Positions 1-64,000 of a stretch of DNA of 64,000 nt are shown one piece after another; positions within the stretch are counted from its first letter, which is position 1; the number at the start of each line of letters is the position of its first letter. Both the position numbers and the translations under genes were made by a program. The notes beneath the pieces are model-generated. The model made no database searches. It was not told the DNA's origin and saw only the letters and a list, made by a program, of their open reading frames with translations. Origin of the DNA: an uncultured Rothia sp. (GTDB lineage Bacteria > Actinomycetota > Actinomycetes > Actinomycetales > Micrococcaceae); NCBI RefSeq assembly GCF_916715725.1, contig NZ_CAKAPD010000001.1, positions 175,835-239,834 of the forward strand. The letters run 5' to 3'.

Positions 1-510
1 GAGAACCCGTCGAAGGAAGCAGCAGATGCGACCCTCAAGGCTGCATACGATGCGTTGGAACAGTACCGACGCGTTTGGAATGCATGGATGCATGGGAGCA
101 TGGAGCACACGAGCGATGAAGAGCTGCTCCGATACGTGCATAAAAACTTCCTGGAAGACACAAAGGAGGAAGTGGAGAATATTCAAAAGTTCACAGAAGA
201 AAACCACGGTCCTATCAAGGGCGAAATTGCCTTCAATAACATCGATCCAGTCACCTATGGAACCATGAACGACGATGGTTCTGTCTCATACAACACCGGC
301 GCAACCATCACGTTCTGTGAAGACTGGAGCAACGTTCGCTCTGCTGAGGGTAAGAAATTTAAGGACCCGCAGCTAACGCGACGGGTCTTTGTTGTTCGCC
401 GTTCTGAAGATAATGCGTTTGTTGTTATCAAGGCTGAGACCCTTCATAACGGTTGCGGAGACGAAGCAGACGCTACGAGCGAGGCGACCGCATCCACTCA
501 AAGCAAGTAG
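1..510 (+). CDS. hypothetical protein, 5'-partial (frame open to window start; stop at 508-510)
   Basis: Frame 1 is open from position 1; the ORF track gives 55..510. No family is recognised from the sequence. Confidence 0.45.
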   Translation, partial: ENPSKEAADATLKAAYDALEQYRRVWNAWMHGSMEHTSDEELLRYVHKNFLEDTKEEVENIQKFTEENHGPIKGEIAFNNIDPVTYGTMNDDGSVSYNTGATITFCEDWSNVRSAEGKKFKDPQLTRRVFVVRRSEDNAFVVIKAETLHNGCGDEADATSEATASTQSK

Positions 511-608
511 CTGATACTGCACGAGGCGCATGCCGGGCACGCGGGGCGACCGCAGTTGCCCAAAGCGAGTAGTTAACACTGATGGAGGCGCATACCGGGC
601 ACGCGAGG
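486..608. repeat. tandem imperfect duplication of about 61 bp (2 copies) spanning the stop codon of the upstream CDS
   Basis: gcgaccgcatccactcaaagcaagtagctgatactgcacgaggcgcatgccgggcacgcgggg is followed by gcgaccgcagttgcccaaagcgagtagttaacactgatggaggcgcataccgggcacgcgagg. Confidence 0.6.
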
Positions 609-757
609 CGGGGGCTCCGTCCTCAAGGCGCTCAGCGCCGCAGAGGGGGCACTCCCCCGCCTGCGTTGTCCGGTGAAGCCTCCATTGCTGCTACCACCAA
701 ACCTAGCCAGCGCATCCGGCTCAGCATCCCAGACCTGAGCACACGACAAGCGCAACC

Positions 758-811
758 TAGACACAGAAAACCCCCGCCATCCTGTAGCGAACTACAGTAC
801 GGCGGGGGTTT
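758..811 (-). terminator. rho-independent terminator downstream of nusB (GC stem aaacccccgcc/ggcgggggttt plus T-run on the minus strand)
   Basis: Hairpin aaaacccccgcc-N22-ggcgggggttt. On the minus strand it is followed by TTTTCTGTGTC. It lies about 78 nt after the nusB stop. Confidence 0.6.
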
Positions 812-888
812 CACGTACGCTCCCCTGCGGGCACATCCTCAAACAGCGAACCAACCAGCTACAAGCCAGCAGGCCGCGGCGGGATGTC

Positions 889-1299
889 TTACGCGAGCAG
901 GGTCGGCTTCACCTGACGGAGCTTATCCAGCAGACCGTTCACGAACTTCGGAGATTCATTCGTGGACAGCGCACGCGCCAGACCGACAGCCTCAGAAATT
1001 GCGACAGCATCCGGAACTTCATCATTGTACAGAAGCTCCCAAGTGCCAATACGCAACACGGCACGGTCCACGGCGGGCATACGCTCGAAGGACCAGTCAC
1101 GGGCGTAAGTCTCCACAAACTCGCGGATCTCTTCGTCGTGGTCGCGAACGCCACGAATGATTTCCTCAGAGTAAGCAGAGATCTGCGCTACCGTGTACAG
1201 TCGGCGGCGGCGGAGTACCTCAATATAATCTTCGTTGCGCTGATCCGCCTCGAAGAGCACTTCGAGGGCGCGCAATCGGGCTTTAGTACGCGAATTCAT
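889..1299 (-). CDS. nusB: transcription antitermination factor NusB
   Basis: 136-aa ORF with a NusB-like sequence (…AVDRAVLRIGTWELLY…). It lies directly downstream of efp in the conserved efp-nusB arrangement. Confidence 0.9.
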   Translation of the reverse strand: MNSRTKARLRALEVLFEADQRNEDYIEVLRRRRLYTVAQISAYSEEIIRGVRDHDEEIREFVETYARDWSFERMPAVDRAVLRIGTWELLYNDEVPDAVAISEAVGLARALSTNESPKFVNGLLDKLRQVKPTLLA

Positions 1300-1862
1300 T
1301 AGTCGTTCACGCGACCGAGGTACTCACCGGTGCGGGTGTCAACCTTGACCTTGGTGCCGGTCTCCAGGAACAGGGGAACCTGGATCTCGTAGCCGGTCTC
1401 AACGGTTGCGGGCTTGGTGCCGCCGGTGGAGCGGTCACCCTGCAGGCCGGGCTCGGTGTAGGTGATTTCGAGGACCACGGATGCGGGCAGCTCGATGTAC
1501 AGGGGGCTACCCTCGTGCATTGCGATGGTTGCGGTCTGGGACTCGAGCATGTAGTTTGCTGCGTCGCCGACAACGGTTGCGGGAACGTTGATTTGGTCGT
1601 AGGTCTTCATGTCCATGAAGACGTAGTCGTCGCCGTCCTGGTACAGGTACTGGTAGTCGGAGCGGTCAACGGTTGCGGTTTCGATCTTAGCGCCAGCGTT
1701 GAAGGTACGGTCGACGACCTTGCCGGAGGTAACGTTGCGCAGCTTGGTGCGGACGAATGCGCCACCCTTACCGGGCTTAACGTGCTGGAACTCTACGACG
1801 GACCAGAGGTTGCCGTCAATCTTCAGGACGGCGCCGTTCTTAATATCGGTAGTGGATGCCAT
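1299..1862 (-). CDS. efp: elongation factor P
   Basis: EF-P signature ([10 protein letters not shown]…[15 protein letters not shown]). I chose the internal ATG at 1862 because it is preceded by GAAGGAGA. Confidence 0.9.
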
Positions 1863-1939
1863 GGGGCTCTCCTTCGTGTCATCGACGCTCACGCCGTAGT
1901 GGTACCCGGCGCGGCGCTAAGTTTTCAATGAGCAAAAAT

Positions 1940-1980
1940 ATGTCCCGTATATTCTACAGGATGCGCACGAATTTGCCTAG
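1940..1980 (-). promoter_or_regulatory. candidate sigma70-type promoter for efp-nusB (-10 TAGAAT, possible -35 TAGGCA, 17-nt spacer)
   Basis: The minus strand reads ctaggcaaattcgtgcgcatcctgtagaatata about 85 nt upstream of the efp ATG. Confidence 0.25.
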
Positions 1981-2087
1981 CAGGGGCGCCACAGTTTCTG
2001 TGGCACCCCGCTGGCTGTCGCGTACTGACTGTCATGTGCTGGCAGATACGTGCCGGGTGCGTCCGGTGAATGTACGGGACTCATCAC

Positions 2088-3230
2088 CTACTCGGTAATT
2101 TCCTGGTAGGTCATGTACAGGATCGAGTCGTCCGGCACCTCGTAGACGCGCGGGCGAGCCAGACCGTCAAGAATGATGAAGCGCAGCAGGTTGCCGCGTG
2201 CCTTCTTGTCGCGGCGCATTGCTTCGAGCAGCTGGGGCCATGCGTCTGCCTTGTAGGAGGTGGGCAGGCCCAGGGATTCGAGAATGCGGCGGGTGCGTGC
2301 CACGAGTTCTTCGTCGGCGTGGCCGGTTGCCAGCGCCAGTTCGGCGGCGTAGACCATGCCGACGGACACTGCCGCGCCGTGACGCCACTGGTAGCGTTCG
2401 TTGCGCTCGATGGCGTGGGCGAGGGTGTGGCCGTAGTTCAGGATTTCGCGGCGGCCGGATTCGCGCAGGTCCTCGGAGACGACCTCGGCCTTCACGCGCA
2501 CGCTGCGTTCAATGAGTTCACGCATCACGGCGGACTGCGAGTCTCGTACGGCGTTCGGGTTCGCCTCGATCAGGTCGAGGATTTCGGGGTCTGCGATGAA
2601 GCCGCACTTGACGACCTCACCCATGCCGGTCAGCAACTCGTGCTCAGGCAGGGTGCGCAGGGTGCCAATCTCGCAGAGCACCGCGGCGGGCGGCCAGAAC
2701 GCGCCGACCAGGTTCTTACCCTCGGCGGTGTTGATGCCGGTCTTACCGCCCACGGCAGCGTCCACCATGCCGAGCAGGGTGGTCGGAATGTGAATAACGC
2801 GCACGCCGCGCAGCCAGGTTGCCGCGACGAAGCCGGCAACGTCGGTAATGGCGCCGCCACCCACGGAGATGATCGCGTCGGTGCGGGTGAAGTCGTTCTG
2901 GCCGAGCACCTGCCAGCAGAACGCCGCCACCTGGTAGTGCTTCGCCTCCTCAGCGTCCGGAATTTCGGCGCTGAACGATTCGTAGCCCATAGCGCGCAGG
3001 TCTTCCATGACCAGCTCACCGGTGGAACGCAGGGCACGCGGGTGAATCACGAGCACCTTCTTGGTGCGGTTGCCCAGAATTTCGGGGATTTTACCGAGCA
3101 GGTTGTGGCCGATGAGAACCTCATAGTTCTCACGCGGGGAGCTGCCGGTCACCGGGATGCGGGTGATATCTTCCGCGCCGGAGGCACCGAAAGTGGGGGT
3201 GGGCTGAGTGCTCATCATGTGTCCTTTCAC
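2088..3230 (-). CDS. aroB: 3-dehydroquinate synthase
   Basis: 380-aa ORF with AroB motifs (…GGGAITDVAGFVAATWLRGVRVIHIPTTLLGMVDAAVGGKTGIN…). Confidence 0.9.
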   Translation of the reverse strand: MKGHMMSTQPTPTFGASGAEDITRIPVTGSSPRENYEVLIGHNLLGKIPEILGNRTKKVLVIHPRALRSTGELVMEDLRAMGYESFSAEIPDAEEAKHYQVAAFCWQVLGQNDFTRTDAIISVGGGAITDVAGFVAATWLRGVRVIHIPTTLLGMVDAAVGGKTGINTAEGKNLVGAFWPPAAVLCEIGTLRTLPEHELLTGMGEVVKCGFIADPEILDLIEANPNAVRDSQSAVMRELIERSVRVKAEVVSEDLRESGRREILNYGHTLAHAIERNERYQWRHGAAVSVGMVYAAELALATGHADEELVARTRRILESLGLPTSYKADAWPQLLEAMRRDKKARGNLLRFIILDGLARPRVYEVPDDSILYMTYQEITE

Positions 3231-3240
3231 AGGTGAGGGG

Positions 3241-4593
3241 TTATGCTTGGGGGCGCTGCGCTCGGGAGGCGCGGGTTGCGGTCACGTACGCCTGGATTTC
3301 GGCGGTCATCTCGGTGATGGGGCGGCCGCCTCGTGCGTCCAGGGTGAAGTGCGCCAACTCTTCGTATCGGCTGCGGCGGCGCTCAAAAATTTCGGTCCAC
3401 CGCTCGACCGGGTTCGGCTGCAGCAGCGGGCGGGTCTTGTTGCCGGTAATGCGCGGAGTGACGGTGTCAGCATCAACGAGGATGTACACCACGCATTCGT
3501 CCTTGAGCAGCTCCGCGACCGAGTCGGTCATGGGCGCGCCACCGCCCAGGGAGAACACCGTGTTGCGGTACACGGGCGAGGTGAGGACCTCTTCGATGGT
3601 TTTGCGTTCGAGCTCGCGGAAATACGCCTCACCGAAGATCTCGAAGATTTCGGAGACTTCGCCGTAGCGTTCCACGATGAGCTGGTCGGCGTCGAGGAAC
3701 TCGTAGCCGTAGAAACGCGCCAGGTGCGTACCAATGTAGGTCTTACCTGCCGCCATGGGGCCGATGAGCACAATGGGTCGGGAGCGTTCCGCGAAGTTCT
3801 CGTGCATTTCACGCACCTGCTGCGGGTGGATGCGCGCGCACTCCTCAAGCTCAACGGTCTCGGACTCGACATCCAGCTCCGCCTCGGATGCGGCGCGCGC
3901 CTCGGTTTCGGCAGCGGCCTCAGCAGAATCCACCGCCGCGATTTCCTCGGCCACAGACTCGGCCGCAGAAACCTGAACCTTGCCGAACAGCGCCGGGGTC
4001 GGACGCAACGGCTTGGGCGCAGCGGGCTTGGGTGCGGGGGCAGAGGTTGCGCTCTCCCCCGCCGCGGGCTGAGCCTGCTGAGGTGCGGTCGGCTTGGGAG
4101 CTACCGGCTTCGGGGCGGCGGGCTTGGGTGCGGGGGTTGCGGAAGTTTCGGCCTGTGCCGACTCCTCGCGAGGCTCCTTCTCAGCCATGCCCTGCAGGGC
4201 GCTGAGCAGCTTCAGGCGCAGGTCCTCGTCCAGGCCCAGCGCCGGGTCGGCGTCCTCAGACACCGAGGAGGCGTACAGGCGCACACCCTGCGTGCTCGCG
4301 GCAGCGGCGGGCAGGCGGCGAACCCCCGAACGCATCAGGTCAGCCGGGGTCGGCACGCGAGAAGCCGGGCGCGCAGAAGAAACCGACGCGACAGCCTCAC
4401 GAGCCTCAACGCCCGCAACCTCAGTGCCCGCCGCCTCAACAGCCTGCTCAGCCGCGGCAGATGCACCGGATTCCGGGCGCGGCGAAGCGCCCCCTCGCGC
4501 ACGCTGCGCAGCCGCAGCAATACGCGCAAGGGGGCTCGACGCGACGGGGTGAACGCCCGCAGGCTCAACCGGAAGAGGCACTACGCGTCCCAA
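3241..4593 (-). CDS. aroK: shikimate kinase with a roughly 260-aa Ala/Pro/Glu-rich low-complexity N-terminal extension (alternative internal start at 3807)
   Basis: C-terminal 188 aa match the shikimate kinase domain ([15 protein letters not shown]…[12 protein letters not shown]…). The upstream 260 aa are [10 protein letters not shown]-type repeats. The ORF overlaps the aroC stop by 13 nt. Confidence 0.7.
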
Positions 4594-5798
4594 CCGGCAA
4601 CGTTAGACTCCCACGCCAGAGACGCCGGAATAGCGTCCAGGTAGGAATCCATGTTGCGGCGAGTCTCACCAATCGAGTCGCCGCCAAACTTCTCCAGTGC
4701 CGCCTCAGCGAGCACCAGGGCGACCATGGCCTCCGCCACCACGCCGGCGGCGGGAACAGCACACACGTCCGAACGCTGGTGGTGGGCGCGAGCCTCTTCA
4801 CCGGTGGAGGTGTCAATGGTCTTCAGTGCCTTCGGCACGGTCGCAATAGGCTTCATTGCCGCGCGCACGCGCAGCAGGTCGCCAATGCTCATGCCGCCCT
4901 CAATACCACCTGCACGGTTGGTATCGCGGGTAACGCCGTGCTCGCCGATGGAAATCTCGTCGTGAGCGGCAGTGCCGGGGCGGTCAGCGGTCGCGAAACC
5001 GTCGCCCACCTCAACGCCCTTAATAGCCTGAATACCCATCAGGGCTGCGGCAAGGCGCGCGTCCAGGCGGCGGTCCCAGTGCACGTACGAACCCAGTCCG
5101 GGAGGCATACCGTACGCGAGCACCTCAACCACGCCGCCGAGGGTCTCGCCGTCCTTGTGCGCCTCATCCACACGCTGAACCATAGCTTCCGAGGTGGGCT
5201 TATCGAAGCAGCGCAGCGGGTCAGCATCCAGCTGCTCAACGTTGCGGGGCGAAGGCACCGGAGCGCCCTCGGGAGCGTGCACGCCACCCACAGCAACAGT
5301 GTGAGAAACCAGCTCAACACCCAGAGCCTTCAAAATCTGGGCGGCAACCACGCCAAGAGCCACGCGGGTCGCAGTCTCACGAGCGGAGGCGCGCTCCAGC
5401 ACCGGGCGAGCCTCAGAGAAGTTGTACTTCTGCATACCCGCAAAATCGGCGTGACCGGGGCGCGGACGGGTCAGCGCAGCATTACGCGCACGACCCTCAA
5501 TCAGCTTCGGATCCACAGGGTCGGAGCTCATCACGTCAGTCCACTTGGGCCACTCGGTGTTCGCAATCTCAATCGCGACCGGGCCGCCCTGAGTCAGTCC
5601 GTGACGCACACCGCCCAGGATGCGCACGCGGTCCTCCTCGAACTTCATGCGGGCACCGCGGCCGTAGCCGAGTCGGCGGCGAGCCAGGGCGTCACGCACC
5701 ATGTCGCTGGTGAGTTCCACACCGGCGGGTACGCCCTCAATGATGCCGACGAGCGCCTCGCCGTGGGATTCTCCGGCAGTGAGCCAACGCAGGGCCAT
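4581..5798 (-). CDS. aroC: chorismate synthase
   Basis: 405-aa ORF ([26 protein letters not shown]…). An AAAGAGG Shine-Dalgarno (SD) sequence precedes the ATG. Confidence 0.9.
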
Positions 5799-5917
5799 AG
5801 GTTAACCTCTTTTCATCGCACCCGCACCGAAGCGCAGGAGGAAGGAATAATAATTCTTCACGTGTATAAATAGTGTATAAAATGCCCGTTTACTGAGCGA
5901 GTGAAAGCACGCTTTTT

Positions 5918-6853
5918 TCACGAAACGGAAGCACGAGGCTCAAGATCAACCGCCGCACACATCGCGTTGATTAGACCCAGCAGTTCGGCGGGCTGCAGTT
6001 CGCGGCCGGTAAACAGCAGAACCTGCTCCACCGCCTGGTACAGCAGCATCTCCAAACCGGAGACCACCGTGCCGCCGTTCGCCTCCCAGGCGCTCGCCAG
6101 CACCGAAGGCCACGGGTTATATGCAACATCCAGCAGTACCGGGCGGTGCGTCGCGGAAGCGCCCTCCAGCTGCTTCAGCTGGCTCGCCCACTCATCCGCC
6201 GCACGAGCAGGAAGAGTAGACACCACCGGATGGTGACCGCGCTCAGCAAGATTCTGCGGCAGCTCAGCTAGGGAAATCTGCTCCAGCTGAACGCCCAGAC
6301 GGTCCGCCGCCTCCTGCACGCTACCGAGCTTATGCAGAGAACGGGCGTACACGCTCACACGGGAATACCCCAGCTGATGCAGTGCGGTCAGGGCGGAAAT
6401 AGCGGTCGCTCCCCCACCCACAATCGCGGCAGAATCCTTGAGTGGCTGCGGCTCCAAACCGGCGTGGCGCAGCGCGTTCACAATGCCGATCACGTCCGTG
6501 TTATCGCCCAGCACCTTCTCACCGCGCGGATACACCGTGTTCACCGCACCGGTCACGCGGGCAGTCTCACTCAGCTCATCGCAATACTGAATGACCGCGG
6601 TCTTCAACGGCATCGTCACCGACAGACCCGCAATATACGGGGCGTCCTCCGTGCCGTCCGGATGGCGCACACCGTGCATAATCGCCGGCAAATCATCGGG
6701 CAGAGTATCGCGGCGATCATAACCCAAATTCTGCTCACCCAAAAAGTCATACGCGGCACGATGCAGCGCAGGCGACAGCGAATGCGCAATAGGGTGCCCC
6801 AGCACGTAGGCGCGGCGAAGATACGGGGCTTCACGGTACGGCTCAGTCTTCAT
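5918..6853 (-). CDS. aroE: shikimate dehydrogenase
   Basis: AroE-like sequence (…GVIGHPIAHSLSP…LGDNTDVIGI…). I chose the internal ATG at 6853 (MKTEPYREAPYLRRAYVLG…); the longer ORF reaches 7066. Confidence 0.8.
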   Translation of the reverse strand: MKTEPYREAPYLRRAYVLGHPIAHSLSPALHRAAYDFLGEQNLGYDRRDTLPDDLPAIMHGVRHPDGTEDAPYIAGLSVTMPLKTAVIQYCDELSETARVTGAVNTVYPRGEKVLGDNTDVIGIVNALRHAGLEPQPLKDSAAIVGGGATAISALTALHQLGYSRVSVYARSLHKLGSVQEAADRLGVQLEQISLAELPQNLAERGHHPVVSTLPARAADEWASQLKQLEGASATHRPVLLDVAYNPWPSVLASAWEANGGTVVSGLEMLLYQAVEQVLLFTGRELQPAELLGLINAMCAAVDLEPRASVS

Positions 6854-7154
6854 CGATACTCTCTCGCTCTCAACGCTGGGGAACGCTCTCAACACTTGGG
6901 GCTTGCGGGCTTGCGGACACGCACGCCACGAACCCGCGTTCATAGGCGCACCCTCCCATTTTAAGGGACAAACCACTATTCGGGTATAGCCAAATAACCG
7001 ACCGCAACCGAGTACAACCGAGCACCCCCGGCATTCGGGTACAGCAAAGGCGGGCACCTCCCCCACTCTCGTGGAGGCGGTACCCGCCTCAGCAAGAAAC
7101 CTTCAGTCCAAAGCTACCGAATCGTAGCTACCGGCTGAACCAATCAGTAGCAGC

Positions 7155-8348
7155 TTAGCTACAACGGTTCGGATGCTTAGAACACCACTGGTTGTACTCT
7201 TCAACATAACGCTGGTGCTCAGCGTACGTGCGGGAGTACTTAGTCTCACCGGAATCCAGATCCACAGTCACCCAGTAGAAGTACGGGTTCTTCTCAGGAG
7301 CCGCAGCAGCCTTAATCGAAGCCAGCTGCGGAGAACCAATCGGACCCTTAGGAAGACCCTTATGCGCATAAGTGTTGTACTTATTGCTCTTATCGGCCTT
7401 CTGCTCTTCCGTCAGGTGGTACGAGCGGACACCCAGACCGTAAGTCACGGTCGCATCCGACTGGATCAGACCGGAGGTCTCACCATCGGGGTTGTTCAGA
7501 CGATTCTCAATGATGCCTGCAACCGCCACGTAGTCCTTCGGCTGAGCCTCAAGCTCCACGATGGAGGCAATAGTCAGCACCTCAAAGATCTTCTGATCGC
7601 CGCTCACGCCGGCTTCCTTCAGGTCAGCCTTGGTCTTATCAACCATGGTCTGAATGACCTTCTTGATGTCGGTGCCCTTCGGGAAGCGGTACTCACCCGG
7701 GTGCAGCCAACCCTCAATCGAGGGGAAGTTGCTCGGCACACCGTACTGGGTGTAGTTGCTGACTGCGTCCTCAACCTGCTTGCGGGTGAACGCACCATCG
7801 GAGCCAGAAACAATCAGATCGATGGTTTCGCTCACGCGCTTACCCTGCGGAATCGCCAGGTACAGTACGTTGCTGTTCGCCTCAATAATGGTCTTAATCG
7901 CGCTCGAGCTGCTCATGTGCTGCTGCAGTTCATAGGTGCCAGGCTGCAAGTACTTACCCTTGCTCTCCTTGGTGTACACCTCAAGGAACTTATCAGCATC
8001 AGCAATGACGCCAGCGCTTTCCAGCTCCTCAGCCACCTGCGCGGTGGACTGACCGGAACGAATCGTGAACGTCACGGTCGTGCCGTTACCGCCACCCGAG
8101 TAGTCACGATTCTTGAACGGGTCGTAGCGAGTAATCAGGGCACCAGAAATGATGACCAGAGCCACGACAAACAGGGAAATTGCGCTCAGCATGACGGCGC
8201 GGCGGCGGCGCTTACGCGCACGCAACGTAGCCACCGACACGATTTCCTGTTCCATCGTAATGCCGGTAATACCCTTACGTTCGTCCTCGGCCGTGGGCCT
8301 AAAGAGGTCGAGCCCGCTCTCTTCGGGATGTTTATTCTGTTCGGTCAC
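7155..8348 (-). CDS. mltG: endolytic murein transglycosylase MltG (YceG-like)
   Basis: 397-aa ORF with an N-terminal TM segment. It carries YceG/MltG family motifs in the C-terminal half (…AAAPEKNPYFYW…). Confidence 0.8.
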   Translation of the reverse strand: MTEQNKHPEESGLDLFRPTAEDERKGITGITMEQEIVSVATLRARKRRRRAVMLSAISLFVVALVIISGALITRYDPFKNRDYSGGGNGTTVTFTIRSGQSTAQVAEELESAGVIADADKFLEVYTKESKGKYLQPGTYELQQHMSSSSAIKTIIEANSNVLYLAIPQGKRVSETIDLIVSGSDGAFTRKQVEDAVSNYTQYGVPSNFPSIEGWLHPGEYRFPKGTDIKKVIQTMVDKTKADLKEAGVSGDQKIFEVLTIASIVELEAQPKDYVAVAGIIENRLNNPDGETSGLIQSDATVTYGLGVRSYHLTEEQKADKSNKYNTYAHKGLPKGPIGSPQLASIKAAAAPEKNPYFYWVTVDLDSGETKYSRTYAEHQRYVEEYNQWCSKHPNRCS

Positions 8349-8908
8349 TGAAGGTTCTCCGTTTCGTTGACGGCACCAACCGCGGTCCCTTCTGACTCGG
8401 ACGGTCGGTTTTCTTCGTGGGCCGGATCGCTCACCTTGTACCCGGCTACGGACTGCCCCGCCTTGAGGGCATCCAGGCTGTACTGCAAAATATTCACAGC
8501 CGCCACCTGGTCAACCATAGTCTTGAAATCTCGGCTGGAAACCCCAGCCTCGTGCAGTGCACGGTGAGCGCTCACGGTGGTGAGTCGCTCATCCACCAGC
8601 CAAATGTTAATGTGTGTTTTCTCTTCGGCATCCAGCTCGGAGCGCAGAGCCTGCGCGTACTCCCGAGCCATTTCCGTGGAGGGAGAATCCCCACCACGCA
8701 TGGTCTTCGGAAGCCCGACGAAAACCTCCACCACCTCGTTCACCTCAATCAGCTTGCGCAAAACACGGCGGTCAGAGTTCTTCTTCGCGTCGCGGCGCAG
8801 CGTCTTGAGCGGGGTGGCGAGGATACCGTCGGGGTCGCTGAGGGCGGTGCCGACGCGGGCGTTACCCACATCGACGCCCATCCGCACTCCGCGCTGGAAT
8901 TCTGCCAT
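8345..8908 (-). CDS. ruvX: Holliday junction resolvase-like protein RuvX/YqgF
   Basis: MGVDVGNARVGTALSDPDGILATPL… is the YqgF N-terminus. Its 4-nt overlap with mltG matches the conserved alaS-ruvX-mltG order. Confidence 0.85.
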   Translation of the reverse strand: MAEFQRGVRMGVDVGNARVGTALSDPDGILATPLKTLRRDAKKNSDRRVLRKLIEVNEVVEVFVGLPKTMRGGDSPSTEMAREYAQALRSELDAEEKTHINIWLVDERLTTVSAHRALHEAGVSSRDFKTMVDQVAAVNILQYSLDALKAGQSVAGYKVSDPAHEENRPSESEGTAVGAVNETENLQ

Positions 8909-8910
8909 AT

Positions 8911-11598
8911 TTAGGCCTGAGCCTGTGCGATAGCGTCGCGGACAGCGTCCAGAGCAGCACCAATCTTGGATGCATCCTGGCCACCACCCTGAGCGACGTC
9001 GTCCTTACCGCCGCCACCGCCGCCGAGAACACCGGCAGCAACGCGGACCAGAGCACCAGCCTTCACGCCAGCCTCACGAGCACCCTCGTTAGTTGCCACC
9101 AGGATGACGGGGCGGCCATTAGCCACACCCACCACAGCAACAACCGCAGCCTCGGAACCGAAGCGCGAACGCAGATCCAGAGCCAGCTCACGAACACCGT
9201 TAGCGTCCAGTTCGCCAGCGTCATGCGCCAGAACGCGAACAGAACCGATAGTCTGTGCGTTCTCCAGCAGCTTGCCAGCCTCAGCCTGCAGCTTCTCGCG
9301 GCGCAGCTGAGCCAGTTCCTTCTCAGCAGCCTTCAGCTTAGCCAGAGTCTGGTTAATCTTCTCCGGCAGATCAGCGGAGGACTGAACCTTCATTAGGCCG
9401 GTCAGCTGGTTCACCAGGGTACGCTCAGCAGCCAGGTGGTTGAAGGAATCCAGACCCACCAGAGCCTCAACACGGCGGTTACCGGAGCCAACAGAGCTCT
9501 CAGTCAGCAGGGTCAGCGAACCAATCTCAGCGGACGAACCAACGTGGGTACCACCGCACAGCTCGCGGGAGAACTCGCCACCGATTTCAACAACACGCAC
9601 CACGTCGCCGTACTTCTCACCGAAGAGGCTCATAGCGCCCAGAGCCTTAGCCTCAGCCAGCGGCATCTCACGGGTAATCACCTCGTGGTTATCGCGGATT
9701 GCGAGGTTAGCGACCTCTTCAACCTCACGCTTAGCGGACTCGGACAGGCCCTCGTTCCACGCGAAGTCGAAACGCAGGTAGCCTTCCTTGTTGAAGGAGC
9801 CACGCTGAGTAGCCTCGTTGCCGAGCACCTGGTGCAGGGCAGCGTGAATGATATGGGTACCGGAGTGTGCCTTCTCACCGTCGCGGCGGCGCTGAACATC
9901 AACCTGTGCCACAACATCGGCACCGACGTGAACCTCGCCCTCACACACAACGGCGCGGTGAACGCTCAGACCCTTCACGGGCTGCTGAACGTCCTGAACG
10001 TCAATGATGAAGCCGTTACCGGTAATAACACCGGTGTCAGCTGCCTGGCCACCAGCCTCCGCGTAGAACGGAGTCTCATCCAGGACAACCTCAATCTTGT
10101 CGCCAGCCTTAGCCGCGGGAACAGACACGCCGTCCACCAGGATTGCGCGCAACTTAGTCTCAGTACGCAGCTCGGTGTAACCGGTGAAGATAGAACCGCG
10201 CTCGTCCACGAGCTTACGCAGCTCGGACAGGTCAGCAAACGCACCCTTCTTCGCCTTAGCGTCAGCCTGCGCACGGTGACGCTGCTCAGCCATCAGCTCA
10301 CGGAAAGCCTTCTCGTCAACCTTCACGCCAGCCTCAGCAGCCATCTCGAGGGTCAGGTCAATCGGGAAGCCGTAAGTGTCGTGCAGAGCAAACGCCTCAG
10401 CACCAGAAACAGAGTTGGAGCCGTCCTTCTTAGCGGCTGCAACAGCCTCTTCCAGGCGCTCAGTACCGGTCTCAATGGTGTGCAGGAACGCCTTCTCCTC
10501 AGCGTACGCAATGCGGGAAATACGCTCGAAGTCCTCACCCACGTACGGGAAAGCACCCTTCATAGCCTCGCAAGAAGCCGGGAACAGCACGGGCAGGCAG
10601 GGCTCAGTAACGCCCAGCAGACGCATCGCACGAATCGCGCGGCGCATCAGACGGCGCAGAATGTAGCCGCGACCCTCGTTGGAGGGGGTCACGCCATCAG
10701 CAATCAGCATCAGCGAGGAGCGGATGTGGTCCGCCACCACGCGCATGCGCACGTCATCCTCGTAGCCCTCGTCCTCGGGGGACTCGGAGCCGTGGTACTT
10801 CTTACCGGACAGCTTAGACGCAGCGTCCAGAACGGGGCGGACCTGGTCGGTCTCGTAGAAATTCTCAACACCCTGCAGCAGCATTGCCAGGCGCTCAACA
10901 CCCAGGCCGGTATCGATGTTCTTCTTCGGCAGATCGCCCAGAATCTCGAAGTCGTCCTTGCCGATGCCCTCGCCACGCTGGTACTGCATGAACACGAGGT
11001 TCCAAATCTCAATGTAACGGTCGTCGTCAGCCGCCGGGCCGCCTTCCTTACCGTAGGCGGGGCCACGGTCGTAGAAGATCTCCGAGTCGGGGCCTGCAGG
11101 GCCGGGCTGACCGGTGGACCAGTAGTTTTCCTTCATGCCCATACGCTGAATACGCTCAGCGGGGAAACCAACGGTCTTAGTCCAAATCTCGAATGCCTCT
11201 TCGTCACCCTCGTAAATGGTGACCCACAGGCGCTCGGGATCCAGGCCAAAACCACCCTGATCCTGAGGGGTAGTCAGCAGCTCGTAAGCGAAAGGAATAG
11301 CCTTCTCCTTGAAGTAATCACCGAAGGAGAAGTTACCAGCCATCTGGAAGAAGGTACCGTGACGTGCAGTCTTACCGACCTCTTCAATGTCCAGGGTGCG
11401 GATGCACTTCTGCACGCTGGTCGCGCGGGAGAACGGAGGGGTCTCACGGCCCAGGAAGTAGGGAATGAACGGCACCATACCTGCGATGGTGAACATAGCG
11501 CCGGGCTCGTTCGAAATCAGCGATGCCGAAGGCACCACAGTATGGCCGCGGGAAGCGAAGAAATCAATCCAGCGCTTGGAAATCTCCTGTGAGAGCAT
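8911..11598 (-). CDS. alaS: alanine--tRNA ligase
   Basis: 895-aa ORF with class II AlaRS motifs (…FTIAGMVPF…, …HSGTHIIHAALHQVLG…) and a C-terminal GGGGGK tail. Confidence 0.95.
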   Translation of the reverse strand: MLSQEISKRWIDFFASRGHTVVPSASLISNEPGAMFTIAGMVPFIPYFLGRETPPFSRATSVQKCIRTLDIEEVGKTARHGTFFQMAGNFSFGDYFKEKAIPFAYELLTTPQDQGGFGLDPERLWVTIYEGDEEAFEIWTKTVGFPAERIQRMGMKENYWSTGQPGPAGPDSEIFYDRGPAYGKEGGPAADDDRYIEIWNLVFMQYQRGEGIGKDDFEILGDLPKKNIDTGLGVERLAMLLQGVENFYETDQVRPVLDAASKLSGKKYHGSESPEDEGYEDDVRMRVVADHIRSSLMLIADGVTPSNEGRGYILRRLMRRAIRAMRLLGVTEPCLPVLFPASCEAMKGAFPYVGEDFERISRIAYAEEKAFLHTIETGTERLEEAVAAAKKDGSNSVSGAEAFALHDTYGFPIDLTLEMAAEAGVKVDEKAFRELMAEQRHRAQADAKAKKGAFADLSELRKLVDERGSIFTGYTELRTETKLRAILVDGVSVPAAKAGDKIEVVLDETPFYAEAGGQAADTGVITGNGFIIDVQDVQQPVKGLSVHRAVVCEGEVHVGADVVAQVDVQRRRDGEKAHSGTHIIHAALHQVLGNEATQRGSFNKEGYLRFDFAWNEGLSESAKREVEEVANLAIRDNHEVITREMPLAEAKALGAMSLFGEKYGDVVRVVEIGGEFSRELCGGTHVGSSAEIGSLTLLTESSVGSGNRRVEALVGLDSFNHLAAERTLVNQLTGLMKVQSSADLPEKINQTLAKLKAAEKELAQLRREKLQAEAGKLLENAQTIGSVRVLAHDAGELDANGVRELALDLRSRFGSEAAVVAVVGVANGRPVILVATNEGAREAGVKAGALVRVAAGVLGGGGGGKDDVAQGGGQDASKIGAALDAVRDAIAQAQA

Positions 11599-11730
11599 CT
11601 CGTTCCTTAGAGTAATCTGTGCGAAATTCTATATTAGTCTACTGACCTATGGTGCCTGCCCGAGAGCAAAATGGCTAATCGAGCCACCCTCGTACCGTGG
11701 TTAACGGACAAAAGCACCACCTTTTAAAAC

Positions 11731-12225
11731 CTAGTTGAAGAAGCCGTCGCCGAGCTGACGGTCACGCGCAATACGCTGCTCACGCGCTCGCTTCTGAGCC
11801 TCTTCCAAGGAGGCAATCTCAGCCTCCACCTCAATGAGTTCACGCTCCGCCAAGCGACGGTTCGTGGACTCAATCTCAGCCGAGCTCATCTGTCGGTCCC
11901 AAGTATCCAGGGAGCCAGGACGCAAATCCTGCTTCTGGCGCTCCACCTTAGCGTTGAGCTCCATCTCCTTCTCCTGCATGCCCTCACGCACGCGGGCGGC
12001 GAACTCAACAGCACGCAACGCATACGGCTGCAGGGGCTTGCCAATCGGCGAATCGAAGAACTTTCCCATCTGAGACTCCGGGTTGAGGGCAAGCTCACCG
12101 TGCTCACGCATGAGCAGGGCGCTGCCGGGGGTACGCTGAGCAGGTTCGGAGGCGGCACGCCTAGAAGCGAAGTAACCAACCGCCGCGCCGGCGCCAAGCA
12201 GAAGAGCTGAACGAAGCAGACCCAT
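11731..12225 (-). CDS. hypothetical membrane-anchored coiled-coil protein
   Basis: 164 aa with an N-terminal TM segment. Its ATGA start overlaps the stop of the upstream DUF948 gene. Confidence 0.5.
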   Translation of the reverse strand: MGLLRSALLLGAGAAVGYFASRRAASEPAQRTPGSALLMREHGELALNPESQMGKFFDSPIGKPLQPYALRAVEFAARVREGMQEKEMELNAKVERQKQDLRPGSLDTWDRQMSSAEIESTNRRLAERELIEVEAEIASLEEAQKRAREQRIARDRQLGDGFFN

Positions 12226-12656
12226 TAGTTCTCACCGCCTGCAGAGTAAGAGCCACCCTGTGCCGAGCCGTACTGACCACCAGCGTTGCCGGCGCCGTGT
12301 GCATCGCCGGACTTACCGCCACGGAATGCCTGACGCACACCGTACGAGAAGGAAGCAACCTTAATCAGCGGCTGACCCACAGTCGAAGTCACCAGCGAGG
12401 ACAGTGCAGAAACGTTCGCGGATGCGTCCGAAACGTTCGAGGTGATGTCGTCAACCTTCTCCAACTGCTCATTAGTAGTCACCACAGTGCGGGTCACCTC
12501 TTCAATGAGGGGGCCGGTGCTCTGGTTCAGCGAACGAATCGTCACGATCAGCTCATCAAACACCTTAGTCAAGCGAATAATGGGTAGCGCAAGCAGAGCC
12601 ACCAGAATCGCAAAAACTCCCGCTGCAATCAGGCCCGCAATATCTCCGCCGGTCAT
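12225..12656 (-). CDS. DUF948-family membrane protein
   Basis: 143 aa with an N-terminal TM helix followed by a Gly-rich tail. The DUF948 assignment rests on this architecture and its position between alaS and rpsD. Confidence 0.55.
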   Translation of the reverse strand: MTGGDIAGLIAAGVFAILVALLALPIIRLTKVFDELIVTIRSLNQSTGPLIEEVTRTVVTTNEQLEKVDDITSNVSDASANVSALSSLVTSTVGQPLIKVASFSYGVRQAFRGGKSGDAHGAGNAGGQYGSAQGGSYSAGGEN

Positions 12657-12961
12657 CTATAACCCCATTCCGCTCAATGCATGATGCTTATCAATAGTCG
12701 TACAGGACCGCGTGCCACCGTGGCACGCAGCCGGACTGCATACACAGTTCAGGACTATATACACAGCTCAATCCCTTATTTTAGTCGATAAATCCTTCAA
12801 GCGCCCCTTAAACTCTCATGAAACTCCCAGCGACGGAAGATTCACAGGTTCAGCGGCGCCACTCCCCTCTGGTGTATAAGCCCCAAAACCCGCGCGTTAA
12901 ACGGGAACAACCCGCCCCCACCGAACCGGTGCAGGACGGGTTGCTTCTCGAAAAATCGAGA

Positions 12962-13594
12962 TTATGCCAGACGCGAGTAGTACTCAACGACCAGCTGCTC
13001 GTCGCAGATCACGGGGATCTCTTCGCGCTTGGGCTTGCGCTCAAGCTTTGCGTGCAGCTTCTCGATCTCAACGTTCAGGTATGCGGGAACCTCGGGCAGA
13101 ACTGCCTGGTGCTCGCCAGCAGCCGCAGCCTGGAAGGGGGCAGTCTTCTCAGCCTTGGGGTGAACGTGGATCAGCTGGCCGGGCTTGACGTGGAACGAGG
13201 GGCGGTCCACGCGAACGCCGTCAACCATGATGTGACGGTGAACAACCATCTGACGTGCCTGTGCAATGGTGCGGGCGAAACCTGCACGCAGAACCAGGGC
13301 ATCGAGGCGGGTCTCGAGCAGCTCGACCATGTTCTTACCGGTCTGGCCCTCGGTACGCTTTGCCTCGAGGTATGCGCGGCGCATCTGTGCCTCGCGGATG
13401 TTGTACTGAGCGCGCAGACGCTGCTTTTCCTTCAGCTGGGTAGCGTAGTTGGAGTCAGCCTTCTTGCGGGCACGGCCGTGCTGGCCGGGGCCGTAAGGAC
13501 GACGCTCGAGGTACTTTTCTGCCTTCGGGGTCAGTGCAATGCCCAGGGCACGGGACTGACGCACGGTACGGCGGGTGCGGTTGTGCTTAGCCAC
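12962..13594 (-). CDS. rpsD: 30S ribosomal protein S4
   Basis: MAKHNRTRRTVRQSRALGIALTPKAEKYLERRPYGPGQHG… matches S4. Confidence 0.95.
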   Translation of the reverse strand: MAKHNRTRRTVRQSRALGIALTPKAEKYLERRPYGPGQHGRARKKADSNYATQLKEKQRLRAQYNIREAQMRRAYLEAKRTEGQTGKNMVELLETRLDALVLRAGFARTIAQARQMVVHRHIMVDGVRVDRPSFHVKPGQLIHVHPKAEKTAPFQAAAAGEHQAVLPEVPAYLNVEIEKLHAKLERKPKREEIPVICDEQLVVEYYSRLA

Positions 13595-14135
13595 AATCTA
13601 CCTTTCTATGTGAGGCTCCTGCACCCTCACGGGTGGGGCCTCGGTCTGTTGAATACTGGCCTCCTCGGTTGACCCCGCCGGGACCCGTACGCGACCGACT
13701 CGGTCGTTGCTGTACGGTGGTGGGGCGGAGAGCTCGGGGCAGAGTACCCCGCAGCTACATTACTGACGCTCGCACAAATGCGGGCATAGTAATTGCCAGA
13801 CCCGTCAAGCTTACCGGATGCACCCGGGCTTTACCAGCCTTTTGGGGAATCTTTGGTTCAAATCACTGTGCGTGTGGGTTTTTGATGGCTACCCACACGA
13901 CCCCAACAGAAAATATTTGCACCCGTCAGCGCTATTTAGGTGCACCTTCCCCGAAAAATCACGGCGCCAAGATGTTGGATTGTAATCATTTCGTTATTTT
14001 TAACCTGTGAATCTATGGGAATAGCTTGCCTTCAGGCTCCCATATCGCCTAGACTAGAGACCATAACAAGCTTGACCTCCGCCCTTCCGGGATTGGCCGA
14101 CAGTCAAGACGTCTATCACAACTCAAAACTCTGAT

Positions 14136-14180
14136 GCGGTGCGCAGTACTACCGAGGTACTACGCACCGCTTTCTGTTTA
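14136..14180 (+). terminator. orphan plus-strand intrinsic terminator (gcggtgcgcagta-N9-tactacgcaccgc followed by tttctgttta) with no annotated upstream plus-strand gene
   Basis: 13-bp GC-rich stem with one mismatch, then a T-rich tract. It lies at the end of a roughly 280-bp AT-richer stretch in the rpsD upstream region. Confidence 0.5.
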
Positions 14181-14221
14181 CCCTCATTTAGGCGGGGCGG
14201 TAAGCTGCCCGGCGAGCCCTC

Positions 14222-14322
14222 ACGCGCGGCTAGTTTGGTGGCTAGTTTGCATGATGAATCCGCGCGCGGGCTGGTTTGGGCGATGAATCTGCGCGGCTGG
14301 TTTGGGGGATGAGCCGGCGCGG
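14222..14322. repeat. imperfect tandem repeats of about 26 bp (gatgaatcCGCGCGGGCTGGTTTGGG, roughly 2.5 copies) immediately 3' of rarA
   Basis: ggctagtttggtg / gctagtttgcatgatgaatccgcgcgcgggctggtttggg / cgatgaatctgcgcggctggtttggggg / atgagccggcgcgg. Confidence 0.55.
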
Positions 14323-15837
14323 TTAGTTGCCGCCGTCAAGAATCCTGCGGATACGCTCACGACGCTCCGTCAACGTACGCTCAAAACCGTGCTGAGTCGG
14401 CTCGTAGTAGACTGTGCCGCGCAGGGTATCCGGCAGGTACTGTTGAGCCGCCACGTGGCCCGGCGCATCATGCGCATAAATGTAGCCGTCACCGTGACCA
14501 AATTGCTTAGCCCCCGCATAGTGAGCGTCACGCAAATGCACCGGAACCTGACCCGAAGCGCCCGCACGGACATCCGCAATCGCGCGGTTAATCGCGTTAT
14601 ACGCGGCGTTCGACTTCGGCGCGAGCGCACAATAAATCACCGCCTGCGACAGGATAATACGAGCCTCCGGCATGCCCACCAGTGCCACCGACTGCGCCGC
14701 AGCCGTCGCCACCTGCAACGCCTGCGGATCAGCCAAACCAATATCCTCACTCGCCAAAATCATGATGCGACGCGCCACGAAACGCGGATCCTCGCCGCCC
14801 TCCAACATGCGCGCCAGGTAGTGCACCGCGGCATCAGCGTCAGAGCCGCGCATGGATTTAATGAACGCGCTCACCACGTCATAATGCTGATCGCCCGAAC
14901 GGTCATAACGAATCGCGGCGCGGTCTACCGCCTCCGTAGCGTGCGCCAGGGTGATGCGCACGGGCGCGGCGGGTTCGGGGTCCTTCTCCCCTGCTTCCCC
15001 CGCCGGTTCAACTGAGCCCTCGGCGGAAACGGCAGGTTCTGCCGAAGCCTGTTCGGCCTCGCTGAACGCGATGGCGGCCGCCGCCTCCAGCGAGGTCAGG
15101 GAGCGGCGAGCGTCGCCTCCGGAAACCGCCGCGAGGTGGGCGCGCGCATCCGCATCAATCACCGCCGCACCGCCAAAACCGCGCGGGTCAGCCAGAGCAC
15201 GGTCAATCAGGTGCTCAATATCGGACTGCTCCAGCGAATGAACCCGCAACAACAGCGAGCGCGAGAGCAGCGGCGAAATAACGCTGAACGACGGGTTCTC
15301 CGTCGTAGCCGCAACCAGAATCACCCAGCGGTTCTCCACGCCGGGCAGGAGCGCATCCTGCTGGGCCTTCGTGAAGCGGTGAATCTCATCGAGGAAGAGC
15401 ACGGTGGTCGTGCCGTACATATCGCGGTCGAGCAGCGCCTGGTCCATGACCGCGCGAACGTCCTTCACGCCCGCGGTAATCGCCGAAAGCTCCACGAACT
15501 TGCGGCCCGGCGCGCGCGCAATCACATGTGCCAGAGTGGTCTTACCCGTACCCGGCGGGCCGTACAGAATCACCGAGGAGGGGCCAGCCGGGCCGGCATT
15601 CTCCCCCGCCAACACGCGCAGGGGCGCACCCGGAGTCAGCAGGTGATCCTGGCCGAGAACCTCATCAATAGTGCGCGGACGCATCCGCACCGCCAACGGT
15701 GCACGAGACGCCGAACGGGCAGAGCGCGCACGCGACGCAGAAGTGCGCGAGGAGGCGGGCTCCTCAGCGGGCGCACCAATCAGGCTCACGCGGTCACCGT
15801 CGTCGGGCAGCTCAAGATCAAAGAGGGAATCAGCCAT
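14323..15837 (-). CDS. rarA: replication-associated recombination protein A (AAA+ ATPase)
   Basis: Walker A motif GPPGTGKTT and a MgsA C-terminal domain. The N-terminus is Ser/Arg-rich. Confidence 0.9.
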
Positions 15838-15928
15838 AGTCTTACTCTATCGTTTCACAGGCTTGAGGTGGGCGCGGGGTATGGACTTACGGGTGCGGAT
15901 TTAGCTCGCGGCGTGACGCCACACGGGT

Positions 15929-16004
15929 TTTCGATGGGGTTTCGATAGGTTAGTGTCTTCGCCGTGGGTTTTAAACCCCTGGGCAATCCACTAACCTATC
16001 GAAA
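15929..16004. repeat. REP/MITE-like palindromic element, copy 1 (arms ttcgataggttagtg / cactaacctatcgaa with an inner gggttttaaacccc hairpin)
   Basis: Same inverted-repeat arms as the copies near 19260, 20439 and 25006. Confidence 0.7.
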
Positions 16005-16013
16005 GCGCTGACC

Positions 16014-16448
16014 TTAGAGGGTCTCGCTGTCGAGGATCAGGGTCACCGGGCCGTTGTTGACGAGCTCCACCTGCATGTCCGCGCCGAACACGCCGGTCTC
16101 CACGTGTAGGCCACGCTCACGCAGCGCCTTAACGTAATCGTTGAACAGCGGCTCACTCACCGGACCCGGCGCTGCTGCAGACCAGGAGGGGCGGCGGCCC
16201 TTCTTCGCATCCCCATACAGGGTGAACTGGCTGACCGCCAGCACGGGTGCGCCCTCATCAAGGAGTGACTTCTCCCCCTCCAGCAGGCGCAGGTTCGCGG
16301 TCTTATCGGCAAGCTTCGCAACCTGGGCCGCGCCGTCGCCGTGGGTGATGCCGACCAGCACCAGGTAGCCGGGCCGGTCAATCGCGCCGACCGTCTCGCC
16401 GTTCACGCGCACCGCCGCGCGGGTTACGCGCTGAATAACTACTCGCAT
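16014..16448 (-). CDS. dtd: D-aminoacyl-tRNA deacylase
   Basis: 144 aa with SQFTL and NGPVT motifs. Confidence 0.9.
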
Positions 16449-16529
16449 CGTTCACCTTTCATTTGGAGCCGACTCTCGCCGGGCTCATACATCTTCTTTT
16501 AGTATCGCGGCGGTCAGTCGGCAACAGCT

Positions 16530-17057
16530 TCAGAGCCCGCCGCGCAGCTGCACGGCACGCAAAAACTGGTTCGCCGCCCGCGGGGTACGAAACTCAATAA
16601 AACGCTTCTGCAGATGCTGCCCGCGAGCCTCCGCCAGCAGCTGTCCGACGTGCGGGTAGCTCCTCCACGTGTACCGAATCATGTTGTCCGGGTCGCGCAG
16701 AATATCCTTCAGCGGCGGCTCCACATTATCCGCCCAGAGCTTCTGCCCCGTCACCGCGCGGCGCACCGTCCGACGAACCACACGCCACATCACCACCGCG
16801 CGGCTATAGCGCAGATAAATCACCACATCCGCACGCTCCAGCAGGCGGCCACGCACCTGCGGATACTGCCACTCCGTAATCCACGCGGGCCGCTCAATGA
16901 GCGCCTGAACATCCGCCTCAAAACTAGGGCGCGGAGTCCAGTCCGGACCCCAATGCAACGAATCCATCTCCGTATGCGGAATATTCAGGATGCGCCCCAA
17001 CCGCGCCGCAAACGTCGTCTTACCGCTACCGCTCGGGCCCGCAATCAGGATGCGCAT
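16530..17057 (-). CDS. P-loop NTPase (adenylate-kinase/topology-modulation FlaR-like)
   Basis: MRILIAGPSGSGKTT Walker A motif in a 175-aa ORF. Confidence 0.65.
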   Translation of the reverse strand: MRILIAGPSGSGKTTFAARLGRILNIPHTEMDSLHWGPDWTPRPSFEADVQALIERPAWITEWQYPQVRGRLLERADVVIYLRYSRAVVMWRVVRRTVRRAVTGQKLWADNVEPPLKDILRDPDNMIRYTWRSYPHVGQLLAEARGQHLQKRFIEFRTPRAANQFLRAVQLRGGL

Positions 17058-17107
17058 GCTCCCCCTCCCCCTTGGTTAGTACACAGATCGGCACGCACGC
17101 CAGTTGA

Positions 17108-17157
17108 TACAAAAGGTGGGCTGCGACCCTGCACAGCAGAATACACAGCCCACCCTC
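17108..17157 (-). terminator. rho-independent terminator of aspS (GGGTGGGCTG…CAGCCCACC plus TTTTGTATC on the minus strand)
   Basis: 9-10 bp GC stem with a U-tract. It lies 110 nt after the aspS stop. Confidence 0.6.
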
Positions 17158-17264
17158 AACGGCGCCCCGGCAAGACCCGAGCCTCACAGCCCAGAACACC
17201 CTACCGGGTTCACGCCGCACGCCTCACACCCCAGCCGGGGCGCAAGACCAAAGACTGGAGAAGA

Positions 17265-19043
17265 TTACTCCTCGTCCTTCTTCTTCGGCTTGAAATCAAC
17301 GCCAGCTTCCTTACGCTGCTCCGGGGTAATCGGTGCAGGAGCCGCAGTCAGCGGATCGTAGCCGTTACCGGTCTTCGGGAACGCGATAACCTCGCGGATC
17401 GAATCAACGCCAGCCAGCAGAGACACAATACGGTCCCAGCCGAACGCAATACCACCCATGGGCGGTGCGCCGTACTTGAACGCATCCAGCAGGAAGCCGA
17501 ACTTCTCCTGGGCCTCTTCCTCACCAATGCCCATCACAGCGAACACGCGTTCCTGCACGTCACGGCGGTGAATACGGATCGAGCCGCCACCAATCTCGTT
17601 GCCGTTGCAGACAATGTCGTACGCGTACGCCAGAGCCGAACCCGGGTCAGTGTCGAAAGTGTCCATGAACTCGGGCTTCGGAGAGGTGAACGCGTGGTGC
17701 ACAGCAGTCCAAGCAGAGTGGCCCAGAGCCACGTCACCGGACTCAGTAGCCTCAGCGGAAGACTCGAACATGGGAGCGTCAACAACCCACACGAAGGACC
17801 ACTCGCCGTCCTTAATCAGGCCGGTACGGTGACCAATCTCAACACGAGCAGCACCCAGCAGCGCACGGGAAGCCTTAGCCTCACCAGCAGCGAAGAAGAT
17901 GCAGTCGCCGGGCTTCGCGCCGGTAGCCTCAGCCAGGCCAGCACGCTCAGCGTCGGTAATGTTCTTAGCCACCGGACCGGTCAGCTCACCGTCCTCCTGA
18001 ATGAGAACGTAAGCCAGACCCTTAGCGCCGCGCTGCTTAGCCCACTCCTGCCAAGCGTCCAGGGTACGGCGAGGCTGAGAAGCGCCACCGGGCATCACAA
18101 CGGCGCCCACGTAGGGAGCCTTGAACACGCGGAAAGTGGTGTCCTTGAAGTACTCGGTCAGCTCGGTCAGCTCCAGGCCGAAGCGCAGGTCGGGCTTGTC
18201 CGAACCGTACTTCTCCATCGCGTCCTTGTAGGTCATGCGCTGAATCGGGCGGGGAACCTTCACGTCAATCAGGTTCCACACGGCCTCAACGATGCGCTCG
18301 CCCAGCTCAATGATGTCTTCCTGATCAACGAACGACGCCTCAATGTCCAGCTGAGTGAACTCAGGCTGACGGTCCGCACGGAAATCCTCGTCACGGTAGC
18401 AGCGAGCAATCTGGTAGTACTTCTCAATACCGCCCACCTGCAGCAGCTGCTTGAACAGCTGCGGGGACTGCGGCAGAGCGTACCAAGAACCCGGAGCCAG
18501 ACGAGCCGGCACCAGGAAGTCACGCGCACCCTCGGGGGTGGAACGGGTCAGGGTCGGGGTCTCAACCTCAATGTAGCCGTCCTCGGCCAGCAGGTTACGT
18601 GCCGCACGGTTCGCGTCCGAACGCAGGCGCATGATGCGAGCCGGCTCCGGGCGGCGAAGATCCAGGTAGCGGTAGCGCAGGCGCGCCTCCTCACCCACCT
18701 CAACGTGCTCGTCAATCTGGAAAGGCAGCGGGGCCGCGGTGTTCAGCACCTCGACGGCAGACACCTCAACCTCAATCTCGCCGGTCGCCAGGTTCGGGTT
18801 CTCATTACCCTCCGGACGCTTAGTCACCAGACCGGTCACACGCAGAACATACTCGTTGCGCAGGTGCTCAAAATCAGCCTCGTTGTGGAAAACACACTGG
18901 GTGACACCCTCACGGTCACGCAGGTCAACGAAGGCGACACCACCGTGGTCGCGGCGGCGAGCCACCCAACCGGTCAGGGTGACGGTCTCTCCAATGTTTG
19001 CGGCGGTCAGCTCGCCGTTGGTGTGAGTGCGAAGCACAGACAT
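17265..19043 (-). CDS. aspS: aspartate--tRNA ligase
   Basis: Class II AspRS motifs (…FRDE…, GGGSIRIH). I chose the internal start [13 protein letters not shown], which is preceded by an AAAGGA SD. The longer ORF reaches 19127. Confidence 0.9.
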
Positions 19044-19259
19044 TCCTTTCATAGCGGGCACCTCACGACTATAGACAGTAGCCGGGTACTCGCGGTTGAT
19101 GATATGCGCACACTGCGTGCGCCTCATATATTGTATCCCCTCCGGGCAGGTCGAGGGCGGGTCAGAGCAGGTTGGGGCAAGTCAGGCGCCAGTCAGGCGG
19201 CAGAAAATGGGGTGCGGAGGCGGGATGCGGGTAGGGCGGCAGGTTCGTGGGTGTCTGCG

Positions 19260-19342
19260 GTCGATAGGTTAGTGTCTTCGCCATGGGTCTTTAACCCGGG
19301 GTGAAGACACTAACCTATCGAAAAGTCACTAACCTATCGAAG
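19260..19342. repeat. REP/MITE-like palindromic element, copy 2 (upstream flank of the DUF559 gene)
   Basis: ggtcgataggttagtgtcttcgcc-atgggtctttaacccgg-ggtgaagacactaacctatcg plus the trailing half-site aaaagtcactaacctatcgaag. Confidence 0.75.
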
Positions 19343-19465
19343 TATTACCGAGGAATCCGCTCCATCTGCCTGTGGACAAACACTTTTTCGGTAGAATCCG
19401 CGAAGTTATCCACAGATTTCACAAACAAGCCCCACAACTCCACACAGCCTGCCAGGATAAAGCCT

Positions 19466-20422
19466 ATGAACACCGCAACCATTCCATGGCAACGCAACCC
19501 GCACAAGCCACCGACTACACCAGAAATCACCCGTGCCGCAGAACTACACCCATTCGTGCTGAACTCCCAGATGCTCAACCTGCGAGGAATCGGGCCGAAA
19601 CGCATTCGCAAGCTAGTGGCGGAAGGGTCTCTGCAGCGCATCCAACGAGGAGCCTATATTTATACCCGCGATGCCCAAGCGCTCACCCCCGAAGAACGAC
19701 TCACGGTACGATGCATCGCTGCTCAGACGATGGGTCTTCAAGGGGTCTTCTCCCACACATCAGCCGCGGCGCTATGGGGACTTGATGTGCTCTCTGTTCC
19801 CCAAACGATAAGCGTGTATAGCTGCAGTCATAGCACCTCTGACAAGGGAAGAATCACCCGGCATTACAGTGCCACCGGCCCCGAGGAGGTCACCCGATTA
19901 CCGGGCACATCCATCATGGTTACGACGGTGGCTCGAACGTTGCAGGATTGCGCTCGCAACATGCCCTTTCGGGAGGCAGTAGTTCTCGCTGACTCCATCA
20001 TGCGGCGGGGACTCTTGGAACCCCACGAGGTAACCGAGATTCTGCTGAATCTTACCGGCTACGGCGGTTCCTCCGGGCGCATCCTGGCGCAGGCGGTGGA
20101 TGCATCCAGCGAGTCAGCAGGTGAAAGCCTCACCCGGTGCCTACTCATGGAACACAGGCTACCCTCACCCGTTACGCAATACCCGGTTTCTTGCGAGGGT
20201 CGTAACTACCGGGTGGACTTCGCCTGGCCCGAGGCGCGGGTCATCCTCGAGTTCGACGGTGAACAGAAATACGTGGATTACCCCGGCAGGGACCGGTACG
20301 AGGCTGCTCGCGACCGTGCCCTAGCCCGCGCCGGGTGGACGGTCGTGCATCTAACCTGGGCTGACATTTTTCAGAAAGAACAGGAAGTCATTACCCACCT
20401 GCGGAAACTGCTTTTGAGGTAA
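19466..20422 (+). CDS. DUF559 / AbiEi-antitoxin-like domain protein (endonuclease-like C-terminal domain)
   Basis: The C-terminal …YRVDFAWPEARVILEFDGEQKY… is DUF559-like. The N-terminus resembles AbiEi-type wHTH proteins. The ATG at 19466 is chosen. The longer ORF starting near 19301 begins inside the repeat element. Confidence 0.65.
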   Translation: MNTATIPWQRNPHKPPTTPEITRAAELHPFVLNSQMLNLRGIGPKRIRKLVAEGSLQRIQRGAYIYTRDAQALTPEERLTVRCIAAQTMGLQGVFSHTSAAALWGLDVLSVPQTISVYSCSHSTSDKGRITRHYSATGPEEVTRLPGTSIMVTTVARTLQDCARNMPFREAVVLADSIMRRGLLEPHEVTEILLNLTGYGGSSGRILAQAVDASSESAGESLTRCLLMEHRLPSPVTQYPVSCEGRNYRVDFAWPEARVILEFDGEQKYVDYPGRDRYEAARDRALARAGWTVVHLTWADIFQKEQEVITHLRKLLLR

Positions 20423-20438
20423 AGCAAGGAAACACCTC

Positions 20439-20524
20439 GGTCGATAGGTTAGTGTCTTCCCTGCGGGTTAAAGACCCACGGCGAAGACACTAACCTATCG
20501 AAAAATCACTAACCTATCGAAAAT
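20439..20524. repeat. REP/MITE-like palindromic element, copy 3 (downstream flank of the DUF559 gene; the inner loop is inverted relative to copy 2)
   Basis: ggtcgataggttagtgtcttcc-ctgcgggttaaagacccacgg-cgaagacactaacctatcg plus aaaaatcactaacctatcgaaaatc. Confidence 0.75.
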
Positions 20525-20676
20525 CTGGGCCCGCACAAAAAGACCCGCCCGGCAGGGAGGTCAACATCCTCCCCACCAGGCGGGTACACATCCATATGCA
20601 GGCTTGCAGTGGCCAAACACTACAAGCAGCTAGATACTACAGCGGCCAAGCACCGCAGGCATTACAGTCCCTAAGA

Positions 20677-22038
20677 TTACAGGCCCTCAGCACGCACGAT
20701 CTGAACGTGCAGGTCCTCAGCCGGCGGCATCCACGAAGCCGGATCGGCAGCAACCTGCTCACCCGAACGGATGTCCTTCACCTCGTGAACCGGGGCGCCC
20801 GACTCATCCGAAGAAATGAACCACACGAACGGAATGCCGCGCTTCTCGGCGTACTTAATCTGCTTGCCGAACTTCGCCGCGTTCGCCGACACCTCGCAGG
20901 CGATACCGCGGGCGCGCAGTGCATCCGCAACATCGTTCGCAGCAGACCAGCCCTCATCATTGGTCAGGGCAACGAACACAGCCGAAGGCACCTTACGGCT
21001 CGCCTGCGCAAAGCCCTGCGACAGGATACGAGCCACCACACGGGTCACGCCAATGGACAGGCCCACGCCCGGGTACGTCTTCTTGCCGTTCGAGGCCAGC
21101 GACTCGTAGCGACCACCCGAGCAAATCGAACCCAGCGACTCGTGGCCGACCAGCACGGTCTCGTACACGGTGCCGGTATAGTAGTCCAGACCGCGAGCAA
21201 TCGACAGGTCAGCCAGCACCTTACCCGGCGCACGGCGGGACGCCTCCTCAATGACCTCGGCCAGCTCAGTCAGGCCCTGGTCCAGCAGCTCGTGCTCCAC
21301 CGAATACTTGGCGGCCAGCTCACGCACCTGCTCCACGAAGGATGCATCCTCGGTACGAATCTGGGCCAGCTCCAGGGCGGCCGCGGCAGCCTCCGCGCTC
21401 GCTCCGGCCTCGGACTGAAGCTCCTCGGCCACGCGCTCCGGACCAATCTTCTCCAGCTTGTCGATGGAGCGCAGCACGGCCGCGGTGTCGGTCAGGCCCA
21501 GGCCCAGGTAGAAGCCCTCGGCCAGCTTGCGGTTATTCACACGCAGCTTGAACTCAGGAATCGGCAGCTTCGACAGCGCATCAACAACAACCAGCGCCAA
21601 GGTCACGTCGTAACGGAACGGCAGCTCACCGTCGCCAACCACGTCAATATCAGCCTGAGTGAACTCGCGGGCACGACCCTCCTGCGGACGCTCACCACGC
21701 CACACCTTCTGAATCTGGTAACGCGAGAACGGGAAATTCAGGTAACCGGCGTTCTCCACCACGTAACGGGCAAACGGCACGGTCAGGTCAAAGTGCAGAG
21801 CCAGCTTTTCCTTAGCCTTAGCAGCCTCATCCTCCTGCAGGCGAGAAATTGCGTAAACTTCCTTGTCAATCTCACCCTTGCGCAGCAGCTGCTCAATCGT
21901 CTCTACCGAACGAGTCTCAATCGGGGAGAAACCGTGCAACTCAAAAGTCTCACGCAGAGTGTCCAGAACATGATTCTCAACCAACCGCTCAGCCGGAAGA
22001 TACTCGGGAAAACCAGACAGCGAAGCCTTGCGAGCCAT
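20677..22038 (-). CDS. hisS: histidine--tRNA ligase
   Basis: HisRS motifs (…FELHGFSPIETRS…, GGRYD). The start MARKASLSGFPE is preceded by AAGGAG. Confidence 0.9.
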   Translation of the reverse strand: MARKASLSGFPEYLPAERLVENHVLDTLRETFELHGFSPIETRSVETIEQLLRKGEIDKEVYAISRLQEDEAAKAKEKLALHFDLTVPFARYVVENAGYLNFPFSRYQIQKVWRGERPQEGRAREFTQADIDVVGDGELPFRYDVTLALVVVDALSKLPIPEFKLRVNNRKLAEGFYLGLGLTDTAAVLRSIDKLEKIGPERVAEELQSEAGASAEAAAAALELAQIRTEDASFVEQVRELAAKYSVEHELLDQGLTELAEVIEEASRRAPGKVLADLSIARGLDYYTGTVYETVLVGHESLGSICSGGRYESLASNGKKTYPGVGLSIGVTRVVARILSQGFAQASRKVPSAVFVALTNDEGWSAANDVADALRARGIACEVSANAAKFGKQIKYAEKRGIPFVWFISSDESGAPVHEVKDIRSGEQVAADPASWMPPAEDLHVQIVRAEGL

Positions 22039-22340
22039 ACGCGATACTCCTTGACAAAGAACTCGACAACAAAACCCCGGAACACCTCCGGGCATATCTA
22101 CCCATCATACCAACACCCACCCCGGCACAGCACCCACTCCCCCACCTCACCCGGCACAAACCCCCACAAACCCGCGGACTGCAGGTTCGCCCACAACACA
22201 ACACGACCAGACACTACTCACACACACCCCACAGAGGCTATGCTTAGGAGGTGCACACGCACACCCAAACGGGTGCCCACCACGGGGAACAGCGCAAAGG
22301 CGCCCCACCCCCAGCACCCCCGAGTGAAAGAGTTATAGCG

Positions 22341-23609
22341 GTGACTACCAAACCCGACGACACTGTAAACCTCGAAAAGGCACGCCAGTACGGCCGCGTC
22401 TCCGAGGACGGCCACGTCTTCGTCATTGTCGACGGCGAAGAATACGCCGTAGGCCAGCTGCCCGGCGCCTCCGAAGAAGAAGCGCTCAGCTACTTCGCCC
22501 GCAAGTTTGAAAACGTCGAGGCGCAGGTTGCCCTGCTCGAATCCCGCCTCGCCAACAACGCCCCCGCCGCAGACCTGCAGAAGGGCATCACCTCCATCGG
22601 TGCACAGATCGGTGTGCGCAACATGGTCGGTGACTACTCCGGCCTGCAGAAGCGCCTCATCGCACTGGCAGAGCAGATCGCTGAACTCGGCGAAAAGCAG
22701 CAGCAGGCACGCACCGAAAACCGTGAACGCGCCCTCGCCGTCCGTGAAGAAATCGTCGCGGAAGCCGAGCAGATTGCCGGCCAGGACCCCGACCAGATCC
22801 ACTGGAAGAACTCCCACTCCCGTATGAACGAACTGTTCGAAGCGTGGAAGAAGGCACAGCGCGAAATTCACCTGGCAAAGAGCGTAGAGGACGAGCTGTG
22901 GAAGCGTTTCCGTGCAGCCCGCACCACCTTCGACCGCAACCGCCGCGCACACTTCTCGCAGCTCGACGACCGCAACGCACGCATCAAGCGCGCCAAGGAA
23001 GAGCTGATTGCACGCGCCGAAGAGCTGTCGACCTCCACTGACTGGTCTGAGACTTCCCGCGTATACGGCGACCTGATGCGCGCCTGGAAGCAGGTACCCC
23101 GCGGCCACCGTCGCGAAGACGACAAGCTGTGGGCACGCTTCCGCGCGGCACAGGACGTGTTCTTCAACGCCCGCAACGAAGCCGAAGCAGCGCAGGACGC
23201 AGTCTACGCCGAAAACCTCAAGGTCAAGGAAGCACTGCTCGAAGAAGCACGCGCACTCCTGCCCGTCGAAGACATTGAGAGCGCAAAGGCAGCCTTCGAG
23301 AAGATCCTGGACCGCTGGGATGCGGCAGGCCGCGTACCCCGCAACGACCTGCGCCGCGTCGACGGCGAACTGCGCCGTATTCAGGACGAAATCAACGGCG
23401 CCGAAGAGGCAAAGTGGAAGCGCAACGACCCCGCCAAGGCGGCACGCGCGAACTCCCTGCTCGCACAGATCGAGGACTCCCTCGCCGAACTGGAAGCAGA
23501 GCTCGCAGCAGCTGAAAAGGGCGGCGACTCCAAGAAGATCGCCAAGGCAAAGGAAGCTCTGGAGGCGCGCCGCGCCTGGGCAGCAACCCTGCAGGGCTTC
23601 GGCAACTAG
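22341..23609 (+). CDS. DUF349 domain-containing protein
   Basis: Repeated coiled-coil DUF349 units (…WKxAxR…). I chose the GTG at 22341, which has a GAAAGAG SD. The upstream GTG at 22251 abuts its SD with no spacer. Confidence 0.7.
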   Translation: MTTKPDDTVNLEKARQYGRVSEDGHVFVIVDGEEYAVGQLPGASEEEALSYFARKFENVEAQVALLESRLANNAPAADLQKGITSIGAQIGVRNMVGDYSGLQKRLIALAEQIAELGEKQQQARTENRERALAVREEIVAEAEQIAGQDPDQIHWKNSHSRMNELFEAWKKAQREIHLAKSVEDELWKRFRAARTTFDRNRRAHFSQLDDRNARIKRAKEELIARAEELSTSTDWSETSRVYGDLMRAWKQVPRGHRREDDKLWARFRAAQDVFFNARNEAEAAQDAVYAENLKVKEALLEEARALLPVEDIESAKAAFEKILDRWDAAGRVPRNDLRRVDGELRRIQDEINGAEEAKWKRNDPAKAARANSLLAQIEDSLAELEAELAAAEKGGDSKKIAKAKEALEARRAWAATLQGFGN

Positions 23610-23647
23610 GGTCTAGCCGACGGTCTAAATAACGGTCTAATTAACGC

Positions 23648-23716
23648 CGAGAAGCCACATGTGTTTCGAAAAGCCACTTCTTTGGTGGCTTCTCGAAACA
23701 CATGTGGCTTCTGCAT
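23648..23716. repeat. 65-bp near-perfect palindrome H1 (agaagccacatgtgtttcgaaaagccac-ttctttg-gtggcttctcgaaacacatgtggcttct)
   Basis: 28-bp stem with one mismatch. An inverted copy lies at 25130-25200. Confidence 0.8.
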
Positions 23717-23775
23717 GTCTGCGGGGGTTATATTCGCGCCCGCGGTGGCGCAGATTCCACGACCGGTCAACAGAT

Positions 23776-23800
23776 TGCTTGATAGGTTAGCATCTTGGCT
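23776..23800. repeat. partial copy of the REP/MITE arm (tgataggttagcatcttgg)
   Basis: Shares gataggttag with the arm of the dispersed element. Confidence 0.4.
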
Positions 23801-23984
23801 ACGAGCTAAAACCTCTCCTAAGTCAATACATTATGACTGAAGTTATAACTCATGAACCAATTTTCTACATAGATTGGCGCCTGCATTTATTTCATAGAAC
23901 CTATAATCACATTTAATCACTACAATCCAAGTGTAGCAAAAGACCTTTTCACTTAATACGGCAGCACACCCCTGAGGTTAAATA

Positions 23985-24881
23985 CTATCTAGTGAGTGCT
24001 ATTCCATATAAGAAGTTCAGAAAAAGAGCAGTTGCGGTGACGAGTAAGTACATGCAAAAAACTTGAATACTAGATTTGATGATTATCTTTTGAGTATTTT
24101 TATGGTTCCCCTCTTCAGCGTCATCTACCATATATTTTACAAAATCGAGATATACCAGATATGAGCTCGCTCCGAGAATGGCACCAACCACCGGAATCGC
24201 TGTTGTAAGAACCCCAAAGGGTTCTCCTTGAATCAAGGCAATCGTGAAGCCAATAAACAACCCGATAGTCGTTCCCCTACCAGCATAATCAATAAATTCA
24301 CGTATTAACGGAGTGAAGTACCCGACCTGCCACCTCGCTTTTATCCAGGAGCACTTCTCTAAGAAGCCCATTCCTTTAATAAGGTGCAGAGCGTCATCAA
24401 TGCTAATCTCACTGGCATTTTCCCAAACTTCAATTGTAGAATAGAATTCTTTCAGAGATACATAAACCTCCTGGAATGAATCATTTTTGGGAGATAAGTT
24501 AGTCATTTTCTTCAGCTGATTCAGTGAATTCATGCATCGATTCCGAGCAGCAGCACTTGAGTTATCTTCAGCTTTTTTAATGAAATACTGAACCTTATCA
24601 ATAAAGTCATTTTCTAAATCTTTCCTGGGAAACAGATTAAATGGGTGACGTAATTGATAAGCGAAATTCTTAAGTTCCTTCTTTCCAAATCGCTTCCAGT
24701 ATTCAGTCCTAGTTTCCTTACCTATCCCAAAATAACTCAGAACATTTAAAATGATCTCTCGCCTTGCAGCAGAGTACCAGTAATATCCAGTTGCTTCAAG
24801 GACAATATCAAAAATAGTCCAGGCAATTGATAAAACCAGGCAAAGAGCTGTAACTGCTACGACCGTACCAAAACTATACAA
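23985..24881 (-). CDS. orphan low-GC membrane protein (N-terminal TM, roughly 180-aa soluble domain, 2-3 C-terminal TM helices) with a TTG start
   Basis: 298-aa ORF in a roughly 35% GC segment. A TTG start at 24881 is preceded by AAGGGA with a 6-nt spacer. No recognisable family. Confidence 0.6.
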   Translation of the reverse strand: MYSFGTVVAVTALCLVLSIAWTIFDIVLEATGYYWYSAARREIILNVLSYFGIGKETRTEYWKRFGKKELKNFAYQLRHPFNLFPRKDLENDFIDKVQYFIKKAEDNSSAAARNRCMNSLNQLKKMTNLSPKNDSFQEVYVSLKEFYSTIEVWENASEISIDDALHLIKGMGFLEKCSWIKARWQVGYFTPLIREFIDYAGRGTTIGLFIGFTIALIQGEPFGVLTTAIPVVGAILGASSYLVYLDFVKYMVDDAEEGNHKNTQKIIIKSSIQVFCMYLLVTATALFLNFLYGIALTR

Positions 24882-25005
24882 AATTATTCCCTTCTTTTGA
24901 AATTGTAAGAGTACAAAAAACTGCCAATGCTACTACGTACTCTATAACCAAAGGTACGGGGCACCCCTGACAAGATAAGGGGCTACACCTGCAGAATTTG
25001 TGCCA

Positions 25006-25068
25006 TGGTTTAGTGTCTTTGACCATAGTTTTTAACTACGACAGAAGTCACTAACCTATGGTCGAAAT
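25006..25068. repeat. degenerate REP/MITE-like copy 4 (ggtttagtgtcttt … agtcactaacctatggtcgaaa)
   Basis: Variant arms ctaacctatgg/ccataggttag-like lie inside the low-GC island. Confidence 0.5.
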
Positions 25069-25129
25069 CGGCGCCAGGCAGAGGGACCGACCAGCAGAGT
25101 AAATCCGTGCCGATACCGCCCCCATAGAC

Positions 25130-25200
25130 AGCGAGAAGCCACATGTGTTTCGAGAAGCCACCAAAGAAGTGGCTTTTCGAAACACATGTGGCTTCTCGGC
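25130..25200. repeat. 65-bp palindrome H2, the reverse complement of H1 (loop caaagaa)
   Basis: agaagccacatgtgtttcgagaagccac-caaagaa-gtggcttttcgaaacacatgtggcttct lies immediately 3' of rel. Confidence 0.8.
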
Positions 25201-25212
25201 GTAGAAAAGTAT

Positions 25213-27690
25213 TTACGCCTCCGAGGGCTTCGCGCCGGTCAGGCGGTACGCCTTGTACACGCCCGTCACGTTACGGACCACGTTCAGCACGTGCTCCAGC
25301 ATGAAGCGGTCACCCAGCTCCAGGGCGAAACGGTCCACCACGGTACGATCCTCCGAAGTGTGAACGCGCGCATCCAGGATGTTCACGCCCGACTCAGAAA
25401 TCGCGCGAATCAGGTCGCTCAGCAGGCCCTTACGGTCCAGCGCCTCCACCTGAATCTGCACACGGTACGTAGCGGTCGGCGAAGACGCCCACTCAACCGT
25501 CGTCACGCGCGGCTCCTCGTCAGCGTTACGCATGTTCGGGCAGTCGCGACGGTGCACCGAAATGCCGTTGTAGCGGGTCACAATGCCGATAATGTCATCC
25601 GGCGGGACCGGGGTGCAGCAGCGCGCAATCTTCGTCAGCACACCCTCAGCACCCGGCACAATCACGCCGTTATCGCCAATCGCCTTGCGGGTCGACTTCA
25701 GCAGTGTCTCGTCAAAGTCGCTGACCTCAACCTCGGGTGCCGGCTCGTCGCCGCGGTGCACCTCAACGAGGGTGTCAATGACCTGCTTCGGCGCGATCTC
25801 GTGCTCACCAATCGCACGGTACAGCGACGCCACATCGTTCTTGTGCAACAGCTGAGCCACCTGAGTCATAATCTCCGGGCTCATCATCTTCTGCAGCGGC
25901 AACTCACTGTTACGCATGCTCTTGGTGAGCATCTCGCGGCCGGCGAGCAGCGCCTCCAGGCGGCGTTCCTTCGCGAAGTACTGGCGGATCTTCGTGCGAG
26001 CGCGTGAGGAGCGAACGAACTTCAGCCAGTCCTCGCTGGGGCCGGCGTCTTCGTTCTTCGTGGTCATGATCTCCACGGTGGCGCCGGTGGGCAGGACCGT
26101 GTGCAGCGGTACCAGGCGACCGTTGACCTTCGCGCCGACGGTGCGGTCGCCGACCTCACTGTGGATGGCGTAGGCGAAGTCCACGGGGGTGGAGCCGTTG
26201 GGCAGGGCAATTGCCTCGCCGTTGGGGGTGAGTACGACAATTTCGTCGGTGTCGAGGGTGTCGGCGAGCGACTCGTAGAACTTCTCCGATTCCGGGTTGG
26301 AGTTCGAAATCTCGGCGATGGACTGCAGGATGCCGACGTTCATCATTGCCGAGGTCTGGGTGCCCGGTTCCTTCGGGTCCTTTGCGGGCGCGCCGCCACG
26401 AGCCGCGACCTTCTCCCCGCGTGACGCCGCCTTGTAGCGCCAGTGCGCCGCCACACCGTACTCGGCCTCTTCGTGCATCTTGTAGGTGCGGATCTGAATC
26501 TCAAGCGGCAGGTTACCGGGGCCGTACACAGTCAGGTGCAGCGACTGGTAGTTGTTGTTCTTCGGGTTCTTAATGTAGTCCTTGAAACGGCCGGTCATCG
26601 ACGGCCACAGGGACAGCACGTGGCCGAGCACGGTGTAGCACTCCGCCTCTTCCTCAACCATGATGCGCACGGCGAGGATGTCGTTAATCTCGTCGAAGCT
26701 GCGGCCCTTCGTCTTCATCTTCTGATGAATCGAGTAGTAGTGCTTGGGGCGGCCCGTCACGGTCGCGTCGATGCCCACTTCTTTCAGGCGGTCCGTAATC
26801 TTGGTGCGCGCCTCGTTCAGGAACTTTTCGAGCGCGGGGGTGCGTTCGCCGACCATGCGCACCATCTCGGCGTAAATCTCCGGGCTCATGGCGGCGAAGG
26901 ACAGGTCCTCCAGCTCCCACTTGATCGTGTTCAGGCCCAGGCGGTGCGCGAGCGGCGCGTAAATCTTCAGGGTCTCTTCTGCCTTCTTCGCGGCGGAAGC
27001 CTGCGGCACGAAACGCCAGGTGCGGGCGTTGTGCAGGCGGTCGGCAAGCTTGATGAGCAGCACGCGGATGTCCTTGCTCATGGACAGCACGAGCTTGCGG
27101 ATTGTCTCAATGGAGGCGTTCTCGCCGTAGGTCATCTTGTCCAGCTTGGTCACGCCGTCGACCAGGTAGGCGACCTCCTCACCGAACTCTTCGGTGAGCT
27201 GCTCCATCGTGTAGTCGGTGTCTTCCACCGTGTCATGCAGCAGGCCGGCGGCGAGCACGGGACCGGTCGCGCCCATCTCCGCAAGAATCGCGGTCACAGC
27301 GACCGGGTGGGTGATGTACGGGTCGCCACTCTTACGCTTCTGACCCTCGTGGCAGCGGTTCGCCACCTCGTAGGCGCGCTGCAGCACCTGAATGTCCTCA
27401 TCCGGGTGGTAGCGGCGCACCGCACGCACGACCGGCGCAATCATCGGGGAGAAACGGATGGTACCGCCGTGCGAGTCGGAGGCTTCCATCTTGCTGCTGC
27501 GGCTACCAAAGACCAGGCGGTTCGGCACACGTCCGCCAGCAGCCATGACGCGGTGCGAGCCGCGTTTCTTCTTTGCGTCAGACGAATCAGTTTCAGGCAG
27601 AGGAATCGGGCCAGCGGGCCGAACCGCGGGCTTCTCGGCGGTCCCTGCGGGATTCTCAGCGTTAGCGTTCACGGCAGGTTCTGCACTCAT
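25213..27690 (-). CDS. relA: bifunctional (p)ppGpp synthetase/hydrolase Rel (RelA/SpoT family)
   Basis: HD hydrolase, synthetase (…YQSLHLTVYGP…), TGS and ACT regions. I chose the ATG at 27690, which has a GGAGC SD. Confidence 0.9.
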   Translation of the reverse strand: MSAEPAVNANAENPAGTAEKPAVRPAGPIPLPETDSSDAKKKRGSHRVMAAGGRVPNRLVFGSRSSKMEASDSHGGTIRFSPMIAPVVRAVRRYHPDEDIQVLQRAYEVANRCHEGQKRKSGDPYITHPVAVTAILAEMGATGPVLAAGLLHDTVEDTDYTMEQLTEEFGEEVAYLVDGVTKLDKMTYGENASIETIRKLVLSMSKDIRVLLIKLADRLHNARTWRFVPQASAAKKAEETLKIYAPLAHRLGLNTIKWELEDLSFAAMSPEIYAEMVRMVGERTPALEKFLNEARTKITDRLKEVGIDATVTGRPKHYYSIHQKMKTKGRSFDEINDILAVRIMVEEEAECYTVLGHVLSLWPSMTGRFKDYIKNPKNNNYQSLHLTVYGPGNLPLEIQIRTYKMHEEAEYGVAAHWRYKAASRGEKVAARGGAPAKDPKEPGTQTSAMMNVGILQSIAEISNSNPESEKFYESLADTLDTDEIVVLTPNGEAIALPNGSTPVDFAYAIHSEVGDRTVGAKVNGRLVPLHTVLPTGATVEIMTTKNEDAGPSEDWLKFVRSSRARTKIRQYFAKERRLEALLAGREMLTKSMRNSELPLQKMMSPEIMTQVAQLLHKNDVASLYRAIGEHEIAPKQVIDTLVEVHRGDEPAPEVEVSDFDETLLKSTRKAIGDNGVIVPGAEGVLTKIARCCTPVPPDDIIGIVTRYNGISVHRRDCPNMRNADEEPRVTTVEWASSPTATYRVQIQVEALDRKGLLSDLIRAISESGVNILDARVHTSEDRTVVDRFALELGDRFMLEHVLNVVRNVTGVYKAYRLTGAKPSEA

Positions 27691-27988
27691 TCCAGGCTCC
27701 TTTGGGCTCGAGATAATCAGCCGCACACTCAGGTTCCTCATCATTGAGGGCTATACCGGCCAAACCAGCCATCAGCAGGCTCAAACGCGAGCGCACAGTA
27801 TCTTCACTTCTTATCCTACCCAGCGGCCTGGAAGGCGCCAAACTATGCGACGTTTTAACACGCCAAAGCGCGTTGTGTGGGAAATATTCGGGCACGCTAA
27901 AGGTTCAGGCACGCTAAAGGGGAGCCAACACCTCTCGGTATCGACTCCCCTATCGTTAGCAACGCCAGTAGCGCTAGCGGAACACAGC

Positions 27989-29176
27989 TTAGCCGTTCAG
28001 GTTCACGCGGTGAATCTCAATGGTTGCACGTGCCGGCTTCTTAGCGGGCTTCTCGGTTGCGTTGTCCGCATCGGTCGCCTCGTCGGCAGAATCCGCAGAC
28101 TTCTCAGCCTTCTCAGACTTAGAGGATTCAGCGGACTCCTCCGAAGAGTCACCCTCAGCCTCGTCAGCATCCTCAGCGTCCTTGAAGCTGCCGCTCTCCA
28201 CCTTCGCGGTGTGCTCACGAATCTGAGCCTCACCCAAACGCAGCGAAGCATACAGCGGCGCAGACACGAACAGCGTACCGAACATGCCCACCAGAATACC
28301 CACGAACAGCGACAGGGACAGGTCCTGCAGAGTACCCGCACCCAGGATGAACGCACCAATAAACAGGATCGCGCCCACCGGCAGAACACCCACAATAGCG
28401 GTGTTAATCGAACGGACCAGGGTCTGGTTCACCGCCAGGTTAATCTGCTCGGCAAAGGTCGTGTCGCGGCGTTCCAGCACATCCTCGGTGTTCTCACGGA
28501 TCTTATCGAACACCACCACCGAGTCGTACAGCGAGTAGCTCAGAATCGTCAAGAAACCAATAATTGCACTCGGAGTGATCTCGAAGCCGAACGCGGCGTA
28601 CAGGCCAACCGTCACCACCACGGTGAAGAACAGGCCCGCAATAGACGCCAACGACATCTTCCAGGTGCGGAAGTAGAACGCCATACCAATCAGCGCAAGC
28701 ACCACAAACGCGATCAGACCCCAGAACGCCTGACGGGTCACATCCGCACCCCAGGTCGGGCCCACAAACGAGGAGGTCACGTCATTCTCAGAGACGCCGT
28801 ACGCCTCCTGCAGGGCCGCCTTCACCTGCAGAGTCTCATCATCGCTAAGCTTGCTCATCTGGGCACGAATCGTACCCGGCGCAATATTGGTCACGCGAAC
28901 ATCCGAAGCGTCCTTCGCCTTCTCGTGAATAATGCGCTCACCTGTAGCAGTATCAACGTGCGCGGTCTTCGAGACCACGAACTCCGAACCGCCACGGAAA
29001 TCAATACCCAGGTTGAAGCCGCCACCAACAGCCGGAATCAGAACCGAAACCGCCATCAGCACAGCTGCAAGCAGCAGCCACAGGCGGCGCTTACCCACGA
29101 AGGGGTACGAGCGGGCACCCGAATGCAGGTCATTACCGAAGCGGGCAAAAGCATTAGGTTTCACATCGGTAGCCAT
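27989..29176 (-). CDS. secF: protein translocase subunit SecF
   Basis: Six-TM SecF architecture. It sits directly downstream of secD. Confidence 0.9.
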   Translation of the reverse strand: MATDVKPNAFARFGNDLHSGARSYPFVGKRRLWLLLAAVLMAVSVLIPAVGGGFNLGIDFRGGSEFVVSKTAHVDTATGERIIHEKAKDASDVRVTNIAPGTIRAQMSKLSDDETLQVKAALQEAYGVSENDVTSSFVGPTWGADVTRQAFWGLIAFVVLALIGMAFYFRTWKMSLASIAGLFFTVVVTVGLYAAFGFEITPSAIIGFLTILSYSLYDSVVVFDKIRENTEDVLERRDTTFAEQINLAVNQTLVRSINTAIVGVLPVGAILFIGAFILGAGTLQDLSLSLFVGILVGMFGTLFVSAPLYASLRLGEAQIREHTAKVESGSFKDAEDADEAEGDSSEESAESSKSEKAEKSADSADEATDADNATEKPAKKPARATIEIHRVNLNG

Positions 29177-29178
29177 GC

Positions 29179-30864
29179 TTAGCTCTCCTTCTTCTCATCA
29201 GAAGCAGACTCGTCAGCGGCAGCACGCTCTGCACGGCGACGCTCAGCAATGCTCAGCTGCTTCTCCTCCGGGCTGCGGAGGCGACCGGCACCACGGTACA
29301 GCGGCGTAGCGCCCAGCGACTCAGGCGACAAGCCCGAGTGGCGGTGACCCTCACCGAAGTAGCGGGTATTCGCCAGCAGAGTCAGCATCGGGTGGGTGAA
29401 CAGGTACACGACCACAAGGTCAGCAATCGCAGTCAAACCAAGGGTGAACGCGAAGCCCTTCACCGAACCAACCGACACCACATACAGCACCACAGCGGCC
29501 AGCAGGTTCACAGCCTTCGACGCCAAAATAGTGCGGGATGCACGCTGCCAACCGTGGTTCACCGCCGACGGGATCGTGCGGCCCGCACGGATCTCATCAC
29601 GGATACGCTCAAAGTAGACGATGAACGAGTCAGCCGTAGCACCAATCGCCACAATCAGACCCGCCACACCAGCCAGGGACAGGCGGTAGTTCAACGCCCA
29701 ACCCAGCAGCGCAATCGCCTCATACGAAATAATGCCAGCCACAACCAGCGACATCATCGTGACAAAGCCCAGCAGACGGTACTGGAACAGCGAGTACACG
29801 AACACCAGCAGCAGACCAATCAGGCCAGTCAGAAGACCCACACGCAGCTGCTCCGAACCCAGGGTCGCAGAAATCTGCTGCTCCGACTGGATCGTGAAGC
29901 TAATCGGCAGGGCACCGTACTTGAGCTGGTCGGCGAGAGCCTTCGCCTCCTGCTCGGTGAAGTTACCGGTAATCTGCGGCTTACCGTCAGAAATCACAGC
30001 CTGCGACACCGGGGAAGACAGCACCTTGCCGTCCAGCAGAATCGCGAAGCGGGCACGCGCATCAGTTGCGTTCTGTGCACGAATCGCGTTCAGGCGAGAC
30101 GTAATGTTCTGGAACTTCTCACGAGCAGCATCGTTGAACTGAATGTTCACAGCCCAACGGCCCGTAGTCACGCCCTGACCGGTCGTCTCCTGCGAGTGGC
30201 TTGCGGTAGAAATATCGCTACCGCTCAGCTCCACAGGACCCAGAATGTACTTCTCCCGACCGTCAGTGGAACACGCCACCATCGGCTTAGTCGGGTCCGC
30301 ACTATCGGCGTCCTCATTACGTGCCGCGGTGCAGTCCTTCGCCTCATACTGCTTGTACAGGTCCGCAGTAATCCAGTTACGGTCAGAGCCGTCAGTCGGC
30401 TCCGCAGAGGGCTTGGGCAGCTTATCGTCCGCAGTGCGGGCATCCTCAGCCACCGCAGTACCGGCACCAGACAGCAGCACCGGGCGGAACGTCATATTTG
30501 CAGACGCCTGAATCAGCTGACGAGTCTCAGCGCTAATCGTTCCGGGAACCGAAACAACCACGTTATTACCCGAGCCGAAGGAGGTGGTAACCTCCGCCTC
30601 CGAAACGCCGGCACCATCAACGCGCTGACGAATAATCTCAACCGCCTGGTTCAACTGCTCCTGGGTGACGTTCCCATCCGAAGAGCCATTGACCTTCGGA
30701 GAAAGAATCATCTGAGTACCACCCGAAAGGTCCAGGGCGAGCTTCGGTGCCCAAGAACCTCCCGAGTAGGTGCTGCCAAAAATACCGGCAGCCATAACAA
30801 CCATGAGCAGGACCATCGAGAGGAGCGCCCCTCGCGCGGCTGCAAGCGGTGAACGCTTAGCCAT
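29179..30864 (-). CDS. secD: protein translocase subunit SecD
   Basis: 561 aa with an N-terminal TM, a periplasmic domain and a C-terminal six-TM bundle. Confidence 0.9.
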   Translation of the reverse strand: MAKRSPLAAARGALLSMVLLMVVMAAGIFGSTYSGGSWAPKLALDLSGGTQMILSPKVNGSSDGNVTQEQLNQAVEIIRQRVDGAGVSEAEVTTSFGSGNNVVVSVPGTISAETRQLIQASANMTFRPVLLSGAGTAVAEDARTADDKLPKPSAEPTDGSDRNWITADLYKQYEAKDCTAARNEDADSADPTKPMVACSTDGREKYILGPVELSGSDISTASHSQETTGQGVTTGRWAVNIQFNDAAREKFQNITSRLNAIRAQNATDARARFAILLDGKVLSSPVSQAVISDGKPQITGNFTEQEAKALADQLKYGALPISFTIQSEQQISATLGSEQLRVGLLTGLIGLLLVFVYSLFQYRLLGFVTMMSLVVAGIISYEAIALLGWALNYRLSLAGVAGLIVAIGATADSFIVYFERIRDEIRAGRTIPSAVNHGWQRASRTILASKAVNLLAAVVLYVVSVGSVKGFAFTLGLTAIADLVVVYLFTHPMLTLLANTRYFGEGHRHSGLSPESLGATPLYRGAGRLRSPEEKQLSIAERRRAERAAADESASDEKKES

Positions 30865-30962
30865 AATGTTCCTTCTTCGTATGAATAGTATTGAGTGTTC
30901 TACAGATTCCGTAACGCGAAAACCCGACGCCGCTCATGGGCGCCGGGCTCATACGCTCTGAA

Positions 30963-31322
30963 TTACTTGGCAGTATCAGAAGAGGTATCGGAAGCGGGAG
31001 CTTCGGATGCGGTAGCCTCGTACACGTCCTCGGTCAGGGGCGCTGCGGGGGCTTCATCCTCAACAAGGTTCAGAATCGCGTTCATGGACGCAGTAATCAC
31101 AACGCCCTCTGCGATCTGAAGCTGCAGCTTGTTGCTCTCAAGGTCAGTGCTGACAACGGTGCCATAGACGCCGGAAGCAGTCATCACCTGATCACCAGGG
31201 ACGAGCGCACGTCGCATTGCCTGCAGCTCCTCCATCTGCTTACGCTGACGCTTCTGCGCAGAGAACATCATCCATGCCAGCAGCGCCATCATGGCAATCA
31301 TAATCAGGAGGTTAAAATCCAT
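30963..31322 (-). CDS. yajC: preprotein translocase subunit YajC
   Basis: MDFNLLIMIAMMALLAWMMF…PGDQVMTASGVYGTV matches YajC. The internal start gives 119 aa. Confidence 0.8.
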   Translation of the reverse strand: MDFNLLIMIAMMALLAWMMFSAQKRQRKQMEELQAMRRALVPGDQVMTASGVYGTVVSTDLESNKLQLQIAEGVVITASMNAILNLVEDEAPAAPLTEDVYEATASEAPASDTSSDTAK

Positions 31323-31623
31323 GGTCTCACTTTCACATCCGCACCCGTGCCGCTCACCGCGAGGGTTGAGCGTACCAGAAGGTGTGGAATCGTAGATACA
31401 GTACGTATCCATCCTACGCGAGAGCTTGAGCTTTAGTGACCCGAACCAGCATTTTTGTGAGGTTAACCTGAGTTTTGGACTCTCTCGGCGTAATTTTCTG
31501 TCCCCAATGAAGCCCGGCAGCGCCTACAGAGAAGCCCGCGGGAGGCCGATACCTCCCACGGGCTACTACTGTGTCATCACCTGCTGTGTTATCAGCTGGT
31601 ACGGGTCTAGAGCTGAATCGGGC

Positions 31624-32727
31624 CTAGAGTTGAATTTCGGGTGCTTCCAAGCCGAGGTGCTCCCACGCCGCGGGCAGAGCCACACGACCGCGCGGAGTGC
31701 GACCAATCAGGCCCTCACGCACCAGGTACGGCTCGGCAACCGTCTCCACGGTCTCCGTCTCTTCACCCACCGCAATGGCGAGGGTAGACAGACCCACCGG
31801 GCCGCCGCCGAACTTGTGAATCAGCGCCTCCAGCACGGCGCGGTCCAGGCGGTCCAGGCCGCGCGAATCCACCTCGTACATATCCAGCGCGGTTGCGGCA
31901 TCGGTCGCATTGATGCGATCCACACCGTTCACCAGCGCCCAGTCACGCACACGGCGCAGCAGACGGTTCGCAATACGCGGCGTACCGCGGGAACGACCGG
32001 CAATCTCGGTGAAGCCCTCGGAGGTAATCTTCATGTCCATCAGGCCCGCGCTACGGCGAAGCACCAGCTCAAGCTCCTCCACCGAGTAGAACTCCAGGTG
32101 ACCGGTAAATCCGAAGCGGTCACGCAGAGGGCCGGGCAACAGACCCGCACGGGTCGTCGCACCGACCAGGGTGAACTGCGGCAGCTCCAACGGAATGGAG
32201 GTCGCACCCGCGCCCTTACCGACCACAATGTCCACACGGAAATCTTCCATCGCCATGTAGAGCATTTCCTCAGCCGGGCGGCTCATACGGTGAATCTCAT
32301 CCAGGAACAACACCTCACCGGGAGTCAGCGAAGACAGAATCGCCGCCAAATCACCCGAATGCTGAATCGCCGGGCCGGAGGTGATGCGCAGCGGCGCCTC
32401 CATCTCTGCCGCAATAATCATTGCGAGAGTGGTCTTACCCAGACCGGGAGGGCCCGACAGCAGCACATGGTCGGCACTACGGCCACGCATCTTCGAAGCC
32501 TCCAGCACCAGGGACAGCTGCTGACGCACACGGCGCTGACCCACAAAGTCATCCAGGGACTTAGGGCGCAGTGCCGCCTCAATCATCTTCTCTTCAGGCT
32601 CTTCTTCCATCGCCACCAGGCGCTGGGCGGGAGCTGAAGACGCCTGAGTGCCGGGCACCTGACCGGGAAAATACCCGCCGGAAACCAGGGACGCCGCGGG
32701 CTGCGGCTCATAGGGATTCTGGCTCAT
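31624..32727 (-). CDS. ruvB: Holliday junction branch migration ATPase RuvB
   Basis: Walker A motif GPPGLGKTT and RuvB helicase domains. Confidence 0.95.
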
Positions 32728-32781
32728 AGAATTCTTCTTTCACAAAAGTTTGAGTGGGATACATCGAACAGGGCGCGCCGC

Positions 32782-33402
32782 TTAGTGGCGGCCCACCGTG
32801 TTCTGAGTACCCAAGGAGGCGAGCACACCGCGCAGAGCCACACCCACCGGCTCAGTCTCTGCGGCAGGGTTGTGCTGCACGTAAGCGTCAATAGCGGCGG
32901 AAGCGTCCTTCTCGCTCCAGCCCAGAGAGGTGAGAGCGTCAAGCACCTGCGGCTTCCAGACAATGCCCTGGCTCAGCGGCAGCTCATCGGTCTGACCATC
33001 GCTGAGAATCAGCTTGCCGGCCAGCTCCAGCACAATACGGCGGGCACCCTTCGGGCCAATACCGGGAACCTTCGTGAACGCCTTATCATCACCAGTCGCC
33101 ACGGCGCGCTCCACCTCAGAAGCGGTGTGAACGCTCAACACCGCCAGCGCAATACGCGGACCAATACCGGAAACCGAAAGCATCATATCGAACACTTCAC
33201 GCTCGGCAGGCTCCGAAAAACCGTACAGAGTCATCGACTCTTCACGCACAATCATGGTGGTCAGCACGGTAGCTTCCTCACCGGTGCGCAGCTTGGAGAG
33301 AGTACGCGCGGTAGCGTACACAAGCATGCCGAAACCGTTCACGTTAATCACCGCATGATCAAGGCCCACCTGAGCCACACGACCGGTCAGGGATGCAATC
33401 AT
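32782..33402 (-). CDS. ruvA: Holliday junction DNA helicase subunit RuvA
   Basis: MIASLTGRV… N-terminus with an AGGTGGAG SD. About 206 aa. Confidence 0.9.
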   Translation of the reverse strand: MIASLTGRVAQVGLDHAVINVNGFGMLVYATARTLSKLRTGEEATVLTTMIVREESMTLYGFSEPAEREVFDMMLSVSGIGPRIALAVLSVHTASEVERAVATGDDKAFTKVPGIGPKGARRIVLELAGKLILSDGQTDELPLSQGIVWKPQVLDALTSLGWSEKDASAAIDAYVQHNPAAETEPVGVALRGVLASLGTQNTVGRH

Positions 33403-33632
33403 TTCTCTCCACCTTTCAACACCGCGCCCCGAATCGGACTCGCGGCAGTGTGAGGGCACCGGGAACTCCGGCACCCACAGAACGCACTCCCCCAGTTCAA
33501 CGGGGAGACACTACAAGTATATTAGAATATTTCTTCTGAAATCAAGCATATATTCGAACTTCTTAGCGAATACACGCGAGCGCGCAGAAGGCGGCACACA
33601 GGCCCACGAAGGCACCTCTAGCGGCGGCATCT

Positions 33633-34232
33633 CTAGCGGCGAGCGCGTGCCTCCGCGTCCATCCAGGCACGCTGCGCCGGAGTCAACGACCCACCACGGC
33701 GAGCCTTTGCCGGGCGTGAACCCTGGTGAGTCTGCGTCTGAGCGGACATATTAATGCCCGAACCGATACCGCCGCCACGCCAGCCGTGACAGATCGCAAT
33801 CGCCAGGGCATCGGCAGCATCGGCGGGCTTCGGCATGGATTCCAGCCCCAAAATGCGGGTCACCATGCGACCCACGGACGCCTTATCGGCCCGGCCGCTA
33901 CCGGTCACCGCCGCCTTCACCTCCGAGGGGGTATGGAAGAACACCGGCACGCTGCGCATCGCCGCAGCAGAAATCACCGCGCCCGAAGCGTGCGCCGTAC
34001 CAATCACCGTGTTCACCTGCTCCTGCGCGAAGATACGCTCAATTGCCAGGGCATCCGGCTTGTAGGTATCCAGCCAGTGGGAGGCGGCGTTGAAAATCCA
34101 GAGAATACGCTGGTCCAGGGACTCTGCCGGGATCGTGCCGGCAACACCCACGTTCACGAAGTGCGCCTTACGGTCGGCGGTCATATCGAGCATGGAGAAG
34201 CCGCAGCGGGTCAGACCCGGGTCAACACCCAT
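33633..34232 (-). CDS. ruvC: crossover junction endodeoxyribonuclease RuvC (start uncertain; ORF open to 34340)
   Basis: [16 protein letters not shown]… aligns to the RuvC N-terminus ([14 protein letters not shown] in mycobacteria). Confidence 0.8.
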
Positions 34233-34602
34233 GATGCGGGTTGCACCCGGCACACGCTCCACGGCGGCGGCGGTACGGTTCTCACGCATGCTATCGCGTG
34301 CGGCAGGTTGAGCGGCGGCCATCATCTCCCCTTTCGACAAACTCCCTATAGAATCTCTAGATTCTAGCCCTTCAGAATCCTAGCACCCGGCACCGGGGCG
34401 TGCCACGAGCACGGTCGCTACAAGAGCAGTCACCACACGCACGGTCACCGCGTGAACAGTCACCGCGCGTCCCGCGAAAAGTACCCAGCGCCTTCCCAAA
34501 ATGCAGCCAAGACGCTAAGAAGCCACTCCCCCAACCGGCCACCCTACGGCGGCTCGGTTAAAGGAGCGGCTTCTTCAAGCATCAGATATCAGAATCCGAG
34601 GA

Positions 34603-35361
34603 TTACTCAGCTTCCAGCTCTGCCATAACCTCGTCAGAGACGTTAGCGTTCGAGTAGACGTTCTGAACGTCGTCGAGCTCTTCAATAGCGTCTGCCAGCT
34701 TCATGAACTTCTTAGCACCCTCAGCGTCCAGGTCAACCTGCATGGTCGGGCGGAAGACCGGGTCGTCGTTGTTGTACTCCAGGCCAGCCTCGTCCAGTGC
34801 CTTACGGATCTCGGGCAGGTCGGTCGCTGCGGAAACAACGGTGAAGATATCGCCCTCGTCCAGAACCTCTTCAGCGCCTGCATCCAGAACAGCCATCAGA
34901 ACGTCGTCCTCGGTCAGGCCGTCAGTCTTGGTGACCTCAGCAACGCCCTTACGCTCGAACAAGAACGCAACCGAACCCTGGTCAGCCATGGTGCCGCCGT
35001 TACGGGTCACAGCCAGGCGAACCTCAGACGCTGCACGGTTACGGTTATCGGTCAGACACTCAATGTACAGAGCGGTACCCTGCGGGCCGCGTGCTTCGTA
35101 CATGATTTCGGTGTAGTCAATGGTCTCACCGGTCAGGCCAGCGCCACGCTTGATTGCGCGGTCAATGTTGTCGTTAGGAACGGAGTTCTTCTTCGCCTTC
35201 GACACAGCCAGGTCAAGAGCGGGGTTACCAGCAATATCAGCGCCGCCCATACGTGCTGCAACTTCAATTGCCTTAATGAACTTCGCGAAAGCCTTCGCGC
35301 GCTTAGCGTCGATAGCAGCCTTCTTGTGCTTAGTAGTCGCCCATTTAGAGTGACCGGACAT
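34603..35361 (-). CDS. yebC: YebC/PmpR family DNA-binding transcriptional regulator
   Basis: [23 protein letters not shown]… is the canonical YebC N-terminus. Confidence 0.9.
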
Positions 35362-35493
35362 TCGTATCTCCCTTAGTCAAAACCTCCGTGCGGGCACGGC
35401 GAAACGTCCCACGCACCGTACTGTACTCACATAACTATACCGTAGCGGAGGCGCACACCACCTCAGAAAGTGCACGCCACCGCCAGGAATAGG

Positions 35494-36261
35494 CTAGCGG
35501 GGGCGAGACGCGGCCGAAGCGCGCGCCTTCTCCACCAGCGAGTCGTCAATCGTGTTCGGCGTGAACTCGCCAAACTTACGCTGAGCCGCCTGCTCAATCA
35601 GGTAATCCGAAATCTTCGGGTTCTTCGGCAGCAGCGAACCGTGCAGGTAGGTGCCAATCACGTTGTGCACGCGCGCACCCTCATACGCATCAGTCACGTT
35701 GTTGCCCTCACCCTTGGTGACGGTAGCCAGCGGGGTGCAGCCGGAACCCAGGTAAGTCAGGCCCGAGTGGTTCTCAAAACCAATCACAGTGCCAAACTCC
35801 TCAGACTCCTCAACAATGTTGCCGATCAGGCGGTCATCGCCGCCGACCGTGTGCGCATCAAAAATGCCGATACCCTTCAGCACCTCACCCTCACGGGTGC
35901 GGAATTCCTTGCCGAACAGCTGGTACAGGCCACAAATGACGAGCATCGGCACGCCAGCCTCAGCCAGCGAGCGCAGCGTGTCACCATTAGCGTGCAGGTC
36001 GTCCTGAATCACGGACTGACCCGAGTCCTGACCGCCGCCACCCAGAATAATGTCAACATCTTCCGGGAAAGGCTGACCGGGGTTGTGGTCCAGAATCTGC
36101 ACGTCAAAGCCGTGCGCCTGCGCGCGACGAGCCAACGCCAGGGTGTTGCCCCAGTCGCCGTAAATGTTCATGTCGAGCGGGTACAGCTGCAGAATACGCA
36201 GAGTCTTACCGTTATTGGGGCCGGAGGCGGGGGTGCCCTCAAAAGTGTGAGTTGCCGTCAT
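35494..36261 (-). CDS. gatD: lipid II isoglutaminyl synthase, glutaminase subunit GatD (CobQ-type glutamine amidotransferase)
   Basis: Class I glutamine amidotransferase (GATase1) fold with the catalytic Cys in ICGLYQLFG. It overlaps murT by one nt. Confidence 0.8.
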   Translation of the reverse strand: MTATHTFEGTPASGPNNGKTLRILQLYPLDMNIYGDWGNTLALARRAQAHGFDVQILDHNPGQPFPEDVDIILGGGGQDSGQSVIQDDLHANGDTLRSLAEAGVPMLVICGLYQLFGKEFRTREGEVLKGIGIFDAHTVGGDDRLIGNIVEESEEFGTVIGFENHSGLTYLGSGCTPLATVTKGEGNNVTDAYEGARVHNVIGTYLHGSLLPKNPKISDYLIEQAAQRKFGEFTPNTIDDSLVEKARASAASRPR

Positions 36262-37544
36262 TAGGAGACCCTCTCAACGTCAGTGATCTTTGCGAGCTCT
36301 TCACGCAGAGCCAGCATTGCGGTGTAGGTGCAGAAAATACGCATGGGCGCGTTACCGCTGGAGGCAATGAAGCCCTTGAGCGCGTCGGCGAGGTTCTCGT
36401 TGACCTCGTCAACCTTCACGCCGTCATGCTCCAGGCGCAGCGCCATATCCCAGGCACGCACACCCGAAACCATCTGCACGCCGGTCTTCTTCAAGCTGTC
36501 GAAGTCAACATCCCACAGCCAGGACACGTCACGGCCGTCAGCGTACTGGTCGTTAATCGTGATCATGGTGGCGTAGTCGTCAGCGTTCGCGCTCGCCAGG
36601 GACAGGCGGAAACCGCTCGGGTTCTTCACCAGCAGCAGCTGCAGCGGGCGGCCGTTCACGTTCAGGGTCTCACCGCGACCGAAGGCGGGGGTGATCTTCG
36701 CCAGCTCCGCGATGAGCTTATCTTCGTTGAGCTTCTCGCCCATGACGGCGCGGGTCAGCGCCATAGCGCCAGCCGCGTTGAAGATGTTGTAAATGCCGTA
36801 GAGGTTGATTTCGCCGACTCGCTCCACACCCGCCAGGTCGAAGGTTGCGGAGGTGCCGGAGAACGCGGTCAGGGTGACGTCAGCCTCGGGCAGGGTCGCC
36901 TTCGCGACGGTGCCGCCGCGCATCTCATCATCCGAGGGGAAGTACGAGCGCAGGGACTCATCCAGACCGTAGTACTTGACGGTCACGCCAGGCTGCACGT
37001 TCTCAGCGAGGGAGCGGATGCGCGGGTCCTCACGGTTGAGCACCACGGTACCGGTCGTTGCGGAGGCGACGGTCGCCAGCATGCGGCGGGTCGTGTCAAT
37101 CTCACCGAAGCGGTCTAGCTGGTCACGCAGAACGTTCAGCAGCAGTGCGTAGTCGGGCTTGACGGCCTTGACGAAGTGCACGGCGTGCGCCTCGTCCAGC
37201 TCAAGCACAGCGATATCAGCGTCAAGCTTGCCGCCGAGGGTCATCTCGCCCAGCAGTGCCGCGGCAACACCGCGCACAAAGTTCGAACCGGTGCGGTTAG
37301 TGAAAACCTTCAGACCCTGAGCTTCAAGCAGCTGCACAGCCATCTTCGTGGTGGTGGTCTTACCGTTCGTACCGGAGACAACAACCACGCCGTAGGGCAG
37401 CTTCGCGAGCTCTTCAGCGACGAAGTCGGGGTGCAATTTTTCCATGACAAGGCCGGGGAAGGCGGAGCCGCCGCCGCGAAGCTTAGTCGCGGCGCGTACG
37501 CCCTGGCCGAGAAGACGAATGAGGGGTTTGGACATGCTTACCAT
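36261..37544 (-). CDS. murT: lipid II isoglutaminyl synthase MurT (Mur ligase family)
   Basis: Mur-ligase P-loop VSGTNGKTTTTKM plus a C-terminal DUF1727-like region. Confidence 0.85.
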   Translation of the reverse strand: MVSMSKPLIRLLGQGVRAATKLRGGGSAFPGLVMEKLHPDFVAEELAKLPYGVVVVSGTNGKTTTTKMAVQLLEAQGLKVFTNRTGSNFVRGVAAALLGEMTLGGKLDADIAVLELDEAHAVHFVKAVKPDYALLLNVLRDQLDRFGEIDTTRRMLATVASATTGTVVLNREDPRIRSLAENVQPGVTVKYYGLDESLRSYFPSDDEMRGGTVAKATLPEADVTLTAFSGTSATFDLAGVERVGEINLYGIYNIFNAAGAMALTRAVMGEKLNEDKLIAELAKITPAFGRGETLNVNGRPLQLLLVKNPSGFRLSLASANADDYATMITINDQYADGRDVSWLWDVDFDSLKKTGVQMVSGVRAWDMALRLEHDGVKVDEVNENLADALKGFIASSGNAPMRIFCTYTAMLALREELAKITDVERVS

Positions 37545-37698
37545 TTTAGTACACGCACGCCAGCGGCTGAATGGTCCGCCGGGCTCGTTCGCTCATGCCG
37601 GACGGGGCGGGGTTACTGGGGTTTTTGTACGGGGGTGCTGGGGTTTTGGTTCAGGGGGTTTGGTGCAGGGCTCCGGCTAGGGCGAAGCGCCGGGGGTA

Positions 37699-38847
37699 TT
37701 AGAACAGAGAACCCTGTACCCTCACCCGCGTGAACTCCTGCGCCGGCTCCACCAGCACATTCCGCCACGCGGCAGTATTCACCAGGAACGCCGCGTCAGC
37801 ATCGCCGGTGTGGGCGCTCAAAAACTGACCCGCCGCACCCGTGCAGAAGAAACCAGCCACCCCGCTCTCCAAACCGGATTCACACGGCGCCAGCGGTTCG
37901 GGCGATTGCGCGCGCAGAGCCGCGTATGGGCGGTTCATGGCGAGCGACGGAATCCACGGCTCATCCAGGGCGGTGAGCGGCACCTCCGGGTCGGTGCGCG
38001 CCAGTTCGGCGAGCGCTTCGCGGGCGCGGGCGACCGCCTCCTGATGTGCAACACGAAGCTGCGCGCCGGGCAGCGGGTTCGTCCAGGCGCGGTACTTGCT
38101 CGCCACCTGCTTGACCTGCGGAATCTTCGCGAGGGCGGTCACAGCGTCTTCGGCGCGGCGAATGGCAAGGCCGTCGGGTGCGAGCGCAATGTAGGTGGCG
38201 GTGGCGACCGCCTGCTCATCCAGGCGGCGCGGGGTCGAATGCAGGGAGCTCGTACCAACCTTGTGCGTGCCGTCCGGGAAGGTCGCGATGTAGAGGCGGT
38301 GCTCCAGCATTGCGTAGGCGCGCATGGATTCGGTGAGCGTTCCGGGGTACAGGTGCGCGCTGTGCAGGGCGGTAAATTCGTCGCGGGCGGTGCAGCGCGG
38401 GCACTGCTGGCCACGCTGGATGCGGGTGCCTTCGGGGCAGGGTACGCGGCGGATTCCCGCGGATTCGGGGGCGGCGTCATTGCTCATGCCGGTGGTGTAT
38501 CCGGCGCAGTAGCGGTAGAGTTCCCCCTCGCTATCGCGCGGAATACGCAACCCCAGGTAGGCGCCGGGGGTCAACGGAATCTGGATGCGAACCCCGCTCG
38601 GAACGCCAGGCTGCGCGGGGCTGCTTCCCTGGATAGGGACGCTCTCCCCCGCCGCTTGAGATGCCCGGTTATGAGCTCCTTCAGCACCCCCGCCGGGCAC
38701 GACCGGTTCCACCTCAATGAGCGGGCGGCGGTTGGACCAGCGGATCTGCCTCCAGATGAGCAGCTGCGGCGCGCCTGCAGAATCACCAGCGGCGGGCGCA
38801 GCAGCAAACTCATCGAAAGCAGTCTCAAGCAGGTTGGGGTAGTCCAT
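37699..38847 (-). CDS. conserved Cys-rich hypothetical protein (DUF2797-like), internal start MDYPNLLETAF
   Basis: CPEG…CPRC motifs. The ORF is open to 39036; I chose the ATG at 38847. Confidence 0.5.
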   Translation of the reverse strand: MDYPNLLETAFDEFAAAPAAGDSAGAPQLLIWRQIRWSNRRPLIEVEPVVPGGGAEGAHNRASQAAGESVPIQGSSPAQPGVPSGVRIQIPLTPGAYLGLRIPRDSEGELYRYCAGYTTGMSNDAAPESAGIRRVPCPEGTRIQRGQQCPRCTARDEFTALHSAHLYPGTLTESMRAYAMLEHRLYIATFPDGTHKVGTSSLHSTPRRLDEQAVATATYIALAPDGLAIRRAEDAVTALAKIPQVKQVASKYRAWTNPLPGAQLRVAHQEAVARAREALAELARTDPEVPLTALDEPWIPSLAMNRPYAALRAQSPEPLAPCESGLESGVAGFFCTGAAGQFLSAHTGDADAAFLVNTAAWRNVLVEPAQEFTRVRVQGSLF

Positions 38848-39364
38848 AGCATTCCACTCTAGCGGGTCTGGCGGGTTCTTTCTCGCGGGTTCTTTCTCGC
38901 GGGGTGCGGTGCATCCGGGTATCGAACCATTGGCGGCGCATCTAAGCGTTCGATACAGGCGCACATCCTCGGAAAGCAAAAGAGGCCAGCGTCCTTCACG
39001 CTGATCCGCACCCCCGCAGTGTTGCCGTGCGTTCACGCACGGCGGGGTGGGTTCTCAGCTGAGGCGCTGACCTCTGTGGTTGAGGCAGGGCGCTTACCCT
39101 GCCAAGCCCGAAAGCGATCGGTGACCGCTATTTTTCGGTGAGCTATGCGGTGTTCATGGAAGCCGGAAGCTTCCCCGCAGCGTCGCTGCATTTAAAACTT
39201 TGCCATATCCAATGGACATAACATCATTCAAATACGCATCGACTGCCTAATCTGCGCATTTATGACGCAGAATTTCTATGCACTAGCTGGCAAATTGAAG
39301 CAATTAGTGCAAAATTTCAAAATCACCAAGCCACCCAGACTATCTGACGGATGATCCACGCCAT

Positions 39365-39940
39365 CTAGCTGAGGCGAGCAAACCCCTCCGCAATAGCCAC
39401 ACGCATATCGTCCAGCGTGCGGGACATGGTCTTGGTGTGAGCGATAATCGGCAGGAAATTTGTATCCCCACTCCAGCGCGGCAAAATGTGCTGATGCAGG
39501 TGATCAGCAATGCCCGCGCCGCCAACCTTGCCCTGGTTGATACCGATGTTGAAGCCGTCATTATGCGACACCTCGCGCAGAACCTTCATGGCGAGCTGCG
39601 TCAGCTGCGCAATCTCAATGGTTTCCGCCTCGGTCGCATCATCGTAGAACGGGATGTGGCGGTACGGGCAGACCAGCAGGTGCCCGGGGTTGTACGGATA
39701 GAGGTTGAGAATCACGAAGGCATGCTCGCCGCGGTGCACAATCAGCGACTCCTCGTCACTGCGGCTGGGCGCGGTGCAGAAGGGGCAGGTCTTCTCGGTA
39801 TAGTCCTTCTGGCCGCCACTCACGTAGGCGGTGCGGTGAGGGGTCCACAGGCGCTGGAACTGGTCCGGTGCGCCGGGCAGCTCGAAGGAATCCTGCACCG
39901 AGGCTGCGGTGCCATGCTCGGGGGTCGTGTTCTCGCTCAT
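39365..39940 (-). CDS. HIT family protein (histidine triad nucleotide-binding/Ap4A phosphorylase-like)
   Basis: HLHQHILPR histidine-triad motif plus CPFC in a 191-aa ORF. Confidence 0.75.
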   Translation of the reverse strand: MSENTTPEHGTAASVQDSFELPGAPDQFQRLWTPHRTAYVSGGQKDYTEKTCPFCTAPSRSDEESLIVHRGEHAFVILNLYPYNPGHLLVCPYRHIPFYDDATEAETIEIAQLTQLAMKVLREVSHNDGFNIGINQGKVGGAGIADHLHQHILPRWSGDTNFLPIIAHTKTMSRTLDDMRVAIAEGFARLS

Positions 39941-40027
39941 AGTCCCATTCTATAGCCCGCACGCGGCAACGGGAACGCCCCGTCCGTCATGCGTGTCAGA
40001 TATGAGATAACTCCCCCGGCAGCGCGC

Positions 40028-40675
40028 TTAGCTGTGCTGCTTTTCCAGGCGAATGATGCGGGTGGCACCCTCAAAGGTCATGGGGAAGCTCAGCACGCCG
40101 TCCTCCATGACGAATTCCTTAGTTTCCTTATCGGAGGCGTACGGCGCGTGGCTCAGCTTCGCATGGTCCACGTGCGAAATGTAGCTGAAGTTGCCGGTCT
40201 TCGCCTCGAAAGTGCCCGCCCAGAAGGGGGTTGCCAGCTCTTCGTGGTTCAGGTGGTAGGTGACCTCGATAATGCCGTCGTGAATGACGGCGTCCATGTA
40301 GTTCTCAAGGTTGGTGGAGTCCTGCTGAACCCAGGTGCCGTCCATGATTTTCTGCGAGCGCGCAACGGCTGCCGAGGAAGGCATGGGCGCCGCGGTGTAT
40401 GCGGCAGGCTCCTGGTTGCTCGTGTTGTCCGGCGCGGGGGTCTCAGTGGGCTGAGTCGCGGTCGGGTGAATCGACGGGTCATCCGAGGCATTAACCGCCG
40501 CCTTAATTCCGGTGCTGTCATCGCCGGGGGCGGGAACGGCACTAGGCTCGACGGTTTCAAAAGCTGCGGGGTCAACAACCGCACTTGCGGAGGCGTTATT
40601 CGGTGCGGGTGCGCACGCGGTGAGGGAGAGCGCGCCGAGTAGAGCGAGCGCGCCCAGAGTGGACTTAGGTACCAC
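40028..40675 (-). CDS. lipoprotein (signal peptide with LTAC lipobox)
   Basis: N-terminal MVPKSTLGALALLGALSLTAC. Confidence 0.6.
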   Translation of the reverse strand: MVPKSTLGALALLGALSLTACAPAPNNASASAVVDPAAFETVEPSAVPAPGDDSTGIKAAVNASDDPSIHPTATQPTETPAPDNTSNQEPAAYTAAPMPSSAAVARSQKIMDGTWVQQDSTNLENYMDAVIHDGIIEVTYHLNHEELATPFWAGTFEAKTGNFSYISHVDHAKLSHAPYASDKETKEFVMEDGVLSFPMTFEGATRIIRLEKQHS

Positions 40676-40995
40676 GAACGTGTCCTAACAGAGTTATGTG
40701 TTTGAGTGAGTTTGTGAGTTGAGTGGTGCCTCCCCGTGAGTGAGGTGGGGATACGACGACACCCCGTAGCGCATTGAGGCTACAGGGCGTTCGATAACCG
40801 GCACGGTAGATAGTTTATAGGCTCTGGCTAGGAGTTTCACCAGTGGCGGCCATTTTTAAAAGATAGTTTGGTCACATTAGACCTTAAGGCGGGGCATTTT
40901 TCACCGGCGCAACCCTCAATTTGCACTCCGCACAGGCTAATTTTGCCTCGACAAGGCAAAATATACCGCTCAGTGGCGAGTGCGGGGCTTGATTC

Positions 40996-41058
40996 CACCT
41001 TCACGTGGGCTCGGCACCCAAACCCACCGCCACAGCGGGCGGGCGGTGTGGGTTTGAG
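40996..41058. repeat. long imperfect palindrome (ggctcggcacccaaacccaccgcc…ggcggtgtgggtttgagtgccgagcc) downstream of the K+ channel gene
   Basis: About 25-bp arms with few mismatches. No adjacent U-tract. Confidence 0.5.
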
Positions 41059-41144
41059 TGCCGAGCCTCAACCGAACTGCTATATCTGCGCTGCTGTCTG
41101 CGCTGCCGCCCGGCCACTATTCGCGGGCTACTATTCGCAGGCTC

Positions 41145-42743
41145 CTACTGCTTGCGGGAACGCAACGAGAACTTCTCACGAATAATCGTGAACGTCTGGC
41201 GGGTCTCCTCCAGCAGGGCGACCGGCTCCTGCTCGCGCACAGCGACCTCATGAGAGGTCGAAGGCTCACCGGGCTCCTCAGCAGGTGCGGCGTTTGGAGC
41301 ATCTGCAGAAGCACCCGGTGCGGCAAAACCGGCAGCAGTAAAACCAGCGGAGTTGAAACCAGTACGGCGTGCCGCCTCCGCCTCCGAAGGAACCGGGTGC
41401 ACACCGTCTTCATCCACGACCTCGCGCAACGTGTAGTCGTGGGCTTCACGGCGCGCATACTCACGAGCTAGCAGGGCGCGCAGCTCAGAAATCTCCTGGC
41501 GAAGGTCGTCCACGTCAGCCTTGGTGGCGGGGTGCTCCTGCTCCTCCACTCCCCCGATTTTCTCGATAATCCAGCTCGCGAGCGCACCGGTAGCAACCGC
41601 GACCAAGCCCACGCCGTACAGCATGACGATCACGGCGATGACCCTGCCGATGCCGGTGACCGGGTAAACGTCGCCGTAGCCGACCGTGGCGAGGGTCGTG
41701 AACGTCCACCAGTAGGCGGTGGGCAGGTCGCGAATCATCGCGCCCGGTTCGGAGGACTCCACCGAATAGATCGACAGGGCAAACATGATGATAAAGATCG
41801 CGGTGTAGCCGAAGAGCTTCATCCCCAGTTCGGAGAGCCTCTTGTACTGGCGGTTGGCGGTCAGGTGAATCATGGCGAGGAAGCTGACAATACGCCACGC
41901 GGGCAGCAACACAATCGCCAGGTTCATCAGGTTATGCGTGATGAAGTAGAGTCGCCGTGGCGCCAGGTACAGGCGAATGCAGTAGTCGGCGGCGAATAGG
42001 CCCCACAGAATCATCTGAATGATGTTGAGGTACCCGTCATACGGTTCCTGGATGCGCGTGCTCATGATGGGTGCGGCGAACGCGAGCAGGTACAGCACGG
42101 ACGCCACGAACATGGGCGTTGAGGAGCGTTCCTCCCATGCCGCCAGGTTCTTCTCGCCGCGGTACTTGCTGAGCGTGCGGAAGAGGCGGGTTCGCGGAGT
42201 GCGACGCGGCGGGTCCGTGACGGTGCGGGTGACCGTGCGAATGGTCGTGGTGTGCGTTTCAGGCTCGCCCGTGTCAATGATTTCGGGGGTGCCATCAGGG
42301 TTACCCTGAGTACCCTTCTGGTCGCCCTGCTTGCCGCGCAGGTGATGCGTGGTGCGGGTGATGCGGCGTTCCTCGCGGTGCGTGCCGTCCGGTGCGTCAG
42401 TGGTGGCGTATTCTTCGACGACTTCTTCGTAGTCGTCGTCGGGGTCCAGGTCAGTGGAGTAGACGGCGTGGGCGCTGTCCAGGCGGGCGCTATCAATCTG
42501 CACGGCGTCTACGGGCAGGGCGGTAGGCTCTGCCGGACTCGCTGCAGCGGGGCTAGCTGCAGCGGGGGCGGTTTCAGATGCGGTAGTTTCAGGGCGCACA
42601 GACGCACCCGCCGGGCTGTTCCCCGCGCTATTCGCAGGGATATTGCCCGAGGTGTTCTCGGCCGAGGTATTCCCTGCCGACGTATTGGGTGCTGTGCCGT
42701 TCTTTACCGTGTTTTCTGCCTGGTTCTGTTCCGCCTTATCCAT
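41145..42743 (-). CDS. potassium channel family protein (TVGYGD selectivity filter) with a roughly 215-aa low-complexity N-terminal extension
   Basis: TTLATVGYGDVYP pore signature with flanking TM helices. The N-terminus is Ala/Pro/Thr-rich. Confidence 0.75.
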   Translation of the reverse strand: MDKAEQNQAENTVKNGTAPNTSAGNTSAENTSGNIPANSAGNSPAGASVRPETTASETAPAAASPAAASPAEPTALPVDAVQIDSARLDSAHAVYSTDLDPDDDYEEVVEEYATTDAPDGTHREERRITRTTHHLRGKQGDQKGTQGNPDGTPEIIDTGEPETHTTTIRTVTRTVTDPPRRTPRTRLFRTLSKYRGEKNLAAWEERSSTPMFVASVLYLLAFAAPIMSTRIQEPYDGYLNIIQMILWGLFAADYCIRLYLAPRRLYFITHNLMNLAIVLLPAWRIVSFLAMIHLTANRQYKRLSELGMKLFGYTAIFIIMFALSIYSVESSEPGAMIRDLPTAYWWTFTTLATVGYGDVYPVTGIGRVIAVIVMLYGVGLVAVATGALASWIIEKIGGVEEQEHPATKADVDDLRQEISELRALLAREYARREAHDYTLREVVDEDGVHPVPSEAEAARRTGFNSAGFTAAGFAAPGASADAPNAAPAEEPGEPSTSHEVAVREQEPVALLEETRQTFTIIREKFSLRSRKQ

Positions 42744-42902
42744 AGTGTGAATGATACTCCGCGCCGTTGCGTTTGCGTTTCTATTTCATTGCACTGCGAG
42801 CATTTAACCTGACACAATATGTGGTGTACCTATCACCTCGGTTGCGCTATCCCGCAGTGTTACTGCCCCGTAGCGTTGCCGACCCGCACATCGGAGTGCC
42901 TT

Positions 42903-43808
42903 ATGCCTTCACACACCACCGCTTTCTTCTTCCGTCACCCGAGCTTCCGTCAGCTGGGCGTGAGCCTGTGCCTCTCCGGTGCGCTCGCCGCCGCCCTGGG
43001 CGGGTGCGCCTCCCTGAACCCCTCCCCTTCTGCGTCTGCTGAGACTTCGTCTGAGCCGACTGCGGCGAGCCACGCAACGGCGCCGGTGCTTCAGGATTCT
43101 GAGGGCTTCCGCCTGTTTACCGGTCGCGGTGCTGTTGAGGAGGCGGTCTTTGAGGGCCCGGCGGCGCCCGCCTCCTATTCGTATGTGGAGTTTGAGCGTC
43201 GCGGTGAGCCGGAGGGCACGATGAAGGTTTCGGTCACTGACGGTTCGGGCACTCAGGTTGAGGTGGTTGCTGGCGGTTCGGGTGAGGGTGCGGGCGTGTG
43301 GGTTCGTAATACGGCGAGCGCGTCTGCGCCAGCTCCTTCTGGTACCGCTCCTTCTAGTTCCGCGAAGTCTGCGGGGGCGGTGAGTGTGCCGTATAGTTCG
43401 GCGCGTGTGACGGCGTCGACGTCGCAGCTGATTGATGATGCGCAGTGGATGGTGTCGGTTCGTGCGGCGGGTGTTGGTTCTTCGGGTGAGTTTGAGGCGC
43501 CTGATGGTGTGCCGTTGACGAGTCAGAGCGCGGAGGTTGGCGAGATTCAGATGCAGGGCAGCCGCGGTTTTGTGCACGATACGGTGTCGAGTGGCGCCTC
43601 GGTTGCGGTAGAGAACCGTTCGGGTGCGAAGATGACGGTGTATTGTGCGGGTGTGGATCGTAAGGAGCGTAGTGTGCCTGCGGGTGGCCGCGTGTTTGTG
43701 GAGGATTTGGGGGTGCGTGGTTCGGCGGGTTCTCCTCTGTTTTGTGGTGTGGTGACTTCTGATAGTACTGCTAGCTGGAATGTTACGGCGCTCGGCGGCC
43801 GCGCCTAA
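42903..43808 (+). CDS. lipoprotein (LGGC lipobox), Ser/Ala/Gly-rich
   Basis: I chose the internal start MPSHTTAFFFRHPSFRQLGVSLCLSGALAAALGGCAS. Confidence 0.6.
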   Translation: MPSHTTAFFFRHPSFRQLGVSLCLSGALAAALGGCASLNPSPSASAETSSEPTAASHATAPVLQDSEGFRLFTGRGAVEEAVFEGPAAPASYSYVEFERRGEPEGTMKVSVTDGSGTQVEVVAGGSGEGAGVWVRNTASASAPAPSGTAPSSSAKSAGAVSVPYSSARVTASTSQLIDDAQWMVSVRAAGVGSSGEFEAPDGVPLTSQSAEVGEIQMQGSRGFVHDTVSSGASVAVENRSGAKMTVYCAGVDRKERSVPAGGRVFVEDLGVRGSAGSPLFCGVVTSDSTASWNVTALGGRA

Positions 43809-44058
43809 GAAAACCTGACCGGCATCCGGGTGGTGGGTGCGCCTCCTCAGATATACCCAGGTAGCCCCGCACGACACCCTGGAAAGCCAGTAAATACGCG
43901 GCAAACCTACGCATCGGCACGGTGTATAACCCACCCCCTTTATGGTGACAAGTAGTCGCCAAGCTTAGCCATAGCTAACCGGAAAAGACGGTGTTCAAAG
44001 GAAGATACTGGAATAAGGACAGCATTCACACACCTGTCACCAGTAAGGAAGCAAGATC

Positions 44059-46968
44059 ATGACCACCGTTGTGTCAAATACGTCCGAAGCCCTCAAGTCC
44101 CCCTACGAGGACACCCTCAAGCGCCTACTCTCCGACGCGCGCGCCGAGGCAGTCGAATCCAGCGTCTCCGAACTCGAACGCCTGGCAATCTCGCACGACG
44201 CATCCCACTACCTGCTCGTGCCCGCCGGCCTGATTCGCCCCGACTCCGCCGAAGACGTCGCAAACATCTTCCGTGCAGCCGGCGACCTCGGCCTGCCGCT
44301 GACCTTCCGCTCCGGCGGCACCTCCCTCTCCGGCCAGTCCAGCGGCGACGGTCTGATGGTCGACACCCGCCGCCACTTCAAGAAGATCGAGGTCCTTGAA
44401 GACGGCAAGAAGGTGCGCGTGCAGCCCGGCGCGACCATCATGATGGTCAACAACTACCTGGCACCATACGGCTACAAGCTCGGCCCCGACCCGGCATCCT
44501 GGTCCGCCTGCACCATCGGTGGTGTGGTCGCGAACAACTCCTCCGGCATGTCTTCGGGTACCAAGTACAACACCTACAACACCCTGGACTCCATGGTGTT
44601 CGTGCTGCCCAGCGGCACCATCATTGACACCGCCGAGCCGGACGCCGACCAGAAGCTGCGCGCCCTCGAACCCGAGCTTCACGAGGGCCTGCTGCGCCTG
44701 CGCAAGCGCGTGCTTGAGAACCCCGAGTCCATGGCGAAGATTCGCCAGCAGTACTCCATGAAGAACACCATGGGTTACGGCCTGAACTCCCTGGTCGACT
44801 TCGAGACCCCCGTGGACATTCTGCAGCACCTGCTGATCGGTTCGGAGGGTACCCTCGGCTTCGTGGCTTCGGCAACCTACCGCACCCTGCCGATTCTGAA
44901 GAACACCTCGACCGGCCTGCTCGTGTTCGACAACCTCATCGATGCGGCACGTTCCGTGCCCGAACTGGTCGCCAACAAGCTGGCAACCGTCGAGCTGATG
45001 GACGCCACCAGTATTCGTGTGGCTCAGCGTACCGGCCAGGCTGCGGAAGCACTCGCCGCCATCGACGTGAAGGATCACGCCGCGCTGCTGGTTGAGTTCC
45101 AGGGCAACTCCGAGCAGGAGCTGAACGACCTTGCCGCTGCTGCAGCACCCATGTTTAAGAGCCTGCCCGTGGCTTCGCCGGTGTCGATGACCAGCAAGCT
45201 GTCCGAGCGTAACGCCCTATGGGCGGCACGCCGCGGCCTGTACACCACCGTCGCGGGCAACCGCCCCTCCGGCACGAACGCACTGCTTGAAGACGTGGTC
45301 GTGCCCGTCGAGGTTCTGGGCAACACCTGTAGCGACCTGACCAAGCTGTTCGACGCCCACGGCTACAAGGACTCCGTGATTTTCGGTCACGCGAAGGACG
45401 GCAACATCCACTTCATGCTGAACGAGCAGTTCCGCGACCCGAAGCAGCTGGACCGCTACCGCGAGTTCACCGAAGAAATGGTTCAGCTGATCCTTGCCGC
45501 TGACGGCTCGCTGAAGGCTGAGCACGGTACCGGCCGCATCATGGCTCCGTTCGTGAGCCGCCAGTTCGGTGACGAGCTCTTCGACGTGATGCGCCAGATC
45601 AAGCGCCTCATCGACCCGAAGGGCTTCATGAACCCCGGCGTGCTGATTGCCGAGCCGGACACCGACTACGTGACCGACCTGAAGGTCGCCGAGACCGTTG
45701 AGGAAGAAGTCGACCGCTGTGTGGAGTGCGGCTACTGCGAGCCGGTCTGCCCTTCCCGCAACCTGACCCTCACCCCGCGTCAGCGTATTGTGATGCGCCG
45801 TGAGATTGCCGCCGCCGAAGTGAACGGCGACCACGAGCTCGCCGAGCGCCTGCGCAAGGAGTACGAGTACAACGGCATCGACACCTGCGCCGTGGACGGC
45901 ATGTGCCAGACCCGTTGCCCCGTGAACATTAACACCGGTGACCTGATTCGCCGCCTGCGTTCTGAGAACCAGGACAAGCTCGCCGCCGCCGGCTGGAAGG
46001 TCGCCGCGCAGCAGTGGGGCATCATGGACAAGGTCGCAGGCAAGGCCCTGACCGTAGCCAAGAAGATGCCGTTCCCCATCGTGCACGGCACCACCGACAT
46101 TGCCCGCAAGGTCATGGGCGACGACATGGTTCCCTCCTACAAGAAGGACCTGCCCGTCGGTGGCCCGGCACGTAAGCCTCACAAGGATGCAACCGCCGAA
46201 ATCGTGTTCTTCCCCGCCTGCGTGAACTCCATGTTCGGCGGCGTGGACGGCGACGGCAAGCACGACCCGGTCAACGCAACCCAGGCGTTCATCCGCCTGT
46301 GTGAGCGTGCGGGCGTGAAGTACCGCATCCCGGACAACATTGGCGAGATGTGCTGCTCCACCCCGTGGAAGTCGAAGGGCTTCACCGACGGCTACTCGAT
46401 CATGAGCGACCGCGTGCTGAAGTCCCTGTGGGAGGCTACCGACGGTGGCCGCCTGCCGGTCGTGTGTGACGCTTCGTCCTGTACTGAGGGCCTTGAGGTG
46501 ATGCGCCAGAAGGTTATTAAGGCGCTTGAGCACAAGATCGTGAACGGCCTGCAGCCGGGCGAGCCGGACTACTCGCGTCTGCGCATGTACGACGCGGTGC
46601 AGTTCGCCGCCGACAACTTGCTGGACAAGCTGACTGTGTCTGCTCCCCTGCCGTCGGTTGCTCTGCACCCGACCTGTTCGATGACTCACCTGGGCACTCA
46701 GCCTGCGTTTGAGAAGATTGCGAACGCGATGAGTGACGACGTGTACGTGCCGAAGCACTGGGGTTGCTGTGGCTACGCGGGTGACCGCGGTATGCTGCAC
46801 CCCGAGCTGACCGCAAGCGCTACGGAGGCTGAGGCTACGGAGCTGAGCGAGCAGAAGGAGTTTGCCGCATACATTTCGGCTAACCGTACCTGCGAGCAGG
46901 GCATGACCGAGGCGACCGGCCACACCTACCAGAACGTGCTGCAGCTGCTGGAACGCACCACCCGATAA
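44059..46968 (+). CDS. FAD-binding and Fe-S/CCG-domain oxidoreductase (YdiJ / D-2-hydroxyacid dehydrogenase-like fusion)
   Basis: FAD-linked oxidase domain, a 2x CxxCxxC(P) ferredoxin-like motif (CVECGYCEPVCP, CQTRCP) and C-terminal CCG regions. 969 aa. Confidence 0.85.
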   Translation: MTTVVSNTSEALKSPYEDTLKRLLSDARAEAVESSVSELERLAISHDASHYLLVPAGLIRPDSAEDVANIFRAAGDLGLPLTFRSGGTSLSGQSSGDGLMVDTRRHFKKIEVLEDGKKVRVQPGATIMMVNNYLAPYGYKLGPDPASWSACTIGGVVANNSSGMSSGTKYNTYNTLDSMVFVLPSGTIIDTAEPDADQKLRALEPELHEGLLRLRKRVLENPESMAKIRQQYSMKNTMGYGLNSLVDFETPVDILQHLLIGSEGTLGFVASATYRTLPILKNTSTGLLVFDNLIDAARSVPELVANKLATVELMDATSIRVAQRTGQAAEALAAIDVKDHAALLVEFQGNSEQELNDLAAAAAPMFKSLPVASPVSMTSKLSERNALWAARRGLYTTVAGNRPSGTNALLEDVVVPVEVLGNTCSDLTKLFDAHGYKDSVIFGHAKDGNIHFMLNEQFRDPKQLDRYREFTEEMVQLILAADGSLKAEHGTGRIMAPFVSRQFGDELFDVMRQIKRLIDPKGFMNPGVLIAEPDTDYVTDLKVAETVEEEVDRCVECGYCEPVCPSRNLTLTPRQRIVMRREIAAAEVNGDHELAERLRKEYEYNGIDTCAVDGMCQTRCPVNINTGDLIRRLRSENQDKLAAAGWKVAAQQWGIMDKVAGKALTVAKKMPFPIVHGTTDIARKVMGDDMVPSYKKDLPVGGPARKPHKDATAEIVFFPACVNSMFGGVDGDGKHDPVNATQAFIRLCERAGVKYRIPDNIGEMCCSTPWKSKGFTDGYSIMSDRVLKSLWEATDGGRLPVVCDASSCTEGLEVMRQKVIKALEHKIVNGLQPGEPDYSRLRMYDAVQFAADNLLDKLTVSAPLPSVALHPTCSMTHLGTQPAFEKIANAMSDDVYVPKHWGCCGYAGDRGMLHPELTASATEAEATELSEQKEFAAYISANRTCEQGMTEATGHTYQNVLQLLERTTR

Positions 46969-46999
46969 ACGGGCTGAGCGCATAAGCTGACGAAAGAAG

Positions 47000-47054
47000 G
47001 GACCCGGCGGGCTATCTGATTGATAGTCCGCCGGGTCCGTTTATGCTTGTTTCC
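47000..47054 (+). terminator. terminator hairpin between the convergent oxidoreductase gene and the hypothetical gene (ggacccggcgg-N17-ccgccgggtcc plus gtttatgcttgtttcc)
   Basis: 11-bp GC stem with a T-rich tract on the plus strand. On the minus strand the hairpin is followed by CCTTCTTTCG, so it may be bidirectional. Confidence 0.65.
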
Positions 47055-47067
47055 TTCTAGGCTGTCT

Positions 47068-47547
47068 TTAGGCAGTGACCAGGTGGGTTCCTAGCGCGTT
47101 CTGGGCAACTGCCTGTACCGGGCTCAGGTCGCCTTCTAGAACAACTGAGCCGTTCGGGATCATCTGTGCGTACTGCAAGAAAGTGCCGATTGTCAGGTCT
47201 TCGTGTGCGGTTTCTGGCTGGGTAACACCGGATGCGCTGGCAACGGTTGTTACGCCTCGTGAGTCTTGTCCGAGGTTTCGGACGCGTTCGGCTTGGATAA
47301 TCTGGGCGTAGAGCGTTCCGTTGATTTCGGTGACGATGATGACGGCTGATTCTCCAGCAATGTTACGGGAGCGGCGGAATACGTCAGCGACTTTCTCGCC
47401 GGGTGCTGCGGGGATGACGTGGCATTCTCCTCCGGCACGTTGAGCCGCTAGGGCTACGAGTGCGCGGTGTTCTGGATCGCGGCGGGCAGACAGGTTGAAG
47501 CGTCCCGCGATGCGAGCTCGTTCTTTCATCACTTCGATGCTTGCCAT
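47068..47547 (-). CDS. hypothetical protein (159 aa)
   Basis: ORF with intermediate GC (about 57%) at the boundary of the low-GC island. No family recognised. Confidence 0.5.
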   Translation of the reverse strand: MASIEVMKERARIAGRFNLSARRDPEHRALVALAAQRAGGECHVIPAAPGEKVADVFRRSRNIAGESAVIIVTEINGTLYAQIIQAERVRNLGQDSRGVTTVASASGVTQPETAHEDLTIGTFLQYAQMIPNGSVVLEGDLSPVQAVAQNALGTHLVTA

Positions 47548-47803
47548 TCTTCAATCCTTTCAAATGCGCCTTCTACGATAAAGGCTGTTGCTTCTTCGTA
47601 AGCGGCGTTGCTTTCCATAATACTATTCAGAGGTCGGTTCTCTTCGACCATGTAATAGCGAAGGCACAGGTATACCCGCGCAAGCACCGTGCTTGACCGC
47701 CGCCGTCGCGCAAAAAGATTGGGAACAACTAGGTGCGAGTACAGGATTTCAAACGAACCCTAGTGCGCTACCGTAGACACACCATATGGCACAGACACAC
47801 AAA

Positions 47804-47840
47804 AGAGAGGTAGGGCTGACAATAGCCCTACCTCTAAGAT
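47804..47840 (-). terminator. rho-independent terminator after the 60-aa peptide gene (gaggtagggct-gacaat-agccctacctc plus TCTTTTGTGTG on the minus strand)
   Basis: 11-bp perfect stem with a U-tract on the minus strand. Confidence 0.6.
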
Positions 47841-47861
47841 GTTTTAAGATAGCACGGTTGA

Positions 47862-48044
47862 CTAGTCATGATTCCTGAATGCAAAGAAGTACATGGTAGC
47901 CGATGCCAAACCCATACCTAAGGAAATCATAAGAACGTTTGGTGAACAAAGATTTCCCATTCCCTGAATCACTGTCAAGAACAGACAGGAAAGAGAAAAT
48001 ACGAGGATAAAAGCACCGATGCTCTGAAAACCAATACTTTTCAT
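47862..48044 (-). CDS. small hydrophobic peptide (60 aa, 2 predicted TM)
   Basis: MKSIGFQSIGAFILVFSLSCLFLTVIQGMGNLCSPNVLMISLGMGLASATMYFFAFRNHD. Low-GC codon usage. A terminator follows. Confidence 0.45.
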   Translation of the reverse strand: MKSIGFQSIGAFILVFSLSCLFLTVIQGMGNLCSPNVLMISLGMGLASATMYFFAFRNHD

Positions 48045-48154
48045 AATATACCTCCTTGGTTGCTTATAATTTATCTCGGCAGGTCCATGCAGCTACTGCC
48101 AGCTGAGCGGCCAAACCGGGAAGACCCCCAGCCCCCTTTTCTCAGTTGCAGCAC

Positions 48155-48310
48155 CTATTTTCGGCTATTAGATAGTCCAATAATCAATACTGCTATCGAG
48201 ATGCCGTAGAGAATTCCAAGCACCAGGTCGCTGACATTTGACACTACGTTCAAGATAATTGCCAGGATCAAGAACAGCATCCCAACAGGAACATACTTAT
48301 TCGACTTCAT
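48155..48310 (-). CDS. small hydrophobic peptide (51 aa, 2 predicted TM), possible paralog of the 60-aa peptide; not in the ORF track (<60 aa)
   Basis: Reverse-complement translation gives MKSNKYVPVGMLFLILAIILNVVSNVSDLVLGILYGISIAVLIIGLSNSRK*. Confidence 0.35.
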   Translation of the reverse strand: MKSNKYVPVGMLFLILAIILNVVSNVSDLVLGILYGISIAVLIIGLSNSRK

Positions 48311-48483
48311 ACGCTCGTGCTCCCTCAACAATCAACAGCGATACATCATTTTCAAGACCATCCAGCTACCCATTTTCTGAATGACTATGGACGTTCGCCT
48401 TACTACCACGCTAGCACTCTGGGGCTAAAAACTCCCTTCACGACACAACTTTCTTCACCCAACATCCCTCTCAAAGCACACAT

Positions 48484-48511
48484 AAAACCACCCCTCCGCA
48501 AGTTGTTCAAT
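48484..48511. repeat. left junction repeats of the low-GC cassette: aaaaccacccctccgca (resembles the thrS terminator arm) followed by aagttgttcaat
   Basis: The 12-mer aagttgttcaat recurs at 50577-50588. aaaaccacccc(c)tccgca recurs at 50704-50721. Confidence 0.5.
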
Positions 48512-48627
48512 ATTTAAAAATCTCTATTTTACTAATGAAGTAAAAATATTGGTATTACAGTGAAACACAAAATATGATACAATAAAAAATTAATAGTTTG
48601 ATTATTTATCAAAGGGTGGTAAGCATT

Positions 48628-49257
48628 ATGAAAAATATTTATATGTATGTTCAAGATACTATGGCCGATTGGGAACACGGCTATTTGATGCATGCACTAA
48701 GTTTGCAGGCTATGTTAGAAGAACCTAAAGTAAAATTATTAACGGTTTCTAAAGGGAAAAAGTCTATAAAAACTGCTGGAGGAATGACAATTGTTCCAGA
48801 TTTTAATCTATATGATATAGATATTGCAAATACAGATGCTCTATTGCTTATCGGAGGAGATAGTTGGTTAAACAATGAGCAAGATGACGTGTTAGAACTT
48901 GCCTCTAAACTACTACAAGAAAATATCTTAGTTGGAGCTATCTGTGGAGCCACTTTGGGATTAGCCGAAAAAGGAATTTTAGATAATCGATATCATACGA
49001 GTAATGCTTCATTCTTTTTAAGCCAGATGAGCCAACATTATCGAGGACATAGTTATTACAAAGATGAGACTGCAGTTCAAGACGGAAATCTTATTACCGC
49101 AAGTTCAGCCGGCTCTTTATTATGGGCTAAGTTAATTGTCGAGGAGTTGGGCCTGTATTCAAAAACTACAGTTGAAGCATGGTTTAATTATTTTTCAACG
49201 GGAGCCCCTCAATATTATGGGGAAATGATGAACTCTCTAGCAAAAGACGCATTGTAA
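48628..49257 (+). CDS. DJ-1/PfpI family protein (class I glutamine amidotransferase-like)
   Basis: GAICGATLGLA nucleophile-elbow region. Low GC. The ATG at 48628 is preceded by an AAAGGGTGG SD. Confidence 0.75.
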   Translation: MKNIYMYVQDTMADWEHGYLMHALSLQAMLEEPKVKLLTVSKGKKSIKTAGGMTIVPDFNLYDIDIANTDALLLIGGDSWLNNEQDDVLELASKLLQENILVGAICGATLGLAEKGILDNRYHTSNASFFLSQMSQHYRGHSYYKDETAVQDGNLITASSAGSLLWAKLIVEELGLYSKTTVEAWFNYFSTGAPQYYGEMMNSLAKDAL

Positions 49258-49264
49258 AGTTAAT

Positions 49265-49789
49265 ATGAAAAAAATTATTTTCCTTCGTGGAGTAACACCG
49301 ACTGGTACCAATAAAATTCCAAAAATGTCTTATTTAGTAGAAATCCTAACGGAAGTTGGGTTTTTAAACGTTCAAACATATATTCAGAGCGGAAATGTAA
49401 TGTTAGAATCAGAGTTATCTGACGAAGAAATCAGAAAGTTAGTTCATGATACAATTTTGGATAAAATTGGAGCTGATTTATCAATAATTATCAAAGAAAT
49501 TAATCAATTAGAGATTGCTATTCAAGAAAACCCATTTGATAATACTTATGATAGTTCTCGCGTTCATCTAGTTTTTACTAATGAACAGATTCCCGAAAGT
49601 ACTCTAACAGAACTTAGTAGAGAGAATTTTGGAGATGAAGAGTTCTATGGTGGTCACGAGTGCTGTTACCTATATTTACCACGTGAAGCTCGAAAAAAAC
49701 GTTTAAATACTAATTATCTTGAAAAGAAATTTGGAATTCGGATGACTATGCGAAAATTAAGTGTAGTTAATCGACTTTCAAAGTTTTAA
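49265..49789 (+). CDS. DUF1697 domain-containing protein
   Basis: 174-aa ORF lying 7 nt after the DJ-1 gene. The family is assigned from overall sequence recall, not verified. Confidence 0.6.
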   Translation: MKKIIFLRGVTPTGTNKIPKMSYLVEILTEVGFLNVQTYIQSGNVMLESELSDEEIRKLVHDTILDKIGADLSIIIKEINQLEIAIQENPFDNTYDSSRVHLVFTNEQIPESTLTELSRENFGDEEFYGGHECCYLYLPREARKKRLNTNYLEKKFGIRMTMRKLSVVNRLSKF

Positions 49790-49921
49790 CCAGACAGAAA
49801 AGGATGGTCAAGTCCATACCACACAGACAAAAGAAGAGTTCTATCAATATTACGATCTAGATAAGGCAGGCAAAGCCTATCATGAGATTGATTAAAGTAA
49901 GATATACAAAGGAGAAGAACG

Positions 49922-50494
49922 ATGGTAGAAGAACGAATCCATGCTACAAAGCAGTATGTTAAAACTTTATTTGCTGATCGAGCGGATGGCCATGATGTAG
50001 AGCATACCCTTCGCGTCTATACCAATGCTATGAGAATCGCACAAGCAGAAGGTCCATGTGATATGGAGATAGTGGGCTTGTCAGCTCTTCTTCACGATGC
50101 TGATGATGATAAATTATTTCAAACAGAGAATAATGTGAATGCTCGCACGTTTCTAGAAGAGATTGGTACTCCTCAAAACCAAATCGACCAGATTTGCCAG
50201 GTTATCAATGCTGTTTCTTTCAGCAAAAATCGCGGTAAACATCCAGAAACCATAGAAGGCAAGATTGTCCAGGATGCAGACCGCCTGGATGCGATAGGAG
50301 CTGTAGGAATTGCGCGAACTTTTTCCTATGGTGGCCACAAAGGGAGGCCCCTTACTGATACCATTCAACATTTCCATGACAAGTTGCTCCTCTTAAAAGA
50401 TGAAATGAACACGGAGACTGCCAAACAAATGGCAGAAAGTCGCCATCAATTTTTAATCACCTTCCTAAATGAACTAGAAAAGGAATTGTACTGA
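49922..50494 (+). CDS. HD domain-containing phosphohydrolase
   Basis: H…HD…D metal-binding pattern (VEHTLRV…LLHDADDDK…QDADRLDAIG). Confidence 0.8.
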   Translation: MVEERIHATKQYVKTLFADRADGHDVEHTLRVYTNAMRIAQAEGPCDMEIVGLSALLHDADDDKLFQTENNVNARTFLEEIGTPQNQIDQICQVINAVSFSKNRGKHPETIEGKIVQDADRLDAIGAVGIARTFSYGGHKGRPLTDTIQHFHDKLLLLKDEMNTETAKQMAESRHQFLITFLNELEKELY

Positions 50495-50561
50495 ATAAAA
50501 CATTGAAATTAACTTTTATAAAAGACTCATTTGATAGGAAGATATGCTAAATCGACTATTA

Positions 50562-50571
50562 CCCCCCCCCC
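50562..50571. repeat. poly-C homopolymer (about 10 C) flanked by degenerate direct repeats ctaaatcga(c/a)(t/c)attacc
   Basis: tatgctaaatcgactattacccccccccc and ctaaatcgaacaattaccggcacc lie within 70 bp at the right junction of the island. Confidence 0.6.
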
Positions 50572-50700
50572 ATTTTAAGTTGTTCAATGCATTCAGACAT
50601 CCTTATCTAAATCGAACAATTACCGGCACCTCCGAACGGCAAGGAACGTTAGCGCCATCGCTTACACTAGCACGAAGACACCCGCGCCTCCTCAAAGCAA

Positions 50701-50749
50701 ACAAAAAACCACCCCCTCCGCAGCTTGTCGCCGCAAAGGGGGTGGTTTC
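50701..50749 (-). terminator. rho-independent terminator of thrS (GAAACCACCCCC…GGGGGTGG plus TTTTTTGT on the minus strand)
   Basis: Hairpin accaccccctccgcagcttgtcgccgcaaagggggtggt with an A-run on the plus strand, which is a U-run on the minus strand. Confidence 0.75.
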
Positions 50750-50779
50750 TATATATGAGCTAGACCAGAAAGCCTAGTA

Positions 50780-52813
50780 CTACTCAGCAGCTTCAGTGCT
50801 GGGCTTGGGGTCTTCGTTCACGCGGTTGCGGATATGCTCCACAATACGTGCCACAGCCTCATCCACGGGCACACCGTTCTCCTGCTTGTTACCGCGGAAA
50901 CGGAACGAAACAGCGCCGTGCTCCGCATCCTCACCGCCAGCAATCAGAATGAACGGAACCTTCTCAGTAGACGCAGTACGGATCTTCTTGGTGAAGCGGT
51001 CCGAACCGTAGTCCACCTCAACACGCACACCGTGCGCGCGCAGCTTGTCAGCGATCTCAGTCATGTAGTCGTTGAACGCCTCAGCCACCGGCACACCAAT
51101 GACCTGGACCGGCGACAGCCACGCCGGGAACGCACCCGCATAGTGCTCGGTCAGCACGCCCAGGAAGCGCTCAATCGAGCCGAACTTCGCCGAGTGAATC
51201 ATGACCGGCTCCTGCACGGTGCCGTCCGCAGCCTGGTACTCCAGACCGAAACGGCTCGGCTGGTTGAAGTCGTACTGAACGGTCGACATCTGCCAGGTAC
51301 GGCCGATAGCGTCCTTCGCCTGAACCGAAATCTTCGGGCCGTAGAACGCAGCTCCACCGGGATCCGGGACGAGCTCCAGGCCGGTCTCCTTCGCAACCTG
51401 CTCCAGAACCGCGGTAGCCGCCTCCCACTGCTCATCAGTACCGATGAACTTATCCTTCTTATCACCCTCAGTGTCGCGAGTCGACAGCTCAAGGTAGAAG
51501 TCGGTCATGCCGAAGTCCTCAAGCAGGCTCAGCATGAACTTCAGCAGGTGACGCACCTCGTCCGGTGCCTGCTCCTTCGTCACATACGAGTGCGAGTCGT
51601 CCTGAGTGATCATGCGCACACGGGTCAGGCCCTGCAGCACGCCGGACTTCTCGTCACGGTACACGGTGCCGAACTCGAAGAAACGCAGCGGCAGCTCACG
51701 GTACGAACGGCCACGAGAACGGTAAATCTCGTTGTGCATCGGGCAGTTCATAGCCTTCAGACGGTAATGACCGTTATCCAGCTCCATGGGCGGGAACATG
51801 CCGTCCGCATAGTACGGAAGGTGACCGGAAGTGTAGAACAGGTCTTCCTTCGAAATGTGCGGGGTGCTGACGTACTGGAAACCCTCCTGAATGTGGCGGG
51901 TACGCACGTAGTCTTCCATTTCGCGCTTGATCACGCCACCCTTAGGGTGAATCACCGGCAGGCCGGGGCCAATGTTCTTCGGGAAGGAGAACAGGTCCAG
52001 CTCACGGCCCAGGCGGCGGTGGTCGCGGCGCTCTGCCTCAGCGATGCGCTCCTTGTACGCCACCAGTTCGTCCTTAGTCGGCCACGCGGTACCGTAAATA
52101 CGCTGCAGCATGGGGTTCTTCTCAGAACCGCGCCAGTACGCGCCACCGGCACGCATCAGGGCGTAACCGTTAGCGATTAGCTTGGTGTTCGGCAGGTGCG
52201 GGCCGCGGCAGAGGTCCTTCCAGACGGTCTCGCCGGTCTTCGGGTGCACGTTGTCGTAAATGGTGATTTCACCCTCGCCGACCTCCACGGATGCGCCCTC
52301 GGCGGCATCCGCACCAGAACCGGGGCCCTGGGTCAGGGAGAGCAGCTCCAGCTTGTACGGCTCGTTTGCCATCTCGGCGACAGCCTCGTCGTGGGTGACC
52401 ACGCGGCGGCGGAACAGCTGACCGGACTTGATGATCTTAATCATCGACTTCTCGATCTTCTTCAGATCTTCCGGGGTGAACGGCTCAGCCACATCAAAGT
52501 CAAAGTAGAAGCCGTCAGTAATGTACGGGCCGATGCCCAGCTTGGCGTCCTTGCGGTACTCCTGCACCGCCTGCGCCATCACGTGCGCAGCGGAGTGGCG
52601 CAGAACGTTCAGGCCGTCCGGTTCGTGAATGAAAACCGGCTCAACGGAATCGCCAGCAGACAGCTCGTGGGAGAGATCAACCAGCACGCCGTTCACGCGT
52701 GCCACAACGATCTTCGGGTCGTCAGCGAACAGCTCAGCGGCAGTCTTCGCGGTGACCTCGCGCTCCTCACCAGAAACGCTAATAACAATTGCTGAAGAAT
52801 CAGCGGCAGACAT
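50780..52813 (-). CDS. thrS: threonine--tRNA ligase
   Basis: N-terminal threonyl-tRNA synthetase–GTPase–SpoT (TGS) domain, a class II catalytic core and a C-terminal anticodon-binding domain. 677 aa. Confidence 0.95.
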
Positions 52814-52944
52814 AAGTCTCCTTAACTCAGGCGCAAGCGTGCCACTCGGGCGCCGCCGGTGCGCATACTATTCCGCACTGTACTGGTGCACGGACACACA
52901 CCATCTTACAACGGCTCCCAGCCAACGCTCAGCTTGAGGGCAGA

Positions 52945-53370
52945 CTAGTCCGCATGATGCTCACGCGTATGCTCATACACGTCAACCACAATGTGGCTAA
53001 TGTGGTCGTCCTTCAGACGGTAAATGGTGGTGCGGCCCTGCTGCTCACGGTCAATCACGTGCGCCTCACGCAGGATGCGCAAGTGGTGCGATGCGAGCGG
53101 CTGCGAAATGCCCAGGCAGGTGTGCAGTTCGCTCACGCTGTGCGGGCGGTGCATCAGGTGGTGCGCAATCGCCAGGCGCAGCGGATTCGCGAGCGCAGAG
53201 AAAATCGCCACGGATGCGCCGAACTGCTCCTCCCAATCTTTGGGGCCGCTACCTTCGAGGAGGGGCGCGTTGGCGGGCACCTCGTGGGCATGGTCCGATG
53301 CATGCTCGTGGGCATGGTCAGTGTGGGTGGTGTTAGTTTCGGTCTGGTCTGTGTGGTGGCTCTGAGTCAT
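52945..53370 (-). CDS. ArsR/SmtB family metal-responsive transcriptional regulator with a His-rich N-terminus
   Basis: HTH region LANPLRLAIAHHLMHRPHSVSEL. The N-terminus reads HTDHAHEHASDHAHE. Confidence 0.8.
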   Translation of the reverse strand: MTQSHHTDQTETNTTHTDHAHEHASDHAHEVPANAPLLEGSGPKDWEEQFGASVAIFSALANPLRLAIAHHLMHRPHSVSELHTCLGISQPLASHHLRILREAHVIDREQQGRTTIYRLKDDHISHIVVDVYEHTREHHAD

Positions 53371-53499
53371 AGTATTTTCACCTTATGTACAGGAAAGGGG
53401 GCACGTCAAGGAAGTTACGCCTGCACGGCGTGCTTTCTTGAGCGTGCCCCTCTCCCCTATGTGCGCTGATGCTCGCTGGTATGCAACCCTAGCGGGCCC

Positions 53500-56064
53500 T
53501 TAGCGGTTAGCGACTGCCACCTGCAGGTAACCCTCAGCGGACTTTACGCCCTTGTCGGTCACTGCGCGGTAGCGGACCAGCGGTGCGAAGCCCTGCTTGG
53601 ACTTTGCAGAAACCGCGATGCCCTGGGTGCCATTCGGCAGGGTCACCACGCGGTAGGTGCCGTATTCATCGCTGTATGCGCTGACGACCTGGCCTTGCTG
53701 GTTGAGCAGTTCCAGCTTCTTCACAGTCTCGCCGCGGCTGTATGCACCGAAGGATGCCTCGTCGTTGTTCAGGACCGCCACGTTCTGGGTGGTGCCCGAG
53801 TACAGGGAGACGGAGTCCTCACGTGCAATGGGGCTGTTCTTGTCGACCACGTGTACCTTCAGCGGGATCGAGTACAGCTGCGCGGCAGAACCCTTCTTCG
53901 CCTTCACATCGGACATGCGTGCGGGCGCCTTGTCGGTGCGGTTCACGGTGATGTTCGTACCGTTATCGCGGCGCAGGTCCCAGGTGGTGCCGGTGACGTC
54001 GTGGGTATTCAGGTCAATCGAGTAGGTGCCGGTCTTGCCGTTGGAAGCAAAACGGATGCCGGTCTCTGCACTGGAGAACTGGCCGCCAGCAGTGTTGACC
54101 TTCTCCTTGTTGACCCAGCGGCTGGGGCGGAAGTTCGGGGTCTGCTCGATTTCCTGGAAGTTGTAGTCACGGGCGTAGCGGTAGTTCGGGGAAACCTTGT
54201 GCGACTGGTGCACGCTCTGCGCAACTGCGGTCTCGCCGGAGTAGACGGTGGCGTGGTGCTCAGCGGGCTGGTAGATCACGCCAGAGCCGGTGCCGGTCTT
54301 ACCGTAGGAGTCCGAGGGGTACTTGAACTTCACGCTGGTATCTGCGCTGGCGGTGTTGCGGCCTGCACTGTTTTCAGCGGACTCGGTGTAGTTCACGGGC
54401 ATCCACTGCACCTGCTGCCAGGGGAACTGGTTGCCGGTGAAGCCACTGGGCACAAAGTTCGCGAACATTGCCGCGAGCTTCGGGTCTTCCTTGTACACGT
54501 TCTTACCCTGGCGGGCGTAGGGCGCGTAGGAGCTTGCCGCCTCCAGGTTGAATGCGTTGGTGAAGAGGTTACGGTCCGTGATGATGAAGCCGTACTCCTT
54601 CATCGCGGTCAGAATCATGCGGCTGAGCTGGTCGTCAGCGTGGCCGGTGTTACGCAGGTGCTCTTCCACGTCAAAGTTCGCGGGCAGGAAGCCGCGCTGA
54701 CCGGCACGGGGTGCGTTCGGGTACTTGCTCACGTCAATCTTGCCGTCGGTGCCCTTCGCCGGGAAGGAGGAGGTCAGCGAGGAATAGTCAGCCGCGGTGA
54801 TGGACACCATGTGGTTGATCTTGCCCGCCTTGAGCTCGTCCACACCAATCTGGGTGAGCTCGTTCGCCATGCCCACCACGGAGGAGGTGCCGTTCTTGAG
54901 GGTCAGCCAGTAGTTGTCTTCGCCCACGCCCCCGAAGTTCGGCTTAGCGAGCATGTAGCCGCCGGAGGACACGTGGTAGGTTGCCGGGTAGTCAACCGCA
55001 ACGGGGATGTCCACGGTACCGCGGGTGCCTGCGGGAATCTTGTAGGTGATAACGCCGGTGTTCGCGTCGATGGACGCGCCGGGTACGTTCTTTGCCAGGC
55101 GGAACTTCGCGCCGCGAGCAATCGGGTAGGAGGTGCGGGCGTTGCCGGACTTCGCGTCGATGCTGACGGGTGCGTTGATGGTGACGGTCTGACCTGCGTT
55201 GCCGCGGCCGACGTTGTCGTACTGAATCTTTGCGCTCTTGGGAGTGGATACGTTGCCGCCGCCCACCTGCACGCGGGCGGTGCTGGTGTAGGTCTGTGCG
55301 TCTGCATCCTTGACGAACTTGAAGTAGGAGCGCCAGATGCCGGTTGCCTCATCGTACAGGGCGACGGACTGGTCACCGGAGAGGCCGTGGTCCTCGGCAA
55401 GCCACTTCGGGATCGGGATGCCGCCGGTCAGGATGCGCTTGTTCTCCGCGTTAGCGTTGACGCGGTTGTCGCGGGAAACAACCTCGACGTACTCCTGGTG
55501 CGGATTCGCGGAGTTCACGGCGAGGGTCGGGATATTTTCGTGGCCGCCAACGGTCTGGGCGCGGTCCTTCTTCACAGTGCCGGCGTTGATGGCGGTGGTG
55601 ACGGGGTGGTTACCCGCATCGCCGGTGTATTCGAGGAAGGTGCGGCTGATTTCGCTACTGTTGGGTGCGACGGCTTCGGTGCCGGTGAGCTTCTTGGCGG
55701 CGAATGAATCGCGGGCGAGCTTGCCGCTCAGGGGCGAGGTGTTCTCGGTGGTGGTCAGCTGCGCCTTGGTGAGGGAGGAGTTGACCGGCGCGAGAGTGTT
55801 AATGGTCTGCGCCTTCTGGTCGGGGTTCCAGTAGCAGGTCGGACCGGGCGCCACGTTGGTGAGGTTCGCGAGGGTCGGCACGGTGCGGTAACCTGCGTCG
55901 ACGCAGGTGGTACCAGCTACGTTACGGGTGGGGGCGGTTGCACCGAAGGTCGCGGGGAGGTTCGCGCCGGTGATGACGGTTGCCAATGCTGCGGAGGCAG
56001 CGATGGTGGCACGGCGGCGGTTTGCCGGGCGCTGTGCCGGGTTTTTGGATGCAGTTATGGTCAT
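53500..56064 (-). CDS. large secreted hypothetical protein (N-terminal signal peptide with RRR motif)
   Basis: I chose the internal start MTITASKNPAQRPANRRRATIAASAALATV…, which has a GGAAG SD. The ORF is open to 56241. No family recognised. Confidence 0.6.
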   Translation of the reverse strand: MTITASKNPAQRPANRRRATIAASAALATVITGANLPATFGATAPTRNVAGTTCVDAGYRTVPTLANLTNVAPGPTCYWNPDQKAQTINTLAPVNSSLTKAQLTTTENTSPLSGKLARDSFAAKKLTGTEAVAPNSSEISRTFLEYTGDAGNHPVTTAINAGTVKKDRAQTVGGHENIPTLAVNSANPHQEYVEVVSRDNRVNANAENKRILTGGIPIPKWLAEDHGLSGDQSVALYDEATGIWRSYFKFVKDADAQTYTSTARVQVGGGNVSTPKSAKIQYDNVGRGNAGQTVTINAPVSIDAKSGNARTSYPIARGAKFRLAKNVPGASIDANTGVITYKIPAGTRGTVDIPVAVDYPATYHVSSGGYMLAKPNFGGVGEDNYWLTLKNGTSSVVGMANELTQIGVDELKAGKINHMVSITAADYSSLTSSFPAKGTDGKIDVSKYPNAPRAGQRGFLPANFDVEEHLRNTGHADDQLSRMILTAMKEYGFIITDRNLFTNAFNLEAASSYAPYARQGKNVYKEDPKLAAMFANFVPSGFTGNQFPWQQVQWMPVNYTESAENSAGRNTASADTSVKFKYPSDSYGKTGTGSGVIYQPAEHHATVYSGETAVAQSVHQSHKVSPNYRYARDYNFQEIEQTPNFRPSRWVNKEKVNTAGGQFSSAETGIRFASNGKTGTYSIDLNTHDVTGTTWDLRRDNGTNITVNRTDKAPARMSDVKAKKGSAAQLYSIPLKVHVVDKNSPIAREDSVSLYSGTTQNVAVLNNDEASFGAYSRGETVKKLELLNQQGQVVSAYSDEYGTYRVVTLPNGTQGIAVSAKSKQGFAPLVRYRAVTDKGVKSAEGYLQVAVANR

Positions 56065-56774
56065 GTTTTTCTTCCGTTCGTGTCGGCTTGTTTGAGTGAG
56101 TGCGTTTGTATGAACAAACACGGACGTGAGTGAAATATTCATCTGAGGGTGTGCCCGGGTGGGCCCTGATCTTCTGGCAGGAATTCTCAGGAAACTCTCA
56201 GATAATCCCCATACCCTACATAGTCTTTGGGGTGAACGCAAAACGAGTTTGTGATTTGGGGCACCGATTTTTTGCTAAAGGTTCAGGTTTAGACTCATAT
56301 TTCTTTACACCTTTGTGCACCGACAGGTGTTTAGTCTCTCAAAATTTGCACCGTAGTGTTTAAGCTTTACCCCTAGTCAGGCAAAGGTAACTTGAGAAAA
56401 ACGAAAATTGCGCACGGAAAACTAAACCTTCAACCACAAACTTCCCGGAATGACGCGCCAAAACCCTCTGTTGAATTTCTCACACGTGCCCACAATTTGG
56501 AATTCTGTACCGAGGGTAGATATGGTCTCAATCACTGAAACAGGGGCTTCTATACACAAAATCAGCAGTCTTCAAGCAGGGGCCACACCCACAGAACACC
56601 CCTCGTTTCATTCCCGCAGACCCACAAACCCCACCTGAAACCCTAAGATTTAGGTCAAAGTTTAAAGTTTTTGTGTGTTTGACAGCGTGTAACCATGCAT
56701 GCGCCACACTCCCCTAGTCGAGGCACTCTCCGCTGCATACCCCAGAAAATCTAAGCCGCCCACCGGGAGCTTTA

Positions 56775-56822
56775 AAAGGAATAAAAACACCCCGCATGTG
56801 CCTCAAAAACACATGCGGGGTG
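56775..56822 (-). terminator. rho-independent terminator downstream of the FAH gene (caccccgcatgtg-N9-cacatgcggggtg plus TTTTTATTCCTTTT on the minus strand)
   Basis: 13-bp perfect stem with a strong U-tract. Confidence 0.7.
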
Positions 56823-56933
56823 CATAAGTATTCATTTATGGGTGCTTTCCAACGCACCCAACACGAGGTGCTGCAGGCGCCTCCGTGGGTTCACGTGGGT
56901 TCATTCGCGGTTGCGTACAGAGCTACCGGATAA

Positions 56934-57824
56934 CTACAGCGCGCCCGCTTCCGAGCAGACATTCACCAGCTCTCCAATACCCTCAATGCGGGTGCGCACC
57001 GTCTGCCCCGGCTTCAACCACTGACGCGGATGTAGCGACAAACCAACCCCAGCCGGGGTACCCGTCGCCACCAGGTCACCCGGCTCCAGGGTCATAAACC
57101 GCGAAATATAGGAGAGCAGCTGCGCCGGAGTGAACACCATATCCGCCGTCGTGCCGCGCTGACGCACCACACCATCCACCTCACAGACCAGCTCCAGACC
57201 GGCAACCGGGTCAACCTCATCGGGGCCCACAATCACCGGACCAAACGGAGTCATCGCATCCCAGTTCTTACCCTGGAACCACTCCGAAGAACGACCCTGC
57301 CAGTCACGCACCGACACATCATTCATGACCGTGTACCCCATCAGAGCCTCAAGTGCCTGCTCCTCCGTGGCATTACGCAGGCGAGCGCCCACGACCAGGC
57401 ACAGCTCAACCTCCCAGTCGACCTTCGTGCTACCGGTGCCGTCGGCGGCGGGCATGCGAATCTGCTCGCCGGGGCCAATCAGCGCGTTCGGGAACTTCGC
57501 GAACAGCGCCGGATGCTCAGGCACCTCAAGGTTCATTTCCGCGGCATGGTCGCGGTAGTTCAGGCCGGCGCACACAATCTTGCCGGGCTTATCCAGCGGG
57601 CGAATAAAGGGTAGGGAGTTCCACAGCTCCTCGCCGTGACCCATGACGGTCGCGCCGTTCTCCTTCAGGATCGCCACGGCGTTCTTCGGGTCGCCAAAGT
57701 TCAGGCGGAACCGGCTGTAGAAATTCAGTAGCGGGCTGAGCTTCGCCGGAAGCTCGTACACGGTCTCTTCGAAGAAGCAGACCGCGCGGCTGCCCTTCGA
57801 GTCTTTAATCTGTGCCCAACGCAT
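56934..57824 (-). CDS. fumarylacetoacetate hydrolase (FAH) family protein
   Basis: FAH-fold motifs (…KIVCAGLNYRDHAAE…, …EGIGEL…). Confidence 0.85.
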   Translation of the reverse strand: MRWAQIKDSKGSRAVCFFEETVYELPAKLSPLLNFYSRFRLNFGDPKNAVAILKENGATVMGHGEELWNSLPFIRPLDKPGKIVCAGLNYRDHAAEMNLEVPEHPALFAKFPNALIGPGEQIRMPAADGTGSTKVDWEVELCLVVGARLRNATEEQALEALMGYTVMNDVSVRDWQGRSSEWFQGKNWDAMTPFGPVIVGPDEVDPVAGLELVCEVDGVVRQRGTTADMVFTPAQLLSYISRFMTLEPGDLVATGTPAGVGLSLHPRQWLKPGQTVRTRIEGIGELVNVCSEAGAL

Positions 57825-57892
57825 GGATGCTCCTTCGCTTCAGGTGGGGATATATCGAATAAGTTACGGATAAAAGTCAGAAATAAAACAAC

Positions 57893-58591
57893 CTAGTGAA
57901 AACCGTTTTGGGCGTACACCTCAACGATGGCGTCTTCCAGGTCTTCCATGAGCAGGGCGGGGTTCGCGTCCTGCGCCGCGCCAACCGTGGCGGGATCCAG
58001 CTCCATGCCGAGGGCACGGTACACGTCCGCGGTGACCGCCCGCAGCGGCGCAGAGTCGGAGACCACGATGCCGGTGCTGAACCACCAGCCGCCGGTCACC
58101 ACACGCTGGGCGGTGCCAACCAGTTTAATGCGGCCACCACCTGCGGAGGCGGGAAGCTGCGCGTGCACCGAATACTCGCCGGGGCAGTACTCCCCCGGGA
58201 TCTCGCCCATGCGCGCATCCACGCCGACCTCGCGGAGCGCCTGCGCGTACATGGAACCGAACAGTTCGTAGCGTAGGGTGTTGCCGCTGCGGGCGTCGGA
58301 GGCGGGCTGAAAATGGTCCACGACCAGGCACCCCTGATGGTAGGCGGCGGCGTGCCCGCCGACCTTGCGCACCAGCACCTCGAAACCGTGCTCGGCGCAC
58401 GCCGCCGAGGCCTCCGCGAAGCCGGGGTTCAGTTCGTCACGGCGGCCGAACGCGACCGTCGGGTTCGGCTGATACATGCGCAGGGTGGCTTCGCGCTTGC
58501 CGGTTGCCACCTCGCGGAGCATCTGCACCGTCTGGTCGTGGTGAATGAGGATATCGCCGGATTCGGGACCGGTCTCTCGAATAATCTGCAC
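57893..58591 (-). CDS. lipoate-protein ligase / octanoyltransferase family (BPL_LplA_LipB domain) protein
   Basis: …LRMYQPNPTVAFGRRD… and …GGHAAAYHQGCLVVD… resemble the LplA catalytic core. Confidence 0.65.
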   Translation of the reverse strand: MQIIRETGPESGDILIHHDQTVQMLREVATGKREATLRMYQPNPTVAFGRRDELNPGFAEASAACAEHGFEVLVRKVGGHAAAYHQGCLVVDHFQPASDARSGNTLRYELFGSMYAQALREVGVDARMGEIPGEYCPGEYSVHAQLPASAGGGRIKLVGTAQRVVTGGWWFSTGIVVSDSAPLRAVTADVYRALGMELDPATVGAAQDANPALLMEDLEDAIVEVYAQNGFH

Positions 58592-58995
58592 GTTCCTATT
58601 TTACGGTTACGCCCGTCACTTACGGTGCGTGATCGGTGGGGCGTCTCAGGAGCGACGCGGAAGCAACTCAGAGGCAACCCGGAAGCAGCCCGGAAGCGGT
58701 TCAAGAGGCGGCACTCCCCCGCTACGCCTCACGCCGATTCCCCTTTGAATCTGTGCAAAGTCATCGCCGAAACCCCGCAGAATCCCAGCCGCCGATATGC
58801 CCCGCCATATTCACATTTTTTATGCCGATTTTCTTCACTCCGTGAATCCAAACCATTACGATTAAAAAACTACGTGGCATCCCACACATTGCCATAAGTA
58901 CACAACACAGCATGACAACGCAGAAGAAACGCGCACACCGTGGCGGAACCACCCACCACGGACCAAACTGTACGTTTCACATAAGGAGTACGGAC

Positions 58996-60477
58996 ATGAC
59001 ACAGTCCACCAACACAGCAGCAGCCGCTGCCCCCAGCCAGGAGGTGAGCGCAGCCCGCAAACAGCGAAACAAGCTGATCCTGCACGTTGCCATCATCCTC
59101 GTAGCGACCCTCGCCATCTGGTTCGTTCCCGCCCCCGAAGGCGTCGACCCGCGCGGCATGCACATGCTCGCCATCTTCGTCGGCACCGTCCTCGGCCTGA
59201 TCCTGCAGCCGCTGCCGACCCCGTCCGTAGCGCTCGTCGGCCTGGGCGCCGCAATGATTACCGGCACCATGGCGGCAAAGAACGAGGCACTGACCGGCTT
59301 CGGTAACTCCTCCATCTGGATTATTGTTGCCGCGTTCTTCATCGCCGACGGCTTCCTCATCACCGGCCTGGGCAAGCGCATCGCACTGCTGTTCGTGCGT
59401 GCGCTCGGCAAGTCCTCCCTGGGCCTGTCCTACGGTATGGCAATCACCGACCTGGTTCTCGCCCCCGCCACCCCCTCCAACACTGCGCGTGCCGGTGGCG
59501 TGATTTACCCGATTATCCGTTCCCTCTCCGAGGTCAACGGCTCCACCAACGAAACCCCCGAATCGCGCCGTAAGCTCGGCTCCTACCTGCTCATGACCGA
59601 GGCGCAGGTCAACACCATCACCTCCGCCATGTTCCTGACCGCAATGGCGGGTAACCCGCTGGCGCAGAAGTTCGCGCACGACCGCGGCATCAACCTCGAC
59701 TGGGGCACGTGGGCGCTCGCCGCTATCGTTCCCGGTCTTGCCGCGCTGATTGTGATGCCGTGGATCATGTCAAAGATTTACCCGCCGACCATCAAGAAGA
59801 CCCCGGACGCACCCGAGCACGCCCGCCAGGAACTGCACGAAATGGGCCCCATGAGCTCCAAGGAATGGATTATGCTCGGCACTTTCGTGCTGCTGCTGGT
59901 CCTGTGGATTACCGGCACCGCCCTGGGTATTGACGCCACCAGCGCCGCATTCTTCGGCATCGCAATTCTGCTGGTGACTAAGGTCCTGACCTGGAAGGAC
60001 ATGGCGAAGAACTCCAGCGCATGGTCCACCCTCATCTTCTTCGCCGTGCTCGTCGGCATGGCAGACCACCTGAAGAAGCTCAAGGTCGTCGACTGGATCG
60101 GTCAGCAGGCGGCGCACAGCATCAGCGGCATGGCCTGGCCCATGGCGTTCGCGATCCTGATTCTGGCGTACTTCTTCATCCACTACATGTTCGCTTCGAA
60201 CACCGCGCAGGTTGTGGCACTGTACGCCGTGTTCCTCGGTGCGGCGGTAGCTGCCGGTGTTCCGCCGATGTTCGCAGCGCTGTTCCTCGGCTTCATGGGC
60301 AACCTGATTGGCGGCATCACCCACTACGCCTCCGGCCCGGCGGGCGTGTACTACGGTTCCGGCTACTTCAGCGTGGGCGAATGGTTCAAGATCGGCTTCA
60401 TGGCGGCTATCGTGAACCTCGTCGTCTGGGGCGTAGTCGGTACCGCGTGGCTGTTCGCGCTCGGCTTCGCCAACTAG
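58996..60477 (+). CDS. DASS-family (SLC13-like) anion:sodium symporter
   Basis: Duplicated SNTARAGG-type motifs across multiple TM segments. The ATG at 58996 is preceded by AAGGAG. Confidence 0.85.
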   Translation: MTQSTNTAAAAAPSQEVSAARKQRNKLILHVAIILVATLAIWFVPAPEGVDPRGMHMLAIFVGTVLGLILQPLPTPSVALVGLGAAMITGTMAAKNEALTGFGNSSIWIIVAAFFIADGFLITGLGKRIALLFVRALGKSSLGLSYGMAITDLVLAPATPSNTARAGGVIYPIIRSLSEVNGSTNETPESRRKLGSYLLMTEAQVNTITSAMFLTAMAGNPLAQKFAHDRGINLDWGTWALAAIVPGLAALIVMPWIMSKIYPPTIKKTPDAPEHARQELHEMGPMSSKEWIMLGTFVLLLVLWITGTALGIDATSAAFFGIAILLVTKVLTWKDMAKNSSAWSTLIFFAVLVGMADHLKKLKVVDWIGQQAAHSISGMAWPMAFAILILAYFFIHYMFASNTAQVVALYAVFLGAAVAAGVPPMFAALFLGFMGNLIGGITHYASGPAGVYYGSGYFSVGEWFKIGFMAAIVNLVVWGVVGTAWLFALGFAN

Positions 60478-60651
60478 TAGCGCAGGCCCCGCGGCGGCCT
60501 AGCTCAGCGTAAAAGCGCTGTATAAAAGCCCGGTGTTCTCACGTGAATTTTCGTGTGAGGATGCCGGGCTTTCGCATGCCCGATAGCGTCCCAAACAGCG
60601 CAAAACCTAGTAATCCCCCACCCCCTCCGCTAGGGTAGAAGAAAGACCTAA

Positions 60652-62151
<1,500 letters not shown>

Positions 62152-62194
62152 CCGGTCAGGTTCTACCTCCCCCTGAAACTAGCACGCGAATCTC

Positions 62195-62240
62195 AGTACA
62201 TAAAAGGCCCCCGAGATGCAGAATCTCGGGGGCCTTGCGC
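62195..62240 (-). terminator. terminator hairpin between convergent genes (aaggcccccgagat-gcaga-atctcgggggcctt plus TTTTATGTACT on the minus strand)
   Basis: 14-bp perfect stem. The U-tract is on the minus strand, so it serves the GNAT gene and possibly both directions. Confidence 0.65.
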
Positions 62241-62284
62241 ACATGCTGCGTACCTATTGTCCGTTATGCCCAGCGCGGGCAATT

Positions 62285-63454
62285 CTAGTCCATGGGCAGG
62301 TCGTTCAGGCTGGTGGAAACGTACTCCCACCAGGTCGGCACCAGCCCGGCGTTCATCGCCACCCTCTGCGACAGCATATGCGACGGGCTCGTACCGTAGA
62401 ACGGCAGGTACCCCTCCGCCAGAGTCAGGCGGGCGGCATCGCGCACCAGAGCGCTCGCAATGCCGGCACCGCGCCAGGCGGGCAGCACATCGATACCGAT
62501 CTGACGCATAATCGGCGAATCATCGCTCAGACCAACCATAGCGATAGGGTCTGCGAGCGCGGGGCTCTCCCCCGCTGCGGGTGCGCCAGGCGCATCCTCG
62601 TCCACCGGGTATGCGGCAAGCACCAGCACATCCGGGCGGCGTTCGCTAAAGCCCAGCGCGTTTGAGTAACGCTTATCCCCGCGGAAGCGCTCAAACTGTT
62701 CAGCGTCCAGCAGCTCCACACGCAGGCGGGTTACGCGCGCCTCCGTGTCTTCCGGGTCAACCTCAAGCGCACCGGCGGAGGCGTTCGCCTCCTTACGAAT
62801 GGTGCGCTCGCCTGTGATTTCGGCGAGCAACGCCGCCTTCAGCTCTGCGGGGTCAACGCGACGCATCATACCCACACCGGGCACGGCACACTTCACTTCC
62901 TGCGCCTGCACGCCCTCGGGTACGACCGAGTTCAGCAGGGCGCGGCCGGGCGTGTAGTAGATGCTCGTGCCGCTGACCTGCTGGGTGTAGGGGGTGAGCA
63001 GTTCGTTGAGCTGGCGCAGCTGCGCGTAATCACCCAGCCAGTTCGACTGGTCACCGAGCATGTAGTCAATCGCCTTCTCCAGCACGCGCGGATGCTTAGC
63101 GCAGAGAATGCCGACGCTCGCGTAGTTGGCGACGCGCAACTCCCAGATGTCGTCGTTGCGGCGGCGTGCGGCACCCATCTTCTCGGAGGGAGGCTGCACG
63201 GTGGCGAGCAACGGCAGGCTTTCGGCTTCCGGGTATTCGCGTAGCTCTTGAAGGGCGCGGCTAATCGAGCCGGGCGCCTGGCAGAAGTCCGCCTCCAGCT
63301 GGGTGTGCAGGATGTGCCGCGCCCGGTCCACGGTGGTCACGGCGCCGCGAATCGCAGTGCCGCGGTTCACAGTGTCTCGGCGCGCGCCGAAGCCCGCAGC
63401 ACCCGCAGAGCGCTCGGCTCCCTGGGCAGGTTCGGTTCCTTGAGTATCAGTCAC
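62285..63454 (-). CDS. GNAT family N-acetyltransferase with an N-terminal uncharacterised domain
   Basis: The C-terminal …MRQIGIDVLPAWRGAGIASALV… is the GNAT acetyl-CoA-binding motif. Confidence 0.6.
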   Translation of the reverse strand: MTDTQGTEPAQGAERSAGAAGFGARRDTVNRGTAIRGAVTTVDRARHILHTQLEADFCQAPGSISRALQELREYPEAESLPLLATVQPPSEKMGAARRRNDDIWELRVANYASVGILCAKHPRVLEKAIDYMLGDQSNWLGDYAQLRQLNELLTPYTQQVSGTSIYYTPGRALLNSVVPEGVQAQEVKCAVPGVGMMRRVDPAELKAALLAEITGERTIRKEANASAGALEVDPEDTEARVTRLRVELLDAEQFERFRGDKRYSNALGFSERRPDVLVLAAYPVDEDAPGAPAAGESPALADPIAMVGLSDDSPIMRQIGIDVLPAWRGAGIASALVRDAARLTLAEGYLPFYGTSPSHMLSQRVAMNAGLVPTWWEYVSTSLNDLPMD

Positions 63455-63498
63455 GTAGGTTTCCTCTAGTTCAAGTCTCGGCTAGTTCAGGATCTCGA

Positions 63499-64000
63499 CT
63501 AGCTCAGAATCTCAGCAAGGAACGCGCCGGTGTGCGAGCCCTTTACCTGAGCCACCTGCTCCGGGGTGCCCTCGGCAATTACGGTGCCGCCGCCGCTACC
63601 GCCTTCGGGGCCCATGTCAATAATCCAGTCGGCGCACTTGACCACATCCAGGTTGTGCTCGATGGTGATGACGCTATTGCCCTTGTCGACCAGCGACTGC
63701 AGCACGGCGAGCAGCTTGCGGATGTCCTCAAAGTGCAGGCCGGTGGTCGGCTCGTCCAGCACGTAGATGGAGCGGCCGTTGGAGCGCTTCTGCAGTTCGG
63801 TTGCGAGCTTCACGCGCTGCGCCTCACCGCCGGAGAGGGTGGTCGCGGGCTGACCCAGACGAATGTAGCCCAAGCCCACGTCCACGAGGGTGTTCAGGTG
63901 GCGCGCAATCGGGGTGAACGCGGCGAAGAACTCGGCGGCCTCCTCCACGGGCATTTCGAGCACGTCGGCAATGGTCTTGCCCTTGTAGTGCACCTCGAGG
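63499..64000 (-). CDS. uvrA: excinuclease ABC subunit UvrA, C-terminal end (gene continues beyond the window)
   Basis: ABC signature [12 protein letters not shown] plus a Walker B motif. The 164-aa tail matches the UvrA C-terminus. The frame is open to the window edge. Confidence 0.9.

Follow-up and report, generated by a model that had tools for sequence, protein, structure and literature searches.

What are the palindromic repeats that recur between genes in Rothia, and is there a protein that they serve? The question arises from a 64-kb stretch of a Rothia mucilaginosa-like genome (the window), in which an earlier note described four full copies and one partial copy of an element of about 80 bp, all intergenic. 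The repeats are real. The motif CTAACCTATCG with at most one mismatch is found 10 times against 0.43 expected from shuffled sequences, all between positions 15943 and 25061, and the 17-mer GATAGGTTAGTGTCTTC with up to three mismatches is also found 10 times, against 0.08 expected. A profile built from 74 palindrome copies recovers three strong 61-nt palindromes (E 1e-17 to 1e-21), a degenerate copy (25009-25059, E 2e-6) and a half copy (E 0.011); applied to the whole 64 kb it yields no further copies, and none was found in the remaining 54 kb of the window (Table 1).

The original observation is confirmed, with corrections. Three of the supposed full copies are strong, the fourth, placed at 25006, is degenerate and belongs to a different subfamily, and the partial copy is half an element. 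The first copy begins near 15940 and not at 15929. The core measures 61 nt, a length of about 80 nt being reached only when an extra half-site is included; such trailing half-sites had been seen in two copies, and the profile places them at 19323-19340 and 20504-20520. The loops of copies 2 and 3, described as inverted, are reverse complements of each other because these copies are true inverted terminal repeats of the gene between them (a 61-nt inverted repeat, 93% complementary). All copies are intergenic given the real start of this gene at 19466; a mechanical ORF start at 19301 would overlap copy 2.

Table 1. Palindromes, genes and associated features in the window.
Feature	Position	Strand	Remarks
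Copy 1, solo subfamily-1 palindrome	15940..16004	.	61-nt palindrome 15942-16002; between rarA start (15837) and dtd stop codon (16014); hairpin (DNA) -21.7 kcal/mol, z -8.3
Copy 2, subfamily-1 palindrome, left terminal repeat of DUF559 gene	19261..19321	.	Loop GGGTCTTTAACCC; hairpin -28.3 kcal/mol, z -10.2
Extra half-site AAGTCACTAACCTATCGA	19322..19341	+	In register, 19 nt downstream of copy 2 right arm
AbiEi-like/DUF559 nuclease gene, 318-aa product	19466..20422	+	Between copies 2 and 3; proposed cognate protein
Copy 3, subfamily-1 palindrome, right terminal repeat of DUF559 gene	20441..20501	.	Loop inverted relative to copy 2; hairpin -24.3 kcal/mol
Extra half-site AATCACTAACCTATCGAAAA	20502..20521	+	Adjoins copy 3
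Canonical intrinsic terminator of hisS	20543..20585	-	18-bp stem and T run; directly upstream (in transcription direction) of copy 3
Second palindrome family, P2 (GAGAAGCCACATGTGTTTCGAAAAGCCAC...)	23644..23727	.	DUF349 side of variable island; hairpin -33.7 kcal/mol
Half copy, subfamily-2-like left arm and loop	23781..23825	.	No hairpin
Low-GC cargo ORF, 298 aa, predicted membrane protein	23985..24881	-	Within element-bracketed island
Degenerate subfamily-2 palindrome	25002..25062	.	Far edge of low-GC island; weak hairpin, -9.3 kcal/mol, z -2.6
P2, second copy	25119..25202	.	rel side of variable island; hairpin -36.1 kcal/mol

Among 185,579 species genomes scanned for the exact pattern, only those of the Rothia mucilaginosa group contained the element; 62 loci matched there, those of a single genome lying on up to four different contigs. 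A genome holds about five strict copies, and strain D1 no fewer than 11 once subfamilies are included; as all Rothia loci were collected by the presence of subfamily 1, these copy numbers and this distribution are biased lower bounds. The expectation of a multi-locus palindromic family conserved among strains is thus borne out, but the family is low-copy and clustered, and not the dense genome-wide miniature element that had been proposed. Rothia units without a gene (solo units) are about 125 nt long; their conserved, asymmetric centre, TTTAAC, is surrounded by four TTAG(Y)G half-sites, an outer pair and an inner pair. Dyad symmetry is kept across 112 distinct copies: the share of pairing cells is 84.5%, compared with about 36% for slid partners, and changes on both sides are present in 16 of 28 pairs. 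The TTA/TAA of the half-sites and the centre are invariant. Element conservation is on a par with that of coding DNA (0.939) and above that of other intergenic DNA (0.915), and orthologues of copy 1 share a mean pairwise identity of 0.975 versus 0.76 in the flanking intergenic DNA.

Do such elements act as RNA? Folded as single-stranded DNA, copies 1-3 form stable hairpins (z -8 to -10), and the piece at 23776 forms none (z -0.2). Stable hairpins, mostly at gene 3' ends, could be intrinsic terminators, a function that had been suggested for them, or 3' stabilising hairpins like E. coli REP, but this reading is very improbable. The elements carry no T tract, and canonical T-run terminators intervene between them and the gene ends; that of hisS stands directly upstream of copy 3, so the palindrome is not the terminator. 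Furthermore, copy 2 sits in the divergent promoter region between aspS and the DUF559 gene, upstream of both, and Rfam contains no match for the elements. Mispairs of the G-T and A-C types are equally common (225 versus 236), which gives no sign of strand-specific RNA or of selection on one transcribed strand.

Solo units form mosaic arrays by intrinsic terminators and along the borders of variable islands that consist largely of defence genes; they sit 3' of unrelated genes, past their terminators, and not in promoters. The arrays differ among strains by entire units. Behind one gene, 0, 1 or 2 extra units are present according to the strain, bracketed by a duplicated 21-nt segment; this apparent target duplication is a terminator arm that itself belongs to the repeated mosaic, so unequal recombination could give the same pattern. 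In addition, locus-specific signatures in orthologous copies indicate that most copies are old and static and have not recently transposed. MITEs and hairpin-targeting mobile elements (Correia, ERIC and RUP, and IS1397-type insertion into REP loops) form a natural class for comparison. Like members of that class, the Rothia units are non-coding, have long inverted arms, are present or absent according to strain next to a direct repeat, and are sited at terminator hairpins. Unlike them, they have no related DDE insertion sequence, and the 21-nt duplication beside them is perhaps not a genuine target-site duplication.

The likeness to REP sequences that was first drawn is apt, in that mosaic arrays adjoining gene ends resemble REP/BIME. 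Palindromic, extragenic, BIME-like mosaics with whole-unit variation, some of which flank gene "cassettes", might accordingly be classical REP/REPIN elements moved by a RAYT, ordinary MITEs dependent on a DDE insertion sequence at another place in the genome, or integron-like attC sites. We find this very improbable: copies number tens, not hundreds; about 50 neighbouring proteins scanned include no RAYT or other Y1/HUH transposase, no DDE transposase and no integrase; and the motif order GTTAG...CTAAC, read from the sequence, is the reverse of the attC order RYYYAAC...GTTRRRY.

The earlier note had also advised looking for a cognate transposase. No RAYT lies beside the arrays, but a likely cognate enzyme is encoded between copies 2 and 3, by a gene that falls within the region covered by that note and was missed there. 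Its 318-aa product joins an AbiEi-like winged-helix module (residues ~23-200) to a Vsr/DUF559 PD-(D/E)xK nuclease domain (~225-318); it matches AbiEi_4 and DUF559 in Pfam, and PADLOC AbiEi models match residues 23-210. In an AlphaFold model (pLDDT 87.9), the N-terminal two-thirds share the fold of AbiEi (PDB 6y8q), the antitoxin of the type IV AbiE toxin-antitoxin system (PMC3985639, PMC7319586). The C-terminal domain superposes on Vsr-like nucleases and I-Bth0305I/EDxHD homing endonucleases (PMC3239194; PDB 3r3p, 1vsr, 3hrl) as well as on DUF559 structures, with a TM score of 0.75 over the target and an rmsd of 2.8 Å for the I-Bth0305I catalytic domain. The putative catalytic residues E216, E220, D251, E262, D264 and K268 are invariant. 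The gene is under purifying selection (dN/dS 0.09-0.33), and alleles are intact in 9 of 9 cases.

Unlike AbiE systems, the DUF559 gene has no adjoining AbiEii toxin gene; in its product, unlike AbiEi, a nuclease domain comes after the C-terminal antitoxin part; and, unlike AbiEi operators, the palindromes flank the gene on either side and recur at other genomic sites. Like homing endonuclease genes, it is a solitary insertion between conserved genes, at sites that differ per genus. Unlike them, it is not in an intron or intein, and complete palindromes bracket it instead of the halves of a split target; its product also has a recognition module different from that of the I-Bth0305I/EDxHD enzymes.

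An element pair brackets the gene in 8/8 Rothia genomes compared, in five subfamily combinations across allele classes. The gene occupies the same site in every Rothia genome examined, and it is the only AbiEi-like/DUF559 gene among 63 sequences. Alleles and flanking subfamilies are paired as a mosaic, not one-to-one, and in loci L005, L006 and L042 the gene runs the opposite way within its repeats compared with L051, of the same allele class. Outside Rothia, the gene lies between two mutually related palindromes, unrelated in sequence to those of other lineages, at 9 of 11 homologue loci (25-37% identity; L063, L064, L065, L066, L067, L068, L069, L072 and L074). These comprise loci of Kocuria, Arthrobacter, Tersicoccus, Sinomonas (two), Beutenbergiaceae, Paenarthrobacter and Collinsella, and one further locus. 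Genomic contexts all differ, and include the interior of an opp operon and a Pup-proteasome operon; tandem half-site repeats with periods of 20 or 31 nt often accompany the gene. One Sinomonas genome holds two paralogues (51% identity), and each of them has a palindrome pair of its own. The Beutenbergiaceae half-sites (TTAGTGA) resemble the TTAGTG of Rothia. The inverted-terminal-repeat arrangement seen in copies 2 and 3 recurs in L069, where the two members show 97% complementarity when aligned as inverted repeats and 89% identity as direct repeats. The distant homologues of Tsukamurella (L071) and Nonomuraea (L073) have no clear flanking palindromes, and six 13-kb loci outside Rothia contain no solo copies, the count in Collinsella being ambiguous. 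The association of gene and palindromes is well supported.

This association might reflect operators only, an AbiEi-like module autoregulating its own gene, solo copies then being passive duplicates or parts of a small regulon, and the nuclease driving no mobility. Autoregulation by AbiEi through cooperative binding to inverted repeats is reported in published abstracts (PMC7319586), and the AbiEi fold of the protein, the promoter position of copy 2 and a conservation like that of functional sites would all fit. Such an explanation is nevertheless unlikely. Rothia and nine other lineages have a second, equally conserved palindrome on the downstream side of the gene, for which an operator has no need; the location of solo copies behind terminators, the gain and loss of units among strains, and selection on a fused nuclease domain with invariant catalytic-type residues also speak against it.

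The palindromes are, rather, probably the cognate DNA sites of the DUF559 gene, in a REPIN/RAYT-like repeat-plus-nuclease system based on a PD-(D/E)xK enzyme; no description of an AbiEi-DUF559 system of this kind was found in the literature searched. The gene, its two flanking inverted palindromes and the extra half-sites would constitute one module recurring across Actinomycetota, with a palindrome sequence specific to each lineage. An oligomer of the protein would bind the half-sites by way of the winged-helix module, cutting at or near the palindrome centre, possibly in an extruded hairpin or cruciform. Breaks made in this way may cause units to be gained and lost, the gene to flip within its repeats and nearby DNA to be exchanged, and the units may themselves transpose. 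Several observations count against this reading: the mosaic pairing of alleles and subfamilies in Rothia, the age of most copies, the terminator-arm origin of the 21-nt duplication, and the two homologues with no clear flanking palindromes. In REP/REPIN-RAYT systems, a vertically inherited single-copy gene is likewise flanked by its own repeat type (Bertels and Rainey; PMC3337134, PMC3116915). The functional pairing proposed here would be similar, joining a vertically inherited single-copy nuclease to a small population of satellite palindromes. Shared features are the short extragenic palindromes that form a small sequence population, the flanking repeats of a single-copy gene, one repeat type per gene copy (as in Sinomonas) and the BIME-like arrays at gene ends. 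Unlike RAYT, an HUH/Y1 transposase, the protein is a winged helix fused to a nuclease; copies are far fewer than the hundreds of REP/REPIN, the Rothia units have four half-sites and an asymmetric centre, and the host is an actinobacterium, with satellite copies so far seen only in Rothia.

The DUF349-rel island is bracketed by arrays and by P2 palindromes (58 instances in 45 of 63 sequences, alongside arrays at most loci). Its contents vary among strains and comprise genes for a low-GC membrane protein, type I R-M, MutH/Sau3AI-like, Abi_2, Schlafen and PLD-helicase proteins. In the window, the half copy ends right after its loop, at the onset of low-GC cargo DNA, where GC drops from 0.59 to 0.37-0.45. 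The arrays could be host-beneficial structural or recombination anchors for cassette exchange by homologous recombination after DNA uptake, with the DUF559 gene as cargo. The bracketed island agrees with this, as does the divergence of DUF559 alleles far beyond their flanks (dS 0.65-0.93). We hold it to be improbable, more so than the operator explanation, as it leaves unexplained why the gene has its own palindrome pairs and half-site repeats in nine lineages and unrelated contexts, and why it occupies one site throughout Rothia. The ORF inside the island of the window is cargo, not machinery; it has no Pfam match and is 53% identical to an ORF of strain D1 in the same island.

The palindromic repeats described in an earlier note are real. 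In the whole window, CTAACCTATCG with at most one mismatch has 10 matches against 0.43 expected, all confined to 15943-25061, and the arm 17-mer likewise has 10 matches where 0.08 would be expected. Direct reading of the sequence and a profile derived from 74 copies together give three strong 61-nt palindromes (copies 1-3), one degenerate copy, one half copy and two trailing half-sites (see table), and the profile scan finds no element in the remaining 54 kb. A single half-site of the subfamily-1 palindrome reads TCGATAGGTTAGTG. The loop inversion noticed earlier between copies 2 and 3 also holds, the copy-3 loop being the reverse complement of the copy-2 loop. Folded as single-stranded DNA, copies 1-3 have energies of -22 to -28 kcal/mol, with z from -8 to -10; the degenerate copy folds weakly and the half copy does not fold.

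Coordinates of the palindromes and associated features, in the window and in other Rothia loci
Sequence	Feature	Position	Strand	Remark
Window	strong 61-nt palindrome, copy 1	15942-16002		profile and reading
Window	strong 61-nt palindrome, copy 2	19261-19321		profile and reading
Window	strong 61-nt palindrome, copy 3	20441-20501		profile and reading
Window	degenerate copy	25002-25062		other subfamily; profile and reading
Window	half copy	23781-23825		profile and reading
Window	trailing half-site	19323-19340		profile and reading
Window	trailing half-site	20504-20520		profile and reading
Window	AbiEi_4/DUF559 gene	19466-20422		mechanical ORF 19301-20422
Window	P2 palindrome	23644-23727		hairpin, -34 to -36 kcal/mol
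Window	P2 palindrome	25119-25202		hairpin, -34 to -36 kcal/mol
Window	low-GC stretch	23800-25000		37-45% GC vs about 62%
Window	island ORF	23985-24881	minus	298 aa, predicted membrane protein, no family match
Window	tandem/direct repeats	14240-14320
Window	GC-rich repeats	3994-4136
L001	shared terminator hairpin	1560-1680
L016	shared terminator hairpin	4470-4530
L031	shared terminator hairpin	5440-5490
L007	shared terminator hairpin	about 6200
L013	shared terminator hairpin	about 2920
L059	half element	4235-4267
L003	half element	4503-4532
L041	half element	about 4680		hisS side
L012	chimeric hairpin	about 390-450
L070	aspS-DUF559 gene region	2822-4611		Rothia metagenome contig

An exact-pattern scan of 185,579 species, each represented by one genome, recovered 62 loci, all belonging to Rothia mucilaginosa or to close unnamed Rothia, which puts the window in that group. 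A profile search of these loci gives 148 matches at E<=1e-3, representing 117 distinct sequences, which fall into at least four subfamilies sharing one gap-free layout of 61 columns. Element loci occur on four contigs in strain P3C3.S176, and in the complete D1 chromosome four 8-kb tiles contain 5 strict matches, and at least 11 copies with all subfamilies counted. These copy numbers are lower bounds, since only tiles containing subfamily 1 were sampled; REP/REPIN families number tens to hundreds of copies per genome. Of the dispersed, genome-wide family proposed in the earlier note, the real and multi-locus character stands, but the family appears low-copy in the tiles sampled. Dyad symmetry is kept over 112 distinct copies: the fraction of paired cells is 84.5%, dropping to about 36% when partners are offset by 1-3 columns, and 16 of 28 column pairs have changed on both sides. 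Little or no variation is seen in the TTA of the left-arm TTAG, in its right-arm mirror TAA or in the asymmetric centre, TTTAAC.

Copies 2 and 3 flank a protein-coding gene. The mechanically called ORF overlaps copy 2, and alignment of homologues moves the true start downstream, giving a protein of 318 aa with Pfam matches to AbiEi_4 and DUF559 (the latter at E 1e-7); PADLOC AbiEi models span its residues 23-210. In an AlphaFold model (pLDDT 87.9, pTM 0.84), the N-terminal two-thirds of the predicted fold match Streptococcus agalactiae AbiEi (6y8q), and the last 100 residues match the catalytic domain of the homing endonuclease I-Bth0305I (3r3p; TM 0.75 over the target; PMC3239194), as well as Vsr (1vsr) and a DUF559 structure (3hrl), with Foldseek probabilities of 0.98-1.0 for these three. 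E216, E220, D251, E262, D264 and K268 do not vary among 33 sequences whose identity to the window protein goes down to 30%. Such residues are typical of a PD-(D/E)xK site, and the modelled domain has the Vsr/DUF559 nuclease fold, with putative catalytic activity. The nine Rothia alleles are all intact (dN/dS 0.09-0.33), and only one such DUF559 gene is present among the Rothia sequences compared. The family is very large: of 1.84 billion cluster representatives, 4,522 match at E<=1e-30 and 22,532 at E<=1e-10. It shares its domain pair with Mycobacterium tuberculosis Rv1073, still called a conserved hypothetical protein in a 2026 paper (PMC13366182). A phage or plasmid origin finds no favour: viral contigs lack the element pattern, no phage sequence matches the protein, and in 'plasmid' records the protein has only 6 weak matches, all typed non-mobilizable and ranging from 148 kb to 11.9 Mb.

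The association between gene and palindromes is constant in the Rothia genomes compared and extends beyond Rothia. A pair of elements brackets the gene in 8 of 8 Rothia genomes covering the aspS-hisS interval. The flanking subfamilies are 1 and 1 in the window, L050 and L018, 1 and 4 in L041 and D1, 4 and 4 in L003 and L059, 2 and 2 in L005, and 2 and 1 in L051; these mosaic combinations rule out strict one-to-one covariation of gene allele with flanking subfamily. Eleven homologue loci were sampled outside Rothia, 25-37% identical to the window protein, and there the palindrome evidence covers gene-flanking copies. Two mutually related palindromes bracket the gene in 9 of these 11 loci, and their sequences are unrelated between lineages. 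The bracketed homologues come from Kocuria, Arthrobacter, Tersicoccus, Paenarthrobacter, a Beutenbergiaceae genome (half-site TTAGTGA, close to the TTAGTG of Rothia), an actinobacterium whose 61-nt palindromes, including their loops, are inverted repeats of 97% complementarity, Collinsella, where four units precede the gene and two follow it, and Sinomonas, where two paralogues in one genome, 51% identical, each have their own palindrome. The distant homologues of Tsukamurella and Nonomuraea have no clear flanking palindrome pair. Several non-Rothia loci carry tandem half-site repeats with periods of 20 or 31 nt, outside or inside the palindromes. In Collinsella, BLAST finds 13 places in one 900-kb record, but this figure mixes both strands and the six local copies and does not bear on dispersal. 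The homologues lie in different contexts throughout, among them the inside of an opp operon and the inside of a Pup-proteasome operon, a pattern typical of an inserted gene.

The best-supported reading of these sequence comparisons is that the palindromes are cognate sites of the predicted AbiEi-like/DUF559 nuclease, and that Rothia additionally carries satellite units of the same kind without a gene. The protein would bind the palindromes and might cleave at their conserved centre, and the system may be actively mobile. AbiEi is reported to bind inverted repeats cooperatively (PMC7319586). The weightiest alternative is that the palindromes are purely operators; this would leave the downstream palindromes, and the solo copies that follow terminators, unexplained. 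An AbiE type IV toxin-antitoxin system shares the AbiEi-like module, but the neighbours here are aspS and hisS, and the neighbouring genes include none for the AbiEii/DUF1814 nucleotidyltransferase toxin that such a system encodes together with AbiEi.

Among known systems, the candidate nuclease and its sites recall REPIN/RAYT. REP/REPIN repeats are extragenic palindromes, often in inverted doublets, with each type tied to one gene. A RAYT gene is single-copy and vertically inherited and has its own repeats on either side, and every gene copy goes with a particular repeat type (PMC3337134); by analogy the present system may work in the same way: intergenic 61-nt palindromes occur in arrays, and their type is specific to lineage and paralogue for each homologue. 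The repeat-flanked gene, however, encodes AbiEi_4 and DUF559 rather than an HUH/Y1 (IS200-like) RAYT, the transposase by which REPIN/RAYT systems are defined, and the system thus falls outside them. In the manner of MITEs, whose terminal inverted repeats match those of an autonomous element in the same genome, solo units share palindromes of subfamilies 1, 2 and 4 with the gene module, the putative autonomous element. Integron attC sites have the order R''-L''...L'-R' (RYYYAAC...GTTRRRY) and are served by a nearby tyrosine recombinase, IntI, whereas the order here, GTTAG...CTAAC, is reversed, and no integrase is present in the window region or among the neighbours. That the palindromes are classical REP, MITE or attC elements ranks fourth among the alternatives; no matching enzyme (transposase, Y1 transposase, integrase or RAYT) was found among the approximately 50 neighbouring proteins scanned. 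The half-site also resembles half of the DtxR/IdeR iron box, a palindrome of 19 bp (TTAGGTTAGSCTAACCTAA) in which a single base separates the half-sites; here TAGGTTAG and CTAACCTA lie about 41 nt apart, and the sites are 3' of genes, not in promoters, so the iron-box reading was set aside.

Arrays tell more about the unit itself. In arrays, where several units follow one another in mosaic order, copies are spaced by about 130 nt (L024, L045, L013), and the linkers contain further half-site-like motifs, so that a full unit of about 125 nt comprises two outer and two inner half-sites. In L012 a chimeric hairpin joins a subfamily-1-like left arm and its upstream linker (TAGACAGAGGTTTTCGATAGG...) to a subfamily-2 right arm, which suggests recombination or conversion between subfamilies inside the array. 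Arrays stand directly after canonical intrinsic terminators, a type of signal with a GC-rich stem and then a T run where a transcription unit ends. One terminator hairpin, made up of GGCGGCCCCGGATG, a loop, CATCCGGGGCCGCC and TGCTTTTT and followed by AGACAGAGG and a subfamily-1 copy, recurs behind at least five different genes; since a subfamily-1 palindrome adjoins it in every case, the terminator appears to be part of the repeated mosaic and to travel with it. That the palindromes themselves act as an RNA signal or terminator, third in weight, is contradicted by these separate upstream terminators and by the terminator within the mosaic. Moreover, the terminator scan called no element, copy 2 lies between divergent genes, and G-T mispairs (225) are as frequent as A-C mispairs (236), which gives no pointer to selection on one transcribed strand. 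Rfam had no family match in the whole window at gathering thresholds.

The history of the repeats in Rothia combines age with turnover. Orthologous copies carry locus-specific signatures, so most copies are old. Conservation is 0.939 for the elements, against 0.9395 for ORFs and 0.915 for other intergenic DNA; for the dtd-rarA copy the value is 0.975, and for its own intergenic flanks 0.76. Behind one gene, strains show three states: the terminator followed directly by subfamily 1, or with one or two extra units. A MITE would be expected to leave a short target-site duplication, with empty sites in other strains. Here empty, one-unit and two-unit alleles occur, and a 21-nt segment is repeated on both sides of every extra block, which resembles a target duplication. 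The direct repeat is, however, the terminator 3' arm and T run of the mosaic itself, and the recurrence of this hairpin behind at least five genes undermines its reading as a clean target-site duplication; unequal recombination within a mosaic that includes the terminator would explain the pattern equally well.

The gene is inverted relative to aspS and hisS in L005, L006 and L042 and not in L051, which carries a related allele; recombination between inverted flanking repeats would produce such an inversion. Half elements ending in or just after the loop are found at four places, attached either to low-GC cargo or to another subfamily. They may mark breakage at the palindrome centre, and the two independent cases are too few to conclude that breakage at the loop is recurrent. 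The DUF559 allele classes differ by a dS of 0.65-0.93 (window against L003, L005, L051 and L059), against 94-98% DNA identity for the flanking aspS and hisS, so either the allele classes are old and balanced, or this one site has undergone replacement repeatedly. In the related contig L070, aspS is called in two pieces, and the DUF559 gene is truncated to 225 aa, with no gene called in the 2.6 kb behind it; an assembly error or decay of the locus may account for this. Second in weight among the alternatives is that the palindromes are anchors for host recombination, which leaves the conserved gene-palindrome module of other genera unexplained.

A second, unrelated palindrome family, P2, usually accompanies the arrays (58 instances in 45 of 63 sequences). 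It consists of GAGAAGCCACATGTGTTTCGAAAAGCCAC, a loop and the reverse complement of GAGAAGCCACATGTGTTTCGAAAAGCCAC, and each arm contains two GAAGCCAC half-sites 19 nt apart, the spacing of the trailing half-site in the main family. At E<=1, an Rfam search of 15800-25400 gave a single hit, a plant microRNA that matches the long P2 hairpin by chance. Copies of P2 and of the element form the edges of a variable island, the DUF349-rel interval at 23.6-25.2 kb. Its cargo is a low-GC membrane-protein gene in the window and in L029, a different low-GC gene in L020, restriction-modification and helicase-nuclease genes in D1 and HMSC061D12, and, in other strains, genes of type I restriction-modification and of MutH/Sau3AI-like, Abi_2, Schlafen and PLD-helicase proteins; since it differs by strain, the interval looks like a defence or cargo hotspot. 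The low-GC ORF of the window was considered as the cognate protein and set aside, being unrelated to DUF559, without a family match and of membrane-cargo appearance. Beside arrays in other strains lie genes for HsdM, a MutH/Sau3AI-like nuclease, Abi_2, a Schlafen-domain protein and a PLD-helicase, and other element sites adjoin a CLC channel/DUF6609 pair and a copper ATPase/CsoR pair.

There is a real chance that the gene-palindrome system is a new class of mobile element; a search of 8 million full texts gave no description of the arrangement. In its fullest form, which we put forward tentatively and consider rather less probable than its negation, AbiEi-like/DUF559 proteins would be the enzymes of an unrecognised actinobacterial class of selfish or domesticated element, in which a PD-(D/E)xK nuclease would recognise terminal palindromes able to form hairpins, as well as half-site iterons, would move or home its own gene and, in certain lineages including Rothia, would mobilise REPIN-like satellites that seed recombination hotspots for defence islands. 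If true, this would provide a first functional handle on a very large actinobacterial family of 'conserved hypothetical' AbiEi and DUF559 proteins, Rv1073 included, and the DNA target of each protein could be predicted directly from its own flanks. It would also mean that the repeat-plus-captive-nuclease lifestyle of proteobacterial REPIN/RAYT arose independently, with a different enzyme fold, in high-GC Gram-positives, and would link such repeats to the borders of variable defence islands in a common human oral commensal.

Two other repeats in the window are unrelated to the palindromes: three tandem/direct units of 26-29 nt, and two GC-rich 47-nt copies 96 nt apart.

Follow-up and report, generated by a model that had tools for sequence, protein, structure and literature searches.

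Lineage-specific hairpin repeats border a strain-variable accessory island between relA and a DUF349 gene in Rothia

Organisation of the relA-DUF349 interval

The window (the whole 64,000-nt stretch of Rothia DNA that was analysed) contains two convergent core genes, relA and a gene for a DUF349 protein, which enclose a short low-GC interval with a long hairpin at either end. Rothia mucilaginosa is an abundant commensal of the mouth and airways. Other neighbours of the interval include hisS and secF. The features of the locus are listed below by position in the window.

22251–23609, + strand: DUF349 protein gene, 452 aa, left anchor (Pfam DUF349, E = 1e-45)
23650–23712, no strand: H1, a 63-nt hairpin of the H family, starting 40 nt past the DUF349 stop codon
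23713–23797, no strand: inner border of H1, a linker (GCATGTCTGCGGGGG...) and a truncated arm of the M element
23985–24881, − strand: cargo gene for a 298-aa membrane protein, the only long open reading frame, downstream of relA on the same strand
24933–24985, − strand: conserved 5' module (GTAGCCCCTTATCTTGTCAGGGGTGCCCCGTACCTTTGGTTATAGAGTAC) preceding the cargo gene
24991–25072, no strand: M element, a second Rothia palindromic repeat, with arms ..ATGGTTTAGTGTCTT.. and ..AAGTCACTAACCTAT..
25134–25196, no strand: H2, a 63-nt hairpin of the H family, ending 16 nt from the relA stop codon
25213–27744, − strand: relA/spoT, bifunctional (p)ppGpp synthetase/hydrolase, right anchor (Pfam HD_4, RelA_SpoT, TGS and ACT)

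The interior of the interval (23713–25133) had a GC content of 41%, ranging from 36% to 42% in 400-nt windows, against approximately 62% in the flanks. An earlier note on this DNA had described 1.4 kb at about 35% GC; its length and low GC were borne out, whereas the figure itself was slightly low.

The DUF349 gene adjoined the interval in every related locus, and relA was found in related loci. The size of the interval varied among strains from 1.4 to approximately 19.5 kb, the window being its smallest known version. Its cargo elsewhere included restriction systems (a Type I system, and a Type III system with a DrmD-like helicase), an HKD-SNF2 helicase with MmeI, HEPN and SLFN proteins, Rce1/CPBP-like proteins and DUF6318 lipoproteins; the window's own cargo had no match in PADLOC. 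Thus, the same flanking core genes, differing content and recognised defence systems in other strains mark the interval as a hotspot, in agreement with the suggestion of an acquisition hotspot in the earlier note, and the relA-DUF349 interval is a long-standing strain-variable defence and accessory island of the species. An empty site, in which H1 would directly abut H2, was found in none of about 25 genomes or contigs. Two candidates for such a site were rejected: in L121 the final 7 nt of H are still present, indicating a deletion, and in L116 other cargo begins right behind the native relA terminator. The hairpins are the borders of the variable DNA, and the same hairpins were kept at the core-gene ends when the cargo consisted of 10–19 kb of other genes. 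Given that they stand beside the core stop codons whatever the cargo, and elsewhere bracket genes of ordinary GC, bracketing alone is no evidence that they mediate acquisition.

Structure of the H1 and H2 hairpins

The arms of H1 (23650–23677 and 23685–23712) form a 28-bp stem with 96% complementarity around a 7-nt loop, TTCTTTG, interrupted by a single non-Watson-Crick pair that reads A.C on the + strand and G.U on the − strand. Those of H2 (25132–25161 and 25169–25198, with two extra CG pairs counted) form a 30-bp stem with 97% complementarity around the loop CAAAGAA, with a single G.T pair on the + strand. The stems are therefore near-perfect, and the description of a perfect-stem palindrome in the earlier note needs correction for one non-Watson-Crick pair in each. 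As that note had stated, H2 is the reverse complement of H1, as seen from the two loops, and the inverted repeat extends to 84 nt with 94% identity (23644–23727 and 25119–25202). A 20-mer of the H arm occurred four times in the window, whereas 0.01 occurrences were expected, and the predicted folds of H1 and H2 had energies of −55 to −58 kcal/mol (z = −11 to −12); this excess and these z-scores argue that the hairpins are not due to chance.

No U-tract followed H1 or H2 on the inner or outer side, again in line with the earlier observation: the tails lacked a T-run both inside (GCATGTCT and CGCTGTCT) and outside (CGGCGTTA and CGGCGTAG). Accordingly, neither hairpin was reported by a terminator scan, and the U-tract of 7–9 nt that defines a canonical intrinsic terminator was missing from both. 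Mycobacterial RNA polymerase requires a U-tract at intrinsic terminators in vitro (PMC3993855). Together with the missing U-tract, this requirement makes direct intrinsic termination at H doubtful. The earlier remark that the palindromes are no simple intrinsic terminators thus holds formally, but a terminator-like or 3'-end role is compatible with it. The outer flanks carried no target-site duplication; TTAACGCCG and CGGCGTAGAA are mirror images, not direct repeats. In the window haplotype, H1 stands in place of the native GC-rich hairpin that follows the DUF349 gene in other strains, and H2 in place of a canonical relA terminator present in other strains. Some strains have H together with the native terminators after relA or DUF349, whereas the window haplotype has H only. 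A search of Rfam gave no match at gathering scores, and relaxed thresholds gave only spurious matches to microRNA precursors.

A dispersed H repeat family in Rothia

Copies of H were identified in at least 117 stretches from 22 assemblies, every one of them Rothia among the matches listed. Hence, the palindrome is not peculiar to this locus, and the search for further genomic copies proposed in the earlier note was amply answered. Among the matches listed, at least 167 copies in the 22 assemblies were all intergenic, with none inside genes, at a median of 40 nt past the upstream stop codon and with up to about a dozen copies per assembly. These copies lay between convergent (57), tandem (69) and divergent (12) gene pairs, counts that are not independent, given that gene positions came from a crude in-house gene caller and many loci are orthologous. 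The family comprises a long form (63 nt) and a short form (33–44 nt). Its arms are nearly invariant (≥ 90%), with a conserved G.T or A.C pair in most copies and no compensatory changes or covariation. Such conservation of sequence, not structure, fits protein recognition or recent amplification equally well as an RNA role. H is therefore a dispersed, sequence-conserved repeat confined, among the matches listed, to the Rothia mucilaginosa group. Repeat families and defence hotspots of Rothia mucilaginosa were absent from the searchable literature, and the H family is previously undescribed.

The orientation of H relative to transcription, read from the conserved G.T pair, was unbiased (18 versus 26 in tandem and 18 versus 25 in convergent pairs), and a strand-specific RNA role was rejected on this ground. 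A function as a DNA uptake sequence was also rejected, as the 9-mer AGAAGCCAC was not enriched outside the hairpins. The consensus around the copies (..C.gCG | AGAAGCC ... GGCTTCT | CGGCGt..) was set aside as evidence, since numerous orthologous copies at the relA-DUF349 locus make it look stronger than it is. Elsewhere in the genomes, pairs of H enclose numerous genes of ordinary GC whose position is shared across assemblies, and H also separates arrays of single unannotated genes (e.g., in L003), including arrays of three units. The H arm had no match in viral contigs; the cassette DNA had none in phage and plasmid collections, nor did the 298-aa protein in the plasmid collection.

The M element and the inner borders

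The degenerate REP/MITE copy within the cassette reported in the earlier note corresponds to M at about 24991–25072, accompanied by a half copy of the same palindrome at 23782–23797. M is more abundant than H, with further copies in the window at 15945, 19264 and 20444. On the H1 side, the match to other haplotypes of the interval stopped approximately 29 nt beyond the hairpin. On the H2 side, 30 of 32 matches of the 5' module were in relA-DUF349 interval loci, and the other two were more divergent. In other strains, the module, probably a promoter or regulatory sequence, precedes an unrelated 82-aa gene of the same interval. H and M together provide easy landmarks for variable slots in Rothia genomes, and these repeats explain the breaks in metagenome assemblies at such sites.

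The cargo gene and its product

The cargo is a single low-GC gene encoding a four-segment glycine-zipper membrane protein. The gene, the one long open reading frame in the interval, has a GC content of 38.9% and a TTG start, as previously noted, and the Shine-Dalgarno sequence described there as strong is present as a purine-rich GAAGGGA 7 nt upstream of the TTG. The product has hydrophobic segments at about residues 5–29, 204–222, 226–246 and 270–294, a helical loop of approximately 170 aa and a conserved motif, D-x-x-G-R-G-T-T-x-G-x-x-x-G followed by G-x-x-x-G. No match was found in Pfam (above the cut-off), NCBIfam, PHROGs or PADLOC, consistent with the earlier view that it belongs to no recognisable family. 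An AlphaFold model from a 30-sequence alignment reached a pLDDT of 48 and was therefore too poor for a fold search.

The protein is not an orphan, as had been proposed, given that 48 homologous clusters were found in Rothia. Broadening the alignment for a second search yielded almost nothing but close relatives, P0059 being the one addition. The 298-aa protein is a member of a small family confined to Actinomycetota, with homologs in Schaalia and Trueperella as well. In every Rothia context examined, covering three deeply diverged allele groups that share the relA-DUF349 locus, the gene was located at this locus, and it is the most persistent resident of the locus in the species. All Rothia alleles had a GC content of 0.38, so that the gene is always low in GC in this genus. 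The dN/dS ratio was 0.2–0.3, with dS of 1.3–1.9 between allele groups, and the gene is under purifying selection. A paralog with 34% identity occupies another hotspot, with H and M at its borders and a ppx/gppA gene alongside. Judging from the neighbours of the cargo gene, our best guess is a membrane-acting defence or immunity function; the defence or abortive-infection role raised in the earlier note is likewise a conjecture drawn from the neighbourhood.

Recent spread between strains

The DNA from H1 to H2 differed at 1–3 of 1421 nt between strains whose relA differed by 3%–5% (73–88 differences in 2532 nt for the three strains covering relA fully). The cassette has thus moved recently between diverged strains. 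In L133, the mismatches of the flank ended at 23618 and the loop of H1 was replaced; from this loop to the contig end at 25017, the sole difference was at 24915. Orthologous H copies with flipped or replaced loops were also observed, a hint of recombination at the hairpins themselves. With three ancient low-GC allele groups, one of which has recently spread, the relA-DUF349 slot offers a clean natural case for studies of selection on an uncharacterised membrane-protein gene neighbouring anti-phage systems.

Resemblance of H to known repeats

A close parallel in form is the “Tuberculosis Rho-independent terminator” (TRIT), a motif reported only in Mycobacterium (Gardner et al. 2011, PMC3152330). 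Like H, it is a genus-restricted actinobacterial palindrome conserved in both sequence and structure, present in tens to more than 100 copies at gene termini, mostly bidirectional and without a canonical U-tract (PMC3152330). Its authors suspected a helper factor in view of the strong sequence conservation (PMC3152330). The two differ in genus and are apparently unrelated in sequence. With respect to the stop codon, TRIT lies at about −8 and H about 40 nt downstream; H is also longer (28-bp stem), has two size forms and is concentrated around accessory genes. H may thus be regarded as an analogue of TRIT, not a member, and termination by H is putative. With H, sequence-conserved gene-end hairpins lacking a U-tract are on record for two actinobacterial genera, which bears on how their transcripts are ended or stabilised.

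H also resembles REP and REPIN sequences (PMC3116915, PMC3733652), which are dispersed extragenic palindromes situated mostly at gene 3' ends in either orientation, with a sequence kept within a lineage and some genes lying between inverted copies. In contrast to REP, the consensus flanks of H contain no GTAG or CGTC tag, and its copy number appears much smaller, with about a dozen per assembly at most among the matches listed. No RAYT (Y1 transposase) gene was found at the relA-DUF349 locus, and the genes of this kind seen between copies of H or M are DUF559/AbiEi-like, not Y1 transposases.

Proposed role of the hairpins at the borders of the hotspot

We hold, with moderate confidence, that the lineage-specific hairpins serve as 3'-end or insulator elements bordering a hotspot whose cargo is exchanged through homologous recombination in the flanks. 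H1 and H2 would have replaced the native terminators after the convergent DUF349 and relA genes in the window haplotype. There, H most likely acts in either orientation as an RNA 3'-end element, through termination, possibly with a helper factor, or through protection of transcript ends, and would thereby insulate the two core genes from the intervening DNA. The cargo gene would be expressed from the conserved border module, and cargo would pass from strain to strain through homologous recombination in the flanking DNA, with crossovers within or close to the hairpins and in the 3'-terminal part of relA. The preferential occurrence of H beside unannotated accessory genes counts against the terminator or insulator function.

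A role of the hairpins in recombination is possible, and a stronger version of this idea would make H, with the adjacent M, an active recombination site that creates the hotspot and exchanges cassettes between strains and loci. Such exchange might proceed through gene conversion or ectopic homologous recombination among repeat copies, through breaks induced by the hairpins or through the action of a dedicated nuclease. Variable DNA begins 10–29 nt inside H1 across haplotypes, and the loops of orthologous H1 copies match those of H copies elsewhere, suggesting gene conversion. One recombination tract ends within H1; this left-hand case, however, is probably one event common to L133 and L087, and the right-hand tract ends are scattered 20–300 nt into relA, not at H2. 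The cargo paralog in the ppx/gppA hotspot, the H-separated gene arrays (e.g., L003) and a gene between two M copies (19264–20517) that is inverted and replaced in other strains would also be expected of such sites, as would the DUF559/AbiEi-like nuclease genes flanked by M-M or H-H, which resemble REP-flanked RAYT genes. Nevertheless, flanking core-gene homology alone suffices for exchange, neither the cassette nor its immediate surroundings contain a recombinase gene, many H pairs enclose genes of normal GC at fixed places across assemblies, and no H copies were found in the viral, phage or plasmid collections. We therefore consider active recombination at H rather unlikely. A bolder form, in which H and M are the cis sites of an unrecognised cassette-exchange system of Actinomycetota, is improbable; in it, single genes would be swapped, inverted and moved among a few permissive slots, two of them behind relA and ppx/gppA, both genes of (p)ppGpp metabolism, with DUF559/AbiEi-like nucleases acting in trans and the 298-aa protein being a shuffled membrane effector.

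The inverted 84-nt ends with 94% identity and the low-GC interior could also be read as a 1.5-kb mobile element, with H forming the terminal inverted repeats of a composite or MITE-pair transposon, and contigs of 1.3–1.9 kb holding only the cargo gene are frequent in assemblies. Such short contigs are explained by assembly breaks at the repeats, and the composite insertion site envisaged in the earlier note would imply target duplications, a transposase or other recombinase and copies in other places, whereas none was found: the unit, like the three allele groups of its gene in Rothia, is known solely between relA and DUF349, where the same hairpins stay at the core-gene ends with 10–19 kb of other cargo. 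A transposon is thus very improbable. An integron-like system, with H in the role of attC, is scarcely credible. Single-gene units split by conserved palindromic sites of approximately 60 nt, including the arrays of three units, do recall integron cassettes, but no integrase gene is near the locus, and the near-perfect stems of H show neither the extrahelical bases nor the arrangement of R/L boxes (GTTRRRY) that is typical of attC. Moreover, the genes carry their own upstream module and lie in mixed orientations, and H also sits behind ordinary core genes.

Bacterial pangenomes are well known to contain defence islands and integration hotspots flanked by conserved core genes, and the relA-DUF349 locus is one of this kind. 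The locus shares with these hotspots a single core pair, differing cargo and homologous recombination in the flanks. It differs in having no integrase or tRNA gene, in that its smallest version carries a single uncharacterised membrane protein, and in that both of its borders carry the same lineage-specific hairpin-plus-M composite in inverted orientation.

Hairpins at the ends of the cassette

The single-gene, low-GC cassette proposed in an earlier note is real, and the finding is broader than could be seen there. The cassette is enclosed by H1 and H2, the two window copies of a 63-nt Rothia hairpin repeat (H). The order of the flanking genes (hisS, DUF349 gene (+), relA/spoT (−), secF) shows that two core genes converge here and that a hairpin lies just past each stop codon, at 40 nt for the DUF349 gene (H1) and 16 nt for relA (H2). 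The GC content of the interior is 41%, compared with ~62% in the flanks. As the note had stated, it contains one 298-aa gene with a TTG start; GAAGGGA lies 7 nt upstream of this start. The "degenerate REP/MITE" of the note is a copy of a second Rothia palindromic repeat, M.

Features of the cassette and M copies in the window
23650–23677 / 23685–23712: arms of H1; 28 bp, one A.C pair, 7-nt loop
25132–25161 / 25169–25198: arms of H2; 30 bp, one G.T pair, 7-nt loop
23985–24881, −: cargo gene, the only long ORF between H1 and H2; 298 aa
24933–24985: 50-nt upstream block, CCCCTTATCTTGTCAGGGGTGCCCCGTACC...TAGAG.AC, 5' of the cargo gene
~24991–25072: M copy
23782–23797: half copy of M
15945, 19264 and 20444: further M copies

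The hairpins occupy the positions described previously and are mutual reverse complements, with inverted similarity reaching 84 nt at 94%. Their stems, described as perfect, are near-perfect owing to the single A.C (H1) or G.T (H2) pair, and the reported lack of a U-tract holds, as no T-run is present 3' of H1 or H2. The arm 20-mer of H occurs four times in the window (0.01 expected), and a profile from 82 family members recovered only H1 and H2 in these 64 kb. Each hairpin folds as RNA at −55 to −58 kcal/mol (z = −11 to −12).

Variable content of the relA–DUF349 interval

A comparison of window positions 21000–28000 with other Rothia loci revealed that relA and the DUF349 gene are ~94%–97% identical in all loci and that the DNA between them differs greatly. 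The suggestion of an acquisition hotspot was thus well founded: the cargo differs by strain and ranges from 1.4 to ~19.5 kb.

Content of the interval in Rothia (L numbers denote compared contigs or loci)
This window: 1.4 kb; one 298-aa gene
L008, L070: 1.6–1.8 kb; low-GC Rce1/CPBP-like protein
L005: 2.6 kb; two DUF6318 lipoproteins
FFMG-307-4-21: ~10 kb; complete Type I restriction-modification system
CAUTJW MAG: ~12 kb; HKD-SNF2 helicase and HEPN protein
L118–L121: HKD-SNF2 helicase with MmeI-type and SLFN proteins
HMSC061D12: ~13 kb; Type III restriction system and DrmD-like helicase
ATCC 25296: ~19.5 kb; content only partly covered

An empty site, envisaged in the earlier note as H1 abutting H2, was found in none of ~25 genomes or contigs. 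All contigs that encode an identical DUF349 protein and reach past its gene show the single-gene arrangement. Similarity among haplotypes stops 10–29 nt inside H1; H is thus the last element common to all before the variable DNA. Metagenome contigs of 1.2–1.9 kb often hold only the cargo gene and end in or at H (L128, L129 and many homolog clusters). Because H repeats break short-read assemblies, binned genomes will under-represent the slot.

Recent exchange of the cassette

The window was compared with contigs of other samples carrying the same cargo allele. Three of these (L130, L132 and L126), which cover the DUF349 gene, the cassette and the whole of relA, differ from the window at only 1–2 of 1421 positions between H1 and H2, against 73–88 of 2532 in relA; the DUF349 gene has 1–8 differences in 1359 positions. 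Contig L127, ending 51 nt before the relA start, has 2 differences in the cassette, 83 in relA and 8 in the DUF349 gene, and L133, ending in the cassette at 25017, has 1 in the covered cassette and 16 in the DUF349 gene. The more distant MAG L087 has 14 differences in the covered cassette, 131 in relA and, over the stretch of the DUF349 gene that it covers, 37. The few cassette differences against the many in relA show that the cassette passed recently between backgrounds diverged by 3%–5%.

At the left border, mismatches in the flank continue to 23618 (L133) and 23641 (L087), and the H1 loop is replaced; the two cases probably represent one shared event. Past H1, position 24915 is the only difference in the rest of L133, and those in L087 are no more than sparse. 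At the right border, the first differences appear 20–300 nt into relA. This pattern fits homologous exchange with crossovers near the borders, and does not prove the hairpin to be its cause.

Two repeat families in Rothia

An exact 20-mer census using one genome per species extended the palindrome, known to the earlier note from the window, to at least 117 stretches; all matches listed belong to 22 assemblies named Rothia mucilaginosa, Rothia sp. or uncultured Rothia. The hairpin was absent from the viral contigs scanned, and the cassette DNA had no match in phage and plasmid collections. With mismatches allowed, these loci hold at least 167 copies, including 144 of the 63-nt form and ~20 shorter copies (33–44 nt) that retain the outer arms AGAAGCCACATGTG alone. 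H is conserved in sequence, not only in structure, because the arms are nearly invariant around a freely varying loop, compensatory stem changes are essentially absent (variable stem positions are mismatches) and 110 of 134 aligned copies share the same G.T/A.C pair. This asymmetric pair has no orientation bias relative to transcription.

Gene positions from our own simple codon-usage gene caller placed no copy inside a gene. H lies between convergent (57), tandem (69) or divergent (12) genes, at a median of 40 nt past the upstream stop codon, although these counts are not independent because many loci are orthologous. At one position after the DUF349 gene, the copies of seven loci (L070, L042, L087, L104, L119, L041 and L061) differ in their loops (TTCTTTG, flipped CAAAGAA, CATTATC, CACTATC, AATAATG and AACGATG), and L041 has another interior inside unchanged outer arms. 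Since the flanks are ~95% identical, flipping or replacement of H loops is much more rapid than change in the adjacent DNA. A four-H array (L003:3316–6729; also L011, L029 and L096) separates three single genes, whose products are two membrane proteins of 305 and 280 aa and a DUF559-like protein of 307 aa. Other H-bracketed genes mostly lack a Pfam family (394-, 348- and 370-aa proteins).

M is an imperfect palindrome (arms ..ATAGGTTAGTGTCTTC..), more abundant than H and mostly adjoining it; in most strains, both slot borders read H, G-rich linker and M from the core gene inwards. Within the window, two M palindromes (19264–20517) surround a single DUF559/AbiEi_4-like gene (318 aa, 19466–20419, +). 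This segment is inverted and only 77% identical in R. mucilaginosa L130, L132 and L126, with flanks at 87%–95%; contig L131 (ENA ERZ14209508 NODE_9, also in NCBI) is 100% identical to the window over 18951–20800, the part compared. A 28%-identical paralog of the gene lies between two H hairpins in L003, L011, L029 and L096. Such M–M- or H–H-bracketed DUF559-like nuclease genes resemble RAYT genes flanked by REPs.

Relation to known elements and role of the hairpins

The closest described analogue of H is TRIT of Mycobacterium, a palindrome located at gene termini that is restricted to its genus, conserved in sequence, for the most part bidirectional and present in 147 copies (PMC3152330). Unlike REP elements, H has no GTAG or CGTC tag (PMC3733652). 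No Rfam family matched H, and our literature search found no paper on palindromic repeats in Rothia. In several strains, relA retains a canonical hairpin-plus-T-run terminator and the DUF349 gene a GC-rich hairpin of its own, with H following in both cases. These native structures are absent from the window haplotype, leaving H as the sole strong hairpin past either gene, which suggests that H can serve as a 3'-end element of both. Given that intrinsic termination by mycobacterial RNA polymerase depends on a U-tract in vitro (PMC3993855), H may act through factor-assisted termination or RNA 3'-end protection.

The main rival reading, in which recombination takes place at H and M themselves, seems rather unlikely. 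The breakpoint within H1, the flipped or replaced loops of orthologous copies, a cargo paralog in a second H/M-bounded slot and the H-separated arrays of single genes of no known family would agree with such activity, as would the inverted, diverged M–M segment and the RAYT-like setting of the nuclease genes. However, the right-hand exchange ends are scattered, flank homology alone is sufficient for exchange, and no enzyme is known for H/M recombination. A self-contained transposon, and likewise the composite insertion considered in the earlier note, is contradicted: target duplication and transposase are lacking, the unit was found nowhere else, and the same hairpins stay put where the cargo is 10–19 kb of other DNA. 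Integrase and attC architecture are absent, which contradicts an integron-like system.

Most of the finding belongs to known categories, namely a lineage-specific REP/TRIT-like hairpin family and a defence hotspot flanked by core genes. Apparently new are the H and M families themselves, their consistent placement at variable-slot borders in Rothia, and a small, uniformly low-GC glycine-zipper membrane-protein family whose allele groups are ancient and which has undergone a recent sweep.

The cargo gene and its protein family

The cargo protein had no match in Pfam, NCBIfam, PHROGs or PADLOC. It is not the orphan previously supposed, as 48 homologous clusters were found, all from Rothia where named. 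Among 1.84 billion representative proteins, a profile search recovered no more than 13 family members; the distant members with a named source are from Schaalia and Trueperella. The protein combines four hydrophobic segments with a helical loop of ~170 aa, and the family shares an invariant D-x-x-G-R-G-T-T-x-G-x-x-x-G motif followed by G-x-x-x-G, a glycine-zipper pattern. Its AlphaFold model is all-helical and unreliable (pLDDT 48).

Three allele groups share ~50% amino-acid identity, and in every Rothia context examined their members occupy the relA–DUF349 interval on the relA strand, downstream of that gene. The cargo gene is functional, because dN/dS is 0.2–0.3 between groups despite saturated synonymous sites (dS 1.3–1.9). 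All groups have a GC of 0.38 and a GC3 of 0.29–0.38, compared with 0.63 and ~0.8 in neighbouring genes. The window allele type is common, with one member of its 90% cluster occurring on 352 contigs. The 50-nt upstream block also precedes an unrelated 82-aa gene in this interval of other strains, and is probably a shared promoter or regulatory block of the slot, not of the cargo.

A second Rothia hotspot contains a paralog with 34% identity, P0049 (290 aa, GC 0.40), whose gene comes immediately after a Ppx-GppA gene; beyond it lie a half H, two M-type copies and a DUF6609 gene. This slot (L140:6762–9994; same locus in L036, L083, L092, L095 and L097) is bounded by H and M, and its cargo also varies by strain. 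The two slots that carry the cargo family each follow closely on a (p)ppGpp-related gene (relA and ppx/gppA, respectively), which could be a coincidence. In L087 (5801–6693), a frameshift breaks a 99%-identical cargo gene into parts of 116 and 182 aa, which may reflect either pseudogene formation or faulty assembly; the H2-side border there is replaced by ~380 nt of other sequence.
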